Assembly: GCF_006345805.1 (NCBI RefSeq) | Contig: NC_043003.1 | Span: forward strand, 115,878,001 to 115,942,000 | From: Octopus sinensis | Taxonomy: Eukaryota | Length of the DNA: 64,000 nt | Direction of reading: 5' to 3' | Part shown: positions 1 to 64,000 of the stretch, one piece after another | Numbering within the stretch: position 1 is the first letter of the stretch | Layout of the letters: each line of letters opens with the position of its first letter | Notes under the pieces: model-generated | Database searches by the model: none | Told to the model about the DNA's origin: nothing | The model's input: only the letters and a program-made list of their open reading frames with translations | Made by a program: the position numbers and the translations under genes

Positions 1-178
1 CACCAGCTGCTGAATATCTTCGTTTGCCATGTGATGTAGGAAGCTTGATATGGTTTTAGGTTCTGCATTAATGTAGCAGCCAACTTTAACACGTGTAAGG
101 TAAGTTTTAGTGCTGTCGAATGATATTTCACAAATTGTTTTTGATTTAGACTATATACACGACATAGTAGTAGTAGTA

Positions 179-246
<68 letters not shown>

Positions 247-247
<1 letters not shown>

Positions 248-355
248 CATGTGCCTAGTGTACCCCTGTCAGACGGGTAGTCATGATGGGTATACTGGGC
301 TTCGTATATTTTACCCCAGTGTCACTTTGATGGCATGCACTGCTCTCTCTCACTC
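247..355 (+). mobile_element. 5'-truncated copy of a non-coding (TAA)n-flanked element
   Basis: Matches the last ~110 nt of 18801-19355 (ending CTCTCACTC); (AAT)n on both sides. Confidence 0.7.
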
Positions 356-408
<53 letters not shown>

Positions 409-570
409 GGGTTTCAATGCCACAAGGACAGCAATTTGGGAGGAAGAGATAAGTCGATTATGTCGGTCCCCGTGCGAAAGTGGTACTTAATTAATAGACC
501 ACGAAAGAATGAAAGACAGAGTTAACATCGGTTGAATTTGAACTCAGAACGGAGCGATGAGAGAAATACC
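409..570 (-). mobile_element. Older SINE A-related copy (alternative 3' tail ending GAAACC then (ATT)n)
   Basis: Diverged match to the family A body (gaatttgaactcagaac, ggtactta, aagtcgatta) with a different tail. Confidence 0.6.
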
Positions 571-803
571 TATTTCTTTACTACCCACAAGGGGCTAAAC
601 ACAGAGAGGACAAACAAGGACAGACAAACGGATTAAGTCGATTACATCAACCCCAGTGCGTAACTGGTACTTAATTTGTCGATCCCGAAAGGATGAAAGG
701 CAAAGTCGACCTCGGCGGAATTTGAACTCAGAACGTGGCGGCAGACGAAATACCGCAAAGCATTTCGCCCGGCGTGCTAACGACTCTGCCAGCTCGCCGC
801 CTT
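571..803 (-). mobile_element. tRNA-derived SINE family A, full length
   Basis: Minus strand reads AAGGCGGCGAGCTGGCAGA (A-box-like), then GAGTTCAAATTCC (B-box), ending TAGTAAAGAAATA; many near-identical copies in the window. Confidence 0.85.
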
Positions 804-1238
804 CAATAATAACAGGATGAATGTTATCATGTAGTTGTTGTTTAAGTTAAAAGAGAGCTACGTTAAAATCCGTCTGCTCCATATATCCCATCCTTTTATA
901 TATTTCCAATTTAAATGTTTAAGGTTCTGATATACGCTTTGAGGTTACGTTGGATAGTATTTCCTGTAGATCGTGGGACCATGCCGAGATTTCCTAACTA
1001 GATCGTGTCACTATCAAATAGTGTTATTATTTCTGTTGTTGATATAGTGTACACATCAGCCATCAGAAGCCCTCCAGCCCAGATTATATTTATTGTAAGA
1101 CATATGCCATAATACTTGATCGATTTTTATTCACTATTCCTTTTTAAATGTTCCTTGTCTATTTGGTTTATCAAAAATATAATATAGAAACTATAATTCC
1201 CTTCAAAAGCCATTTAACTGTGCTTATGTATGACATAG

Positions 1239-1485
1239 TGAAGGCGCGTGGCTTAGTGCTTAGGGTGTCAGCATCATGATCGTAAGATTGTGGTTTCGAT
1301 TCCTGGGACGGGGCGACGCGTTGTGTTCTTGAGCAAAACACTTTATTTCACGTTGCTACAGTCCACTCAGCTAGCAAAAATGAGTAACGCTGAGATTTAC
1401 TGGCGTCCCGTCCAGCGGGGGAACACATACGCCATTGAAACCGGAAAACCGGGCCCATGAGTCTAGCTAGGCTTTAAAAGGGCGC
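1239..1485 (+). mobile_element. tRNA-derived SINE, body C + tail 1
   Basis: GGCTTAGTG...TTCGATTCC head; body TTGAGCAAAACACTTTATTTCACGTTGC; tail TGGCGTCCCGTCCAG...GAAACCGG. Confidence 0.7.
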
Positions 1486-2002
1486 AAAGAGATGTATGAC
1501 GTAATGTCTGGACAGTTCAGTTTAATCTTATATATTAAGTTATTTCCAACATTGATTTTTGTGTATCATTATTTACCTGCCTTCCCTAAGATGTTCTTAA
1601 CTGTTCAATGTTTCGGTTCTTTGTTGTATTGTATAACTTTTATTTACACTTACAAACTCGTCTGTCTTAGTCTCTTCGGTATCCTTGATATCATTCTGAT
1701 ACTTATATCTTTCTACACAGAAACACATTGCAGCCTTATAAGATACGACATGGCGACAACACACATGGAAAGTCGTTAGGTAGTTTTTGTTGTTATCGTT
1801 GATGTTTAGCCCCCTTCATAACAGAATGAAATTATGGCAACAGTCATCTTCCATTATATTTTCGGAATATAATTTACATCATATATTGTATTTTTAATTG
1901 ATGCTTTTTTTTAAACGATTTTATTTGATGTCGGTTAAATGTGGCTGCTATTTCAAATAGACGGAGGGTCATGTAGGAGATATATAATTTTTTGTTGTGT
2001 GT

Positions 2003-2299
2003 TCCTTCTCGAGCCATGCCTGGCTTATAAGGGCCAGTTTCCTGGTTTCTTGGCGTATAGTTTCCCCACCTGGACGGGACGCCGGTCCGTCGCAGGTGAG
2101 CTGCAAGATGCAGAAGGAAAGAGTGAGAGAAAGTTGTGGCGAAAGAGTCAGCAGAAGTTCGCCATGACCTTCTGCCGGAGCCGCGTGGAGATTAGGTGTT
2201 TTCGCTCATAAACACACAGATCGCCTGGTCTGAGATTCTAAACCACGATTTCTCGACCGCGAGTCCGCTACTCTAACCACTAGGCCATGTACCTCCACA
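2003..2299 (-). mobile_element. tRNA-derived SINE, body D + tail 1
   Basis: Minus strand TGTGGAGGTACATGGCCTAGTGGTTAG head; near-copy at 2867-3150. Confidence 0.75.
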
Positions 2300-2866
2300 G
2301 ATATATGATTGTTTAGTGTAGAGTAGTATTTCCTTATGTTTGTATGGAAACTCTAATTATCTTGTAATGTAATATGTATCCTCCTTAGACCAATGATATA
2401 TGGACATCGACATTCATCGTACAAGCTTGATTTTTTCACAAATACCTAGTTATTGGAACTTCCAGAATTAGCAACAAAATCAAGTACACATCACACTGTA
2501 TCGTTTTATAGAAAAGTAATAAATATTAACACAGTCTTTTATATGCATAAAAAAAGCTGAATGATTATGGGCCGAATGCTTTTCAATATAATCTGATCAA
2601 TCAGGAACTGACTGGGACAAAATCAGCCAGACATTCTATGTTTTCAACTCAATATATTATGACCACCATGCGATAGATAATCCGCTGGTCGGCTTAACCT
2701 ACTACAAATAGCAAGCAAATGTACCGCGCATTATGTATCGTAATATAGTATAAAAGAAAAAAAGATTAGCAGAGAAGCGAAAGCGTAGTTTATATTTGGG
2801 CTTATATTTCTCAGGTGGATAAGTAATTTTAGGGATGTTGATGGAATTTGTAGAGTGTTGAATATA

Positions 2867-3150
2867 ATGCCTGGCTTATAAGGGCCGGTTTCCCAGTTTC
2901 CTTGGCGTATAGGTTCCCCACCTGGACGGGACGCCGGTCCGTCGCTGGTGAGCTGCAAGGTGCAGGAGGAACGTGTGAGAGAAAGTTGTGGCGAAAGAGT
3001 CAGCAGAAGTTCGCCACTTCCTTCTGCCGGAACCGCGTGAAGCTTAGGTGTTTCGCTCATAAACACACACATCGCTCGGTCTGAGATTCGAACCCGTGAT
3101 CCCTCGACCGCGAGTCCACTGCTCTAACCACTAGGTCATGTGCCTCCACA
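2867..3150 (-). mobile_element. tRNA-derived SINE, body D + tail 1
   Basis: High similarity to 2003-2299; B-box GGTTCGAATCTC. Confidence 0.75.
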
Positions 3151-3760
3151 ACGTGAGCAGGATAGACCTACTAATCATTCACGCTAGATGGAAACACTCT
3201 AGATACGTTTCTATAATCCCAGGGTAAATAAAGGTGTCTTTGAAAAATACAATGGTTAGTCACCACTAACAATTAACTTTAAAAGCAATTTTGGTCAAGT
3301 TCTGCGTATAAATTACTAAGTAAACAACATGAAGAAGCTATAAGCTACCTATCACAATGCTGGTTGTCCAAATGAAAGTATCAGCGAAATATCCATCAAA
3401 ACCAGACGTTACAGTCCTAATATCTGAATAAGATGCATTGTAAAATGCAAGCAATATTTAAAAAAATATATTTCTATAACATATGTACCGGTTTGGATTA
3501 TCCCTAATATTGGATTATCCCTAATACTGTCTACCCATTCAGGGTTAGAGAAGATGAACGACAACATTAAATTGGTATACATTCGGAAAAAAGATGAAGG
3601 AAAATTATATATTTTAAGTAAACAAAGATTAGCCTACAAATGTTTTAAATACACATGAATCGGGTATTTGAAAGTGAAATAAAAATATTTTTTATATGAA
3701 ACTGCAAGGGTGGTGCTCTATTGTCGGTGGGATTGAGCGAAAAATGAGTCGAATTCCAAT

Positions 3761-3956
3761 CAAAGTAAAATATACGAACATTAAAACGTAAACATTGGAT
3801 AATGCAATCCTGGAATTATCACCTGAAAATTAACTGGTAAAATCAATGTTGGATAGGTTTAAATATATCTTTTTTCTGGCTGAGACAATTCTTAGGCTTA
3901 ACAAAAATTAACAAAATTTGACGAATTGAAAACATAATCTCTACAATCCTGCCCTA
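3761..3956 (+). repeat. ~195-bp direct repeat, copy 1 (copy 2 at 5545-5738)
   Basis: CAAAGTAAAATATACGAACATTAAAA...CTCTACAATCCT occurs twice with few differences. Confidence 0.9.
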
Positions 3957-4685
3957 CCTGTCAGAAAAAAAGCATCTCATTTGTCAATACATTGCGGTAT
4001 GAAATGGATAAGGTACTACAGGTAAGGTAAACTTGGATGATCGTAGCTGAATCAAATCGTTTGTATATGGGCCTCATCCATCATAACTATGGAATAAAAA
4101 GAAACAATAAAGAATTGTGTCATTGGTTACTGTAGCTCAGGATACGTTCTGTGTAAATAAAATACATGGTCGTCCCAATTATAAAAGTTTTGTTCTTAAA
4201 TTTGTTTTGAGATGATGGGGGTAAATCAAAATATCTACGAATCACCAAATGTAGTCATTGGTGTGTGATTTCTTACCATACAATGCAGTGTGCCTGGGGC
4301 ACTTATAACTGTAGGCCTTCAAAATTATAATTGACTTAATTTAGGGCAAACAGTGATGTGTTCCGTCACGATGGGATTAGGTTTCACGATCTAAAATTTC
4401 ATTTCGTTGACGTTTTAAATGTATTACTCTTTCTCTAAAACTCAAACACAATATTTCTTTTCGTAGATGCAATATTATGTTTTAATGAAGGACTCAACGT
4501 TTGATACGCGATTAGAAACTATTTCGATGACGTTGATAACAAAATGATAAAACTTACATATTTCTATATTAAGGCATATAACTTACTGAGCGTGGACATG
4601 TTTCGTCTTTATATAACAACTCCGTAATTTGTTGTTTATTATATTCTGTATGAAATCATTTGGTGATTCATTTTTTTACTTTCAG

Positions 4686-4743
4686 ATGTGTGAAACTGGA
4701 ATACCTCTGTTAATCAGCTTTGCGATGTTATCAGTTGTAGATG
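4686..4743 (+). CDS. Coding exon 1 (signal peptide, MCETGIPLLISFAMLSVVD-G) of a small secreted cysteine-rich protein gene
   Basis: Pyrimidine-rich acceptor (tttttttactttcag) directly before ATG at 4686; 58 nt open; hydrophobic core LLISFAMLSVV; donor G|GTATGT at 4744; ends in phase 1, matching the phase of exon 2. Confidence 0.85.
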
Positions 4744-5544
4744 GTATGTTTTAAAACACCTCATGCGAATTTACAATCCTCCGCTTCGTAAGGGGCTGGG
4801 CATTTATTTAAATGATATTATATCGAAGGATACGTAATACGTGATTTGAGAAGAATTTGATATCTTCTACTAGAAGATGTCTCACCGAATCTGGCTTTTT
4901 TTAACGTTATTTTTCTAATGTTGTTTATCGTTGGGCTTAAATCAGCATGTTTAAGCCATTAAAAAGACCCCATCAAACTTAAACTTTATACCGAAGCCTC
5001 ATATCACCCAGATACAACTGAACCGTTAATTTCCTGGCAGATATATTTTATTTCAATCATTTGGTTGTTTTTCCAAAGTTCAGTTCTGAATAAATGAATA
5101 TAATGGAAGCCATTCCTACCATGACCAGTACGTCTGTTTTCCCAATTCTCTGGTACAACATTATCTAACACCTCACTCATTAAATCGACGCAGTTTAATT
5201 AGAGTGAGATTTCGCTGTTATATCCAGGAGGTTGGGTGTTCACTTCGAGTCAGTTTCGTTGGATCTCTTCTCGGTTTTTGGGAAGTTCCGATATGTTCTG
5301 CTACAGGCAAATATTTGTTAAATAAAAACGTGCTTTTATATATCTTTAGAAAGTAGTATTTAGGCTCTAGAGCGCCATGTTGATCTGTCGCTTCAAATTG
5401 TGTGCGAGTGCGTTTGTGTGTATGCTGCGCGCGAGTGCGTAGGTGTGTGTAGTCTAAGAGCAGCTCCAGCAAAACTGATCTAAAGCGATTGACTTAGATA
5501 TTCATTGAACTAAACATTGTGGCTGCGTAAAAGAGGACCAAAGC

Positions 5545-5738
5545 CAAAGTAAAATATACGAACATTAAAAGGTAAACAGTGGATAATGCAATCCTGGAAT
5601 TATCACCTGAAAATTAACTATTAAAATCAATGTTGGATCAGTTTAAATATATCTTTTCTGGCTGAGATCATTCTTAGGCTTAACAAAAATTAACAAAATT
5701 TGACGAATTGAAAATAAAATCTCTACAATCCTACCCTA
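5545..5738 (+). repeat. ~195-bp direct repeat, copy 2
   Basis: See copy 1. Confidence 0.9.
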
Positions 5739-5940
5739 GAAGTGGTGATATATTCAGTGGGCTGTAGTGTATTGGAGGGCGTATATTGTTGCTCATATTT
5801 CTTTTATTCTTATATCGTTGCTGCTGCTGCGGCTACTGCTGCTGCTGCTGCAGTTGTTGTTGTTGTTGAGCAGACTGATAAAACAGAACGATCTTGATCT
5901 GCTGAAAACAACATAATTGTTGTTTCAGATTTCCCGATTC

Positions 5941-6246
5941 ACCCCGAAAGGATGAAAGGCAAAGCTGACCTCGGCGGAATTTGAACTCAGAACGTAGCGG
6001 CAGACGAAATACCTATTTCTTTACTACCCACAAGGGGCTAAACACAGAAATGACAAACAAGGACAGACAGACGGATTAAGTCGATTACATCCACCCCAGT
6101 GCATAACTGGTACTTAATTTATCGACCCCGAAAGGATGGAAAGACAAAGTCGACCTCGGCGGAATTTGAACTGAGAACGTAACGGCAGACGAAATACGGC
6201 TACGCATTTCGCTCAGCGTGCTAACGTTTCTGCCAGCTCGCCGCCT
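5941..6246 (-). mobile_element. SINE family A: full copy plus partial tandem unit
   Basis: Same AAAGAAATA|GGTATTTCGTCTG junction as in the other arrays, at ~6013. Confidence 0.8.
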
Positions 6247-6804
6247 ATTCACTCTGAATGACGTTGCAACATTCAGGATAAATATATTCTTTCTCCATTA
6301 CCCGAGAGATGCACATTAAGATTGTCACATACACTGATATGATTCCGATTCATTTGATCAAGCAACATCTTACGGGTAACAATTTGAACAACATTTACAC
6401 GCGAATAAAGGCGCTGCTTTTCACTGATGCTACGCTTCCGGTTAATAGATTTTAAACGTGCATATTTTAACAGGCTGCCAATAATCGTATGGGTTAAAGT
6501 GAAACAGCATGGTTAAATTGATGTAAGTGTTCAGAGATGGTCTGAACAAAAATGGGTGATATTATTTAAAGAACTAAATAATACGTATCTTTACTTTGAA
6601 CCTCTGCAGATTCCTGTTTGATTTAGTTATTTTGTAGCTCAAGTCCCTGCTTAATGCTGCAGATGTGGTACCTATAGCTTGCAGGATATGGCTGAACATG
6701 TGACACTTACACACATAATGTGTCCTACATACAATGTTTGCAGCCTGTGAAAGGTCATTATCAATACAGAGCAACTCAGTGACGGAGTATACTACTTACA
6801 GTGA

Positions 6805-6887
6805 ATATATATATATATATATAAGTATGTATGAAATATATATATATATATATATAATATATATATATCATATATATATCATACATA

Positions 6888-6922
<35 letters not shown>

Positions 6923-6939
6923 TATATATATCATACATA

Positions 6940-6980
<41 letters not shown>

Positions 6981-7241
6981 TATATATATATATATCATAT
7001 ATATATATCATACATACTTATATATATATATATATATCATATATGTATATATATCATACATACTTATACATATATATATATATATCATACATACTTATAT
7101 ATATATACATACATACATACATATATACATATATATACATATACATACATATACATAGATATACATATATATATATACACATATATACATACATATACAT
7201 ATATATATATTTATATATATATATATTTGTATGTATATAAT

Positions 7242-7284
<43 letters not shown>
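6805..7284. repeat. Compound (TA)n microsatellite with recurring TCATACATACTTA spacer
   Basis: Seen directly. Confidence 0.9.
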
Positions 7285-7286
<2 letters not shown>

Positions 7287-7407
7287 ATGTCGTAGGTTTT
7301 ATGAATATCTTAAAGGTGCCGACGTATAAAAAGATCTTCTCAGGATAAATTTTCTGGCGAAAAATTTAAGCAATGCTTACTCATGTTTTCTTTCTCATTT
7401 CAAATAG

Positions 7408-7560
7408 GAAACCCTGCAGGAATCAATTGTACTGGCTGTCATTATAAAGGCGAATGTATCTGCGATGCAATGAAATGGCCTGTTGCAGAAAATGGATTAT
7501 GTCTGGTTAAGATGTGTTACCACGAATATAACCGCTGGCATATGAATTTCGTTGTTTTCG
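7408..7560 (+). CDS. Coding exon 2 of the secreted Cys-rich protein (NPAGINCTGCHYKGECICDAMKWPVAENGLCLVKMCYHEYNRWHMNFVVF)
   Basis: Acceptor ttttctttctcatttcaaatag|, donor TTCG|GTAAGA; 153 nt, symmetric phase 1-1, no stop, 6 Cys; lies within ORF-track entry 7383..7577. Confidence 0.9.
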
Positions 7561-7743
7561 GTAAGAGAATATATTGAAAATATACACTTGTGTATTGATT
7601 AAATCCTGAACTAAAACATTTGCGTGGACTGTAGAAGACAAAACGGCATTCACATTTGGAAGGCACAACGAAACGGCCGACATACAAACTTCAAACTACA
7701 ACCATATTTGGTTACCATGACGTCGTAACGTCGCAGAAATTCG

Positions 7744-8490
7744 TATTAGGTTGTTTCACATGAAATGTCACATTTTTAATTACTTGTTATTTCAGTCATT
7801 TAAAAACTGAATTATATATAGCTTACATTTAATTTTGACTCTTTTTCTTTCCCAACAATATTGGTATACAAAATTCGTACCCACAGACATTATGAAAGCG
7901 ATAACAATCAAACTATGTTGAGTGATTTTCTCGTATGTGTACAAACTATGTCACTCTGCTGCAGAAGCTCTACGGAACATCAAGCGGGCATTTGGTAATG
8001 GTTTTGTTGACACCAAAAGCTTTCTTTCAGGAGATGATAGCCTTGAAAATAAACCCAGGGGTAGGCATAATGGGTTAAATGCTTTAGTTGTCTGAAAACA
8101 AAGGTTCGGAAACCTTCCTCAGACTCCAAACATCTCGCACAACAATTTTTGGACACCTGTAAAGAAATGGAAAAGTCAAGAAAACAGATAAGATTGTTCC
8201 TCATCAACTGAACGAGATTAAAAAAACAGACGACTCGAAGTGGGCTTCTTATTGCTTTCTCGACATGAAAAAGATTATTTTTGCATCAAATCATGACTTG
8301 AGAAAACATCAGGACAACAGGAAAGTGATTAGATGCAGGAGAGTCACCTATACATTACCCAAACCTACCACTGCACCCTAAAAAGTTAGTGGTCGCTGAA
8401 TGGTGATCTGCAAAGGGAATTATTCATTATTTTTGCAACAAGGAAAAATGGGAAGAGCAACATACTATTGCCAGGAAATTGATGCTGTGA
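7744..8490 (+). mobile_element. Decayed mariner (Tc1/mariner) transposon, 5' half
   Basis: TA+TTAGGTTG terminus; broken translation with mariner motifs AAEALRNIKRAFG, SGDDSLE, IVPHQLNE, LHPKK and KGIIHY...YYCQEID; many stops and frameshifts. Confidence 0.85.
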
Positions 8491-9119
8491 TGGATGATAC
8501 TGGCCGCAGACCACCAAACATTTACCATGACCTTCTTTTGTTGCAACTTTGGCTTCGGGAACTGCCGTGGAGATTCGTCGGCGTCCAACCACTGAGCTGA
8601 GTGTCGCCGGTTGTCGTAAAGAGTCCACTTTTCATCGCAAGTTACAATCAGGTCGAGAAACGGGTCGTCCTTGTTGCATAAAAAAGGGAAGACGTCAATT
8701 CAAAACGGCGTTTTTTTTTTTGTGAGGGTTGTCGTTCAATTCGTGCGGCACCCATTTCTCAAGTATTTTTTTCCAATCTCTTTCAAGTGGCTGGCATTTT
8801 TCGTATACATTATGTCTAATTCAGAAGCAAGCTCACGAACAGCTGTGCGTGGATTGGCCTTGATTAAGGTCCTTAGTTGATCGTTGTCAACATCCGATGA
8901 CCGACCACTACACTTATGATCTTCAAGACTCTCGTCACCGCTACGAAATTTCTTGAAACACCATTGTGCTGTACGTTTATTAGTGGTTCCTGTAAAGCGA
9001 AAAAACGGGTTTTAAAATGATATATAAAATTCAAATTAATTTAACGAAAATTAATTCGAAAATATATAATTTAAAACCAAAATTAAAACTCCCGCAAGAA
9101 CTTTCTTGATAACCTAATA
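8491..9119 (-). mobile_element. Second decayed mariner transposon, 5' half, inverted relative to the first
   Basis: Minus-strand TA+TTAGGTTA terminus at 9119; translation includes QWCFKKFRSGDESLED, IVTCDEKWTLYDN and FPKPKLQQKKVMVNVWWSAASII. Confidence 0.9.
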
Positions 9120-9714
9120 TTTACTTTCTATTCTGTCCTTCAGACTTTGAAATAAGTTTGCCCTTTAGCTTTTTATCTGTTTCATGCGCTGGAGTGTGGC
9201 CATTTAGTGGCACCGCCTCAACAAGTTTAGTTGAACATATCGACCGCGTTACTCCCTTTTTTAGTCTACCACTTACGCCATCGGTCTCTTTCCCCACTGA
9301 GGAGAGTGAAATAAGCCAATGCTGGTTGTAAAGCTGTGGTGTAGAACAAACACATGTACAAACGCACACGTATATACAACTGGCTTCCGCACAGTTTCCG
9401 CTTGCCAAGTTCATTCACAAGGCATTGGTCGAGACGATAGAAGGATACGCGAAGCCAAAGTGCTGCGCAAGTTAGCAGATTGGAGTTTCTCTGGATAATG
9501 TTGAGGATGCTCATCTACCTAACAACAACAAGGGAACACTATTTGAATAATTAGGAAATTATTACAATAATGTTCGCGCTTGTAAAGTGTACAAAATCTG
9601 CAAGAATTAAAGTCTAATATTTTCTTTTAGCATTTTCCGTTTTTGTGACATCGTTAATGTCGCCTTACCTTAGATATGTCAACTTAGTTGATATTTGGTG
9701 TATTTTTATTTCAG

Positions 9715-9785
9715 ATTGTTCTAGACTTTGCATAATAAAAGAAAAATTTAAAGAATTTGCAGAGAAGAACCCAAAACTTTGCTGA
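9715..9785 (+). CDS. Terminal coding exon 3 of the secreted Cys-rich protein (D-CSRLCIIKEKFKEFAEKNPKLC*)
   Basis: Acceptor tatttttatttcag|; phase 1 continues exon 2 in frame; 3 Cys, the last being C-terminal; TGA at 9783-9785; AATAAA downstream. Confidence 0.85.
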
Positions 9786-9832
9786 CATTCAACTTTGCGG
9801 ACAAATACGAAAGTTGTATTATTGCTGAGAAA

Positions 9833-9874
9833 AATAAAATCAATCATGTTTGCATTGTATTATGATCCAATAAA
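9833..9874 (+). promoter_or_regulatory. Candidate polyadenylation signals of the Cys-rich gene (AATAAA at 9833-9838 and 9869-9874)
   Basis: Two canonical hexamers about 50 and 85 nt after the stop codon, just before the next SINE. Confidence 0.55.
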
Positions 9875-9963
9875 ATAATCAAGTCAAATCAATGTTAATT
9901 ATTTAATTTTGATGAGGATACTGATGAAGTAATGATTATGGACAAATAAACGAATATATTCCA

Positions 9964-10383
9964 GGGCTGTGTGGTAAGTAGATTGCTTACGAACCACATG
10001 GTTCCGGGTTCAGTCCCACTGCGTGGCACCTTGGGCAAGTGTCTTCCACTATAGCCTCAGCCCGATCAAAGCCTTGTGAGTGGATTTGGTAGACGGAAAC
10101 TGAAAGAAGCCCGTCGTATATATCTATATGTATATATATATATATATGTATGTGTGTGTTTGTGTGTCTCTGTTTGCCCCCTCCCAAACATCACTTGACA
10201 ACCGAGGATGGTGAGTTTGCGTCCCCGTAACTTAGCGGTTGGGCAAAAGAGACCGATAGAATAAGTACTAGGCTTATAAAGAATAAATCCTGGGGTCAAT
10301 TTGCTCGACAAAAGGCGGTGCTCCAGCATGACCACACTCAAATGACTGAAACAAGTTTATGAGTAAAAGAGTGAAAAGAGAGA
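9964..10383 (+). mobile_element. tRNA-derived SINE family B (CORE-SINE-like, internal TA/TG microsatellite, (GTAAAAGA)n tail)
   Basis: GGCTGTGTGGTAAG...GGTTCAGTCCC head; CACCTTGGGCAAGT resembles the CORE domain; multiple copies in the window. Confidence 0.8.
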
Positions 10384-10708
10384 GTTCTCGTTTGGATGAA
10401 TTTGTTATTCGAGTTACAATGAATTCTACGACAGAGGAACTTTTAATTGGCGAGCATCTTACCAGACGTAACCACAGCATCATCCCAAACGTAAAGTTTC
10501 TGATTATATAAAGAAAACATCATAGAGCAAATAATGGGGCGGATATGGTGTCGTAATATTAGGTGAATTCATATTTTCTCTACTAACACCCCCCACACGC
10601 ACACACACATACACATACACGCACACATACACACGCATACACACACACACGCATGCACACCCAATGCTACGACACTACAAGGGTTTCCTTGGCGGTAAGA
10701 AGATATGG

Positions 10709-11109
10709 CAGAACCGCTAGCACGCCTGACGAAATGCTTAGCGGTATTTCGTCTGTCGTTACGTTCTGAGTTCAAATTCCGCCGAGGTCGACTTTGCCTT
10801 TCATCCTTTCTGGGTCGATAAATTAAGTACCAGTTACGCACTGGGGTCGATGTAATCGACTTAATACCTATGTCTGTCCTTGTTTGTCCCCTCTGTGTTT
10901 AGCCCCTTGTGGGTAATAAAGAAATAGGTATTTCGTCTGACGCTACGTTCTGAGTTCAAATTCCGCCGAGGTCGACTTTGCCTTTCATCCTTTCGGGGTC
11001 GATTAAATAAGTACCAGTTACGCACTGGGGTCGATATAATCGACTTAATCCCTTTGTCTGTCTTGTTTGTCCTCTCTGTGTTTAGCGCCTTGTGGGTAGT
11101 AAAGAAATA
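10709..11109 (+). mobile_element. SINE family A tandem dimer with 15-bp target-site duplication
   Basis: Units 10743-10926 and 10927-11109; GGTAAGAAGATATGG at 10694-10708 and 11110-11124. Confidence 0.9.
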
Positions 11110-11589
11110 GGTAAGAAGATATGGTCAGTTTCCTCCAGGCCTCTTAAGAAGGCATTTTAATATTTTAGAGTTCTTGGAACATTTTGTATCATTATTCCGT
11201 GTCACTGGGGTACGAAATTTGCTTAAAACTGTACTTCAGATTTGTTAATTACGAGTACCTGATTTTTAATTTTGGTGTTGCTAATAATGGTTGCGAAGGC
11301 AGAGACAATGTTTGGTGGTGGCAGTGAAGAATACCAAGGAGGATTTCCAATCTTCCGTCGTGTTGAATCGACAATTTTGCTTTCCAAACATTATTTTCTT
11401 GTTATCGTTTTTGTTGTTTCGGTCGCCAGTGATGGCGGCAGTGGTGCCACTCGTATTGTTTCTGGTTTATGTTTTCCTGTCGTTTTCCTATGGTCGTCCA
11501 GTAGCAGTGAAAAGCTGTTGAGTTGAGACAGGTAACTGTTCCCTGGATTTACGAAGCCATATTTATATATACATATGATATAACACCAG

Positions 11590-11760
11590 CCACTATATCC
11601 TTTTCTATTTTCTCTGTCTGTTTACTTCTGTGTTCCTTTCCGTCGAAGAGCGTAAGCTCGAAACGTAAAAGACTCTCATTTCCTCAGCGTTAAACTAATA
11701 CATCTGTTTGTTGTTTACACACCCGTCTTCATCTTCTGTTTTCCTTCTTTGTAAAATATC
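11590..11760 (+). mobile_element. Short PLE-terminus-like element with hammerhead-like motif (subfamily CTTT/AAAG)
   Basis: Similar to 46380-46540; motif at 11636-11671. Confidence 0.6.
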
Positions 11761-11763
11761 ACT

Positions 11764-11801
<38 letters not shown>

Positions 11802-12421
11802 TACTAAATAAAATATATGCATACATGCACACATATATGTACGTACCGACACCTACATGTATATATACATGCATATATAAATATATATACGTGAGTACAG
11901 GACACCACAACTAGACGTATAACTCAACGAAAAACGAAAACGGACAAGCCATATATATAGTTAAAAACAACAGCTAATATCGATTCCTTATACTCAAACT
12001 AACCTTCAAGCTTTTTGCCGTGCTGTAGCGTGACCGCAGTGGAATGAGTAAAATGAGTAAAAGAGAAACGATATATCAAAACCCAAAGTAAACATAAAAT
12101 CAAGGAATAATATGCAACAAGAGGGAAACGCAAACTGCAGTGATAGGTATGGTACGCAGAAAACCCTGGATAGAAATGATAAGACAAGGTTAAATCGGAT
12201 GAGCACTTACAGATTACTGACGTTGAAACCCAGGACAGAATAACAATAAAATGAATGAATGTAAACAATGCAGAACGAAAATCGTAAAAATTGAAATTAG
12301 GAAAATGACTGACCTCAAAATTGAAATGTTTGAACAATTCCGGACTATGGCGATGAATTTGAGAGTAAAATGTAGACGTTAATGATGATATTGGATCCAG
12401 TTTTTGGCACAAGATCAACAG

Positions 12422-12587
12422 GTTGGGGATAAGTTAAGTCGATTATGTCGACCCCCGTACACGAATGGTACTCATTTTATTGAGTACGAATAGATGAAGG
12501 ACAAAGTCGGCCTTGGCGGAATTTGAAGAACGTGACGACAGATGAAACGTCCAGCGTGCTAACGATTCCACCAGCTCACCGCCCTAA
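12422..12587 (-). mobile_element. Diverged SINE A-related copy
   Basis: aagtcgatta...ggcggaatttgaa...gtgctaacgatt...cagctcaccgcc. Confidence 0.65.
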
Positions 12588-15500
12588 AGGCGGAAGACAA
12601 TGCGGAAAAGTTAAAACTGCACACGTCAGAGGGAAAGAAAACCATTATACGCATAAATATTATAAGGAAAACCTTATTGTGTTGTGCTATTGTATTTGAA
12701 AAAGAATATTGTTCAATAATTCAAATTTACTTGCGAAAAAATAAATCCCAAGCAATCAACATGAAAAACTTAGTTGAAGAAAGTGTTTCGTCAATTCAGA
12801 AACATTCACTTAAGGAATGAAATGAAAAGAAAACTTTTACATTTAGTTTTGCTCTCTACTGTATATCCAATCAAACTTGAATGGTTTCGATAGTCCTTCC
12901 GTTTTCGATACAAAATAGACCCTGAGAGGCTTTTGGACATATCTGCATTTCTGAAATAAAAAGGGATCTTCTGGGATGTCTTTTAGGAAATTCCGTGTCA
13001 CAACATGAGATCAAAGTTGGTGGTACGTGACTGTTATTTAATCTCTGTTTTGATAGTGAGGTATAGATTACTGGATAAATACTGTGAAGCAATATACCTG
13101 ACAGTCTGTCGACCACCTTACAAATTCGCTGCATTCTGAAAGGGGATGAGACAATAGGCCTTTTAATTTCAGATGTAAAATATTAATAAGTTTCCTTTCT
13201 ACAATTTAAGAGCCAGTCCGTATAGCGCAAGTTAATCGTTTGAATATAATTATAAAGGAATTATAATAAAATATTAAGGAGCTGGAACCTACAAATAAAA
13301 GGGTTGAGAAAAGGGCGCCAAAGTTTATTAGGTATTTTGTAAAAAGTTGAACCTCATTGCATAATCACTGAAATACGTATAATCACATACAAGTTTACTT
13401 ATAGGTTCGCATGCATTATTGTACATTAGAAATAGAGTCGTTATGATGTTGCGCACACTGAAATATTAAAGGTAACAGAGATGATATTTGGTGTTTTCTA
13501 AACAAATTGCAATTTATGAATATCTAACACATGACATTTCGTAGCAATAATGTTCATACTATAAATCATGGAAGGTTATTTAAAATATAATTTTCGCTCC
13601 AATAAATATAAATAAATGAACTCTTGTTTGTCACCATCTTAGTACTATCTCAACCACGACCACTAACGGAGCGACGGTGAAGAATTTATTTATTTAATTT
13701 ACACTGTTTAATTTCTATTATGTATATTAGACTTCTACTACCTTTGTGTGTAAGGCTATAACTATGGAACAAAATCGAAGGCATAATCGATTTATGAGAC
13801 AACAATAATACCATTCGGAATACAATCGACTGAAAATCAATTAAATTGTATCGAAGAAATAATCTAATTATCGATAATAATTTAAAATATAGAAACAAAT
13901 GTTATGTTATCTGAAATACAATTTCAAAAGAACTTGTATATTTCATGGCTCTCTATAAACTATTGCGAAGTCATAGTTTAAAATAACATTGGAAAATCAA
14001 CCGATACAGTTAGTATTTATAGTAAACGGCGTGTGTGACAACAAAAATCTAATAATTTAAATCAAGGTAATTTTACTATTTGGCACACAAAGCAGATACA
14101 AATAAATAGAAAACTGTCCAAGCTGTCCACATAAAGGTGAAATGTCATTATTAATTATAATCGAGTTTTGTTCCATTATTAATCTTTGTTTCTTGGATGC
14201 AAACACACCCACCACCTCTTGGCAGTTTTGCTGTAGTTTTCTACATTTATTTTGTTCTGATTTTCACTAATATTCTCAGTTCTGATTTCTAGATTTCATC
14301 CAGAGTTTCAAGTCTAATTAATATATCAATTACTTGTGAAATTTTGGGGATAGAGTTGCGAAGAAGTTATTTCGTTAGGAAAGCGTCTCAATTTAAAAAA
14401 AAAGCTGAAAATCCGGTTACGTTTTGAAAATTATGCTGCAACAATTCTGTCGCCTCAAGACTCTCTGAATTTTTTTTTCAGCCACGGTAACTGAGCTGTC
14501 ATCCACAATATCACGATAACTTTCTAGAGTGTTTTTGGTAACAGATTACCCACGATATATGTGAATCATGTCCCAACATTAAGTAGCAAAAGAATATGGA
14601 TTCCACCCAAGAGAGGCGGGCCCTGTGATACCATGTGATGTGATACTGTTCCTCCAATCTATGTAGGAATTAGACATTTCTTGGTAATATTTGATGGAGA
14701 AGCGCTTATCGGTCCGTTTGTCAGTTTGGCTGACTTGCGCACGAGCTCTTCTGAGGTTTTTCCACCTGGAACACTATTACTGAATTTAATACTCGGTTTA
14801 GTCACTCAAACCAATAAATTATGCTCAGAAACTTCTTTTAACTACTAAATTGCAAACCCAATGGTGAACCCGTCTTTCAGTATTCCCTTAATATTCCACT
14901 ACCGAACAAAGACCATAGTGGTACTATGAAAATTACGAGGTGTCTACGATAGGAATGGGTATCAGAGGGTTATGCTCAATCCAGTCGAAAACATCAGAAT
15001 GTTTTAAATCATTAAACGCCTCTGTGATGTCATACTATTTCCTAGTAGATTCTATAAAGCAACCAATACTCGGGAATTTACTGGGATAATATTTTCCTAG
15101 GATTGAAGAAGACTCTGTGTCTTCGAAAACAAACAAAGACTACCAACTTCCTTTGCGATATCTTCTGCTTGCTCTATACGTAGAATATGTTTGGGACTAA
15201 ACTGTTCTTTTTAATAATACATTTTCTTCTCTTCTCGGTAGAATCACAGCTTTACATTAATTCAACTGCCGTTAGGAAATATCGTTGAAATATACACAAA
15301 TATCAGAAAGACCACGCGATCTCTAAAGCTTTGTATCGCTGAGACCCAAGAATATATGTCCTCTTATACTGCGTGTAGTCTAATTGTTACTTCAAGTGTT
15401 ACTTTCTCAGATGTTTCGCACTTAAGGCTGTTTCATAATAGTTGAGAGAAAGAGAGGTGATAAGTCCTGATCGAGGTCTAAAATGGTGTTCTCTAAATTG

Positions 15501-16532
15501 TCCTCAGTTGGAGAATCTCCACTGCAATGTTTGGAGTTTAGGAAGAACTTTGAAATATCCTGTGAAAAAGAAAAGTGGAAGAAGACACGAAATGGCGATA
15601 GAGTACCAAACAAAGACTGATGTTAATATCGGCAGAGAAAATAAGAGAGATAAGGAGGATAATTTTATCGTAATTGAGTATTGACGTGAGTAAAACAGGA
15701 AACTCTGCGGATAGAAATAAGAATGTACATATATGTGTGAGTCAACAGAAGTTTTAGTCATTCCAGTGTCAACAATGTTAGATTGCTACCCGTATTTGCG
15801 ATGATCAAAATATAGGTTAGCGCTGCATTGAAATGGCGTGTGACGGACCTAATTTCCAATGGACTGAACTATGGCAAATATACTATAAAAGCACGCCATA
15901 TTACACAATGCACTTGAAACTGAACGAAAGCCCATCACTAGAAGATCTCTTTTAGATTAAGTGGGCGTTAGGAGCAACGTGAGACCTCGATTTAAAATCC
16001 CAGCTGATCAAATTATACTCTGTATAGGAAATGTATAACTGCATCATCAATATCATCGTCATCATCTTCGTCATCATTATTGTCGTCGTCATCATCATCA
16101 TCATCATCAAAAGCATACATATATACGGTACATATAAATCAAATGAATAATTCAAAATATATATCTTACTCTAGACATGTTCCACCTGAATAGGACAAAG
16201 GAACGAGCAGAATTTGTGACAGTGTAGCAGAAGATTGCAATTATACGTACCAAAAGAAGAATATAAAATTATATGTTAGATGAATTTAAAATTTACAATA
16301 TTCTGCGCTTTAGAATACTAAGTACAGCCTGAAGCAATAATTATTATAAATAGTGTGCAACAGGTCTTATTAAGTATGTACTATAGACTTTCATTAGTAT
16401 GACTGCATTAGATGTGGCATGAGAGTAAATTGATCCTGGGTCCCTCTGCCTATGACTAAATGTATCTTAGTCCTTCTGTCCTCTAGGGACTTCCAGTTAT
16501 TGCATATCTTTGGCACAAAAATGAAAGAAGCC

Positions 16533-17300
16533 TATTTCTTTACTACCCGCAAGGGGCTAAACACAGAGAGGACAAACAAGGACGGACAAACGGATTAAGT
16601 CGATTACATCGACACAGTGCGTAACTGGTACTTAATTTATCGACCCCGAAAGCATGGAAAGGCAAAGTCGACCTCAGCGGAATTTGAACTCAGAACGTAA
16701 AGACAGACGAATTACCTATTTCTTTACTACCCACAAAGGGCTAAACACAGAGAGGACAAACAAGGACACACAAAGGGATTAAGTCGATTACATCGATCCA
16801 GTGCGTAACTGGTACTTAATTTATCGACCCAGAAAGGATGAAAAGGCAAAGTCTACCTCGGCGGAATTTGAACTCAGAACGTAAAGACAGACAAAATACC
16901 TATTTCTTTACTACCCACAAGGGGCTAAACACAGACAGGACAAATAAGGACAGACAAACGGATTAAGTCGATTACATCGACCCCAGTGCGGAACTGGTAC
17001 TCAATTTATCGACCCCGAAAGGATGAAAGGCAAAATCGACCTCGGCGGAATTTGAACACAGAACGTAACGGCAGACGAAATACCTATTTCTTTACTACCC
17101 ACAAGGGGCTAAACACAGAGAGAACAAACAAGGACAGACAAAGGGATTAAGTCGATTACATCGACCCAGAGCGTAACTGGTACTTAATTTATCGACCCCG
17201 AAAGGATGAAAAGGCAAAGTCGACCTCGGCGGAATTTGAACTCAGAACGTAACGGTAGACGATATATGGCTACGTATTTAGCTCGGCGTGCTAACGAATG
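16533..17300 (-). mobile_element. SINE family A tandem tetramer (184-bp units) with 11-bp TSD
   Basis: Units 16533-16716, 16717-16900, 16901-17084 and 17085-~17268 plus a truncated head; flanked by TGAAAGAAGCC (16522-16532) and TGAAAGAAACC (17301-17311). Confidence 0.9.
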
Positions 17301-17580
17301 TGAAAGAAACCTGTTTTGTGAGAAAAATTTGCACCTCTACCAGGTCAAGCCGCTTACGTTAATGCTGATTCATTCTGTGGTTTTTTATTTCAGGTTATTT
17401 ATATCAGCAACACAAACACCTGCTGTTAATTTAGTGTTTGTCTTCATTGGTCATAATTTAGCAACAAATTATCATTTTGACATTCAGTTATTCTTTTATG
17501 AAAGACAGTTTAATATATCATCACATAAATAACAACGAAACAAATAACATTAGAGAATTGGAGTTTCCAACTGCAGAATA

Positions 17581-18000
17581 TTACTCTTTACTCTTTTACT
17601 CTTTTACTTGTTTCAGTCATTTGATTGCGGCCATGCTGGAGCACCGCCTTTAATCGAGCAACTCGACCCCGAGACTTATTCTTTGTAAGCCCAGTACTTA
17701 TTCTATCGGTCTCTTTTGCCGAACCGCTAGGTAACGGGGACATAAACACACCAGCATCGGTTGTCAAGCAATGCTAGGGGGACAAACACAGACACACAAA
17801 CATACACACACATACACATATATATATACATATATACGACGGGCTTCTTTCAGTTTCCGTCTACCAAATCCACTCACAAGGCTTTGGTCGGCCCAAGGCT
17901 ATAGCAGGAAACACTCGCCCAAGATGCCACGCAGTGGAACTGAACCCTGAACCATGTGGTCGTTTAGCAAGCTACTTACCACACAGCCACTCCTGCGCCT
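17581..18000 (-). mobile_element. SINE family B, full length
   Basis: Reverse complement of the 26665 copy, including the (TTACTCTT)n tail. Confidence 0.85.
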
Positions 18001-18058
18001 ACCTGTACCTTCTTTGTATTTTTTCCTGCCGTTCAGATTTGATTACATAAAAAATATT

Positions 18059-18456
18059 GGGATCTTTTCGGTTTGAACGGTAGTTTTTTTCTAGCTGTGT
18101 CATATGAAATTGTCACCCATAATTATGATCCTAGTATCGATCTATTGCATTTCAATCTCTGGTGGAAGGGTATCTTTTTCTTCACAAATGTAAATAAACC
18201 CAATCTGTTTCTTAAACGAGTGACATATTCATACGGCACAGAATGTTTTTTTTTACTTCAATACACGTCATTGATTGGTTAAAATTGCAGAAATTGAAGA
18301 AAAAAACAACAAATATCTTACAAACTATAGAATTTTCTCAATAAAGCCAAGAGAAAAAGATGTTTTATAAACACATTCTACCAGTATACGAAGTTTAAAA
18401 CTTTTTAGTTACCTAGAAATTATGTTAAAAACTGCCGTTCAAACCGAAAAGATCCA
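18059..18456. mobile_element. MITE with ~28-bp TIRs (GGGATCTTTTCGGTTTGAACGG...)
   Basis: Terminal inverted repeats; second copy at 24735-25176 in opposite orientation; flanks AATATT/AATATA. Confidence 0.8.
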
Positions 18457-18597
18457 AATATAGCTATTACGTAGTTATACATGTACCTATCATGCATGAG
18501 CATTTGTCTGGGATATGTATTCTACATACACTTACTGGTAGTGGTTAAGAGCGCGGGCTACTAACCCCAAGATTCTGAGTTCGATTCCAGGTAGTGA

Positions 18598-18641
<44 letters not shown>

Positions 18642-18672
18642 TAATAATAATAATATAATAATAATAATAATA

Positions 18673-18800
<128 letters not shown>

Positions 18801-19355
18801 TGCCCTGATGCAGTACCAGACAGTGGCTTTCATGGCTTCTGATCTTAACTGATTGGAAGTGTTATCATGTACATTGTTTTGTCTTGGTATAAAAGATAGG
18901 CTACAGCAAATATTCTGCTCAATACCACAGATTTGCTTGTCAGTTGTTTTACCTTAACCAGTTGAGCATGTCCCTTAGTGGCTGACGATATGTGCATCTC
19001 TGATCACGAGCAGAAGTAGTGGGGGAGGATCATAGCCATGTGTTGAGAGGGATTCTTTGGGATTTGAATAATTCACCTCTGGAAACATGGGTGGTTCTTT
19101 CAACATCCTTAAACAACCCTTATTCAGGGACCTTTTGAGCGGGATGGGCTACTCAACTTGAAGAAAATTCTAACTGGGCCCCACTTGCAAGGTCATGTGC
19201 TGTTTATCTTGATATGAGATCACTATGTCGCGCACATATGGTTGTCATGCATGTGCCTGGTGTACCCTTATCAGACGGGTAATCATGATGGGTATATTGG
19301 GCTTCGTATATTTTACCCCAGTGTCACTTTAATGGCATGAACTGCTCTCTCACTC
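18801..19355 (+). mobile_element. Non-coding (TAA)n-flanked element, 555 bp
   Basis: Bounded by (AAT)n on both sides; 3' end shared with 247-355. Confidence 0.7.
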
Positions 19356-19425
19356 AATAATAATAATAATAATAACATCTAAAAATACCTTAAGAATGAG
19401 AAGCCAGGTTCGAAATTTCCCCAAG

Positions 19426-19469
19426 ACACCTGATGAAGGCTGGAGAGTATATTAGCTGGAATGTTGTGT
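19426..19469 (+). ncRNA. Degenerate hammerhead-like motif in the SINE E tail
   Basis: ACAC-CTGATGA-A-GGCTG-GAGAGTATAT-TAGCT-GGAA-T-GTT-GTGT; stem I ACAC/GTGT, stem II fully paired with wobbles, GAAA mutated to GGAA. Confidence 0.5.
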
Positions 19470-19794
19470 TATCAAGAAAGAAGATGAGGACAAATATCCG
19501 TCAAATGTAAATAATGTAAATCATGTACGCTTGCTGGTGTCTAATTCTTGGATATCGTTAGCCAAACTCATAGAAACTGAGTGTTTTATTGGTATGTGCC
19601 TGGAATGTTTAATCCCTTTTATCTAACACACACTCCCTCACATACACACACACATATATACTGCAAATGATATTCTGGCGTTTAAATTATTTATAGAAAA
19701 AAACCCTTCATGAATTTAAGGGTCTCAAAATAATATTAACAATAATATTATACACATTTTATTCATTTTCTTCAATGTATATCAACATTTATGT

Positions 19795-19970
19795 TTACCA
19801 ACCGATGCTGGTGCGTTCACGTCCCGTAACTTAGCGGTTCGGCAAAAGAGGCTGATAGAATAAGTACTAGGCTTCCAAAGAATAAGTCCTGGGGTCGATT
19901 TGGTCGACTAAAGGCGGTGCTCCAGCATGGCCACTGTCAAATGACTGAAACAAGTAAAAGTGTAAAAGGG
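19795..19970 (+). mobile_element. SINE family B 3' fragment
   Basis: accgatgctggtg...cttagcggttcggcaaaagag...gactgaaacaagtaaaag. Confidence 0.75.
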
Positions 19971-20658
19971 AATATTTATTAAGGAAAAATGTAAGGTGAA
20001 CCCAAATACCTTAACAGTATTATAGCAGCCGTGACTCTTAAAAGTTTTGAAAATATTCTTATAGCGTAGTGATCTGAATGAATATATTAAGGGGCGGCTA
20101 ATTCCGATTATAGCGAATAAATCTATAAAAGAAAATGTTAATTCACATGCTTTTCAAAATATTTATGTCGTAATATACTGTGTACGTGGCAAAGATTATG
20201 ATTTCTAAATACCCAGATCAGTCAGAAAAGGAATGATAATTCACCACCAACAAAAACCGTGATTTCAATGAGTATTTAGAGAGGAACTCAGCCACGAAAT
20301 TTTAAACTTTTGCAATTAAACATATTTAAGTAAGTATGACAGAAAAATAAACAGCCAATAAAGAAACATTTAATGAAACATATAAACGAAGTTTCAATCT
20401 TTCACCAATTAATGACATTTCAAATTTAATTTATTAACCAGTCTATTAACTTTTATCTTTTACTTGTTTCAGTCATTAGCTGTCAGCCATGCTGAGGCAC
20501 TGCCATAAGCTGGTAGTCGAATTAGTCACCACCAGTGTTTATTTTAAAACTTGGTACTTATTCTGTCGTTCTCTTTCGACAAATCCCTAAGTTACGGGTA
20601 TGCAAACACCCCTACACCGGTTGACAAGTGGTGGTGAAGGTGGGCAATGCAGACACAT

Positions 20659-20697
<39 letters not shown>

Positions 20698-20754
20698 AAT
20701 TATATCAAGGATGTCAAATCCTTTCAAGAAATGTTACTATCCAAGTTCGTCAGT

Positions 20755-20828
<74 letters not shown>

Positions 20829-20861
20829 CGCGTGTGCGTGTGTGGTGTGTGTGTGTGTGTG

Positions 20862-21127
20862 TGTGGAGGCGCAATGGCCCAGTGGTTAGTGCAGCGGACA
20901 CGCGGTTTCGATTCCCAGACCGGGCGTTGTGTGTGTTTATTGAGCGAAAACACCTAAAAGATCCACGACCCCTGTTGTACTCTTTCGCCACAACTTTCTC
21001 TCACTCTCTCTTCCTGTTTCTTGGGTGACGCTGCAAGGGACTGGCGTCCCGTCCAGCTGAGGGGACCACATACGACACAGAAACCTGGAAACCGGACCCA
21101 TGAGCCTGGCTAGGCTTGAAAATGGCG
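20862..21127 (+). mobile_element. tRNA-derived SINE, body D + tail 1
   Basis: TGTGGAGGCGCAATGGCCCAGTGG head; GAGCGAAAACACCTAA; TGGCGTCCCGTCCAG tail. Confidence 0.75.
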
Positions 21128-21138
21128 ACGTTTGTCGT

Positions 21139-21170
<32 letters not shown>

Positions 21171-21924
21171 CACGACGAGTTCCCTTCAATTTCCGTCTAC
21201 CAAATCCACTCACAAGACCTTATTCGGCCTGTGGTTATACCAAATGACATTTGCCCAAGAAACCGCGCACCAGGACTGAACCCGGCTTCTTACCACACTG
21301 CCAAATATGTATACATTTCTAATAGATCAATATAAATAACTCAATTACATAAATTCACATCCATACTTCACTTGGGTCTTAAGTTTATTGTCTCAGCAAT
21401 GATTTCTGATTCTGTCCCTCTCTCAGTTGGATATAATCTCAATCCACAGCAATGCTGCATTCGATGTTCGATTAGGATCTCCTGTGTCTTTTAAAATCTA
21501 ATCGAATGTTGAATAGAACTTGGTAATAAAATTTCCGATGGATCTAATATATTTGGTGAATAATATAAGTGTTCGTACGACAAGTCACTAAGATTGAAAT
21601 TGCATTCGACGTTTCTGGGTGGTATCTTAGTTTCTTGCATCTGTGTGCACATATATAGTTCTAAAGGGACCATATGTTTGTGTCTGTAGGAGTGTATCTG
21701 TGTGTTTCTCTGTGCGCGTGTGTGTGTGTATGTGTGTGTTTGTGAGTGTGTGTGTGTGTGTGCCAGATATTGAACAGAACTTTAACGAGGGTATAAGGAA
21801 TACAGAATATTTGTGAAGTAGAGATTAATATATAAAGCGAGGTCAACAAAGTCAATGCATTTTAAATATATAAATGTAGGGGACTGTGCAGGTCACTCAA
21901 TCGGCGTAGATCATATGCAGCTTC

Positions 21925-22008
<84 letters not shown>

Positions 22009-22075
22009 ATATATAATATATATATATACGCGTACACTCACACACTCACACACATATACACAAACATACACAGAG

Positions 22076-22134
<59 letters not shown>

Positions 22135-22584
22135 TGTATGTATGTATGTATGTATGTATGTATGTATGTATGTATGTATGTATGTATGCGTGTATATGCA
22201 GGGGCAAGCTGATATACTTATGAAGCGAATGCATTTCGATATATGCTTCTTTCACAATGATCAATATCGCGCACAGGAACTTCATACAGGCGCGAATAAA
22301 CAATGGAACTTTAGAACGCTCCGGATGCTGTGGATGCCGTGACATCTTGTGCTTCGGCAAATGTCAATTGCCTTCTCATTTGTAGTTTTCATGATTCACG
22401 GCGGAAACTTTCGTGTAACATAGTCACCAGAATTTGCAATATCCCATGTGCGAGTGGCTACATCTCTTTTGCTGTTTCATTTTAGGGATCTGCACGTTGA
22501 TGCGAACTCATACGTATATAGCAATACAACTGTAATGAGCGATGTGGTGAGTGCATGTATATATATATATATATATATATACAA

Positions 22585-22680
<96 letters not shown>

Positions 22681-22681
22681 T

Positions 22682-22760
<79 letters not shown>

Positions 22761-22829
22761 TTAGATCGATAGATTGATAGATAGATAGATGTGTATAGTG
22801 TGTATTTGTGACTGAAACAAACGTTAAAG

Positions 22830-22871
<42 letters not shown>

Positions 22872-23334
22872 TTCTCGTGAATTATTTGCTCCTAGTGGGA
22901 ATGATTTTCAAACAGGTGGCTGCCATGATTCTGTGCAAAACGAATCAGTTGCAGCGCAGATGTCTACATAATAGCTTGGAGCTCTCTATCATGCTAACGT
23001 GCTGAAAAAGGTGAGGTTAATATGGCAGTTGAGAAACCGGTCCACCTGAATCCAAATACATGGAGATTGACTTTGCTTATTTGCCTTGGGACGGTTGATT
23101 TCTGTCATTATCATGTGTATTTTGGCGATTTAAGACTTTTGACAGTTAGTTCGTCCTTGATTAAGTTTAATCCTTCAGCTACTTAATGTCTTTTGGAGGC
23201 CTGCAATCACCTATGTTATTGATTCTGTTATCATATGTTTTAAATTGTAACACTAGATAATAATAGAGTCATTAGTATCTTCGCAAATTAATATTCGTGA
23301 ATTAGTTTCCTTGTGAACTATTTGCTCCGCATTG

Positions 23335-23387
<53 letters not shown>

Positions 23388-23444
23388 TTTGCGTAATAAG
23401 ATGAACAACCAATGCTGTGTAGATATTAGAGCGTTTATAAATGG

Positions 23445-23496
23445 GTCTTACAGCTGTTTCTAGGATATTTATTAATTATATCCCTTCATCGGAGAC
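23445..23496 (-). ncRNA. Hammerhead-like motif with palindromic stem III
   Basis: Minus strand GTCT-CCGATGA-A-GGGATAT-AATTAATAA-ATATCCT-A-GAAA-CAGCTG-TA-AGAC; ACAGCTGT palindrome. Confidence 0.5.
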
Positions 23497-23569
23497 GGAA
23501 TGAGAGGATAGTTAAGTTATAGTTAGCTTAGATGTGATACAAAATAGAGAGTGAGGTGGAGGAAAGAAA

Positions 23570-23570
<1 letters not shown>

Positions 23571-23617
<47 letters not shown>

Positions 23618-23671
23618 TTAGATAGATAGATAGATAGATAGACAGACAGACATATAGATAGATAGATAGAT

Positions 23672-23742
<71 letters not shown>

Positions 23743-23769
23743 TAGATAGAAGGTAGATAAATCGATAGG

Positions 23770-23808
<39 letters not shown>

Positions 23809-23953
23809 ATCGATAGATAGATAGATAGATAGATAGGTAGATAAATAGATAGATAGATAGGTAGATAGATAGATTGATAAATAGATAGATATATAGATAG
23901 ATAGATAGATAGATAGACAACAGACTGTCAGACAGACAGACAGACAGACAGGC

Positions 23954-24045
<92 letters not shown>
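23571..24045. repeat. Long (GATA)n/(GACA)n tract; others at ~22625-22790, 43245-43370, 57290-57428, 59352-59470 and 60553-60627
   Basis: Seen directly. Confidence 0.95.
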
Positions 24046-24046
<1 letters not shown>

Positions 24047-24734
24047 CGTGTGTATGTGTTTGCTTATGTGTGTATGTTCTCAGGTTGCTCACACAACACT
24101 ATACTTATGAATGTGTATGCTCTTGTTTTCCTATGTGGTCGTTGACATATGCATTTTATTTGCCGATGTTATCATGACGTCTTGTGCTTACATTAACAGC
24201 CAATCGCTGTACTGTAAGGCCATTTCTCCAACAGATGAATATCTGATGATATCGGCTGATAGATAGCCAGATCAATCTTTTAGATATCGTGTGAGACATA
24301 ATGCAGTAACTCTATCGATCAGAATTTGTTTTTGTTTTTGATAATATCTATACTTAGTGTCTGGCAGTTTTAGTCGCAAAGAATTATTGTCTTAAGTCTG
24401 TAGTAATCATTTAACCAAAGTATATATCGAGATCATTTAACAATAGCTATACGAAACTAAGCATTAGGACAGCAACTTATTAAAAATGGAAATTGCTAAA
24501 CAGGACTAGATCGTTGTCTTATTGTCTTCTTGATATGGATGTTTCTCCTTCTAGTATAACATTCCATTAGGGTCTTTTTGCGGTAGAAGTTTCCATTCTC
24601 TTTTCTATTACTTTATATTAGATTCTTTCAGAAGCAACTAATTATTTTTGTATTCCCCCACATTATCTGCGATATATTCATAAACGTTTTGTCACATTCT
24701 ATTTGAATAATTGGGGAGTCGTAATAACACACTT

Positions 24735-25176
24735 GGTATCTTTTCGGTTTGAATGGCAGTTTTTAACATAATTTCTAGGTAACTAAAAAATTTTAAACTA
24801 CGTATAGTGGTAGAATGTATTTATAAAACATCCTTTTTCTCTAGGCTTTATTGAGAAAATTCTATAGTTTGTAAGATATTTGTTGTTTTCTTTCTTCAAT
24901 TTCTGCAATTTCAACCAATCAATAACCGTCTATTGAGGTAAAAACATTCTGTGCCGTATGAATATGTCCCTCGTTTAAGAAACAGATTGGGTTTATTTAC
25001 ATTTGTGAAGAAAAAAACGATACCCTTCCCCCACCCCTAACCCTAACTAACCCTAATTCTAACCCTAACCCTAAATTAGATTGAAATGCAAAAGATCGAT
25101 GCTAGGGTCATAAATATGGGTGACAATTTCATATGACACCGCTAGAAAAATCTGCCGTTCAAACCGAAAAGATCCC
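24735..25176. mobile_element. MITE, same family, with 6-bp TSD ACACTT and an internal (CCCTAA)n-like tract
   Basis: TIRs at both ends; ACACTT on both flanks; internal sequence is the reverse complement of 18059-18456. Confidence 0.85.
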
Positions 25177-25829
25177 ACACTTGCTATAATGAAGCAATGT
25201 TTCCTTCAAAATTCGTATAACATTTTCAACCTATTTTGAAATCTAAAGCCACTTTTAGAGTGATTCATTTATAGGAACTGGACCAGTGTGTTTTAAGCTT
25301 CTTCCCCCAAGATCGAAACACATAGTTGAAGACTATTAAGGGCTTTAAAATCCATTTTGGATACATTGCTAGTGTCTCTAGTGAATTACAAGTGCATAAA
25401 AGTCCTGGGAGCTTTTATCCAAAATAAGGGCCATTCAACACCGCATACGAACCATTAAATTAATGTTCATCAATTAAAGTTCATTTGCTCTGGGTTTTCA
25501 AAGGGTGTTTTTTCTTTTTGTTAGCTTCAGATATTAATATATAGGTTCTGACTTCTTGTCTGTATGATAGAAACATCTCTTATTGGAATCGGCTTAGCAT
25601 TACCTAACGGATTATTCAGCATGATTTGACCATAGTTTTGTTTACTTAGAATTACATTTAGCCAAAAATTCATTGGAATTAAATGCAGAATATATAATCA
25701 GTATAATCCTGAATAGGTGAGAAAAACGACTGCACGTTGCTTATGATTTACAGAAAATATGTAATCGGATCGATGGCTGATCTGTGACGTCACTGCAGCT
25801 GCGAACGATCGTAATATCAATTAGACGCG

Positions 25830-26165
25830 GGCATAGCTGTGTGGTAAGAAGTTTGCTTGAGAATCACATGGTTCCGGGTTGCGTCCCACTAAGTGGCATT
25901 TTGGGCAAGTGTGATTTACTAAAAGGTAGGACCGACTACAGCCTGGTGATTAGATACGGTTGACGAAATGTGAAAGAGGAACGTCATATATGTGTGTATG
26001 TGTGTGTATGTTTATGTGTGACTTTGTGATCTATGTTTGTCCCCCACCACTGCTAGGTGACCGGTGTTCGTGTGTTTATGCCCCTGTAAATAACGAGTTT
26101 GTCAAAAGAGCCCGATAGAGTTGCAAGGCCTCAGTTTAATGACTGAAACCAGCAAAAGATAAAAG
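25830..26165 (+). mobile_element. Diverged SINE family B copy
   Basis: gctgtgtggtaagaagtttgc...catggttccggg...gactgaaaccagcaaaagataaaag. Confidence 0.65.
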
Positions 26166-26664
26166 ATCGATATCTGTCCGGTGACGTAACTGGAGCAGCA
26201 AAGTTCAGAATATCCAAGCACGTAACTCCGATTAGGTTTTGATCCATCGAAAATTCGAGATTCGAGTCTCTGCATGGATTAAGAGACATTTGTACAAAGC
26301 CTGACACCTTTACTTATCATTCATATTTTATATTTACAGTGATACATTAAAGGATATCCTAACGAGTTATGTTCACAAATACACACACACACACATACAC
26401 TCACGCACACATACACAGGCTGAACTTATCAACTAATTTCCATTTAGTATGGCATCATACTTTTCCAAACCAAATCACTGAATCATTATAGGCTTTTTAT
26501 TAAGGATTCTGTAACTGATACATATCTTTCGATGTGTTGCCATGTTCAAATTGAACAATTATTTTGACTGAACTGAAGAAAGCGGGTTTCTGAAATTATT
26601 ATCAACAGAAAAAAAAAAGAAAAGGAAAGTTAGAAGCTACAATTTTTTCCAAAATCTACAATGT

Positions 26665-27077
26665 AGGCGCAGGAGTGGCTGTGTGGTAAGTAGCTTGCTA
26701 ACCAACCACATGCTTCCGGGTTCAGTCCCACTGCGTGGCATCATGGGAAAGTGTCTTCTACTATAGCCTCGGGCCGACCAATGCCTTGTGAGTGGATTTG
26801 TTAGACGGAAACTGAAAGAAGCCTGTCGTATATATGTATATATATATATGTGTGTGTGTGTGTATGTGTGTGTTTGTGTGTTTGTCCCCCTAGCATTGCT
26901 TGACAACCGATGCCGGTGTGTTTACGTCCCCGTCACTTAGCGGTTCGGCAAAAGAGAATAAGTACTGGGCTTACAAAGAATAAGTCCCGGGGTCGTTTTG
27001 CTCGACTAAAGGTGGTGCTCCAGCATAGCCGCAGTCAAATGACTGAAACAAGTAAAAGAGTAAAAGAGTAAAAGAGT
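26665..27077 (+). mobile_element. SINE family B, full length, flanked by a 43-bp direct duplication
   Basis: Runs AGGCGCAGGAGTGG...(GTAAAAGA)n; 26620-26662 is repeated at 27078-27120. Confidence 0.9.
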
Positions 27078-27742
27078 AAAAGGAAAGTTAGAAGCTACAA
27101 GTTTTTCCAAAATCTACGATCTTTTTGTTACGTATCATGTATACAGTTTATACATCGATATTTAATATTTAAATCATTTTGTTTTGACGTATCGAATATA
27201 AACGCAACATCTCGTTCAGAGTTTGGATCTGATACTTCCAAGCGCTGACGGCTTTCTTAAAAGAAACGCATTACTGTCTCTCACAAAAATATGATTTTCA
27301 CTATTCCTGTTCTTGCGATAACCAGCGCGTTCTTTGAATGTTACCGTAAATCTCCATTGATATTCTGGTTTTACAATATTAGCATTATTCCTATTTGCTT
27401 CTGTGTTTGTGTGCGTGTGTATGTGTGTGTGTATTTGTGTGTGTACGGGTGTGTGTGTGTGTCTGTATATGTGTGTCTGTGTGTATCGCTGAATACTACT
27501 TCTCAAATTCTCCTATGAAATTCTATGCACAAAGTATTCCATGGACAAACTATCTTAAATTTTCATATCTACAAACTCATGAATAAATTCTGAACTACAG
27601 AAATAAGTGGATCAGATATCTGCCAAAACATATCTGTCGTTTGATGGATGTTATTCAACAGGGAATTGAAACCGGCTTCTGACCTATGCTTCTCAAGAAC
27701 TGTGCGATGCGATACACTTTTTCCTAAATAATTTTAATACTG

Positions 27743-27918
27743 TAGGGCGTGGAGCAGGCAGAATCATTAGTACACCAGACATAGTCCCTAGCAGCATTAC
27801 GTCTATCTCTACGTTTTGAGTTCAAATCCCGGCGAGGTCGACTTTGACTTTTATCCAGCTGAGTCATTGATTTACCCCCTCCACCATAATTGGTGTCGTT
27901 GTGCCAAAAATTTGAAAC
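27743..27918 (+). mobile_element. Diverged SINE A-related copy (alternative tail)
   Basis: gagttcaaatcccggcgaggtcgacttt, ending gtgccaaaaatttgaaac. Confidence 0.6.
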
Positions 27919-28115
27919 TATTAATATTGATATTATGCCATGCATTCATTTGATGGCTGATGAACTTTCTAGATAATTAGCTGCTGCATAAAACTGAGGC
28001 ATTCCATTATTTACTTCTCAACACCTTAAGGATGCAGGATTCATTATGACTTCATTTTAACAATTTACTCCCTATCAACTTCTGCACCCTGCCCTCTGTT
28101 TATATATATGTATAT

Positions 28116-28150
<35 letters not shown>

Positions 28151-28240
28151 TTGTATATGGCTGTAGATATATATGGATGGATATGTACGCTTATTCACAT
28201 GCACAAGCACAATAAACACACCTACACATAAACATATATA

Positions 28241-28473
28241 TATTTCTTTACTGCCCACAAGAAGCTAAACATAGAGGAGCCAAACAAGGATAGACAAAGA
28301 GTTTAAGTCGATTACATGGACCCCAGTGCGAAACTGGTACTTTATTTATCGACCCCTAAAGGATGAAAGGCAAAGTCGACCTCGGCGGAATTTGAACTCA
28401 GAACGCAACGACAGACGAACTACCGCTAAACATTTCGCCCGGTGCGCTAACATTTCTGCCAGCTCGCCTCCTT
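28241..28473 (-). mobile_element. SINE family A monomer
   Basis: Full-length match to family A; 3' end abuts (TA)n. Confidence 0.85.
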
Positions 28474-28689
28474 CATGCACAACCACTGTACAAACATTTC
28501 TATAGATATTCATAATTCATCTGATATTTCACACACACTGATATCAGTTTGAATTACACGATGAATTTATCAAATATAGTAAAATGCAAATAGAATAAGT
28601 AATTATTCCCGTGATTAGGTGCCTGAATGTGTGTGTGTGTGTATGTGTGTGAGTGTGTGTGTGTGTGTGGTGTGTGTGTGTGAATGTGC

Positions 28690-29098
28690 GAGTGAGTGAC
28701 TGAGTGAGTGAGTGATTGAGTGAGTGAGTGAAAGAGTGCGTGAGTGAGTGAGTGAATGAGCGAGTGAGTGAGTGAGTGAGTGAAAGAGTGCGTGAGTGAG
28801 TGAGTGAACAAGTGACTGAGTGAGTGAGTGATTGAGTGAGTGAAAGAGTGCGTGAGTGAGTGAGTGAATAAGTGAGTGAGTGAGTGAGTGATTGAGTGAG
28901 TGAGTGAAAGAGTGCGTGAGTGAGTGAGTGAATGTGCGAGTGAGTGAGTGAGTGAGAGAAAGAGTGCGTGAGTGAGTGAGTGAACAAGTGAGTGAGTGAG
29001 TGAGTGATTGAGTGATTGAGTGATTGAGTGAGTGAGTGAGTGAGTGAGTGAAAGAGTGCGTGAGTGAGTGAGTGAACGAGTGAGTGAGTGAGTGAGTA
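28690..29098. repeat. (GAGT)n-based higher-order minisatellite
   Basis: Recurring blocks GAGTGAAAGAGTGCGTGAGTGAGTGAGTGAA separated by GAGT/GATT runs. Confidence 0.85.
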
Positions 29099-29364
29099 TA
29101 CATGTGTATTGTGAAATATTTTGCGTGAATTTTCTGTGAATTTTCTGTTTATTTATTTGAATCAGGCAGGTATTTGCTACATCATTTACTACGGATATTG
29201 CATTATGGCATCCCGGATACATCGTTTATTGATGTTCAGTCAATTTGTCTTGCTGTCTCGTTTTACTTGACGGCCAAATGCTCAATGAGATCTTCCTTAG
29301 CAACCAACTGATAAAATATGAATCCGAATGCTGCTTCAAAAACATTTCGAAAGTAGATAACATA

Positions 29365-29530
29365 AGGGTTTCAAATGTTGGCGTAAAGCCAGAAATTTCT
29401 TTGTAAAGGTTAAGTTTATTACATCAACCCTACTGCTCAACTGGTACTTATTTTAGCGACCCTGTGCGGATGAAAGACAAAATCTAACTTTGTGGGACTT
29501 GAACTCATAACGTAAAGACGGGCGAAATAC
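29365..29530 (-). mobile_element. Diverged SINE A-related copy
   Basis: gggtttcaaat...ctggtactta...ggatgaaagacaaa...gaactcataacgtaaagac. Confidence 0.55.
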
Positions 29531-30066
29531 TACATTTATATGTTTACCATTTATATTTTTAAATTCTTAAGTCCTTCAAGGCAAAATCATGACCCATTTG
29601 ATAATACTCATAATAATACCTCAGTTCTAGTTTCCTTTCCATTCTCCATGATCATCAATTTACACCATTTAAATAACCGCATCGTTATCAACTTTCCGCT
29701 GTGGAACAGTTTTAATCATCTTCCAGTAACCTTACTCACCTAAGACGCGTATCTTTGGTCACAATTTACGATCTTTCTTTTCTTTTCATTTAAAAAGGAA
29801 GCTGTGGCTGGAGAAGAAGTGTCTGTCGGAGTGTACGTTCCAAAATGATGGAAGCATGTTGCACAAGTGTTGGGCATGCAAGGAACCGTGTGAATAGACT
29901 GGTCAAAAGGAAAATATAAAATGGTACCAGCGGTAGATCGGGGCTTGTGGGGTCGGAGCGTGACCTGATCATCGCTTCATTTGTATTGCCTTTTGTATTG
30001 TTTATTTCTTTCAATTTTTATATATTGTATTAAATTTAAAAACCATATTATATGTTAACTTATACC

Positions 30067-30476
30067 TATTTCTTTATTATCCACCAGGGGCTAAACACAG
30101 AGGGGACAAATAAGGACAGACATAGGTATTAAGTCGATTACAGCGACCCCAGTGCGTAACTGGTACTTAATTTATCGGCTCCGATCGGATGAAAGGCAAA
30201 GTCGACCTCGGCGCAATTTGAACTCAGAACGTAAACACAGACGAAATACCTATTTCTTTACTACCCACAAGGGGCTAAACACAGAGGGGACAAACAAGGA
30301 CAGACATAGGTATTAAGTCGATTACATCGACCCCAGTGCGAAACTGGTACTTAATTTATCGACCCCGAAAGGATGAAACGCAACGTCGACCTCGGCGGAA
30401 TTTGAACTCACAACGTAACGGCAGACGAAATACCGCTAAGCATTTCGCCCGGAGTGCTATGCCAGCTCGCCGCCTT
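30067..30476 (-). mobile_element. SINE family A tandem dimer with ~14-15-bp TSD
   Basis: Units 30067-30250 and 30251-30434; flanks ATGTTAACTTATACC (30052-30066) and ATGTAAACTATACC (30477-30490). Confidence 0.9.
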
Positions 30477-31307
30477 ATGTAAACTATACCGTTTCACTGA
30501 TCCCATCAGTTGTTTTGTCCAATTCTATGTTTGGCTCCTAGTGGATAATAAAGAAATTGAAAAGATCATACGATCCTATTCTATGAAGCTAACTGATACA
30601 AAACTTAGAAACCCGATGTTATTATTATTATTATTTTTATTATTGATTAAGTCAAAAGAGTCGTTCCTCCTTTATCTCAGTAAGCAGAAGTCAGGTCTTC
30701 TTTCAATTGCCAATTAATACTTTTTTCAAGGAACTTCTTAAAGCGATTTGTATTTTGTTTGGCCTCAAAACTTTCTTCTCTTCAATAACATCTGTAGTAT
30801 TTGCTCTGATGTACAGAAGTTGGAGGATTCTGCTTAAGTTGTATGTTTTTACCTGAACTATGTTCTCCTACCATATCTCCAACCTTTATAACTGGGTTTT
30901 AGGATACTCCGACACAACACTGCCGGAAGTGTAGTTCTGGACGTAAATCTGCAATGTATACGGCCATATGTATACGGCCAATGTATACGGCCATATTGAT
31001 TTTGCACAAGCGATAACGATCTATATCACAACTATATCATTTTAACTCTTGCACAGCCTCTGCCTCTCTAGCGATAGACATGCATATACCACCCTTTTCC
31101 CCTGCGTTTGCTCTAGAAAATAGAGTTGTATTGTACACAATAACGAAGAACTTTCCTTGTCCAAGGGTTTAATCTGACATTTTTACTTCTTCAGCAAATA
31201 GCCGCACTCTACAATTATACGATATTGCTGCTCCAGTTGCTGTTGTTGGTGTCATCTTTGCTATATTGCATAAGATCTGTGATGATCATAGCACTACTAC
31301 AACTAGA

Positions 31308-31360
<53 letters not shown>

Positions 31361-31384
31361 CACAATTCTGTGCAATGGGGCAGT

Positions 31385-31577
31385 AATATTGAATTTCAAA
31401 TTTTTGGTACGAAGCTAGCAATGTCGAGGGAGGGGATAAGTCGATTAAATGGAAACCAGTATTGAACTGGTATTATAATATCAACTCCGAAAGGATTAAA
31501 GGCAACGTCGACCTCGATGGAGTTTGAACTCAGGGCGTTTAGACCGCGTAATAACGATTCTGCCAGCCCACTGCTTT
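31385..31577 (-). mobile_element. Diverged SINE A-related copy
   Basis: ataagtcgatta...aaaggcaacgtcgacctcg...gtttgaactcag...ctgccagc. Confidence 0.55.
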
Positions 31578-32183
31578 GAGTGGGACAGTGATGTCGCTAG
31601 TGGTTCTCTCTTTCCTGATGCAGCGGTCATTTAACTGCTAAAACTTTTTCACTGTATTTGACATTATCCATGATGCTGCTCTTGTGATTTCTGTTCTCTC
31701 TGTTTAATGTTGTTGTTGCTGTTGTGTTTGAGTTGATGCTGCTGTTAATATTTAATTATTACTCGACTTGTCAATGCTACGAATACCTCGATTGCTGCTG
31801 ACGGGTTTTTTTAGGATGAAAGTGGTCTCTTTTGGTAGACCTCGACCAGAAGTGGCATGTTCACTTCATGCCGTCCAATTTATGGACAAGCAGAAGCAAT
31901 CGTTCAAATTGCTCTTGTGATATGAAAATAAAAAAACTGTTCCGGAATGTTGCACCGTGAGAGATTAGCAAAACTAACACGACGGGTGTGTCTACAATCC
32001 TGGTCGACTTAAAACCAAAAGGAAAGCCAAAAATATACCAGATGCAAACAATGGGAACAACAAAAAGAAATTAACTTAGTTTGATGCTAAACCACGTCAA
32101 CTGCGGCAAATGACATTAATAGCAATGAGGATAACAATGACGATGGCAACGATGATGATGATGATCATCATCCTCATCATCAT

Positions 32184-32226
<43 letters not shown>

Positions 32227-32230
<4 letters not shown>

Positions 32231-32453
32231 CAGTAATTGTCGGAGCCCTGGGAACAGTGATCAAAAATCTTGAGATGTACATGGAACAAATAAGGGCTGC
32301 GATAAGAGTGGAGTACTTACAGAAAACAGCACTGATTGGAACGCCTCGAATACTCCGAAAGGTGCTCGAAAAATAAGAGGTGTTACCTTAGTTCACTGGT
32401 AGTGAACGGCTGACGCTGTAGCACATCTCCAGCGTTAGAAGCTGTGCAAAGAC
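32227..32453 (+). mobile_element. R4/Dong-like non-LTR retrotransposon 3' fragment (end of restriction-like endonuclease region + 3' UTR)
   Basis: IPVIVGALGTV...YLQKTALIGTPRILRKVLE*; (AAT)n on both sides. Confidence 0.75.
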
Positions 32454-33354
32454 AATAATAATAATAACTTAGAAAATGATTATTTTAAAATCTTACAAGG
32501 AGAGATATTCAGCAACACTAGTTTGGAGTAAAGATTTTTGCCAACATAACATGGCAGACAGAACGGTGAAGCTAGCAACCCCCCACTCAGCTCAAAACAA
32601 TATCTGTGTATCGCGATTTCCGGGTTTCTTTATCAGCACAGAATAATTGTTTAAAAATATAAGGACACAGACCGTGTCGTGTATCCAGCTCGAAATGAGT
32701 CTCCTGGGGTTAAATTACAGCAACATTCGTTCTAAACCAGGACTGCCATGCTATGTTGGCAAACAATTTTTACTCAAGTAATAATAACGTTAATCATAAT
32801 CATAATGGCTGTACAATTTTTTTAAAATAATTACACATTAATTTTAGTCTGGGATTTTACTGTTTTTCTAATCGTAGATCTTAACATTGACAAGAATAAT
32901 AAACTTGACAGTTCGACCTATTTTACTAAAATACACATTTCTGTGTTTTAGATTTTCTTTGCATTTCTCATATTTAAAGAGAATCAGCGGAGAAAATTTG
33001 TGAATATATTTGACTTACGAAAGTTCTTTTTGTTGTTCAATATTTTAACTATCTTTTCTTGTTTGTTTGTTTTTCATTCATGTGTGTTTTCAAGTAGGCT
33101 ATTTTTTGTCTTCCTTCGTTCTTACCAAAACAGTTTCAAGATTTGACATTTATACCTAAACTTTGGGGCAACTCTACTCGTCGTCTCATTCGCAATTCCA
33201 GTACAGAATCTCCAAAGTATCAGTTACAGTGCTTCTGTTATTATTCATACCCACATTCTCTCGCCAACTATACACACACATATACACAAAAATACTCATG
33301 CACACACAAAAACACAACAAAACGTATATGTGTGTATATACACAAATATAAACG

Positions 33355-33487
33355 TATACATATCCATATATACATACATACATATATATATATATATTTA
33401 AATATATACATATATATATATTTAAATAAATATATATATATATATTATATATATACGTATATATATCTATATATAATATAATGTGTG

Positions 33488-33533
<46 letters not shown>

Positions 33534-33577
33534 CGTGTATATATATATATAACGTATATAGATATATATATATATAT

Positions 33578-33620
<43 letters not shown>

Positions 33621-33629
33621 TAGTATATA

Positions 33630-33710
<81 letters not shown>
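33355..33710. repeat. Long imperfect (TA)n tract, one of many in the window
   Basis: Seen directly; source of the YI-repeat ORFs in the track. Confidence 0.95.
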
Positions 33711-33712
<2 letters not shown>

Positions 33713-34301
33713 CTATTCAGTTTCAGAGGAATTGCACTTTTAAAGATGTGCTTGTCACATCGCCTAAGTTATTTAGGTGGAAATGAAAGCTTGACATACC
33801 AAATTGGTTTGGACAGCACTGCTGTAGAGCAGGCATAGAAATTCTCACAAAATTACTCACACACAAACTTGAAGAGACTCTCTCTCTCTCTCTCTCTCGC
33901 TTCTCTTTCTCTTTCTCTCACACACACCCAAATATACACACACGTGCATACTCGCATATATGTATATATATAGAACGATATATATGTATACATACATATA
34001 TATGTATATGTACATTTACATCTATATATGTATATATACATCCATCCACACACATATATACAACATAGAAAAAACCATTCAAATTATTTTCACTATACTT
34101 ACATGAGAATGAAAGTATACGTATGAGGATAAAAGCGTATATCTATAACACTATGTGCACACACACACATACATACTCACACACACACACACATATATAT
34201 ATATAAAGAGGAATTGAGAGAGATAAAGAGAAAGATACATAAATAGATGATATACATACACATTCACACATTAATATATATCCAGTTATACACACACATA
34301 C

Positions 34302-34337
<36 letters not shown>

Positions 34338-34472
34338 CATGTATTTATTTGGGTATCTGCATATATTGTATATGGCCGCAGTCAAAATGAGCGAAACAGT
34401 AACAAAATAGAAGTGTGTGTGTGCGAATATATATATATGTATATATATATATGTATGTATATGTACGTAATA

Positions 34473-34514
<42 letters not shown>

Positions 34515-36169
34515 TATATATGTATATTATATTATATATATATATATGTATGTTATATATATATGTATAATATATATATATACATATACATTATAATGTT
34601 ATGTATATGTAATATATATATAACTATCTATATTGTCTGTATATGTATGTATGATGTATGTATGTATGTATGTATGTATATTTATGGACGTATGTATTTC
34701 TATGAATAAACATATATATGTATCCGTAGATGCTTATATGTTTGAAAGTTTCTGTATCGCTTTCCACAACGGGTTCGGTGATATAATTGTTTTGGCAACG
34801 ATAGTATTCTTTAGAATTTTGGCCAGTTTTAGCAGGGATTAGTACAGTTTCAGGAACCGAAAAACGTTTGACGTGTCACGTCTTATGTATGTATCCCCGT
34901 ATGTACGTATGAGTGAATATATGTGCGTGCGTGCGCGCGTGTGCGCGTGTGTGTGTGTATACATTTATGTGTGTGTGTACATATATGTCTCTGAGTGTGT
35001 ATTTAGATATACATATCTATGTGTGTATAAATGTATAGTCTTATTACAATTACACATGTAGATTTATATATACATTTATACACACATAGGACACGTGGCT
35101 TATTGGTTTGGTTGCTGCACGTGGGATCACGGTTTCAGTTCCCAGAAGGAGTTGTGCGTTGAGTTCTAGAGTAAAACGCTTCATCTCACGTTGTTCTACT
35201 ATAACATCGACATCTGACGAATGGAACAACGTGCACCTGTTCGGTACCACTGACCCGATGGAGGGAATGAGGTAAGGGCCAGAACACTACTGGCGTGTCC
35301 CGAAGCACCTTCGGCAGAAGTTGTGCCACTGAAGTTAGAAACTGTTGGCCCTTCCCATGCTAAGGATTAGGAATTTGTGATCCTCTTCCATAAGAGAGGG
35401 TCGTTGGAAAGCTTCGTTAAGAAGTTTAAAAAGAAAGGCCGGAGAGAACGGTTTCTATCCTGCACTGATTGGCCTTCGCAGTTGGCTACAGAGGTCATAT
35501 GGGAGACCGATTTCTGCAGGGTGATAAACTCCTTCCACGAGAACACGTTTAAATCTATTTTAAAATGGCCCGACTTGGCACCGTCCACGTGCTTAACTGA
35601 GGCGTGGAGCCTGGTCGGGCATGAAAGTTCAAAATAGAGGTAAGAGGCTTAGTGCCTCATTTTTGTTATTGAATTAAGAAAATGTTAGAGGTCTGTTGCC
35701 TCGTAAAGGAATTTTGGTAATGAATTGTGAAAACTGTAAGAGGTTTCTTGACTTGTGAATGAAATTATTATTCCATGCAAGGCCTTTATGGCCAATATAA
35801 TGAATAAAAGGTGCAGAACATGCATTTAATCACTCTAAAAATAATTTGCACAGGTCGATTGTGAAACTCGTTGTCGACTACAGAGTCTATCATCTATGTA
35901 CGTAAAAACATGCGTATGATCACATGTGTGTGTGTGTGTGTGTGTGTCTGTGTGTGTGTGTACAAAAGCTTTTCCACAAGACAATAACTATGAGTTAATA
36001 TTAGGCACCATTCAGAGTATCCAGCAGGAAGCTACCTCCTTACACACACACACACACACACACTTCTATTCTTTTATTAAGGGTAAGCACCCCCAACAAC
36101 GGTCGGGCTCTTTTAGACAAGGTTCAAACTTGCCGTTCGCACTACACCAAGTCCCTAGCCCCTAAGCAT

Positions 36170-37090
36170 CTCGTCCACCGTAATTGCGAATAAAAACAAG
36201 CTCTATATCCCAATAGCGGATTTTTGTAAGTATAATGAGGGACATATTCTGCATGTGCCACCAAACGGAATTGGAGCGGCACATACAGCACTTCGTCCAC
36301 CGCATGCAGTTCTCTGGATACAGTCAAAGAGATCTGACCAGGATGTACAAAGGAGCCATTGTTAAATTCATGGACAGCTTGCAGAATGACGCAAACAGAA
36401 TTTTCCGCTATAGAGAAGCAAATAATGAACAGCATAGACAGAACTAAAAAGATACGCATGGCGAACTCATGGTAAGGCAGACAAAAATAACAGCGTGCAA
36501 TAATCGTCACCTGGAAGCGAACACATGTACCAGTTTAGAAAATACTTATGTAACGTGAATCTACAGAGGAACGTTTTGGGAATACGATGCATCGCAGTAA
36601 AATCTCTGATCTGAAGAATAAATTTTGAGAAGAACCCTATAGGCATAGAAATTGTATACTTTGTAGACTAAGCCCACGGATAAACTGCAAATCCAGAAAT
36701 TCAGTCTATAGTATAAGACGTGCATAAAGATGCAGCAGAAACATGAGAGCGGCGTATAATGAAACGACAGCCCGTAGCATAGGTGAGAGGATAATTGACC
36801 GCTGGTAGGATCTACAGAAGATTAATTAAGTATTAACTACATATGACTATGTTAAAAACATGTTTAGAACCAAACAAGAAGAATGTTTTAGTTCTCAAGA
36901 CAAAACCTGCTAAGTGTTATAACGACAAGGTAAATTGCAGCATGAGATTTCGGTAGATAACATAGATGTTAGAATCTTATCGACATACAGAAAAGACATG
37001 AAGCTGAGACAGATTACGCAAGCCATACACATACGAAAAATAGAGCAAGCTTCAACAGAAAACGTGAATGCCGTAACCCAATCCACTCCA
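36170..37090 (+). mobile_element. Decayed Penelope-like element (RT thumb region + GIY-YIG endonuclease)
   Basis: HFVHRMQFSGYSQ...FRYRE; C-x2-C...NSVYSI...AYNETTARSIGERI; VRILSTYRKDMKLRQITQAIHI. Confidence 0.7.
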
Positions 37091-37104
37091 GCACATGATG
37101 AAGT

Positions 37105-37428
37105 GGTATGGGTTTTCCACGAGGTTCCAGATGTTCCGATCAACGAAACTCCCTGCTCGTGAAATTAACATGCTAGTGGCTGACCACTCCACTCACACAT
37201 GTACTCTTAACGTAGTTCTCAAAGATAACTACGTCACACAACATCACACATAACATGACGAGGTTGGACATTTGATATACAGGTGCAAATCATTTTGGCC
37301 AGCTGAGTGAACTGAAGCAACATTAAATAGAGCGCCTTGCTCAAGAAGACAACACACTACCATGAATCGAACTCATGTCATTACGATCGTGAGACGATGG
37401 CCCTAAGCACCAAGCCACGCGCCTTCGC
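37105..37428 (-). mobile_element. Diverged tRNA-derived SINE, body C + tail 2
   Basis: ccctgctcgtgaaattaac (reverse of tail 2), then gctgagtgaactg...cttgctcaagaa...aagccacgcgccttc. Confidence 0.6.
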
Positions 37429-39041
37429 TGTTAAGCTGCAAATCGCTCTTTAAGGCAGTAGATTATGCTTTGCGGTGATTTAGATGTGGTTTAGGCGTAA
37501 GAGATTGCTTTCGATAGATAGACGAACATTGTTTAAACAAGAGAAATGGACTGAAAATTGCTCAAAATTAATCCATATTTCATAATTTACTGTTGTATCG
37601 GCTGAAAATGCATACGGGCGTGTCTGAAACTTGAACTTATATCATTAAGCATTGAAACTGATATTGCCAGTTGTTTTTCAGTATTATTCTAACAGCTTAT
37701 CCACGGTTTTCTCGCGCTGAATATTTCCGTACAAAACAGAGAGAGAGAGAGAGCGTAAGTAAATAAAGGAATAAATAAAATAAATATTTTGTATAATTGG
37801 GAGAGGACGAAAGATTGTGAATTAGTGAGTGAACAAGACAGAGGGAGAGAGAGGGAGAAAGAGAGAGGGAGAGAGAGAGAGGAAGATGATGAAGAAGAAG
37901 AAAGAGTGACATGACTTTAAGTATCCAATCATTTTCAATTGAAGCATCTATACGGTGTCCGGTTAGTCGAAAATGTCATATTATATCCATCTTGTACACT
38001 AAGGAAATAACATAAGGAAATAAATTACAACGTCCGGTCTTCATAGAGAAATTGAGATGATACACATCTGGGGATTTGCTTTAGATTCGTCTTGTCACAG
38101 AATTGTAAAGGCATGTTGCTGACGTTAGTTGTTGGTTCAGTAAATTGAACAAGATAGTCTCGTACTGGACAGAGCCGTAATTACAGGAGAGTAATTGAGT
38201 ATTAACTACAAATGACTATCTTAATACCATGTTCAGAACCAAACAAGAAAACATGCTTGTTTAAATTCTTAAGAATGAGGGACTGGAAAATACAACAACA
38301 ACTAAACAAATAATAATATTCTGGTTCCGAGAATATATGATATTATGTTCCATCTTATAAACTGGTCAGAGATACTAGCATCCGTCAGTTCGTCGACGTG
38401 CAACGAAGAGCGTCGAGAGGACTCGTCAATGTCCGTATCTAAATAGAATTTGAATAAGTCGTTATGTAAATATTGAATCAGTATAAACAACAGACCATGT
38501 GAAATGTTTAGTGGTCTCCAAACTACGACAAAAGTATTAAGCCAATGGATTCTAACAGGCATATTTATTTTCATTACGCGAATTACACACGAAAATAGAA
38601 AGTCGCACGAATTCTAAGCTTGCACATGTGACCGTACAAACCCAGACACACGCACCTACTCACATACAAAAATGCCTTTATGCACACGCACACACCGACA
38701 CACAGACATACACACACACACACACACACATGTATGTATACAGGTATATACGTGTATGTATGCGTGTATATATATATATAAATTCATGTTGTTTGCTGCA
38801 TGACTAATGTAGGATAAAACGGACGAGCGTTTGGTCCAAAACATGTCGACAATCTCATGTTGCCACATTAAATGAATGGATGTTGTCAGAATTTGATGAA
38901 ATGTTTGTAAAGTGCAGCAGATCTCTATGTAGTGTATGTCGTAAGGTAAGACTAAAAATGGGAACAACTTCGATCAAAAGCAATAATAATAATAATAGTA
39001 ATAATGATAATAATAATAATATTAATAATAATAATAATAAT

Positions 39042-39080
<39 letters not shown>

Positions 39081-39081
<1 letters not shown>

Positions 39082-39302
39082 TGGGAACTGCTCATATCCT
39101 ACGCAAAATACTTTCTATGTAATCTCAAGGTTTAAATCAAAAATTTTTTTTTATTAGACATTCACTAGTACAACACAAAAAAAAACAAATATAGGGCACA
39201 CTAGGCATAACAACAACATGAACTTCCAACCTGTTGTCTCTTGAAATCTCTGGGTGAGACTTGGAGCCAACTTGTACAAATATAAAGCATAATTCAAACA
39301 TA

Positions 39303-39303
<1 letters not shown>
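39081..39303 (+). mobile_element. R4/Dong-like extreme 3' fragment
   Basis: MGTAHILRKILSM* then a UTR; (AAT)n on both sides. Confidence 0.65.
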
Positions 39304-39361
<58 letters not shown>

Positions 39362-39364
<3 letters not shown>

Positions 39365-39985
39365 TATACCAACAACGTATGTATGATCAATGGAGAGAAA
39401 GAGGATTGTTTCAACTCACGGAACAGAGATTATGTGATCAAACTAGAGCAATAAGGAAAAAAACAATCTTCGGTTCACAGGAGTACAGCTAGAAACTATC
39501 AAAAGACGGGTATTGGAAAATAACAGCAGAAGAAACGATGAGAATAGAGTTCTTGCTGATAAAAACATCTCATAGCAGAAAACAGAAGTGAAATCTCTAA
39601 TAAACCACAAGGAAGGAACAGTGATAGCTTGCTCGATAAGAGACATATCGATGGTTAGGAAGACGACAATAAAACTAATGGTGAGATGACAGGTGGGCAA
39701 AAGGCAATCGACGACCCAATAAGGGCAAGGTTACAGGAGAATGGTAGAGACATTATTTGCAACCTTTAAAAGATTGATCGGTGGAAACTGAACGGAGAAA
39801 CGAAAAATGTGAATGAAATTTTGAAATACATCAGAACAAAAAAAAAACATCACAGGGGCAAGTAATTTGATCAAGGCAGCAAGTATTGTTGTAGAAGAAA
39901 ATATGGGTGTTGATGCCAAGTAAAAGAAACATAATGGGAGGGACAAAAGAAAAAAGCCCATAGAGGAAAAGAAAAAGACAGGCAT
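39362..39985 (+). mobile_element. Decayed N-terminal ORF region of an R4/Dong-like element
   Basis: QRMYDQWRERGLFQLTEQRLCDQTRAIRK and KIDRWKLNGETKNVNEILKYIRT..NITGASNLIKAASIVVEENMGV resemble N-terminal motifs recalled for this group; in-frame stops. Confidence 0.55.
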
Positions 39986-39989
39986 GGTT

Positions 39990-40640
39990 AGACATGTGAT
40001 GGGTTGGGAAAGCTTTCCTTTTTTCCCCCTAGGGTGGTTAATGTCTTTGGTGTTGTTGCTGCTACTTGCTGGTTCTGGTGATGTTTGTGGTTCTCATCCC
40101 AGCATAGGCAGCAGAGAAGGCCGTAGGGTGCCGCTTGTAGCCAAATGAAAATGTGGTTGAAACAATGTTGCCTTTTGCCATCAGTCACGTTCTGGGGGCA
40201 GATGCGGTCCGAGATTTTTGTGATGTTTTCGGATCTGATCTGGAGAAATATCTCCATGTCAACCCCTACCATTCCTCCCTGACAGTTCTTGTCACCTCTA
40301 TAGGGACAGTATCCGTCTCCTCCAAGATTTCGCATCCCAGAAGCCACAACATATCTAGTCCTGGGGGGATTATAGGAATGCGGACACGGGCTGCACGTGT
40401 TCACATTTGGGAGGGGTGCATGATGACTTTGCTAATTTTGAGGGGTCCTTGGATGTTTCACAACGAGGGCTTCTGATTTAAATAGCTCCGAAATGGTGCC
40501 GAATTGTTTGCCCCTAGCTATGTATTTGATGCCATTTCTTATGCCCCTCAGCGCCGCCTTAGTGTCTACTTGGGATATCAAAGCCGTTCTTTTTATGTCT
40601 GCTGGCATGCATCTGAAAAGCATCGTTTTTCTCTCCCCTG
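39990..40640 (-). mobile_element. Probable decayed LINE ORF1 (gag-like) fragment
   Basis: GC-richer island; broken frames end in a degenerate zinc-knuckle spacing C-x2-C-x4-H (CCLCWDENH). Confidence 0.4.
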
Positions 40641-40902
40641 CTTAAATTGCCTTTGACGGGATTGTCAGATTTGCACAATTTTTCTCTTGTTTAATTCGTT
40701 TATATTCCTTTGGAAGCATCTGCTCCCCATTTGTGAGCTCTACAGTACATCAGTGTTCGACCTTGGCTGCTGCTGCTGCTGCTGCAAAGCTATTTTTCAT
40801 ATTTTTATTTGTATTGTTTTCGTTGTTGTTTTGTTGTTGTCACTGTTGCTGCTGCTGCAGTTGCCGATGTTGTTGTTCTTATCGATGTTGTTAGGAATGA
40901 TT

Positions 40903-40972
<70 letters not shown>

Positions 40973-40976
40973 TAAT

Positions 40977-41432
40977 AAAGTTTGCTTATTGATCGACATG
41001 AGCATCCCCTGTGATCATAATATCTCAGCGAAAGAGTTTGACAAGCTCAGAAAATATAAAGACCTACTCATTGAAATTGAGAAAATGTGGCATCTCAAGG
41101 CGGTTACAATACCAGTGATCGTAGGAGCACCTGGAATGATCAAGAAGGGAACCGAAAATTATATGAGAATGATCCCTGGCTTACCATCCCTGCAAGAAGT
41201 GCAAAAGATTGTCTTAACTGGTACATCACACGTATTGAGAAGAGCATTGTTGATGTGAGAACTGTTGCTGCTCATGTATTTTAATTTAACTTAAAAAAAA
41301 AACAAAAAAATGAACGAACTACTGAGTTTGGTTTAATGGCCTACCAATGTATACTATGAGTTTCTTTGCCCTAGGAGTCGGGAAGACACTCGGCAAGAAA
41401 TGGAAGCAAATTTGAAAGAAGAAAAAACAAAG
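40977..41432 (+). mobile_element. R4/Dong-like 3' fragment with restriction-like endonuclease domain
   Basis: KVCLLIDMSIPCDHNISAKEFDKLRKYKDLLIEIEKMW...IPVIVGAPG...QKIVLTGTSHVLRRAL; TAA-type repeats on both sides. Confidence 0.85.
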
Positions 41433-41458
41433 TAATAACAATAATAATAATAATAATA

Positions 41459-41490
<32 letters not shown>

Positions 41491-41533
41491 AATAATAATA
41501 ATAATAATCATAATAACAATGATGACGATGATG

Positions 41534-41593
<60 letters not shown>

Positions 41594-42131
41594 TAATAAT
41601 GGTAATAATAATAAAAGTCTCATGCCCTGGAGCTTGTCGACGATTTCGTCCTCTTTTTTTTAGAAAATTTTGACATGGGGGAAAACGTATGTTTCTGCTT
41701 AATGAATAGTCACACCGAAGTTTTTATGCGAACAACGATCCTAAAATTCAGTGTCCTATTTACAATATTTGAAGACAATTTAAATACGTAAGTGTCTCTA
41801 TCACATAAGAACTGCTACTTGTGAACTTCAGGCCAAATAGCAACATCAAACAACGATGTCGAATCGTATTATTCTTAACAATGATCTATCAAGTAGGATT
41901 TGTTTGAGTATCTCCTCGTATTAGATATCACAAGATTTTCTGAAGATTTATCAACGGACCTTGTAACACTAGTGAAGCAAAAAAATGGCGATTAAATTGA
42001 CACAGTCATGCTATATAAGCTTTCTCGTTCGTATAGGCGACGTCTTAGGTGAACGTATTCATCCTTAGATGAATGGGTGTAGGTATGGAAATTTATGCAT
42101 GAATACGTGTAAGAATATAGCTAGCCATGAT

Positions 42132-42169
<38 letters not shown>

Positions 42170-42204
42170 CACTCTCACGTACACAAATTCACAAACACAC
42201 ACAC

Positions 42205-42314
<110 letters not shown>

Positions 42315-42405
42315 AAATTAGAGACAAAACCACTATTATGCAAATCAAACAAAGAAAGACTTAAGCCAATACATAAAATAATTTATATACACACACATAT
42401 ATATA

Positions 42406-42454
<49 letters not shown>

Positions 42455-42670
42455 TATTAGAAGGCTTGGAGATGATGTACAGGTATTTTATATTAGAAGA
42501 AATGAGGTATTCAGAAATTCGGATGGTTTTATAGTTACAGATATTTATTTGTATATTACATGTTTTTTATACATCATATAACTTAGATCATAAATTAGCG
42601 CTTTCTCCCATTCTAGTGGGGTTATATATATATATATATACATACATGCATACATACATACATACATACA

Positions 42671-42704
<34 letters not shown>

Positions 42705-43196
42705 CATACATACATTCATACATACATACATTCATACATACATACTACATACATACATACATACATACATACATACATACATACATACATACATCAGTAT
42801 GTATAATTGTTTTATTTCTAAAATACCTTTATGAAGAACTGTATGGAGTGACACGAATTTGGCCCAGAGTACTCTCGTGTACACCTCGACTGGAGCCTCA
42901 ACGCTTCTGCTATTCTAGGATTAATTATTTACTTGTATTACGCCATGTTGGAATACCACTAACTTAACCGTGGCCAGTAATCTCGAAAATGATTAATGGC
43001 CTGTCAATGCGTATATCTTGAAATATATTAAACACGCGCAAAATATAGGCAATTCATTTACTCATATATCTGCGTCTTGACTGCACCCACCATACACCAT
43101 GCATACATATATATGTATATGCAAATATATATATATATATATACATACATACATACATACATACATACATACATACATACATGCATGCATACGTAC

Positions 43197-43317
<121 letters not shown>

Positions 43318-43334
43318 GATAGATAGATAGAGAG

Positions 43335-43368
<34 letters not shown>

Positions 43369-45799
43369 ATAAATATATATACATATATATATATACATAT
43401 AAGAAACTGTGCGTGGAATTATACACTTACACACACAGGACACACAGACACGGATATATGGATGTGTATGGAATTGCATCTACTGTGAAAGTGAAGTGAG
43501 TGACAGAGAGGGAGAGGTCTGTACATAAAGCTATCATCTTTATTGTTTGATTGTTTGATATTCGAGATAAAAATCAAACGATCTTCATTGTATGAGTAAT
43601 TATTAATTTGAATCCTTGCCAAGAAGGATGCGTTCTACTTCAGTAGATCTCTCCTTTATTCACTGTGTCGGAGAAAGGCAGAGAGAAACAGATATCGATA
43701 GAGAATGATATACAATGTGAGACATTAAGAAAACAAGACTGGAAAATAGATGAAAGCCAAGGGAAAATGTATAAAATTGGAGGAAGAGTAAGAGTGAAAG
43801 GGATAAATAAAGAGAGTTAGAGTGAGAGAGAGAGAGTAAGATTAAGAGTTTGTGTGAAAGATATATAATGAGAATGTTTGTTGAGGAGTAAATACATGTG
43901 TGACCATTGGATACATTGAGAACCAACAAGTTAATATTGACGCCATAATGTTGACGAATGTGAAACTACATCAGAGGGAAGTGAGAGGAAAATGTTGGAC
44001 TAAAACTGTGGGAGTAAGAGAGTAAGATACTAAGAAAGGAAAAGTGAACATGTGTGTGCATGTGTGTATGTGTGTGTATGTGTGTATGTGTGTGTGTGTG
44101 TGTTGTGTGTGTGTGTGCAAGAATGAGATTGTGGGAGATAGAGTGAACGCAGCCAATCAATGAATGCAAAGAAGAAGGGAAGTAGTTTTCCGCTTCTTCT
44201 TTCGAACGTTTCGTTAGAAAGATATCACTTGTAGCCACCTCTATGTTTCCAACAACAATGTTTCCAATTTAACTATCAATATTCGCTAGAAAACAAACAC
44301 TAAGAACGTACTGAGAGATATCTTTTAGTCTTTTAGACAATTATGCTTTGATGCAATGTGTGGAACGTGCATTTTTTTTTCTGCTATTAATGTTGTTGTG
44401 TTGGTCATAGTGATAGTGTTAAGCTTTGGTGTGGAGCCAGCAACGAAATAGTACGATACAGTTTCCAAGTATATTTGCTATACATGCATGTGATTGTGTT
44501 AGGGGTTTGGTATAGTTTTCCTATGCTTGGGGGATGGCTATAGCAGTGGAGAGTGAGAGGATTTTTTTCCTTCAGATCTTTGTTGAATTCTATACTGAAG
44601 GACAATGTTTATTGAGAATGCGATATTGATACGGTGCCGGAAAACCACTTCGCAAACAATGGACTCGCATGATATATTATTTGTGTTGTCTCTATATCTT
44701 TACGGTCGTATACATAAATCTCTATTTGTTGTATGTTAGCTGACAGAAGTAAACGCATTGAGAATAGATCTCTTTGCATATATCATTACACTTGCTATGG
44801 ATTAGGTGTTTATTATGGTCGGCGGATGATGTGAGAAGAAGTGGAACTGTAGACAGTATGAGTTCGCTACTAAGTTATTCCCATCCATTTCTGATTTTAA
44901 ATAAGGGCGATGGTAATTTCAATTCGGATTCAAGCCCAACTGAATGGTTACTTATCGCACAACCCTATGTTAATATGTCCCACACCTATTAGCATCTCGT
45001 TTCATAGTCAGTTATCATATTTGGTGTAACAGGAAATATATTTTTGTTGATGGAAATTCTTAACACGTGGAAGAAACTGTAGTATTTTCACTCGGGTTGA
45101 GTAACCCCATTTACTCTAGGTACATTTGTTTATATAAATATCATTTGAGTTGAATATCCACCCTATGACCTATATACCGAAACAATTCTGTTTTAGAATT
45201 CAAACGTTAGTTAACATTAGGCATTACATAGTACAGAAGAAAAAACATTATCTCGAGCCGGTAATGGCAAGAATCGCTCAAATATCACAAAGAATATCTC
45301 CCACTATTTGTTCCAATGTTTGGAGCTCATATCCAACAGAGGACAACGAGCTTACATCTACCAGGGATCTGTAAAAAGGTAGCAATCCAAAGTGGGAAAT
45401 ACTGGAACGTTTGAATGGAAAAATTTCTTGGTTTAATCCAGAATTTTGCTTTTTTAGTTCAATTTGCACCATTGTCTAATTAGGGGTATACAGAATATGT
45501 TCAATGCTTCTATGTCAGCATGAAACACATTGTCAAAGACAAAGATTTACATAGTTGTCAATTATTCTAAGCATGCCTAGTAGCGATAAGCGTGAAGTTT
45601 AGCAATTAAATGTTGTCCAGTGAACATTATTCTATTCCATGGAAAGACTCGGTGACATGCAAAATTCCAACAGAGAATCATAAATGCAAGCAAGCATATT
45701 TTCGTATTCACATTTGGACGTTCAATGTAACAACTTGTTTATGAATCTATCCTCCATCCTCGTATATTCATATACATATATATGTATACATATATAGTT

Positions 45800-45990
45800 A
45801 ATCCAAGCATGAAAACACAAAGAAAAAACACAACAACGCAAGGACGTGGAACAAACATAGTATTATTGGACGCTCAGGAAGGAAGGGAAGAAGGAAGGGT
45901 TTAACGTTTCGAGCGGATCTCTTCGTCAGAAACATAGGAAAAGGAAAGATCCAGAGAGGGAAGACGGAGTAAAAAAATCGCCAACTGTAC
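45800..45990 (-). mobile_element. Short PLE-terminus-like element (subfamily GTTT/AAAC)
   Basis: Near-copies at 55290-55500 (-) and 58305-58510 (+); microsatellite-flanked. Confidence 0.65.
45899..45933 (-). ncRNA. Minimal type-I hammerhead ribozyme motif with intact core
   Basis: Minus strand GTTT-CTGACGA-A-GAG-ATCCG-CTC-GAAA-C-GTT-AAAC: stem I GTTT/AAAC, CUGANGA and GAAA core, palindromic ACGT at stem III. Confidence 0.65.
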
Positions 45991-46011
45991 AAACGCAGTC
46001 ACACACACACA

Positions 46012-46053
<42 letters not shown>

Positions 46054-46059
46054 CAAAAC

Positions 46060-46370
46060 CAGCCGACAAGGGTGGAGCGGTGGTGGTGTGGCGCGCGGAC
46101 CTCTACAAGGCGGAAGCTCTCCATCAAATTCAAGACACTTCTTTCTACTGCTCTCTGCGCTCTGACCCCGCGCCTAACTACAAACGGACTGTATCTTCCA
46201 CTCTCCATGACCTCATCTCCTCCAGCCGTCTATCCCTATCGTCTCCGTCTGCAACTATCCCACCGAACTTCGTTTTGGAATCGCCACTATTTTATTATCT
46301 CCCCTTCTTTCTAGATCTCCTGTATGACCCCTCTTTCCGGCATCCGCCATGACAGATCGCTCGTCACAAC
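46060..46370 (+). mobile_element. Penelope-like RT N-terminal fragment
   Basis: KPADKGGAVVVWRADLYKAEALHQIQDTSFY..L..DP contains the characteristic ADKG motif. Confidence 0.85.
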
Positions 46371-46379
46371 ACATTCTTT

Positions 46380-46540
46380 ATTTTTTCTCTCCTTTTTTCT
46401 TTCTGTTCCTTTTTGTGGAAGAGCGTAGATTCGAAACGTAAAAGACGTTTTCATTTCCCGAGTGTTATACTAATACATCTGTTTGTTGTCTACACCACCT
46501 GTCTTCGGCCTTCGTTTCTTATTGTGAATTCTCCCTATAC
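46380..46540 (+). mobile_element. Short PLE-terminus-like element (subfamily CTTT/AAAG) directly downstream of the PLE RT fragment
   Basis: Shares gaagagcgta..tcgaaacgtaaaagac...ctaatacatctgtttgttgt with 11590-11760. Confidence 0.6.
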
Positions 46541-46542
46541 AT

Positions 46543-46592
<50 letters not shown>

Positions 46593-47024
46593 GAGTGTAT
46601 TTTACCTAGTTAACAATTAACACGGAAAAATAAATAAATAGTTACCAGGGCAGCAAAAATCTCACAAGTAAAGATGTTGTAACTCTTTGCATATAAGTAG
46701 TCTCTATCATAATATATAGTTTAAACTTTAATTTCCTTTATATTTAACATTCACTATTAATATCCCTACTCTTTCTCTTAGCTACTTATGACGTTATATC
46801 ATATAACGTTTTTTTAAACAATATTAATAGCATTCTGTCTATCGCTATACGAATCCATCATTTTTTGCTAAAATGTCGTATTGACGAGTTTCGTTTTTTC
46901 ACTTTCCCGAAGAGAAGATTGCATTGTTTATACCTTTTATTTTTTTGAATGGTATCAGTGGAAGTTTCGAAACATATGTAGAAAGTAAAAATACTTGTTT
47001 AAACCTGCGTTAACTCCATTTTTT

Positions 47025-47078
<54 letters not shown>

Positions 47079-47439
47079 TATATATATATATGTATATAGT
47101 TGCTCGTGTCTCTACTAGTGACTCTTTAATACTAATATACTCACACTCTTACTACTCTCATTACGATCCAACATCCATAAGAGGGAAAGCAAAGACTGCG
47201 ATGAGGTAGATTTTGCAACAAATGCATTTGGAATGGCAGAAAGAATTTCATTAAAAATTAATTGAATTAAGTTTGATTTATTTTATCCTGTCTTACATCA
47301 TAATTACGCGATAGCATATTTTGATAAAAAAAGGACATAAAACGAACTTAGATATGTTTCGAAATTGTGCAAGTTTGATCCTGGCCATGCCTAACTTAAT
47401 AGCACAATCTGATAAGATTATCTAAATCGTTTTTGAGTC

Positions 47440-48880
47440 ACGTTTTGTGGTATCATGGTCCATTCGAGTATGGAGTTCTTGTTAGTTGTATGCATATATA
47501 TGTGGATTGCCTTGTGTTTCTTGATGAAATTTGTCCAGATTCCGTTCAAAGATGATGGGATCCTTTTCCGCTTTAATCTGTTTCCAGATAATGTTAAATA
47601 GGATAGGGCCTGTTGAGGAAAAGAAATTGCCTTCCAGTGTATTTATGAGTTGTGATCATGAATTAGGTCCTAACCTTGGATAAATTTTGAAGCTAATGTT
47701 CAGTTCATTTGGGCAATACTGGTGGTATATTCTCGAAATCGTGCAAATGATGTATCGCTCGTGGCGGCGCTGAAGAGAGTAGAGTTTCAATGCTTTAATG
47801 TGGTTCCAGTAACGAAGTTCAGTCACGCATTTAATTCGTTTAGTGAATTTCCCCTGAGGTGATTCAATTTTCGTGATGTTTTGTTGCGTATGGGGAGACC
47901 ACAGGGAGAAACAGTATTCGAGGTGTGGCCCAACAAATGTGGAGAACAGTGGAATGATGACACCTTTTTCTCTGGACAGGAAGGTTCTTAAGATCCAGGA
48001 GCTCATTCTACGAGTTATATCGACCTTATTGTTGATGTGGGCACACCAAGTGAGATTGTTATCAACAATTACTCCTAGGTCTCTGATATTGCTAGATGCT
48101 GTGAGCGGTTCCCCTGAAGGAAGAGACTATGGCTGTTTTACTATAGTCTTTTTTCCAAACTGCCTCGGCTCAAATTTTTCCTCGTTGGAAAGGTAGTTTA
48201 TATGGATTATAAAGAGGAGCGGGCCCATGGCAGTCTTCTCAGGGACATCACTGGTGACTTTTGCTGGGCTTTAGTGGACTCCATCGACCACATGTTGTGT
48301 TCTGAAATACTCAATCCAGTATAGAAGTTTTCCCCGAATTCTACCATTTACCAGTTCTGTCAGTAAGATATTATGGTCAACTCCGTCGAACGCTTTGCTG
48401 AAGTCAAGATATACGTCATCAGATTTCGAATCTGCTCCCAAGTATATCCTCAATGTGGTGTGAAAGCTGTGTTAGACAGTCCTTGCCACAGTGAAACCAA
48501 GCTGATTTGTTTTAGCAGTTTGTGCATCTCCAGTAAGGTAGCTATCCTTGATCTTACCACTCTTACAAACACTTTAACGATTTGGGAGGTGAGTGAGATT
48601 GGGCGATTGTTGACTGCGTGGGATCTGTTTTCCTCTTTGAAAACCGGGATGACAGACTGGAATAGGAGCTGTTTCAGTATATAACCCGAGTCTAAAGAAT
48701 TTCTCCAGAGGTTGGTCAGAGGGGCTGCAAAGTGGTGTCTGCATTCCTTCAGCAGACTAGCGGTGAAACTATCAGGGCCTATAGCAGAATAGAATTTGAC
48801 CTCATTTATTGCTGCTATGATGTCTGAAGTAGTGAAGGTTATGACCGAAATTTTATGTTGGGGATCGACTTCGTTCACAT
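47440..48880 (-). mobile_element. Decayed CR1/L2-group LINE, RT and C-terminal region
   Basis: NRPISLTSQIVKVF, VYLDFSKAFDGVDHNILL, GPLLF, VGPHLEYCFSLWSPH, LKLYSLQRRHERY; frameshifted. Confidence 0.9.
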
Positions 48881-49157
48881 CGCATTGTTTTACATTATTT
48901 TATTCCCTCTCGAATGATAGCAATATTTGCTTTGAAACATATGTCGGATGTATAAAGACTTGAATAAAACCTGTGTTTAACTCCATTTCTTTATTCATCT
49001 CTTATACAAAAACGTTTCCATAAACACTGGCATTTCTACCTTTTAAGTAGGCTGTAACATCCTTGGTACATATGGGAATTCTTTTACTATCCTGGCCTGG
49101 TAACTATTTATATATATTTTCCGTGTTATTTGTACATATTGAAAAAAGTACACATAC

Positions 49158-49234
<77 letters not shown>

Positions 49235-50517
49235 TAAATAGGTAGGTAGGTAGATAGGTAGGTAGGTAGGTAGGTAGGTAGGTAGGAAGGTAGGTAGCTA
49301 ACTAGCTAGCTAGCTATTGGTATATATGCTGTTGATACAGTAGTATGTCCAAGAAGAGATATAGAGACAAGCTACCAGAGTATTTGAGGTAACCGTCATG
49401 ACATCCCGGAGAGGGGAGCCAAGTAAAATACAGACACCTGCTTGTGGCCGCTGTGGGTGGATCTGCTGATAGCAGATCGGGCATATCACTCCTCATCGTG
49501 TATGTCCTCGGGAGGGTGGCGGTAATGAATTTAACCTTTAGGCGTCTTCGCTTCGAACGCATAGCCAACACAGGAATACACATATATCCCTGCATATAAA
49601 TCTTATTATACACACATAATTATGTATTGTATAAAATACATATAAAATTGGCAGAATCGTGTGTGTTTGTGTATGTATGTGTGTGTATGTATGTCTCTGT
49701 CTGCCTGTGTCTCTGTGTGCGTGTGTGCGTATATGTGTGTGTGTGTGTGTTAGCGTTAGGTTGCGCAATAATTTTTCAGTTTTTTGTTTCCAAAGAAACT
49801 GATATATGTGATAAATATCTCATATGCCGACCAAACTTTGTTCTACAGCGTAAAGCAAGACTTTGTTTCTGTTACATATTTCTCAAATAATCGCCGAATA
49901 TTGACAAGAGATGAAACTAAACTAGGTACCGTATATTGGTGTGTCTTAGAATATAAAAGTGTTCTTCAATATCAGAGATATTAATTCCCGATACGTTTTA
50001 GTTCTACCAGATTAAATTGAGTTACCGAGATGCAACTTAGATATTCGAAAGTCTGTGTTGCCATGCATTAGTAAATTAAAGGGTTGCAATTGCATAATAC
50101 ATTTTGACACCTTAGAAATTAGTCAAAATGGTCTCCATACATGGAATACAGATTTCAGAATTTGCAAGGTCTTTGATGTTTCAGATCCCATTAATCAATG
50201 ATTTGCAAATTTGATAAGGAAAATATCAGTAATAGTACGGCTATTAAAAATACACTTAGTATTAAATTGATATATTTTATCGTAAATGCTTAGAATACAC
50301 TATTTTAACAAGTATGGTGTGTGGTTCCGCTTACACAGGAGGAATTATAATCTTTGTGAATGGCTATGAAATAGCGTAACGTTTAACCAATGTCTCAAAG
50401 TCCATTTTAATCCATTTAAATCCTTCACATTACAATCAAATAATCAATACAACGTGTCCTGCGATTTCTCCTATACTATTATATATATATATATATATAT
50501 GTATATGTATGTGTGTG

Positions 50518-50552
<35 letters not shown>

Positions 50553-50577
50553 GTCTGTGCGCGTCTCTGTGTGTGTG

Positions 50578-50855
50578 TGAAGGCGCGTAGCTTAGTGAGT
50601 TCGATTCCCGGCGACGCATTGTGTCCTTGAGCAAGACACTTTATTTCACGTTGATCCAGTCCACTCAGCTGGCAAAAATTAGTTGCACCTATATTTCAAA
50701 GGTCCGGCCTTGTCACACTCTGTGTCACCCTGAATATCCCTGAGGGGTACTTGTGTCAGTGGATTTGTCAGTCACTTACACGTTAATTTCACGAGCAGGC
50801 TGTTCCGTTGATCGTATCAGCTGGGACCCTCATCGTCGTAACCGACGGAGTGCTC
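50578..50855 (+). mobile_element. tRNA-derived SINE, body C + tail 2
   Basis: TGAAGGCGCGTAGCTTAGTG head, body C, then tail TATTTCAAAGG.CCGGCCTTGTCAC...GTAACCGACGGAGTG. Confidence 0.7.
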
Positions 50856-50884
50856 TCTTATTATATGTATATATATATATTGCA

Positions 50885-51030
50885 CAATCGTCTGTCTTTA
50901 TGTTCTGAGTTCAAATTCCGCCGTTGTCGACTTTGCCTTTCATGCTTTGGGTTTGATAAATTATGTACCAGTCAGTTGCGTACTGGGGTCGATCTAATCG
51001 ACTAGCTCTCTCCCCCAAAATTCACAGAAA
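50885..51030 (+). mobile_element. Diverged SINE A-related copy
   Basis: gttctgagttcaaattccgccg...gtcgactttgcctttcat...ggggtcgatctaatcgact. Confidence 0.65.
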
Positions 51031-52669
51031 AGAATATAGCAGATTTTTAAACAATGGTGAAAGTTCTAATATTAAGAGAAGCATTTTTCGGTAATAACGT
51101 GTTGCTATGGAGAAGCAATTAAAAGACATTTTCCCAATAAATGAAGTAACAAATGGTGCAAGAATATTTCCCAGAACATCATAAGGCAAGGAGATGTGGA
51201 TTATTTCGAATGGAAAAGTGTCTTGTATAGAATCAAGTTCAATATATAAACAAAAATATCATTAATCGAGATCCAGTGTACAAACAGTAAATTTTAAGGC
51301 TGTAGTGTAATTTGCAAAGTAGAATGATTCAAATCTGCCGATCAAAATGTGGCAGATAAAAAGACTGATTGTGTGAGTGTTTGTGTGTGCGTGGGTTTGC
51401 ACGTGGGTGTATGAGATACAGAGAGAGAGATATTGAAATAAAGAGAGAAAGAAAGGGAGAGATTTGTTACAGTTTCCACTGATTCTTTCCGCTGTTGATA
51501 GTTACATTGATTTGGAGACAAAATATGGCATACAAATTGAATAAGTGCGAAACGACGTTCAGATGTCTTTGATCAACCATAAACCAATCATCGTTTCCCA
51601 AAGGAAAACTGTAAGAAAATAGTAATGACTGAAAGATAAAATGTAACTTACTGACAATTGACATTTCTAAACAAATAAATTAACATTTATATGTGAATCC
51701 TTATAAATTGTTGTAAAATGCGTTTCCCTGAAACACCTTGAAATATGCGATAAGCACTGAATTACTAAAGAGTGATTAGTGGAATTACAAGGCATCTGCT
51801 TATCAACTACAATAAATGTAATATTTCTTATTTCTCGCAAGTCGAAAGGATTAGCTCTCACTTGTTGACATGTCTTTAGTCAGGCATTTCTGCCTATGAA
51901 TATACAACATATACAACTGGTTGGCAAATAATACACTTTCATTAATAAGTTACATTCACACGTCTATTAAGAAATTCTTTATAGCTCTTGTTTTTGCACC
52001 TAATTTCATTCGATTCTCCACATTTCTCGTAGATATATACGAACAAGAAATACATGTCTCCAAGGACAAGAAATGAAAGTCAATGCTTCTGTTCAACTCT
52101 CAAAGTCACCGCTTTATTTTATTTCACCTAACATTTAGAAATTGTTCTGTTGTGTCTGGGGAGAGACAAATCCAAAAACGAAATTTCGAAATTGATTGTC
52201 TTTCTAATAATCACAGCTCCCACACCGGGCCAAAGTTTTCCATACCTGTATCAAAGTACAGCAGTTGCAAAAGAATGTAAATAACATAATTATTATTCGT
52301 TATTTTTTTTTTTTTTGAAGAATTAAAGGTTTATACCTTTTACCGGAATCCTCTCTGTTCAAACGTCGGGACCAGATCTTCGGATTAAGGATATTTTGTT
52401 CCCCACCCCTTCTACCAGTCTCCTGTAAAATGTCAATGGCATTGCTTTCTTTCTTGCGGAAAGCAAAGAATACGATGCATTCTCTGTCGCTTCCACACCT
52501 ATTACCTCATTCTCATTAACAAAAATTAATTACCTGCCCGAAAGTCACGTCCAGCATTTACCAAAATATTAATTAAACCTTCTCAAGTTTCATGCACTGT
52601 ATTGCATGAAAACTTTCTAAAGTAATACACGTTCACAAATCAAGACAGTTAGCTAGTTCTTCAATCACT

Positions 52670-53058
52670 GTGGAGGCGCAATGGCCCAGTGGTTAGGGCA
52701 GCGGGACGCGGTCATAGGATCGCGGGTTCGATTCCCAGACCGGGCGTTGTGAGTGTTTATTGAGCGAAAACACCTAAAGCTCCACGAGGCTCCCGCAGGG
52801 GGATGGTGGTGATCCCTGCTGTACTCTTTCACCACAACTTTCTCTCACTCTTACTTCCTGTTTCTGTTGTACCTGTATTTCAAAGGGCCGGCCTTGTCAC
52901 TCTCTGTGTCACGCTGAATATCCCCGAGAACTACGTGAAGGGTGCACGTGTCTGTGGAGTGCTCAGCCACTTACACGTTAATTTCACGAGCAGGCTGTTC
53001 CGTTGATTCGGATCAACCGGAACCCTCGTCGTCGTAACCGACGAAGTTTTTCCTCCCC
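52670..53058 (+). mobile_element. tRNA-derived SINE, body D + tail 2, with 12-bp TSD
   Basis: TCTTCAATCACT at 52658-52669 and 53059-53070; B-box GGGTTCGATTCCC. Confidence 0.85.
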
Positions 53059-53557
53059 TCTTCAATCACTAACGATAAAACAAAATCTTATTGTTAACTT
53101 TGGCAATAATTTTCCAACAGGCAAAAATAAAACCGTTCGTCCTATTTTAATATTTTCTTCACCGTCTCATTAATTCGCATCTTCCGACATTTTATAACTG
53201 TATACCTTCACGATGATCTTCATATGCACACAGGTACATTCTCATCCCTAATGAATCTGTTATTCTTTCTCTTGCACTAAAGTCACTCAATTCCTGTTTG
53301 TCTCTATATGTGCTGAGGAGTCTCTACGACTTTTTTGCTTATAAATCTCTACTCTTACTTGCTTGTCTGTATGCTTACGTTACTCTTCAATACATTGCGA
53401 GCATTTAACGTTTCAAAACTGCTCTATACCTTAGTAATAAACAATTACATCTCTAAACAATGATTAAGTGTCCCTGTGTGAAATCAGGTGGAAATTAAGT
53501 TATCATCCGTGTCCATATATTAATTGAAGTAGCCATTGCAAGAGAAAGCCAAAATTC

Positions 53558-53766
53558 TTGTCCTCATCTTGTTTGTTGTCAACACAACATTTTGGCTGAT
53601 GTACTCTCGAACCTTCATTAAGTGTCCTGGGGGGATTTCGAACCTGGGTTCTCATTCCTAAGATACTTTTCCGATATTATTATTATTACTATTATTCAGG
53701 TTATTGCCTGGAATCGAACTCGGAATCTTGGAGTTAGTACACCGCGCTCTTAACCAGTGCGCCATA
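53558..53766 (-). mobile_element. SINE family E, uninterrupted copy
   Basis: Minus strand TGGCGCACTGGTTAAGAGCGCGG (A-box), GAGTTCGATTCC (B-box), (AAT)n, then CTTAGGAATGAGAACCCAGGTTCGAAAT...GATGAGGACAA. Confidence 0.7.
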
Positions 53767-54155
53767 TGCCGTTACTCATAGTAAAACAGAAGATGAAATC
53801 ATATTTTGTGTTACCATGACATACATTTGCATGCACGTGTATGTGAATATGTTTCTGACTGTTTGTATGTGTGTGTGTATTTAAGAATATATCTGTTTGA
53901 ATGTGTGAATTATTTACACATAGAAGACTGTAAACGTTTCTATAATCGCCATATTGCATTTATTTCTCTTTCTTATGCAATGTATTTAACTAACAGCCAA
54001 GTGCACACACATACACACACCCGCAGATGTATCTGTCTCTCGCTCTCCTTCTCTCACTATCTATCTCTATTTATCTATTTATCTGTCTCTCTCCATTTTT
54101 CTCTCTCTTTCTCTCTCTCTCTCTCTCTTTATCTGTATATATATATATATAAATA

Positions 54156-54389
54156 TATACTTTATTTAAAGCAGCAGAAAATTCAACAAAACCTGTTACT
54201 CTGAGTTTCCCGTTGCCGTTCATCGGACAGATTTTTTCTAGAAAAAACTGTCCAATGAACGGCAACGGGAAACTCAGAGTAACAGGTTTTGTTGAATTTT
54301 CTGCTGCTTTAAATAAAGCATATTACTCTACCACTGGTATTTGTGTACTCTTTTTTCCACCTTGTTTCACATTTATGTGTTTACTCCGG
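54156..54389. mobile_element. Unclassified palindromic element (167-bp hairpin + ~67-bp tail ending ACTCCGG)
   Basis: Near-perfect inverted repeat 54156-54322 centred on TCTAGA; deleted versions at 55077-55263 and 57075-57226. Confidence 0.75.
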
Positions 54390-55036
54390 TATATATATTA
54401 GAAGTAATAAAGTACTTAGAAATCTGGATGTTTTATTTTTATAGATATTTATTAATGTGTCACATGTTTTTATAAATCATATATCAGCGCTTGCGTCCAC
54501 TCTAGTGGAGTCTTCAGATTGAATTTTTCAGGAGATCTGTCTCTTTTTTATAGTATTATTGAATGTGTAAGGGTGGAGAGAGATATAAGATAGTAAATGA
54601 GGGTGAGGAATGGGGAGAAAAGTGATAGAGAGTGCGCGCATGTGTGTGTGTAGATGTATCTGAAAGTAATGTCAATGGAAAAGAGAAGGAAAGAAAGAGA
54701 GAAGAGAGAAGGAAGAAAAATGTATTTACATCTGGTCAGTTCTTTCAATAGAGGGAAATATTAAAAGGAAATATTAGAGAAAGTACTTTTATATAAAGTA
54801 TATGTCGGGACAACCAAGAGCGGATCTCTTCACTATGTTCGGTCGTGTAATCTGCATACACTTTAAGAATATCAAGTGCAAACACTTCTGCTCAGAGTCT
54901 GATACTCACTGAAAATTGTTTGGGTGTGCATGTTACTCTGACCGAACAAGGTGCCTCAACTTAAGTACCAAATTCAGCTGAATCTCGATTATATGCATAT
55001 ATATGTATATTATATATACCTATCTATCTGTGTGTG

Positions 55037-55068
<32 letters not shown>

Positions 55069-55076
55069 ATTTACTT

Positions 55077-55263
55077 TATGCTTTATTTAAAGCAGCAGGA
55101 AATTCGACAAAACCTGTTACTCTGAGTTTCCCGTTGCCGTTCATCGAAACGAGTAACAGGTTTTGTTGAATTTTCTGCTGCTTTAAATAAAACATATTAC
55201 TCTACCACTGGTATTTGAGTACTCTTTTTCCCACCTTGTTTCACATTTATGTGTTTACTCCGG
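55077..55263. mobile_element. Second copy of the palindromic element, centre and inner right arm deleted
   Basis: Same start (TATGCTTTATTTAAAGC) and same tail. Confidence 0.75.
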
Positions 55264-55289
<26 letters not shown>

Positions 55290-55295
<6 letters not shown>

Positions 55296-55500
55296 AAGCA
55301 AAGATGAAAAGACAAAGAGAAAACACAACAACGCGAGGATGTGGAGAAAATATAGTATTATTAGACGCTCAGGAAAGACGGAAAGAAGGAGGGTTTAACG
55401 TCTCGAGCGGAGATCTTCGTCAGAAACATAGGAAACGGAAAGATCCAAGGAAGGGAAGACGGAGGAAAACAAATTGCCAACGGTTCACACGCGGTCATAT
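55290..55500 (-). mobile_element. Short PLE-terminus-like element (subfamily GTTT/AAAC)
   Basis: Similar to 45800-45990. Confidence 0.65.
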
Positions 55501-55502
55501 TT

Positions 55503-55541
<39 letters not shown>

Positions 55542-56060
55542 ATTTAGGAATGGCCAGTTTAGCCAATAAAAACACACGCACTATATATTTGGTGTTACTT
55601 TGCTTCAGTGTTACTTATTTTTTACATTAATCTTAATTTTATTTCGGCCAGAGTTCTTTCGTCACACTCCTGGCAAAATGACCATTCCTAAATACAACAA
55701 TATCTGTTTCAACACACGACTTCACATAAAAAAATCTTGCACAACAAATATTTAAACGTATATATATATATATTTATATATATATAATGTATGTACTGTG
55801 TATTATGCATAATATTGCGTGAGTTTACACTTGTATATCAATAACTGAAATTATATTTTGTTCCTCTCATGGATGAACTATCTTGGACATCGAAACATGT
55901 TGCTGTTTTTATTAAATAGAACTTCAGAATTTATTGAATATTGAGGTGGGATCGGGTGAGTCACTCTCCTATTGGCACCTTTGTTTAATTACTTCCCTAC
56001 CATAAATCCATATACAATATTGGCCTCCATGTTCAGCACAATAAACACAGCACCAACACA

Positions 56061-56106
<46 letters not shown>

Positions 56107-56115
56107 ATATATATG

Positions 56116-56147
<32 letters not shown>

Positions 56148-56249
56148 ATATATATACTATATATACTATATATATATGTTTATACATAAAACGTTTATAA
56201 AATATTATGGATGTATATATATATATATATATATAGTATATATATGCTC

Positions 56250-56303
<54 letters not shown>

Positions 56304-57074
56304 CACAAACACATCCTTATTGAAGGGTAAAAAGAGAGAGAGAGAGATAGTAGCGAAGAAGGAAAGAGAGGAAGAAGTGATATATGAGAGCTTTCTTCTG
56401 ATTTTCTTCTTCTTCACAATAACTTCTTCTCGTTCGTTGTTAATATAGTAATATGTTAGTTATAAGTCATACTCTTAATGTATGTGTCATGAATTATTTG
56501 ATCACGCCAGTGATGTAGTAATAACATCTCTCACTTTGTTCTTAGTCTTCTTCTATTTATTACTTTTCTATATTACATTATTTTCAATATGTCCTCCCTT
56601 CTGTACTTATTTCCTACCTCGACGTAACATCTCTTTGTAGCCCTCGTTCCTTCTCTGCCTTGCTCCAAGTTTTCTCTACTTGAACTTAAAGCATTTCTGT
56701 TATATCTATTCATCGCTTGACCATCCATATATCCAATAACTGTATGGAAGTTGATGCGTTTAAGAAGCTACGTCCGTCAATGTGGGGCTCTATGTGTACA
56801 AAAGAGATGGAGAAAGAAAATAGAGAGCCTCTATGCGTGTAGCTATGCCTGTACATATGATACCTTCACTCTTGATGTCTGTGTTCAGGTGTACATAATG
56901 TCCGTGGATATAATTGTGTATTACACTGAGATATGAGATGATCTTACGCTATGTTTCTCAATTCACTTCCTTTGATTAAGACTGTGTAAACGTGAGAATT
57001 TGTTCGATCTTTCACTGCTAGGAAATGATGTATGCACAAGCGTAAATGTATGTATATACGTCTGTATATATATA

Positions 57075-57226
57075 TATACTTTATTTAAAGCAGTAGAAAA
57101 TTCAACAAAACCTTTTACTCTGAGTTTCCCGTTGCCGTTCATCGGACAGTTTTTATAGTATTACTCTACCACTGGTATTTGAGTACTCTTTTTCCACCTT
57201 GTTTCACATTTATGTGTTTACTCCGG
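57075..57226. mobile_element. Third copy of the palindromic element, whole right arm deleted
   Basis: Left arm joined directly to the tail. Confidence 0.75.
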
Positions 57227-57293
<67 letters not shown>

Positions 57294-57314
57294 TAGATAG
57301 ATAGATAGATAGAT

Positions 57315-57368
<54 letters not shown>

Positions 57369-57385
57369 CAGATAGATAGATAGAC

Positions 57386-57429
<44 letters not shown>

Positions 57430-58126
57430 GTACGTATGTTCGCATGTATGAATGTATATAGGTATGTATATATGTAAGTCCTTTTGTGCGTATGTTTGTG
57501 ACATACCGTATTTATCCCATTGATTTTTATATGTAATCATAAATGCATTTATATATAAGTAACTTAATGTATGCAAGTGTGTGTGTGTATCTATGTATGT
57601 ATGTATGTATGTATGTATGAATGTATGTATGTATGTGTGTGTATATTTTTGTCAGTATGTATCTATATGCAACTATATATGTTGCAATTATATCTGTCTA
57701 GCAATATATCTGTACTACGTCCAAATATGACTTCAAATGCACAAAAACGCAGACACACAAACAAGTGTTCTAAGTATGCAAGTACGAACGTATATATATA
57801 AATCCCGAGACTGGAACAAGAACGCAACAGACGACAATGAAGCATCTGGAGACAGAGACGATGCAAAGACAGACAGGCTATACATACATACATACATACA
57901 TACATACATGCATACATACATGCATACATACTCGTATATCTGCATATGAATATCCATATATATATATATATGTGTGTGTGTATGTATGCGTATGTGTGTG
58001 TGTGCGTGTGTGTGTCTGTCTGTTTATGCATGTATTTATATGTGTACCGATAAGTATATTCATGTATGTGTGTGTGTGTGTGTGTGTCTGAATGTGATTG
58101 AATGTTAACTTGTATTTATTCTTTCA

Positions 58127-58509
58127 GTGGGTGTGTGGTAAGTAGCTTGCTTACGAACCACATGGTTCCGGGCTCAGTCCCACTGCGTGGCACCTTGGGC
58201 AAGTTTCTTATGCTATAGCCTCGGGCCGACCAAAGCCTTATGAGTGGATTTGGTTGACAGAAACTGAAAGAAGCATATATATATATATATGTATATATAG
58301 TATGTGACCTCGTCTGTATCACTAGCGATTTTTTCCCCTGTCTTCCCTTCTCGGGATCTTTCCTTCTCCTATGTTTCCGACGAAGAGCTCCGCTCGAAAC
58401 GTCAAACCCTCCTTTTTTCCTTCTTTCCTGAGCGTCCAATAATACTTTATTTGTTCCACGTCCTTGCGTTGTTGTTTTTTTGTTTTTGTTTTCTTGTTTG
58501 GATTAACTT

Positions 58510-58545
<36 letters not shown>

Positions 58546-58785
58546 ATATATGTATGCATATGTGTGTGTATGTCTGTGTGTCTGTGTTTCTCCCCCAACA
58601 TCGCCTGCGAACCGATGCTGGTGTGTTTACGTCCCCGTAACTTAGCGGTTCGGCAAAAGAGGCCGATAGAATAAGTACTCAGCTTACAAAGAATAAGTCC
58701 TGGGGTCGATTCGTTCGACTAAAGGCGGTGCCCCAGCATGGCCACAGTCTAATGACTGAAACAAGTAAAAGAGAGTAAAAAGAGA
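58127..58785 (+). mobile_element. SINE family B interrupted in its central microsatellite by a PLE-derived short element (~58305-58510)
   Basis: 5' half 58127-58275 and 3' half ~58570-58785 both match family B. Confidence 0.8.
58373..58407 (+). ncRNA. Hammerhead-like motif (core U4>C)
   Basis: GTTT-CCGACGA-A-GAGC-TCC-GCTC-GAAA-C-GTC-AAAC. Confidence 0.5.
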
Positions 58786-59060
58786 AAGTATACTTATTTT
58801 GTCTTTTACCTTGAGTTCGTTTCAGTCTTTAGACTGCGTCAATCCTGGGGCACCGTCTTGGTTTTGTAGCTGAATGAATTGACACCAGTACTTCTTTTTC
58901 AAGTCTGATACTTATTTTCTAGGTCTCCTTTGCTGAACTGCTAAGTTACGGGCACGCTAACGTAAGAACACTTGTTACCAAGCGCTGAGGTTGGTTGTGG
59001 CGGTGTTGGGTAAACACAGAGGGAATGACACACACATAGATATATACATACATATATACA

Positions 59061-59162
<102 letters not shown>

Positions 59163-59352
59163 AAGACTTCCATGCTTCCTGCTTCAAGACTTCCATGCTT
59201 CCTGAGATTCGCCAACACTACACACCTCCATACACACACTAGCATGTTCACTTTCCAGACATTTCTACATTACTGCATGTACTTTATATGCACTTTCTGA
59301 CAAGTTGTGGTGCACCTGAGCACTGTATACAATAATTTCATTATTATTATAA

Positions 59353-59397
<45 letters not shown>

Positions 59398-59400
59398 AAA

Positions 59401-59457
<57 letters not shown>

Positions 59458-59471
59458 AAAATAGATAGATA

Positions 59472-60552
59472 TGTTTCTTTATTAGCCACACAGGGCTGCA
59501 CACAGATAGAACAAATTACAAGGTAGAGCTTTTCTTTTGAAGGTTTAAAAAAAAAAGGAAGGGGGAGTTTCGATCAAAAGGGATCGTAAAAGGAGAGAAA
59601 GAGGACAAAAAAAAAGGGGGGTTAAAAAAGGGGGGAGAGGAAAAAAAATGATCAATAGGGATCGTTATCACAGAAATGTCAATATGAAGTGTAAAGGGGA
59701 GGACAGGTGAGGTTTACCCGTGGAAAGAAAAGCCTACGGAAAAGACCACGGTAACCTCGCTCAATGGAGTCACATGTTATATTTCTTTTTTTTTTTTTTT
59801 TGCGAATAAGCAACTCTCTGTTTTCAATTTCTCGGTTCATAGGATCATGCTCAAGGTGGCTTCGTCATTCATACGTGCCATTCTTGCTACATTCACCAAT
59901 CTTTTTTTTAAAACATTCGCTAGACAAAACTTGCCTCTCTACTCTCACTTTCCTTTTCAAATGGTACTTGAAGAAGTTGATGAGAGATTGACCAGAGAGG
60001 AAAGTGTTTGTCTCCAATCCTTTCAGACGCGTCCACCAGATACATTCTTTCGCCATAGCCACAAGGATGATGAAAATAGCTCTTCCTTCCCGTTTGAAGG
60101 AAGGAGGCGTGACAATATTGACGATAGACTCAGCTGATAAACCGACTCGTCCCACACGTGACAGCAGTTGTTCGACATAAGCCCACAGGTCGGAAATTGT
60201 TGGACACTGCACGAGTGCGTGCAGAACGGTTTCGTCGCTCTGACCGCATCTCGGGCAGGTCGGCCCCGTGTTTCTCGAGCCGTGTCTGTAGAGCTTATCC
60301 CGAACGGCTAGCGCTTCTCGGTAGCACTGCCAGGCCAGGGATCTCTGGAAGTTGTCCATGGGCCCTGGCCCGAAAGTCGTCCTGAACAGGCGGTCAGGTA
60401 CTCCTCGTCGACGTCCAGGTTTGCCCCGAGCTCGTCGTCGTACCTCCCCTCCACTAAACCCCTATAGAATGCTTTGGTTGTGTTGAAGTCATTCAAGGTC
60501 GACCCAGGACGGCAGAGTTGCTTGAGAGCAACGCGACACTCGCGGTGCCATT
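59472..60552 (-). mobile_element. Tx1/L1-group LINE, 5'-truncated 3' fragment, between (GATA)n tracts
   Basis: ORF 59865..60359 contains the C-terminal Cys/His motif CPRCGQSDETVLHALVQC; 3' UTR ends AATAAAGAAACA; (TATC)n on both sides. Confidence 0.8.
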
Positions 60553-60626
<74 letters not shown>

Positions 60627-60627
60627 T

Positions 60628-60790
60628 ACGATGGGCTTCTTTCAGTTTTCGCCTACCAAATCCACTCACAGGGCTTTGATTGGTATTGGTCTGAAAGTTT
60701 GGTAGAAGCACTTGCCCAAGGTGCAACGCAGCGGGACTGAACCCGGAAGCATGTGGTTGGGAAACATGCTCTTACCACACAGCCTAGCCT
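60628..60790 (-). mobile_element. SINE family B 5' half
   Basis: gggcttctttcagtt...cttgcccaagg...gggactgaacccgg...ttaccacacagcc. Confidence 0.75.
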
Positions 60791-61230
60791 GTTTTAGTAC
60801 ATTGAATATGGTAGACCTATTTATTTCCTTACGAATTAAGACTTTGTAATCTTTACATACGAAGTTTGTTTGCCGCCATGGAAATTAGTTCTCCTAAACA
60901 GCATTAAAAATTGCCAAATCAAGTATACTTCTAATTCTAAATGTTAGTTTTTGTCAAATATTTGCGGTACTGACTCTACTTAACAATTAATTTATACACA
61001 TACAACTCATTGTGAAATTCTAAGTTACTGGCCGTCTAATCGAAGGAGTGGGCAGTTCTTAAATTCTCATCGCAGCTACAAACGGTGAATGTCCATACAT
61101 AATGGTTATTTAATAAACATTGCTTAGTAATAGAGTACGATTAATCCTATTCAAAAACACGAATATAAGATTTATAGAGTGAAAAATGAATGGTTTTAAT
61201 AGAAGGTAAGTATAAAAGATGAAAAGACAA

Positions 61231-61636
61231 TCTGTCTCTCTCTATATATATAAAGCTGAGGTTTTCTGTGTGTGTGTGGCAGGTTTGGTAGCCTTCAAGT
61301 AACACTCTCCTCCGAGACCCTGCGGTGCAAGTTGACCAAAATTGAGAGTTTGATAGAAGAAGGCTTCCTCTTCCTTCCGTAGAGGAAAAATTCAAATCGG
61401 ACCATGTTAACACCAAAAATTATTTACATCAAAAAGGTGCTTCTTTCTCTGAAAATCCCTATTTTTTACGATTTTGTGAGAACTGTGTCGCCATTTTTCG
61501 GTGCATTTCAACCAGAAAAATGTTTACATAAAGAGAATAACAAGCTACATAATGCAAAAGTTTTAGTTTTCAAAAATTCTAATTTTAAAGGGTGAAAAAG
61601 AAAACAAACCCGAACAACGCTGGACTATACCGCTAG
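61231..61636 (+). mobile_element. Probable non-autonomous Helitron
   Basis: 5' TCTATATATATAAAGCTG...TGTGTGTG and 3' CCCGAACAACGCTGG...GCTAG|T resemble Helitron TC...hairpin-CTAG termini; the hairpin is degenerate. Confidence 0.45.
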
Positions 61637-61979
61637 TTATAAGGAATGATTGAAATAAAGAACTAAAAGAATAAAGACACAAAGCTGTTACGGACTTTGT
61701 CGCCTCTAACATCAGAGATTGAAATATAAGGGAAATTATTGCTGCGTATTCTTGGTTACGTAGCATTTCAACCCTCCCTTGATTATTCCTCTTGTTTCAA
61801 TGAATGAACAATATTCCTTGTATGTAGACATGTAATTTTGTATGTGCATATATGCGCTCGTTCCGGTGTGTGTATGTGTATGTGTGCGCCTGTGCATGCA
61901 TGTGTGTGTAGGCGTGTTTGTGTGCGTGTCGGTATACACATACAAAGCGTAAAGATGCCCTTTCGCCATGCATGACTAT

Positions 61980-62285
61980 AGGATTGCACCTGGAATGTTA
62001 CCCTCCGTGCTACAAGTCCGTGCAATGCTGCTTATGGAAGATCATCAGCCACCCATTCATACCAGCCTCTCCTCTCCACACCACTGATGTTATCCAACGG
62101 AAAGGCAAAGACCGATACAGCTTGGCACCTGTGTCGTCGCAAATTATTTCTACAGCTTAGTGAACTGGACGAATGTGAAATAAAGTGCCTTGCTCAAGAA
62201 CACAACTCAAAAGTCCGCCCCGGGAGTCGAACTCGCTACGACACGATTGTAGCTCGATACTCTAACCACCTAGCCTTGCTCCTTC
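61980..62285 (-). mobile_element. Diverged SINE, body C with a third tail type
   Basis: gtgaaataaagtgccttgctcaagaacacaac...ggagtcgaactc...tctaaccacctagcc. Confidence 0.55.
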
Positions 62286-62313
62286 ACGTGTATGCATGTA
62301 TAAACGCTCGTAA

Positions 62314-62356
<43 letters not shown>

Positions 62357-62457
62357 AATGTGAGGATAAAATTCTTTTCGAAAAAAAAATTTTCTCGAAA
62401 AAAATTTTATGAATGGCCAGCATATTAAAAATACCTTTAACGGTTAAATTTATAAAC

Positions 62458-62610
62458 AATTCATAAATGAGGGCAAAGGAAAAATATTCTAATGCCAAAC
62501 ATGCCGAAAAATTGGACATATTGTCCATTAACATGTTTAATGGACAATATGTCCAATTTTTCGGCATATTAGGCATTAGAATTTTTTTCATTTGCCCTCA
62601 TTTATGAATT
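62458..62610. repeat. ~153-bp near-perfect palindrome (foldback/MITE-like)
   Basis: AATTCATAAATGAGGGCAAA...centre AACATGTT...TTTGCCCTCATTTATGAATT. Confidence 0.8.
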
Positions 62611-62657
62611 ATATATATATATATAAAGTGTAGGTGCCATACGAGTGGGTATATATT

Positions 62658-62993
62658 TATATAAAAGAAGTTTGGAAACGCCACTATATAAGATTAATTT
62701 TAATTTTCTTAGAGATTTTATATGTTTCGGTTCTTCTTGAAAATCCATTTTCACGATTACAGCCAATGAATCTAGTCAACGCACAAGACAGCCATTATAC
62801 TCCCCCACATAAAACACCGCCACATGGACTCTGTTGAGACTAGTAAATAGCAATTATGAACTTTTTTATTACACTTAATTTTAAAAATATTTTTGATAAG
62901 GTACGTTTTTTCAAGAAGAACCGAAACATGTAAAATGTCTACGAAAATTAAAATTTATCTTATATAGTGGCGTTTTCAAACTTCTTTTATATA
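62658..62993. mobile_element. MITE-like element with ~85-bp imperfect TIRs in TA context
   Basis: TATATAAAAGAAGTTTGGAAACGCCACTATATAAGA... and its inverted copy ending ...CAAACTTCTTTTATATA. Confidence 0.7.
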
Positions 62994-63029
62994 TATATAT
63001 ATTTATAAATATTCATAGCTATATACACA

Positions 63030-63250
63030 TATGATCACGGAACAATATATCAGAAAATATATCGGTGTAGATGAAAAGCTCTGCGAGTGGTTGCATAACA
63101 TTTCGAATGTCAGGAAACAGAGAGTTGCATGCAGAGTCCCTCAGTGGAGCAATTATTTTCGTGACGGATCTCTCAAACATGATCCTAGTCATATTCTCAG
63201 CCACTCCTACCATCAAATTTATCACAGGAAGTTAAGTGCCCTCTGATAAC
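63030..63250 (+). mobile_element. Highly decayed CR1-like RT fragment
   Basis: KLCEWLHNISNVRKQRV..RVPQ resembles the pre-GVPQG segment of LINE RTs. Confidence 0.4.
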
Positions 63251-64000
63251 ATAACACTAGGGAAGTACCTTTACTTTTCTCTACATTCGTTAGTAAAATA
63301 GCTATTAACGTATTGTAATAGGAAGCCTTACGTTTGCCGGTATATGTTTTACCGAATCCCTCGATTTGGACATTGTTACACAGCTATGATCAAACCGGGC
63401 CCATAAAACGATGTGCTTGAATAACGGTAGATATTGTTTTCTGCCATATATATTATTTGTTGTTATTCAAACAGTATTTATGTTATCAGGTACGGCAGGC
63501 CGCACATGTTTAGAAGACAGAAGCTGTAAAGGAAGAGGGTTTTTAATGGACTCCACTTCATTGGTATATTTTATTGAGGTATAAAAGAATGTCTTTATAT
63601 TATGAATAAGCGACACACATGACGTAATGATCAATAGAATAATAAAACTGAATGAACGACGACGTATACGGGTAAAATGGGAACATGATATTAAGCAAAT
63701 GAGAAACTCAATATAATGAGTAGCTTAATGAGAAGATAAATGGCAGAAAGAAAGAAGGCTGCAATGATTGAAAGGTGTAATTGTCAGAAAACCAAAATGA
63801 ACATGTATTTTGAGTAGAAAGCAGAACGGAAAACAGAAGAAAAGAAAGAACGAATAAGCAAATCAGCTAATAACTGAATGGCAGAAGAGTAGCGTGAGGA
63901 AGAACTAAATAAATCTGTTTTAATATAATCTGAATAATGTGTTTTATGAAGGCATTATTAATGGAAAAATAATGCGAAAGAGTAATTAAACGGTTTAATG

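Follow-up and report, generated by a model that had tools for sequence, protein, structure and literature searches.

A probable three-exon gene for a small, cysteine-rich, putatively secreted protein in Octopus sinensis, with relatives in Octopus bimaculoides

The question raised by this locus is whether three short open stretches on the plus strand of a 64,000-nucleotide segment of the Octopus sinensis genome (hereafter the window) form a gene or only resemble one. Homology shows that they form a gene. We put the probability at roughly 0.8 that positions 4686-9785 hold an intact gene with three coding exons, whose 93-amino-acid precursor yields a small, secreted, disulfide-rich protein.

The exon structure is simple, and splicing the window sequence reproduced exactly what the initial annotation had claimed: three exons, GT-AG borders, two phase-1 junctions, and a 93-aa product. 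The exons of 58, 153, and 71 nt join into 282 nt, which are translated into the 93-aa peptide and end with the stop codon TGA. Coding exon 1 (4686-4743, plus strand) encodes M1 to D19 and the first base of the codon for G20, including the predicted signal peptide MCETGIPLLISFAMLSVVD(G). Coding exon 2 (7408-7560, plus strand) encodes G20 to F70, and coding exon 3 (9715-9785, plus strand), with 68 nt plus TGA, encodes D71 to C93, DCSRLCIIKEKFKEFAEKNPKLC. Intron 1 (4744-7407, plus strand, 2664 nt) and intron 2 (7561-9714, plus strand, 2154 nt) are both in phase 1, and intron 2 cuts the G/AT codon of the aspartate just before the seventh conserved cysteine (slashes mark junctions). The donors are ATG/GTATGT (4744) and TCG/GTAAGA (7561), and the acceptors are TTTTTTTACTTTCAG (ending at 4685), TTTCAAATAG (ending at 7407), and TTTTTATTTCAG (ending at 9714). 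Scored with a generic metazoan splice matrix, these five sites fall within the best 0.5-8% of all GT and AG sites of the window. Intron 1 also harbors SINE-like repeats and, at 6805-7283, an (AT)n microsatellite. The gene had been described as not recoverable from the list of open reading frames. This is correct for the whole protein, which requires splicing, but each exon does lie inside a listed frame: exon 1 in a 41-aa ORF starting with TTG, exon 2 in a 64-aa ORF starting with ATG (7383-7577), and exon 3 in a 46-aa ORF starting with GTG.

The predicted mature peptide is rich in cysteine and would have a mass of about 8.5 kDa and a pI of about 8 (7.7-8.1). It contains nine cysteines, C-x2-C-x5-C-x1-C-x12-C-x4-C-x15-C-x3-C-x16-C, the last of which is the C-terminal residue; this pattern and a single N-C-T sequon were found as originally described. 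Exon 2 encodes a six-cysteine core, C-x2-C-x5-C-x-C-x12-C-x4-C, with an invariant W43 and N61-R62-W63, while exon 3 contributes the seventh conserved cysteine and then a tail rich in Lys and Glu, with a predicted helical structure and two additional cysteines. The N-terminal exon is signal-like, as had been proposed. Its hydrophobic core spans 13 residues, with a maximum 11-residue Kyte-Doolittle mean of 2.65, and on direct reading the V-x-G/N at the predicted cleavage point agrees with the -3/-1 rule. The predicted signal peptide is atypical in that its n-region, M-C-E-T-G, is negatively charged overall.

Chance is the first explanation to be weighed. Three unrelated open stretches could happen to lie beside GT and AG dinucleotides in AT-rich, repeat-rich DNA, and the composition of the window gives this idea some footing. 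Cysteine-rich stretches are common: of the 494 ORF segments that reach 51 aa or more, 58 include a run of 51 aa with at least six cysteines, mostly from TG microsatellites. The hexamer AATAAA and GT/AG sites are likewise abundant, many exon combinations were open to free choice in the initial annotation, and the window holds no paralogue. Against this, complete gene models of equal quality arose in just 0-3% of Markov-simulated 64-kb strands, a result that is supportive only, given thresholds chosen post hoc, and on the real plus strand only this pair of exon 1 and exon 2 passes the model thresholds. What decides the matter is homology with conserved gene structure, not statistics.

A phmmer search of 1.84e9 cluster-representative proteins gave a sole match, XP_052831433.1 (E=2.8e-4, 36.9 bits), which is the Octopus bimaculoides 'uncharacterized protein LOC128250447' (XP_052831430-435, isoforms X2-X5; CM046621.1, about 39.96 Mb). 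In a pairwise BLASTP comparison with this protein (E=1e-11), the whole spliced product aligns without gaps over 68 residues spanning all three exons, with about 29% identity to LOC128250447. The spacing of seven cysteines, C-x2-C-x5-C-x-C-x12-C-x4-C-x15-C, is identical in the peptide and the LOC128250447 isoforms. The two genes also share their architecture. In LOC128250447 a tail exon comes after exons of 55 and 147 nt, so that its own signal-peptide exon, cysteine-rich exon, and tail exon match those of the window gene; both of its introns are in phase 1, and its intron 2 falls in the same codon (G/AT TGT). The exon 1 peptide aligns with the signal peptide of XP_052831433.1, where the homologous place is occupied by a textbook signal peptide, MRAVLTIMFIFLVASTATA/Y, with M-R, a hydrophobic core, and the cleavage motif A-T-A/Y. 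Homology in the phmmer and BLASTP comparisons, together with the conserved gene structure, effectively refutes a chance assembly, which we regard as extremely improbable.

The search for further relatives uncovered a third, unannotated copy in O. bimaculoides, located 8 kb from LOC128250447; the two copies lie within 10 kb. Its exon 2 lies at 20404-20540 on the minus strand of the O. bimaculoides locus sequence and has the same phases, and DCAIIRASL is its probable exon 3. Both O. bimaculoides copies are found by tblastn with the window peptide (E=1e-8 and 1e-5). The six exon-2 cysteines of the third copy are spaced as in the other two, and eleven residues are invariant in all three paralogues: C27, G29, C30, C36, C38, W43, C51, C56, N61, R62, and W63. 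An exon-2 HMM found no additional copies in the window or in the O. bimaculoides locus; the next best score was 10.5 bits, compared with 93-98 for the three known copies, each of which matches by construction because the HMM was built from their exon-2 peptides.

Compared with LOC128250447, the window gene is a divergent paralogue and hence belongs to a small family that has so far been encountered in octopus alone. It is a new member and not a new family, since XP_052831433.1 and its isoforms already carry the framework. The predicted proteins have in common the tryptophan, the G-L-C and N-R-W motifs, a mature size of 7-8.5 kDa, and a near-neutral pI. They differ in several respects. The tail of LOC128250447, TNIIATLTEQT plus alternative ends, is unrelated in sequence to the Lys/Glu-rich helix with C-x16-C of the window peptide. 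LOC128250447 has four different C-terminal tails, whereas the window copy showed no alternative tails; its introns are 1.5 and 0.37 kb long, compared with 2.7 and 2.2 kb; and its signal n-region is basic where that of the window peptide is acidic. Exon 2 of the window gene extends two residues further at its N-terminus, and intron 1 is shifted by two codons with respect to the first cysteine. This shift falls within the N-terminal part of exon 2, which is not conserved. The N-C-T sequon is confined to the window peptide, while the paralogues carry N-G-C or no sequon. The conserved cysteines number only seven, and the LOC128250447 isoform tails add none, one, or two, giving totals of seven, eight, or nine; an unpaired cysteine is therefore recurrent in the family. 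From the odd count in the window peptide, the initial annotation had suggested that a disulfide-linked dimer might form.

The suggestion that this might be a lineage-specific secreted family gains support from these searches: across 1.84e9 representatives and 5.8e9 word-indexed proteins they turned up a single related gene, in O. bimaculoides. That the family is restricted to octopus is a conclusion drawn from protein databases, where small genes are often missing.

A structurally intact locus could still be a silent or decaying duplicate, an untranscribed paralogue that is functionally a young pseudogene, and this would explain why it is missing from protein collections. The 5.8e9 clustered, word-indexed proteins include neither the exact protein nor any protein with its exon 2, the signal n-region is acidic, unlike that of LOC128250447, and neither a promoter nor a first exon was found. 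However, annotation commonly overlooks small genes with several exons, and the copies are old, with about 29% identity and no DNA-level similarity between the window gene and LOC128250447 outside repeats. Nevertheless, the start, the stop, the four splice sites, the acceptor that precedes the ATG, and every one of the 11 invariant residues remain intact. Neutral decay over such a time would break these features, so a silent duplicate is disfavored and seems improbable. The retention of splice sites, start, stop, and invariant residues without DNA similarity argues instead for purifying selection on the protein.

The ATG directly follows the strong acceptor TTTTTTTACTTTCAG (4671-4685, plus strand), which scores 5.5 and is in the top 0.5% of the 3639 AG sites in the window. 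The initiator codon of LOC128250447 also directly follows an acceptor, TTCCATTGCAG/ATG, in the top 0.2%, so the two acceptors lie in the top 0.2-0.5% of AG sites. Because the ATG is the first codon after a strong acceptor in both paralogues, a spliced non-coding 5' exon is likely, and the window gene probably has one or more such exons upstream. A candidate donor for a putative non-coding first exon is CAG/GTAAGG at 4019-4027 on the plus strand (G of GT at 4022; score 8.26), the best upstream donor that lies outside dispersed repeats. Its use would place an out-of-frame ATG (about 4000) 22 nt before the junction. Downstream, AATAAA occurs after the stop codon as had been noted, at 9833-9838 and 9869-9874 (plus strand), 48 and 84 nt past the stop. 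These candidate polyadenylation signals carry little weight, since the AT-rich window has 1.2 such hexamers per kb.

The coding sequence itself might be incomplete or have alternatives, with other first or last exons or a start at the ATG at 4650, in which case the 93-aa form would be one of several or a minor one. LOC128250447 provides a precedent, since its isoforms X2-X5 diverge only past TLTEQT. If the acceptor at 4685 were unused, a start at the in-frame ATG at 4650 would extend the protein by MKSFGDSFFYFQ, and three other acceptors 3' of exon 2 likewise yield open tails. Those alternative tails lack the conserved D-C and the split codon G/AT TGT with which the proposed tail opens, and the annotated LOC128250447 coding sequence also begins at an ATG directly past an acceptor. 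On balance an incomplete or alternative coding sequence seems rather unlikely, and the three-exon, 93-aa form is preferred.

The family does not fall into a known domain class in the searches carried out. No well-characterized family emerged from Pfam, where four family sequences gave no match even at E<=10. Among PDB chains the best phmmer match to the window peptide had an E value of 1.5, which is chance, and the family profile gave no matches at E<=10. The initial annotation had pointed to a loose resemblance to single-VWC-like modules, and this did not hold up. Von Willebrand factor type C domains have 8-10 cysteines with C-x2-C-x-C and C-C-x2-C motifs; the VWC profile (PF00093) gave no match at E<=10, and the window peptide has no adjacent cysteine pair and thus no C-C-x2-C motif. 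Beta-microseminoprotein/PSP94 (PF05825), the squid contact pheromone family, has a 10-cysteine framework that differs from the one found here, and it also gave no Pfam match at E<=10.

Structure prediction offers a possible lead. In AlphaFold models, made from an alignment of four rows that represent only two distinct genes, the protein has a C-terminal helix (mature residues 52-68 of the window protein) in addition to a beta-hairpin and a three-stranded sheet; the models are of low confidence (pLDDT 61-64, pTM 0.37-0.48), and two runs of such models agree in the order of strands and helix. A hairpin followed by a three-stranded antiparallel sheet, with disulfides and about 45 residues, resembles fibronectin type I and the Fn1-like subdomain of VWC/chordin-like repeats. 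In a Foldseek search of the PDB with the paralogue model, the best matches were the FnI module pairs 9a3x_B, 3gxe_B, and 3ejh_A, with E values of 0.35-1.9, which are not significant. The match to 9a3x_B has a TMq of 0.56 and an rmsd of 2.1 A over 49 columns (E=0.35) with a low-confidence model. The low-confidence model of the window peptide itself gave no FnI match, and the Fn1 profile (PF00039) had no Pfam match in the family sequences. Fn1 modules have four cysteines with a late C-x-C, and the number and order of cysteines in the window family are unlike this. The Fn1 resemblance may serve as a lead; it is not significant and does not indicate membership.

A working scheme can be proposed for the protein. 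Exon 1 would act as a cleavable signal peptide that directs the precursor into the ER, with cleavage near the exon 1/2 junction at V-D-G/N. The exon 2 core may then fold as a compact beta-rich module of hairpin and three-stranded sheet, in which three disulfides among the six invariant cysteines would lock the structure around the invariant tryptophan and N-R-W. Exon 3 would supply the seventh conserved cysteine and a variable tail, in this copy an amphipathic Lys/Glu helix with two more cysteines. The mature protein may work extracellularly as a binding module, either as a ligand or as an effector of a toxin-like or defence-like type. A signal-peptide exon with phase-1 cysteine-rich exons, small size, fast divergence with cysteines kept, and local duplication are also features of small secreted cysteine-rich proteins of molluscs, such as venom and salivary proteins, defence proteins, and protein pheromones (e.g., squid beta-microseminoprotein), although no Pfam sequence or profile match links the family to these. 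Most antimicrobial peptides are strongly cationic, and with a pI of 7.7-8.1 the window protein is not. Its functional class can only be guessed: a secreted effector of saliva, mucus, or defence is our tentative first choice, a signalling or pheromone-type ligand is a possible second, and a structural or other role is somewhat less likely.

On present evidence the gene belongs to an ordinary lineage-restricted orphan family. A broader reading, to which we give somewhat less than even odds, is that the window gene, LOC128250447, and the third copy represent an octopod-specific secreted family with a framework and fold unrelated to described domains, evolving by local duplication and C-terminal tail swapping, with most members invisible to annotation and with a cephalopod-specific extracellular role, such as that of an effector in saliva or venom or of a ligand in chemotactile or pheromone sensing.

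Reading the raw sequence has recovered a real small multi-exon gene that was missing from the protein collections searched. The family previously consisted of one 'uncharacterized' RefSeq entry, and it gains a second full-length member and a third locus, the minus-strand copy in O. bimaculoides. With more than one member, the conserved framework of seven cysteines, tryptophan, and N-R-W becomes visible, enabling profile searches of cephalopod genomes. Venoms, defence, and chemical communication usually draw on small, fast-evolving secreted cysteine-rich proteins. Should the family prove to be tissue-specific in octopus, it would be a candidate for functions of this kind.

The three coding exons at 4686-9785 on the plus strand of the window make up an intact gene that encodes a 93-aa precursor of a cysteine-rich protein, and this model of the gene is very probably correct. 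A scripted join of exon 1 (4686-4743, 58 nt, phase 1), exon 2 (7408-7560, 153 nt, phase 1), and exon 3 (9715-9785) gives 282 nt and a translation identical to the peptide proposed in the initial annotation. The splice layout proposed there is also found, with GT-AG at all introns of the gene (2664 and 2154 nt) and phase 1 at both junctions; exon 3 starts with G/AT TGT (Asp-Cys), where the slash marks the splice junction. The cysteine pattern of the mature part and the single N-C-T sequon are both present as described. The downstream AATAAA occurs twice, at 9833 and 9869, and carries little weight because the hexamer is frequent (1.2 per kb) in this window of 36% G+C. The gene had been called unrecoverable from the ORF track, and the whole product does require splicing, but exon 2 lies inside a 64-aa ORF with an ATG (7383-7577).

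Such features alone are not convincing in a window that is filled with microsatellites and in which cysteine-rich ORF stretches are common. TG/CA and AT microsatellites are abundant throughout, and of the 494 ORF segments that are 51 aa or longer, 58 contain a 51-aa stretch with at least six cysteines. Scored with a generic metazoan matrix, the five splice sites of the gene rank within the best 0.5-8% of all GT/AG dinucleotides. An enumeration covered every three-exon model that matched or exceeded these splice scores, began with a signal-like exon, was 80-150 aa long, and had at least eight cysteines; on the real plus strand the sole pair to pass is exon 1 and exon 2 of this gene. Markov simulations (60 each at orders 1, 3, and 5) produce any model in 0-3% of 64-kb strands. 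One minus-strand model also passes the enumeration and is a microsatellite artefact. Because the thresholds were fitted to the earlier claim, the enumeration and the simulations are supportive only. The decisive evidence is a homologue whose gene is built in the same way.

This homologue is LOC128250447 of Octopus bimaculoides. When 1.84 billion cluster representatives were scanned in full with HMMER, exactly one matched (P0001, 87 aa, E=2.8e-4): XP_052831433.1, annotated as "uncharacterized protein LOC128250447 isoform X3"; isoforms X2, X4, and X5 fall in the same cluster. BLASTP aligns the window peptide with XP_052831433.1 over 68 residues without gaps, from the signal peptide to the third exon. 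The two proteins share seven cysteines with identical spacing (C-x2-C-x5-C-x-C-x12-C-x4-C-x15-C) and a G-L-C motif. In the paralogue locus, L001 (CM046621.1:39,951,686-39,974,262), LOC128250447 has exon 1 at 10001-10055 (55 nt, phase 1) and exon 2 at 11596-11742 (147 nt, phase 1), and its exon 3 starts at 12109, again with G/AT TGT (Asp-Cys). The exon layout, the intron phases, and the exact codon at intron 2 are thus all equal in the two genes. The start codon directly follows an acceptor in both, the preceding sequence being TTTTTTTACTTTCAG in the window gene and TTCCATTGCAG in LOC128250447, and these acceptors rank in the top 0.5% and top 0.2% of AG sites, respectively. At the DNA level, window positions 1-10500 and L001 have nothing in common beyond dispersed repeats, and the duplication is therefore old. 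The start, the stop, the splice sites, and every invariant residue are intact in the window copy, and the best explanation for such intactness after an old duplication is that the protein has been under selection.

L001 also contains an unannotated third family member on the minus strand at 20404-20540. This exon 2 reads DCSGCPVFDQCICSKAAWFSKVFDTCIFKDCRWFNNRWSIVGTYI and has the same phases (phase-1 acceptor and donor), and a probable exon 3 (D-C-A-I-I-R-A-S-L) starts near 19312, reading downwards. The third copy is oriented opposite to LOC128250447 at a distance of about 8 kb and is absent from the proteins searched. G29, W43, and N-R-W are common to all three copies. A search of L001 for the first exon of the third copy gave no convincing candidate, and this exon may lie beyond the end of the locus or in assembly gaps.

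LOC128250447 is overlapped on its own strand by two small called genes (L001 191-12594 and 4570-12473, with products of 114 aa and 81 aa). Neither has a Pfam match, and their products are not reproduced by models of up to three exons or by the known exons. Their first exons (MGAKGG... and MVKIFTKRCS...) end in phase 1, as the signal exon does. LOC128250447 itself has four different C-terminal tails after ...TLTEQT (L001 12109-12594): read-through of the exon-3 donor gives X2, acceptor 12354 gives X3 (SGAICWC), and acceptor 12571 gives X4 (RN). The tails add zero, one, or two cysteines.

The window gene belongs to a small family known to date only from octopus. In Pfam the window peptide matches only Corona_NS3b, a chance match at E=0.09; its best E value against PDB sequences is 1.5, and a word-indexed search of 5.8e9 proteins gives no match. 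A profile of the family alignment recovers the same cluster and nothing more from a large protein database and has 0 matches in the PDB, and a Pfam search of every family member finds nothing. Neither tblastn nor an exon-2 HMM run on the six-frame translation finds a second family member in the window. The 10 residues NCPSCPHKGE at 14112-14141 resemble the family; inspection in every frame led to their dismissal as a chance likeness. Literature searches on accession numbers, sequence strings, and octopus cysteine-rich secreted families returned nothing relevant. The window gene is a new and apparently unannotated addition to a family of which one uncharacterised entry is already in RefSeq.

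An upstream non-coding exon, also part of the initial annotation, has support in principle from the conserved placing of the ATG directly after an acceptor. The best candidate donor upstream of the gene and outside repeats is at 4022, and its use would carry along an out-of-frame upstream ATG. The presumed intron contains an in-frame ATG at 4650, 36 nt ahead of the proposed start (4650-4685). If the acceptor at 4685 were skipped, this ATG would be an alternative start, giving a 105-aa precursor beginning MKSFGDSFFYFQ. A dispersed repeat with two minus-strand copies (1877-2191 and 2734-3123) and a common ORF motif (…ETGPYKPG…) has strong donor-like GGTGAGC sites on the plus strand at 2096 and 2948, which could lead the hunt for the 5' exon astray.

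The remainder of the window is rich in repeats, including microsatellites. A 184-bp SINE-like unit forms tandem arrays at 10743-11113 (two copies), 16531-17266 (four copies), and 30062-30434 (two copies), with 91-93% matches. ARAGORN calls no tRNA in these arrays, and L001 has dispersed copies of related repeats as well. At 25035-25074 there is an interstitial tract of telomere-like sequence, (CCCTAA)7. LINE/retrotransposon remnants are found on the minus strand, one at 59868-60461 with an ORF matching Pfam zf-RVT (E=8e-8), others at 47659-48899 that are reverse transcriptase-like without a Pfam match. Rfam and tRNA scans of the whole window are empty. Exact look-ups of three ORFs of the window returned no protein; the sole homologue and the dispersed repeats in common with L001 point to an octopod as the source.

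The first 20 residues of the window precursor are predicted to be a signal peptide, with a hydrophobic core (I6-V18) and a site, V-D-G/N, that conforms to the -3/-1 rule. LOC128250447 has a textbook signal (M-R...A-T-A/Y) in the same place. The six cysteines of exon 2 would pair as three disulfides within a compact core, to be followed by the seventh conserved cysteine and then a variable tail. As to the disulfide-linked dimer that the initial annotation derived from the odd cysteine count, only seven cysteines are conserved; the totals are 9 in the window protein and X3, 8 in X2, and 7 in X4 and X5, so that an unpaired cysteine is recurrent in the family.

Comparison with known domains gives at most a lead. 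The suggested likeness to VWC modules is not borne out, since no member matches Pfam VWC at E<=10 and the adjacent cysteine pair is absent. Two AlphaFold runs on one shared four-row alignment, with either the window peptide or the paralogue first, give models of low confidence (pLDDT 60.7 and 63.6, pTM 0.37 and 0.48) in which the elements come in the same order: a beta-hairpin, then a three-stranded sheet, then a helix at the C-terminus. For the paralogue model, Foldseek ranks fibronectin type I module pairs highest, with 9a3x_B first (TMq 0.56, rmsd 2.1 A) and 3gxe_B and 3ejh_A next, none of them significant (E 0.35-1.9). These pairs have a hairpin-plus-sheet topology similar to the predicted fold, but their cysteine order differs from that of the octopus peptide. 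The N-terminal subdomain of VWC has this topology too. The window peptide model has no fibronectin type I match and nothing better than E=0.13 in the fold search, its matches to COMMD and AMPK fragments not being meaningful. Fibronectin type I kinship may be taken as a lead only.

As a guess, the protein would be a fast-evolving extracellular binding protein, acting as either an effector or a ligand. The small size, the near-neutral pI (7.7-8.1), the strong sequence divergence around fixed cysteines, the local duplication, and the exchange of tail exons seen in the paralogue suit such a protein, and suit a classical cationic antimicrobial peptide less well. What is new here is an undescribed, lineage-restricted cysteine framework in a protein of a very familiar general kind, and interest would rise if the family proved to be tissue-specific or widespread in cephalopods.
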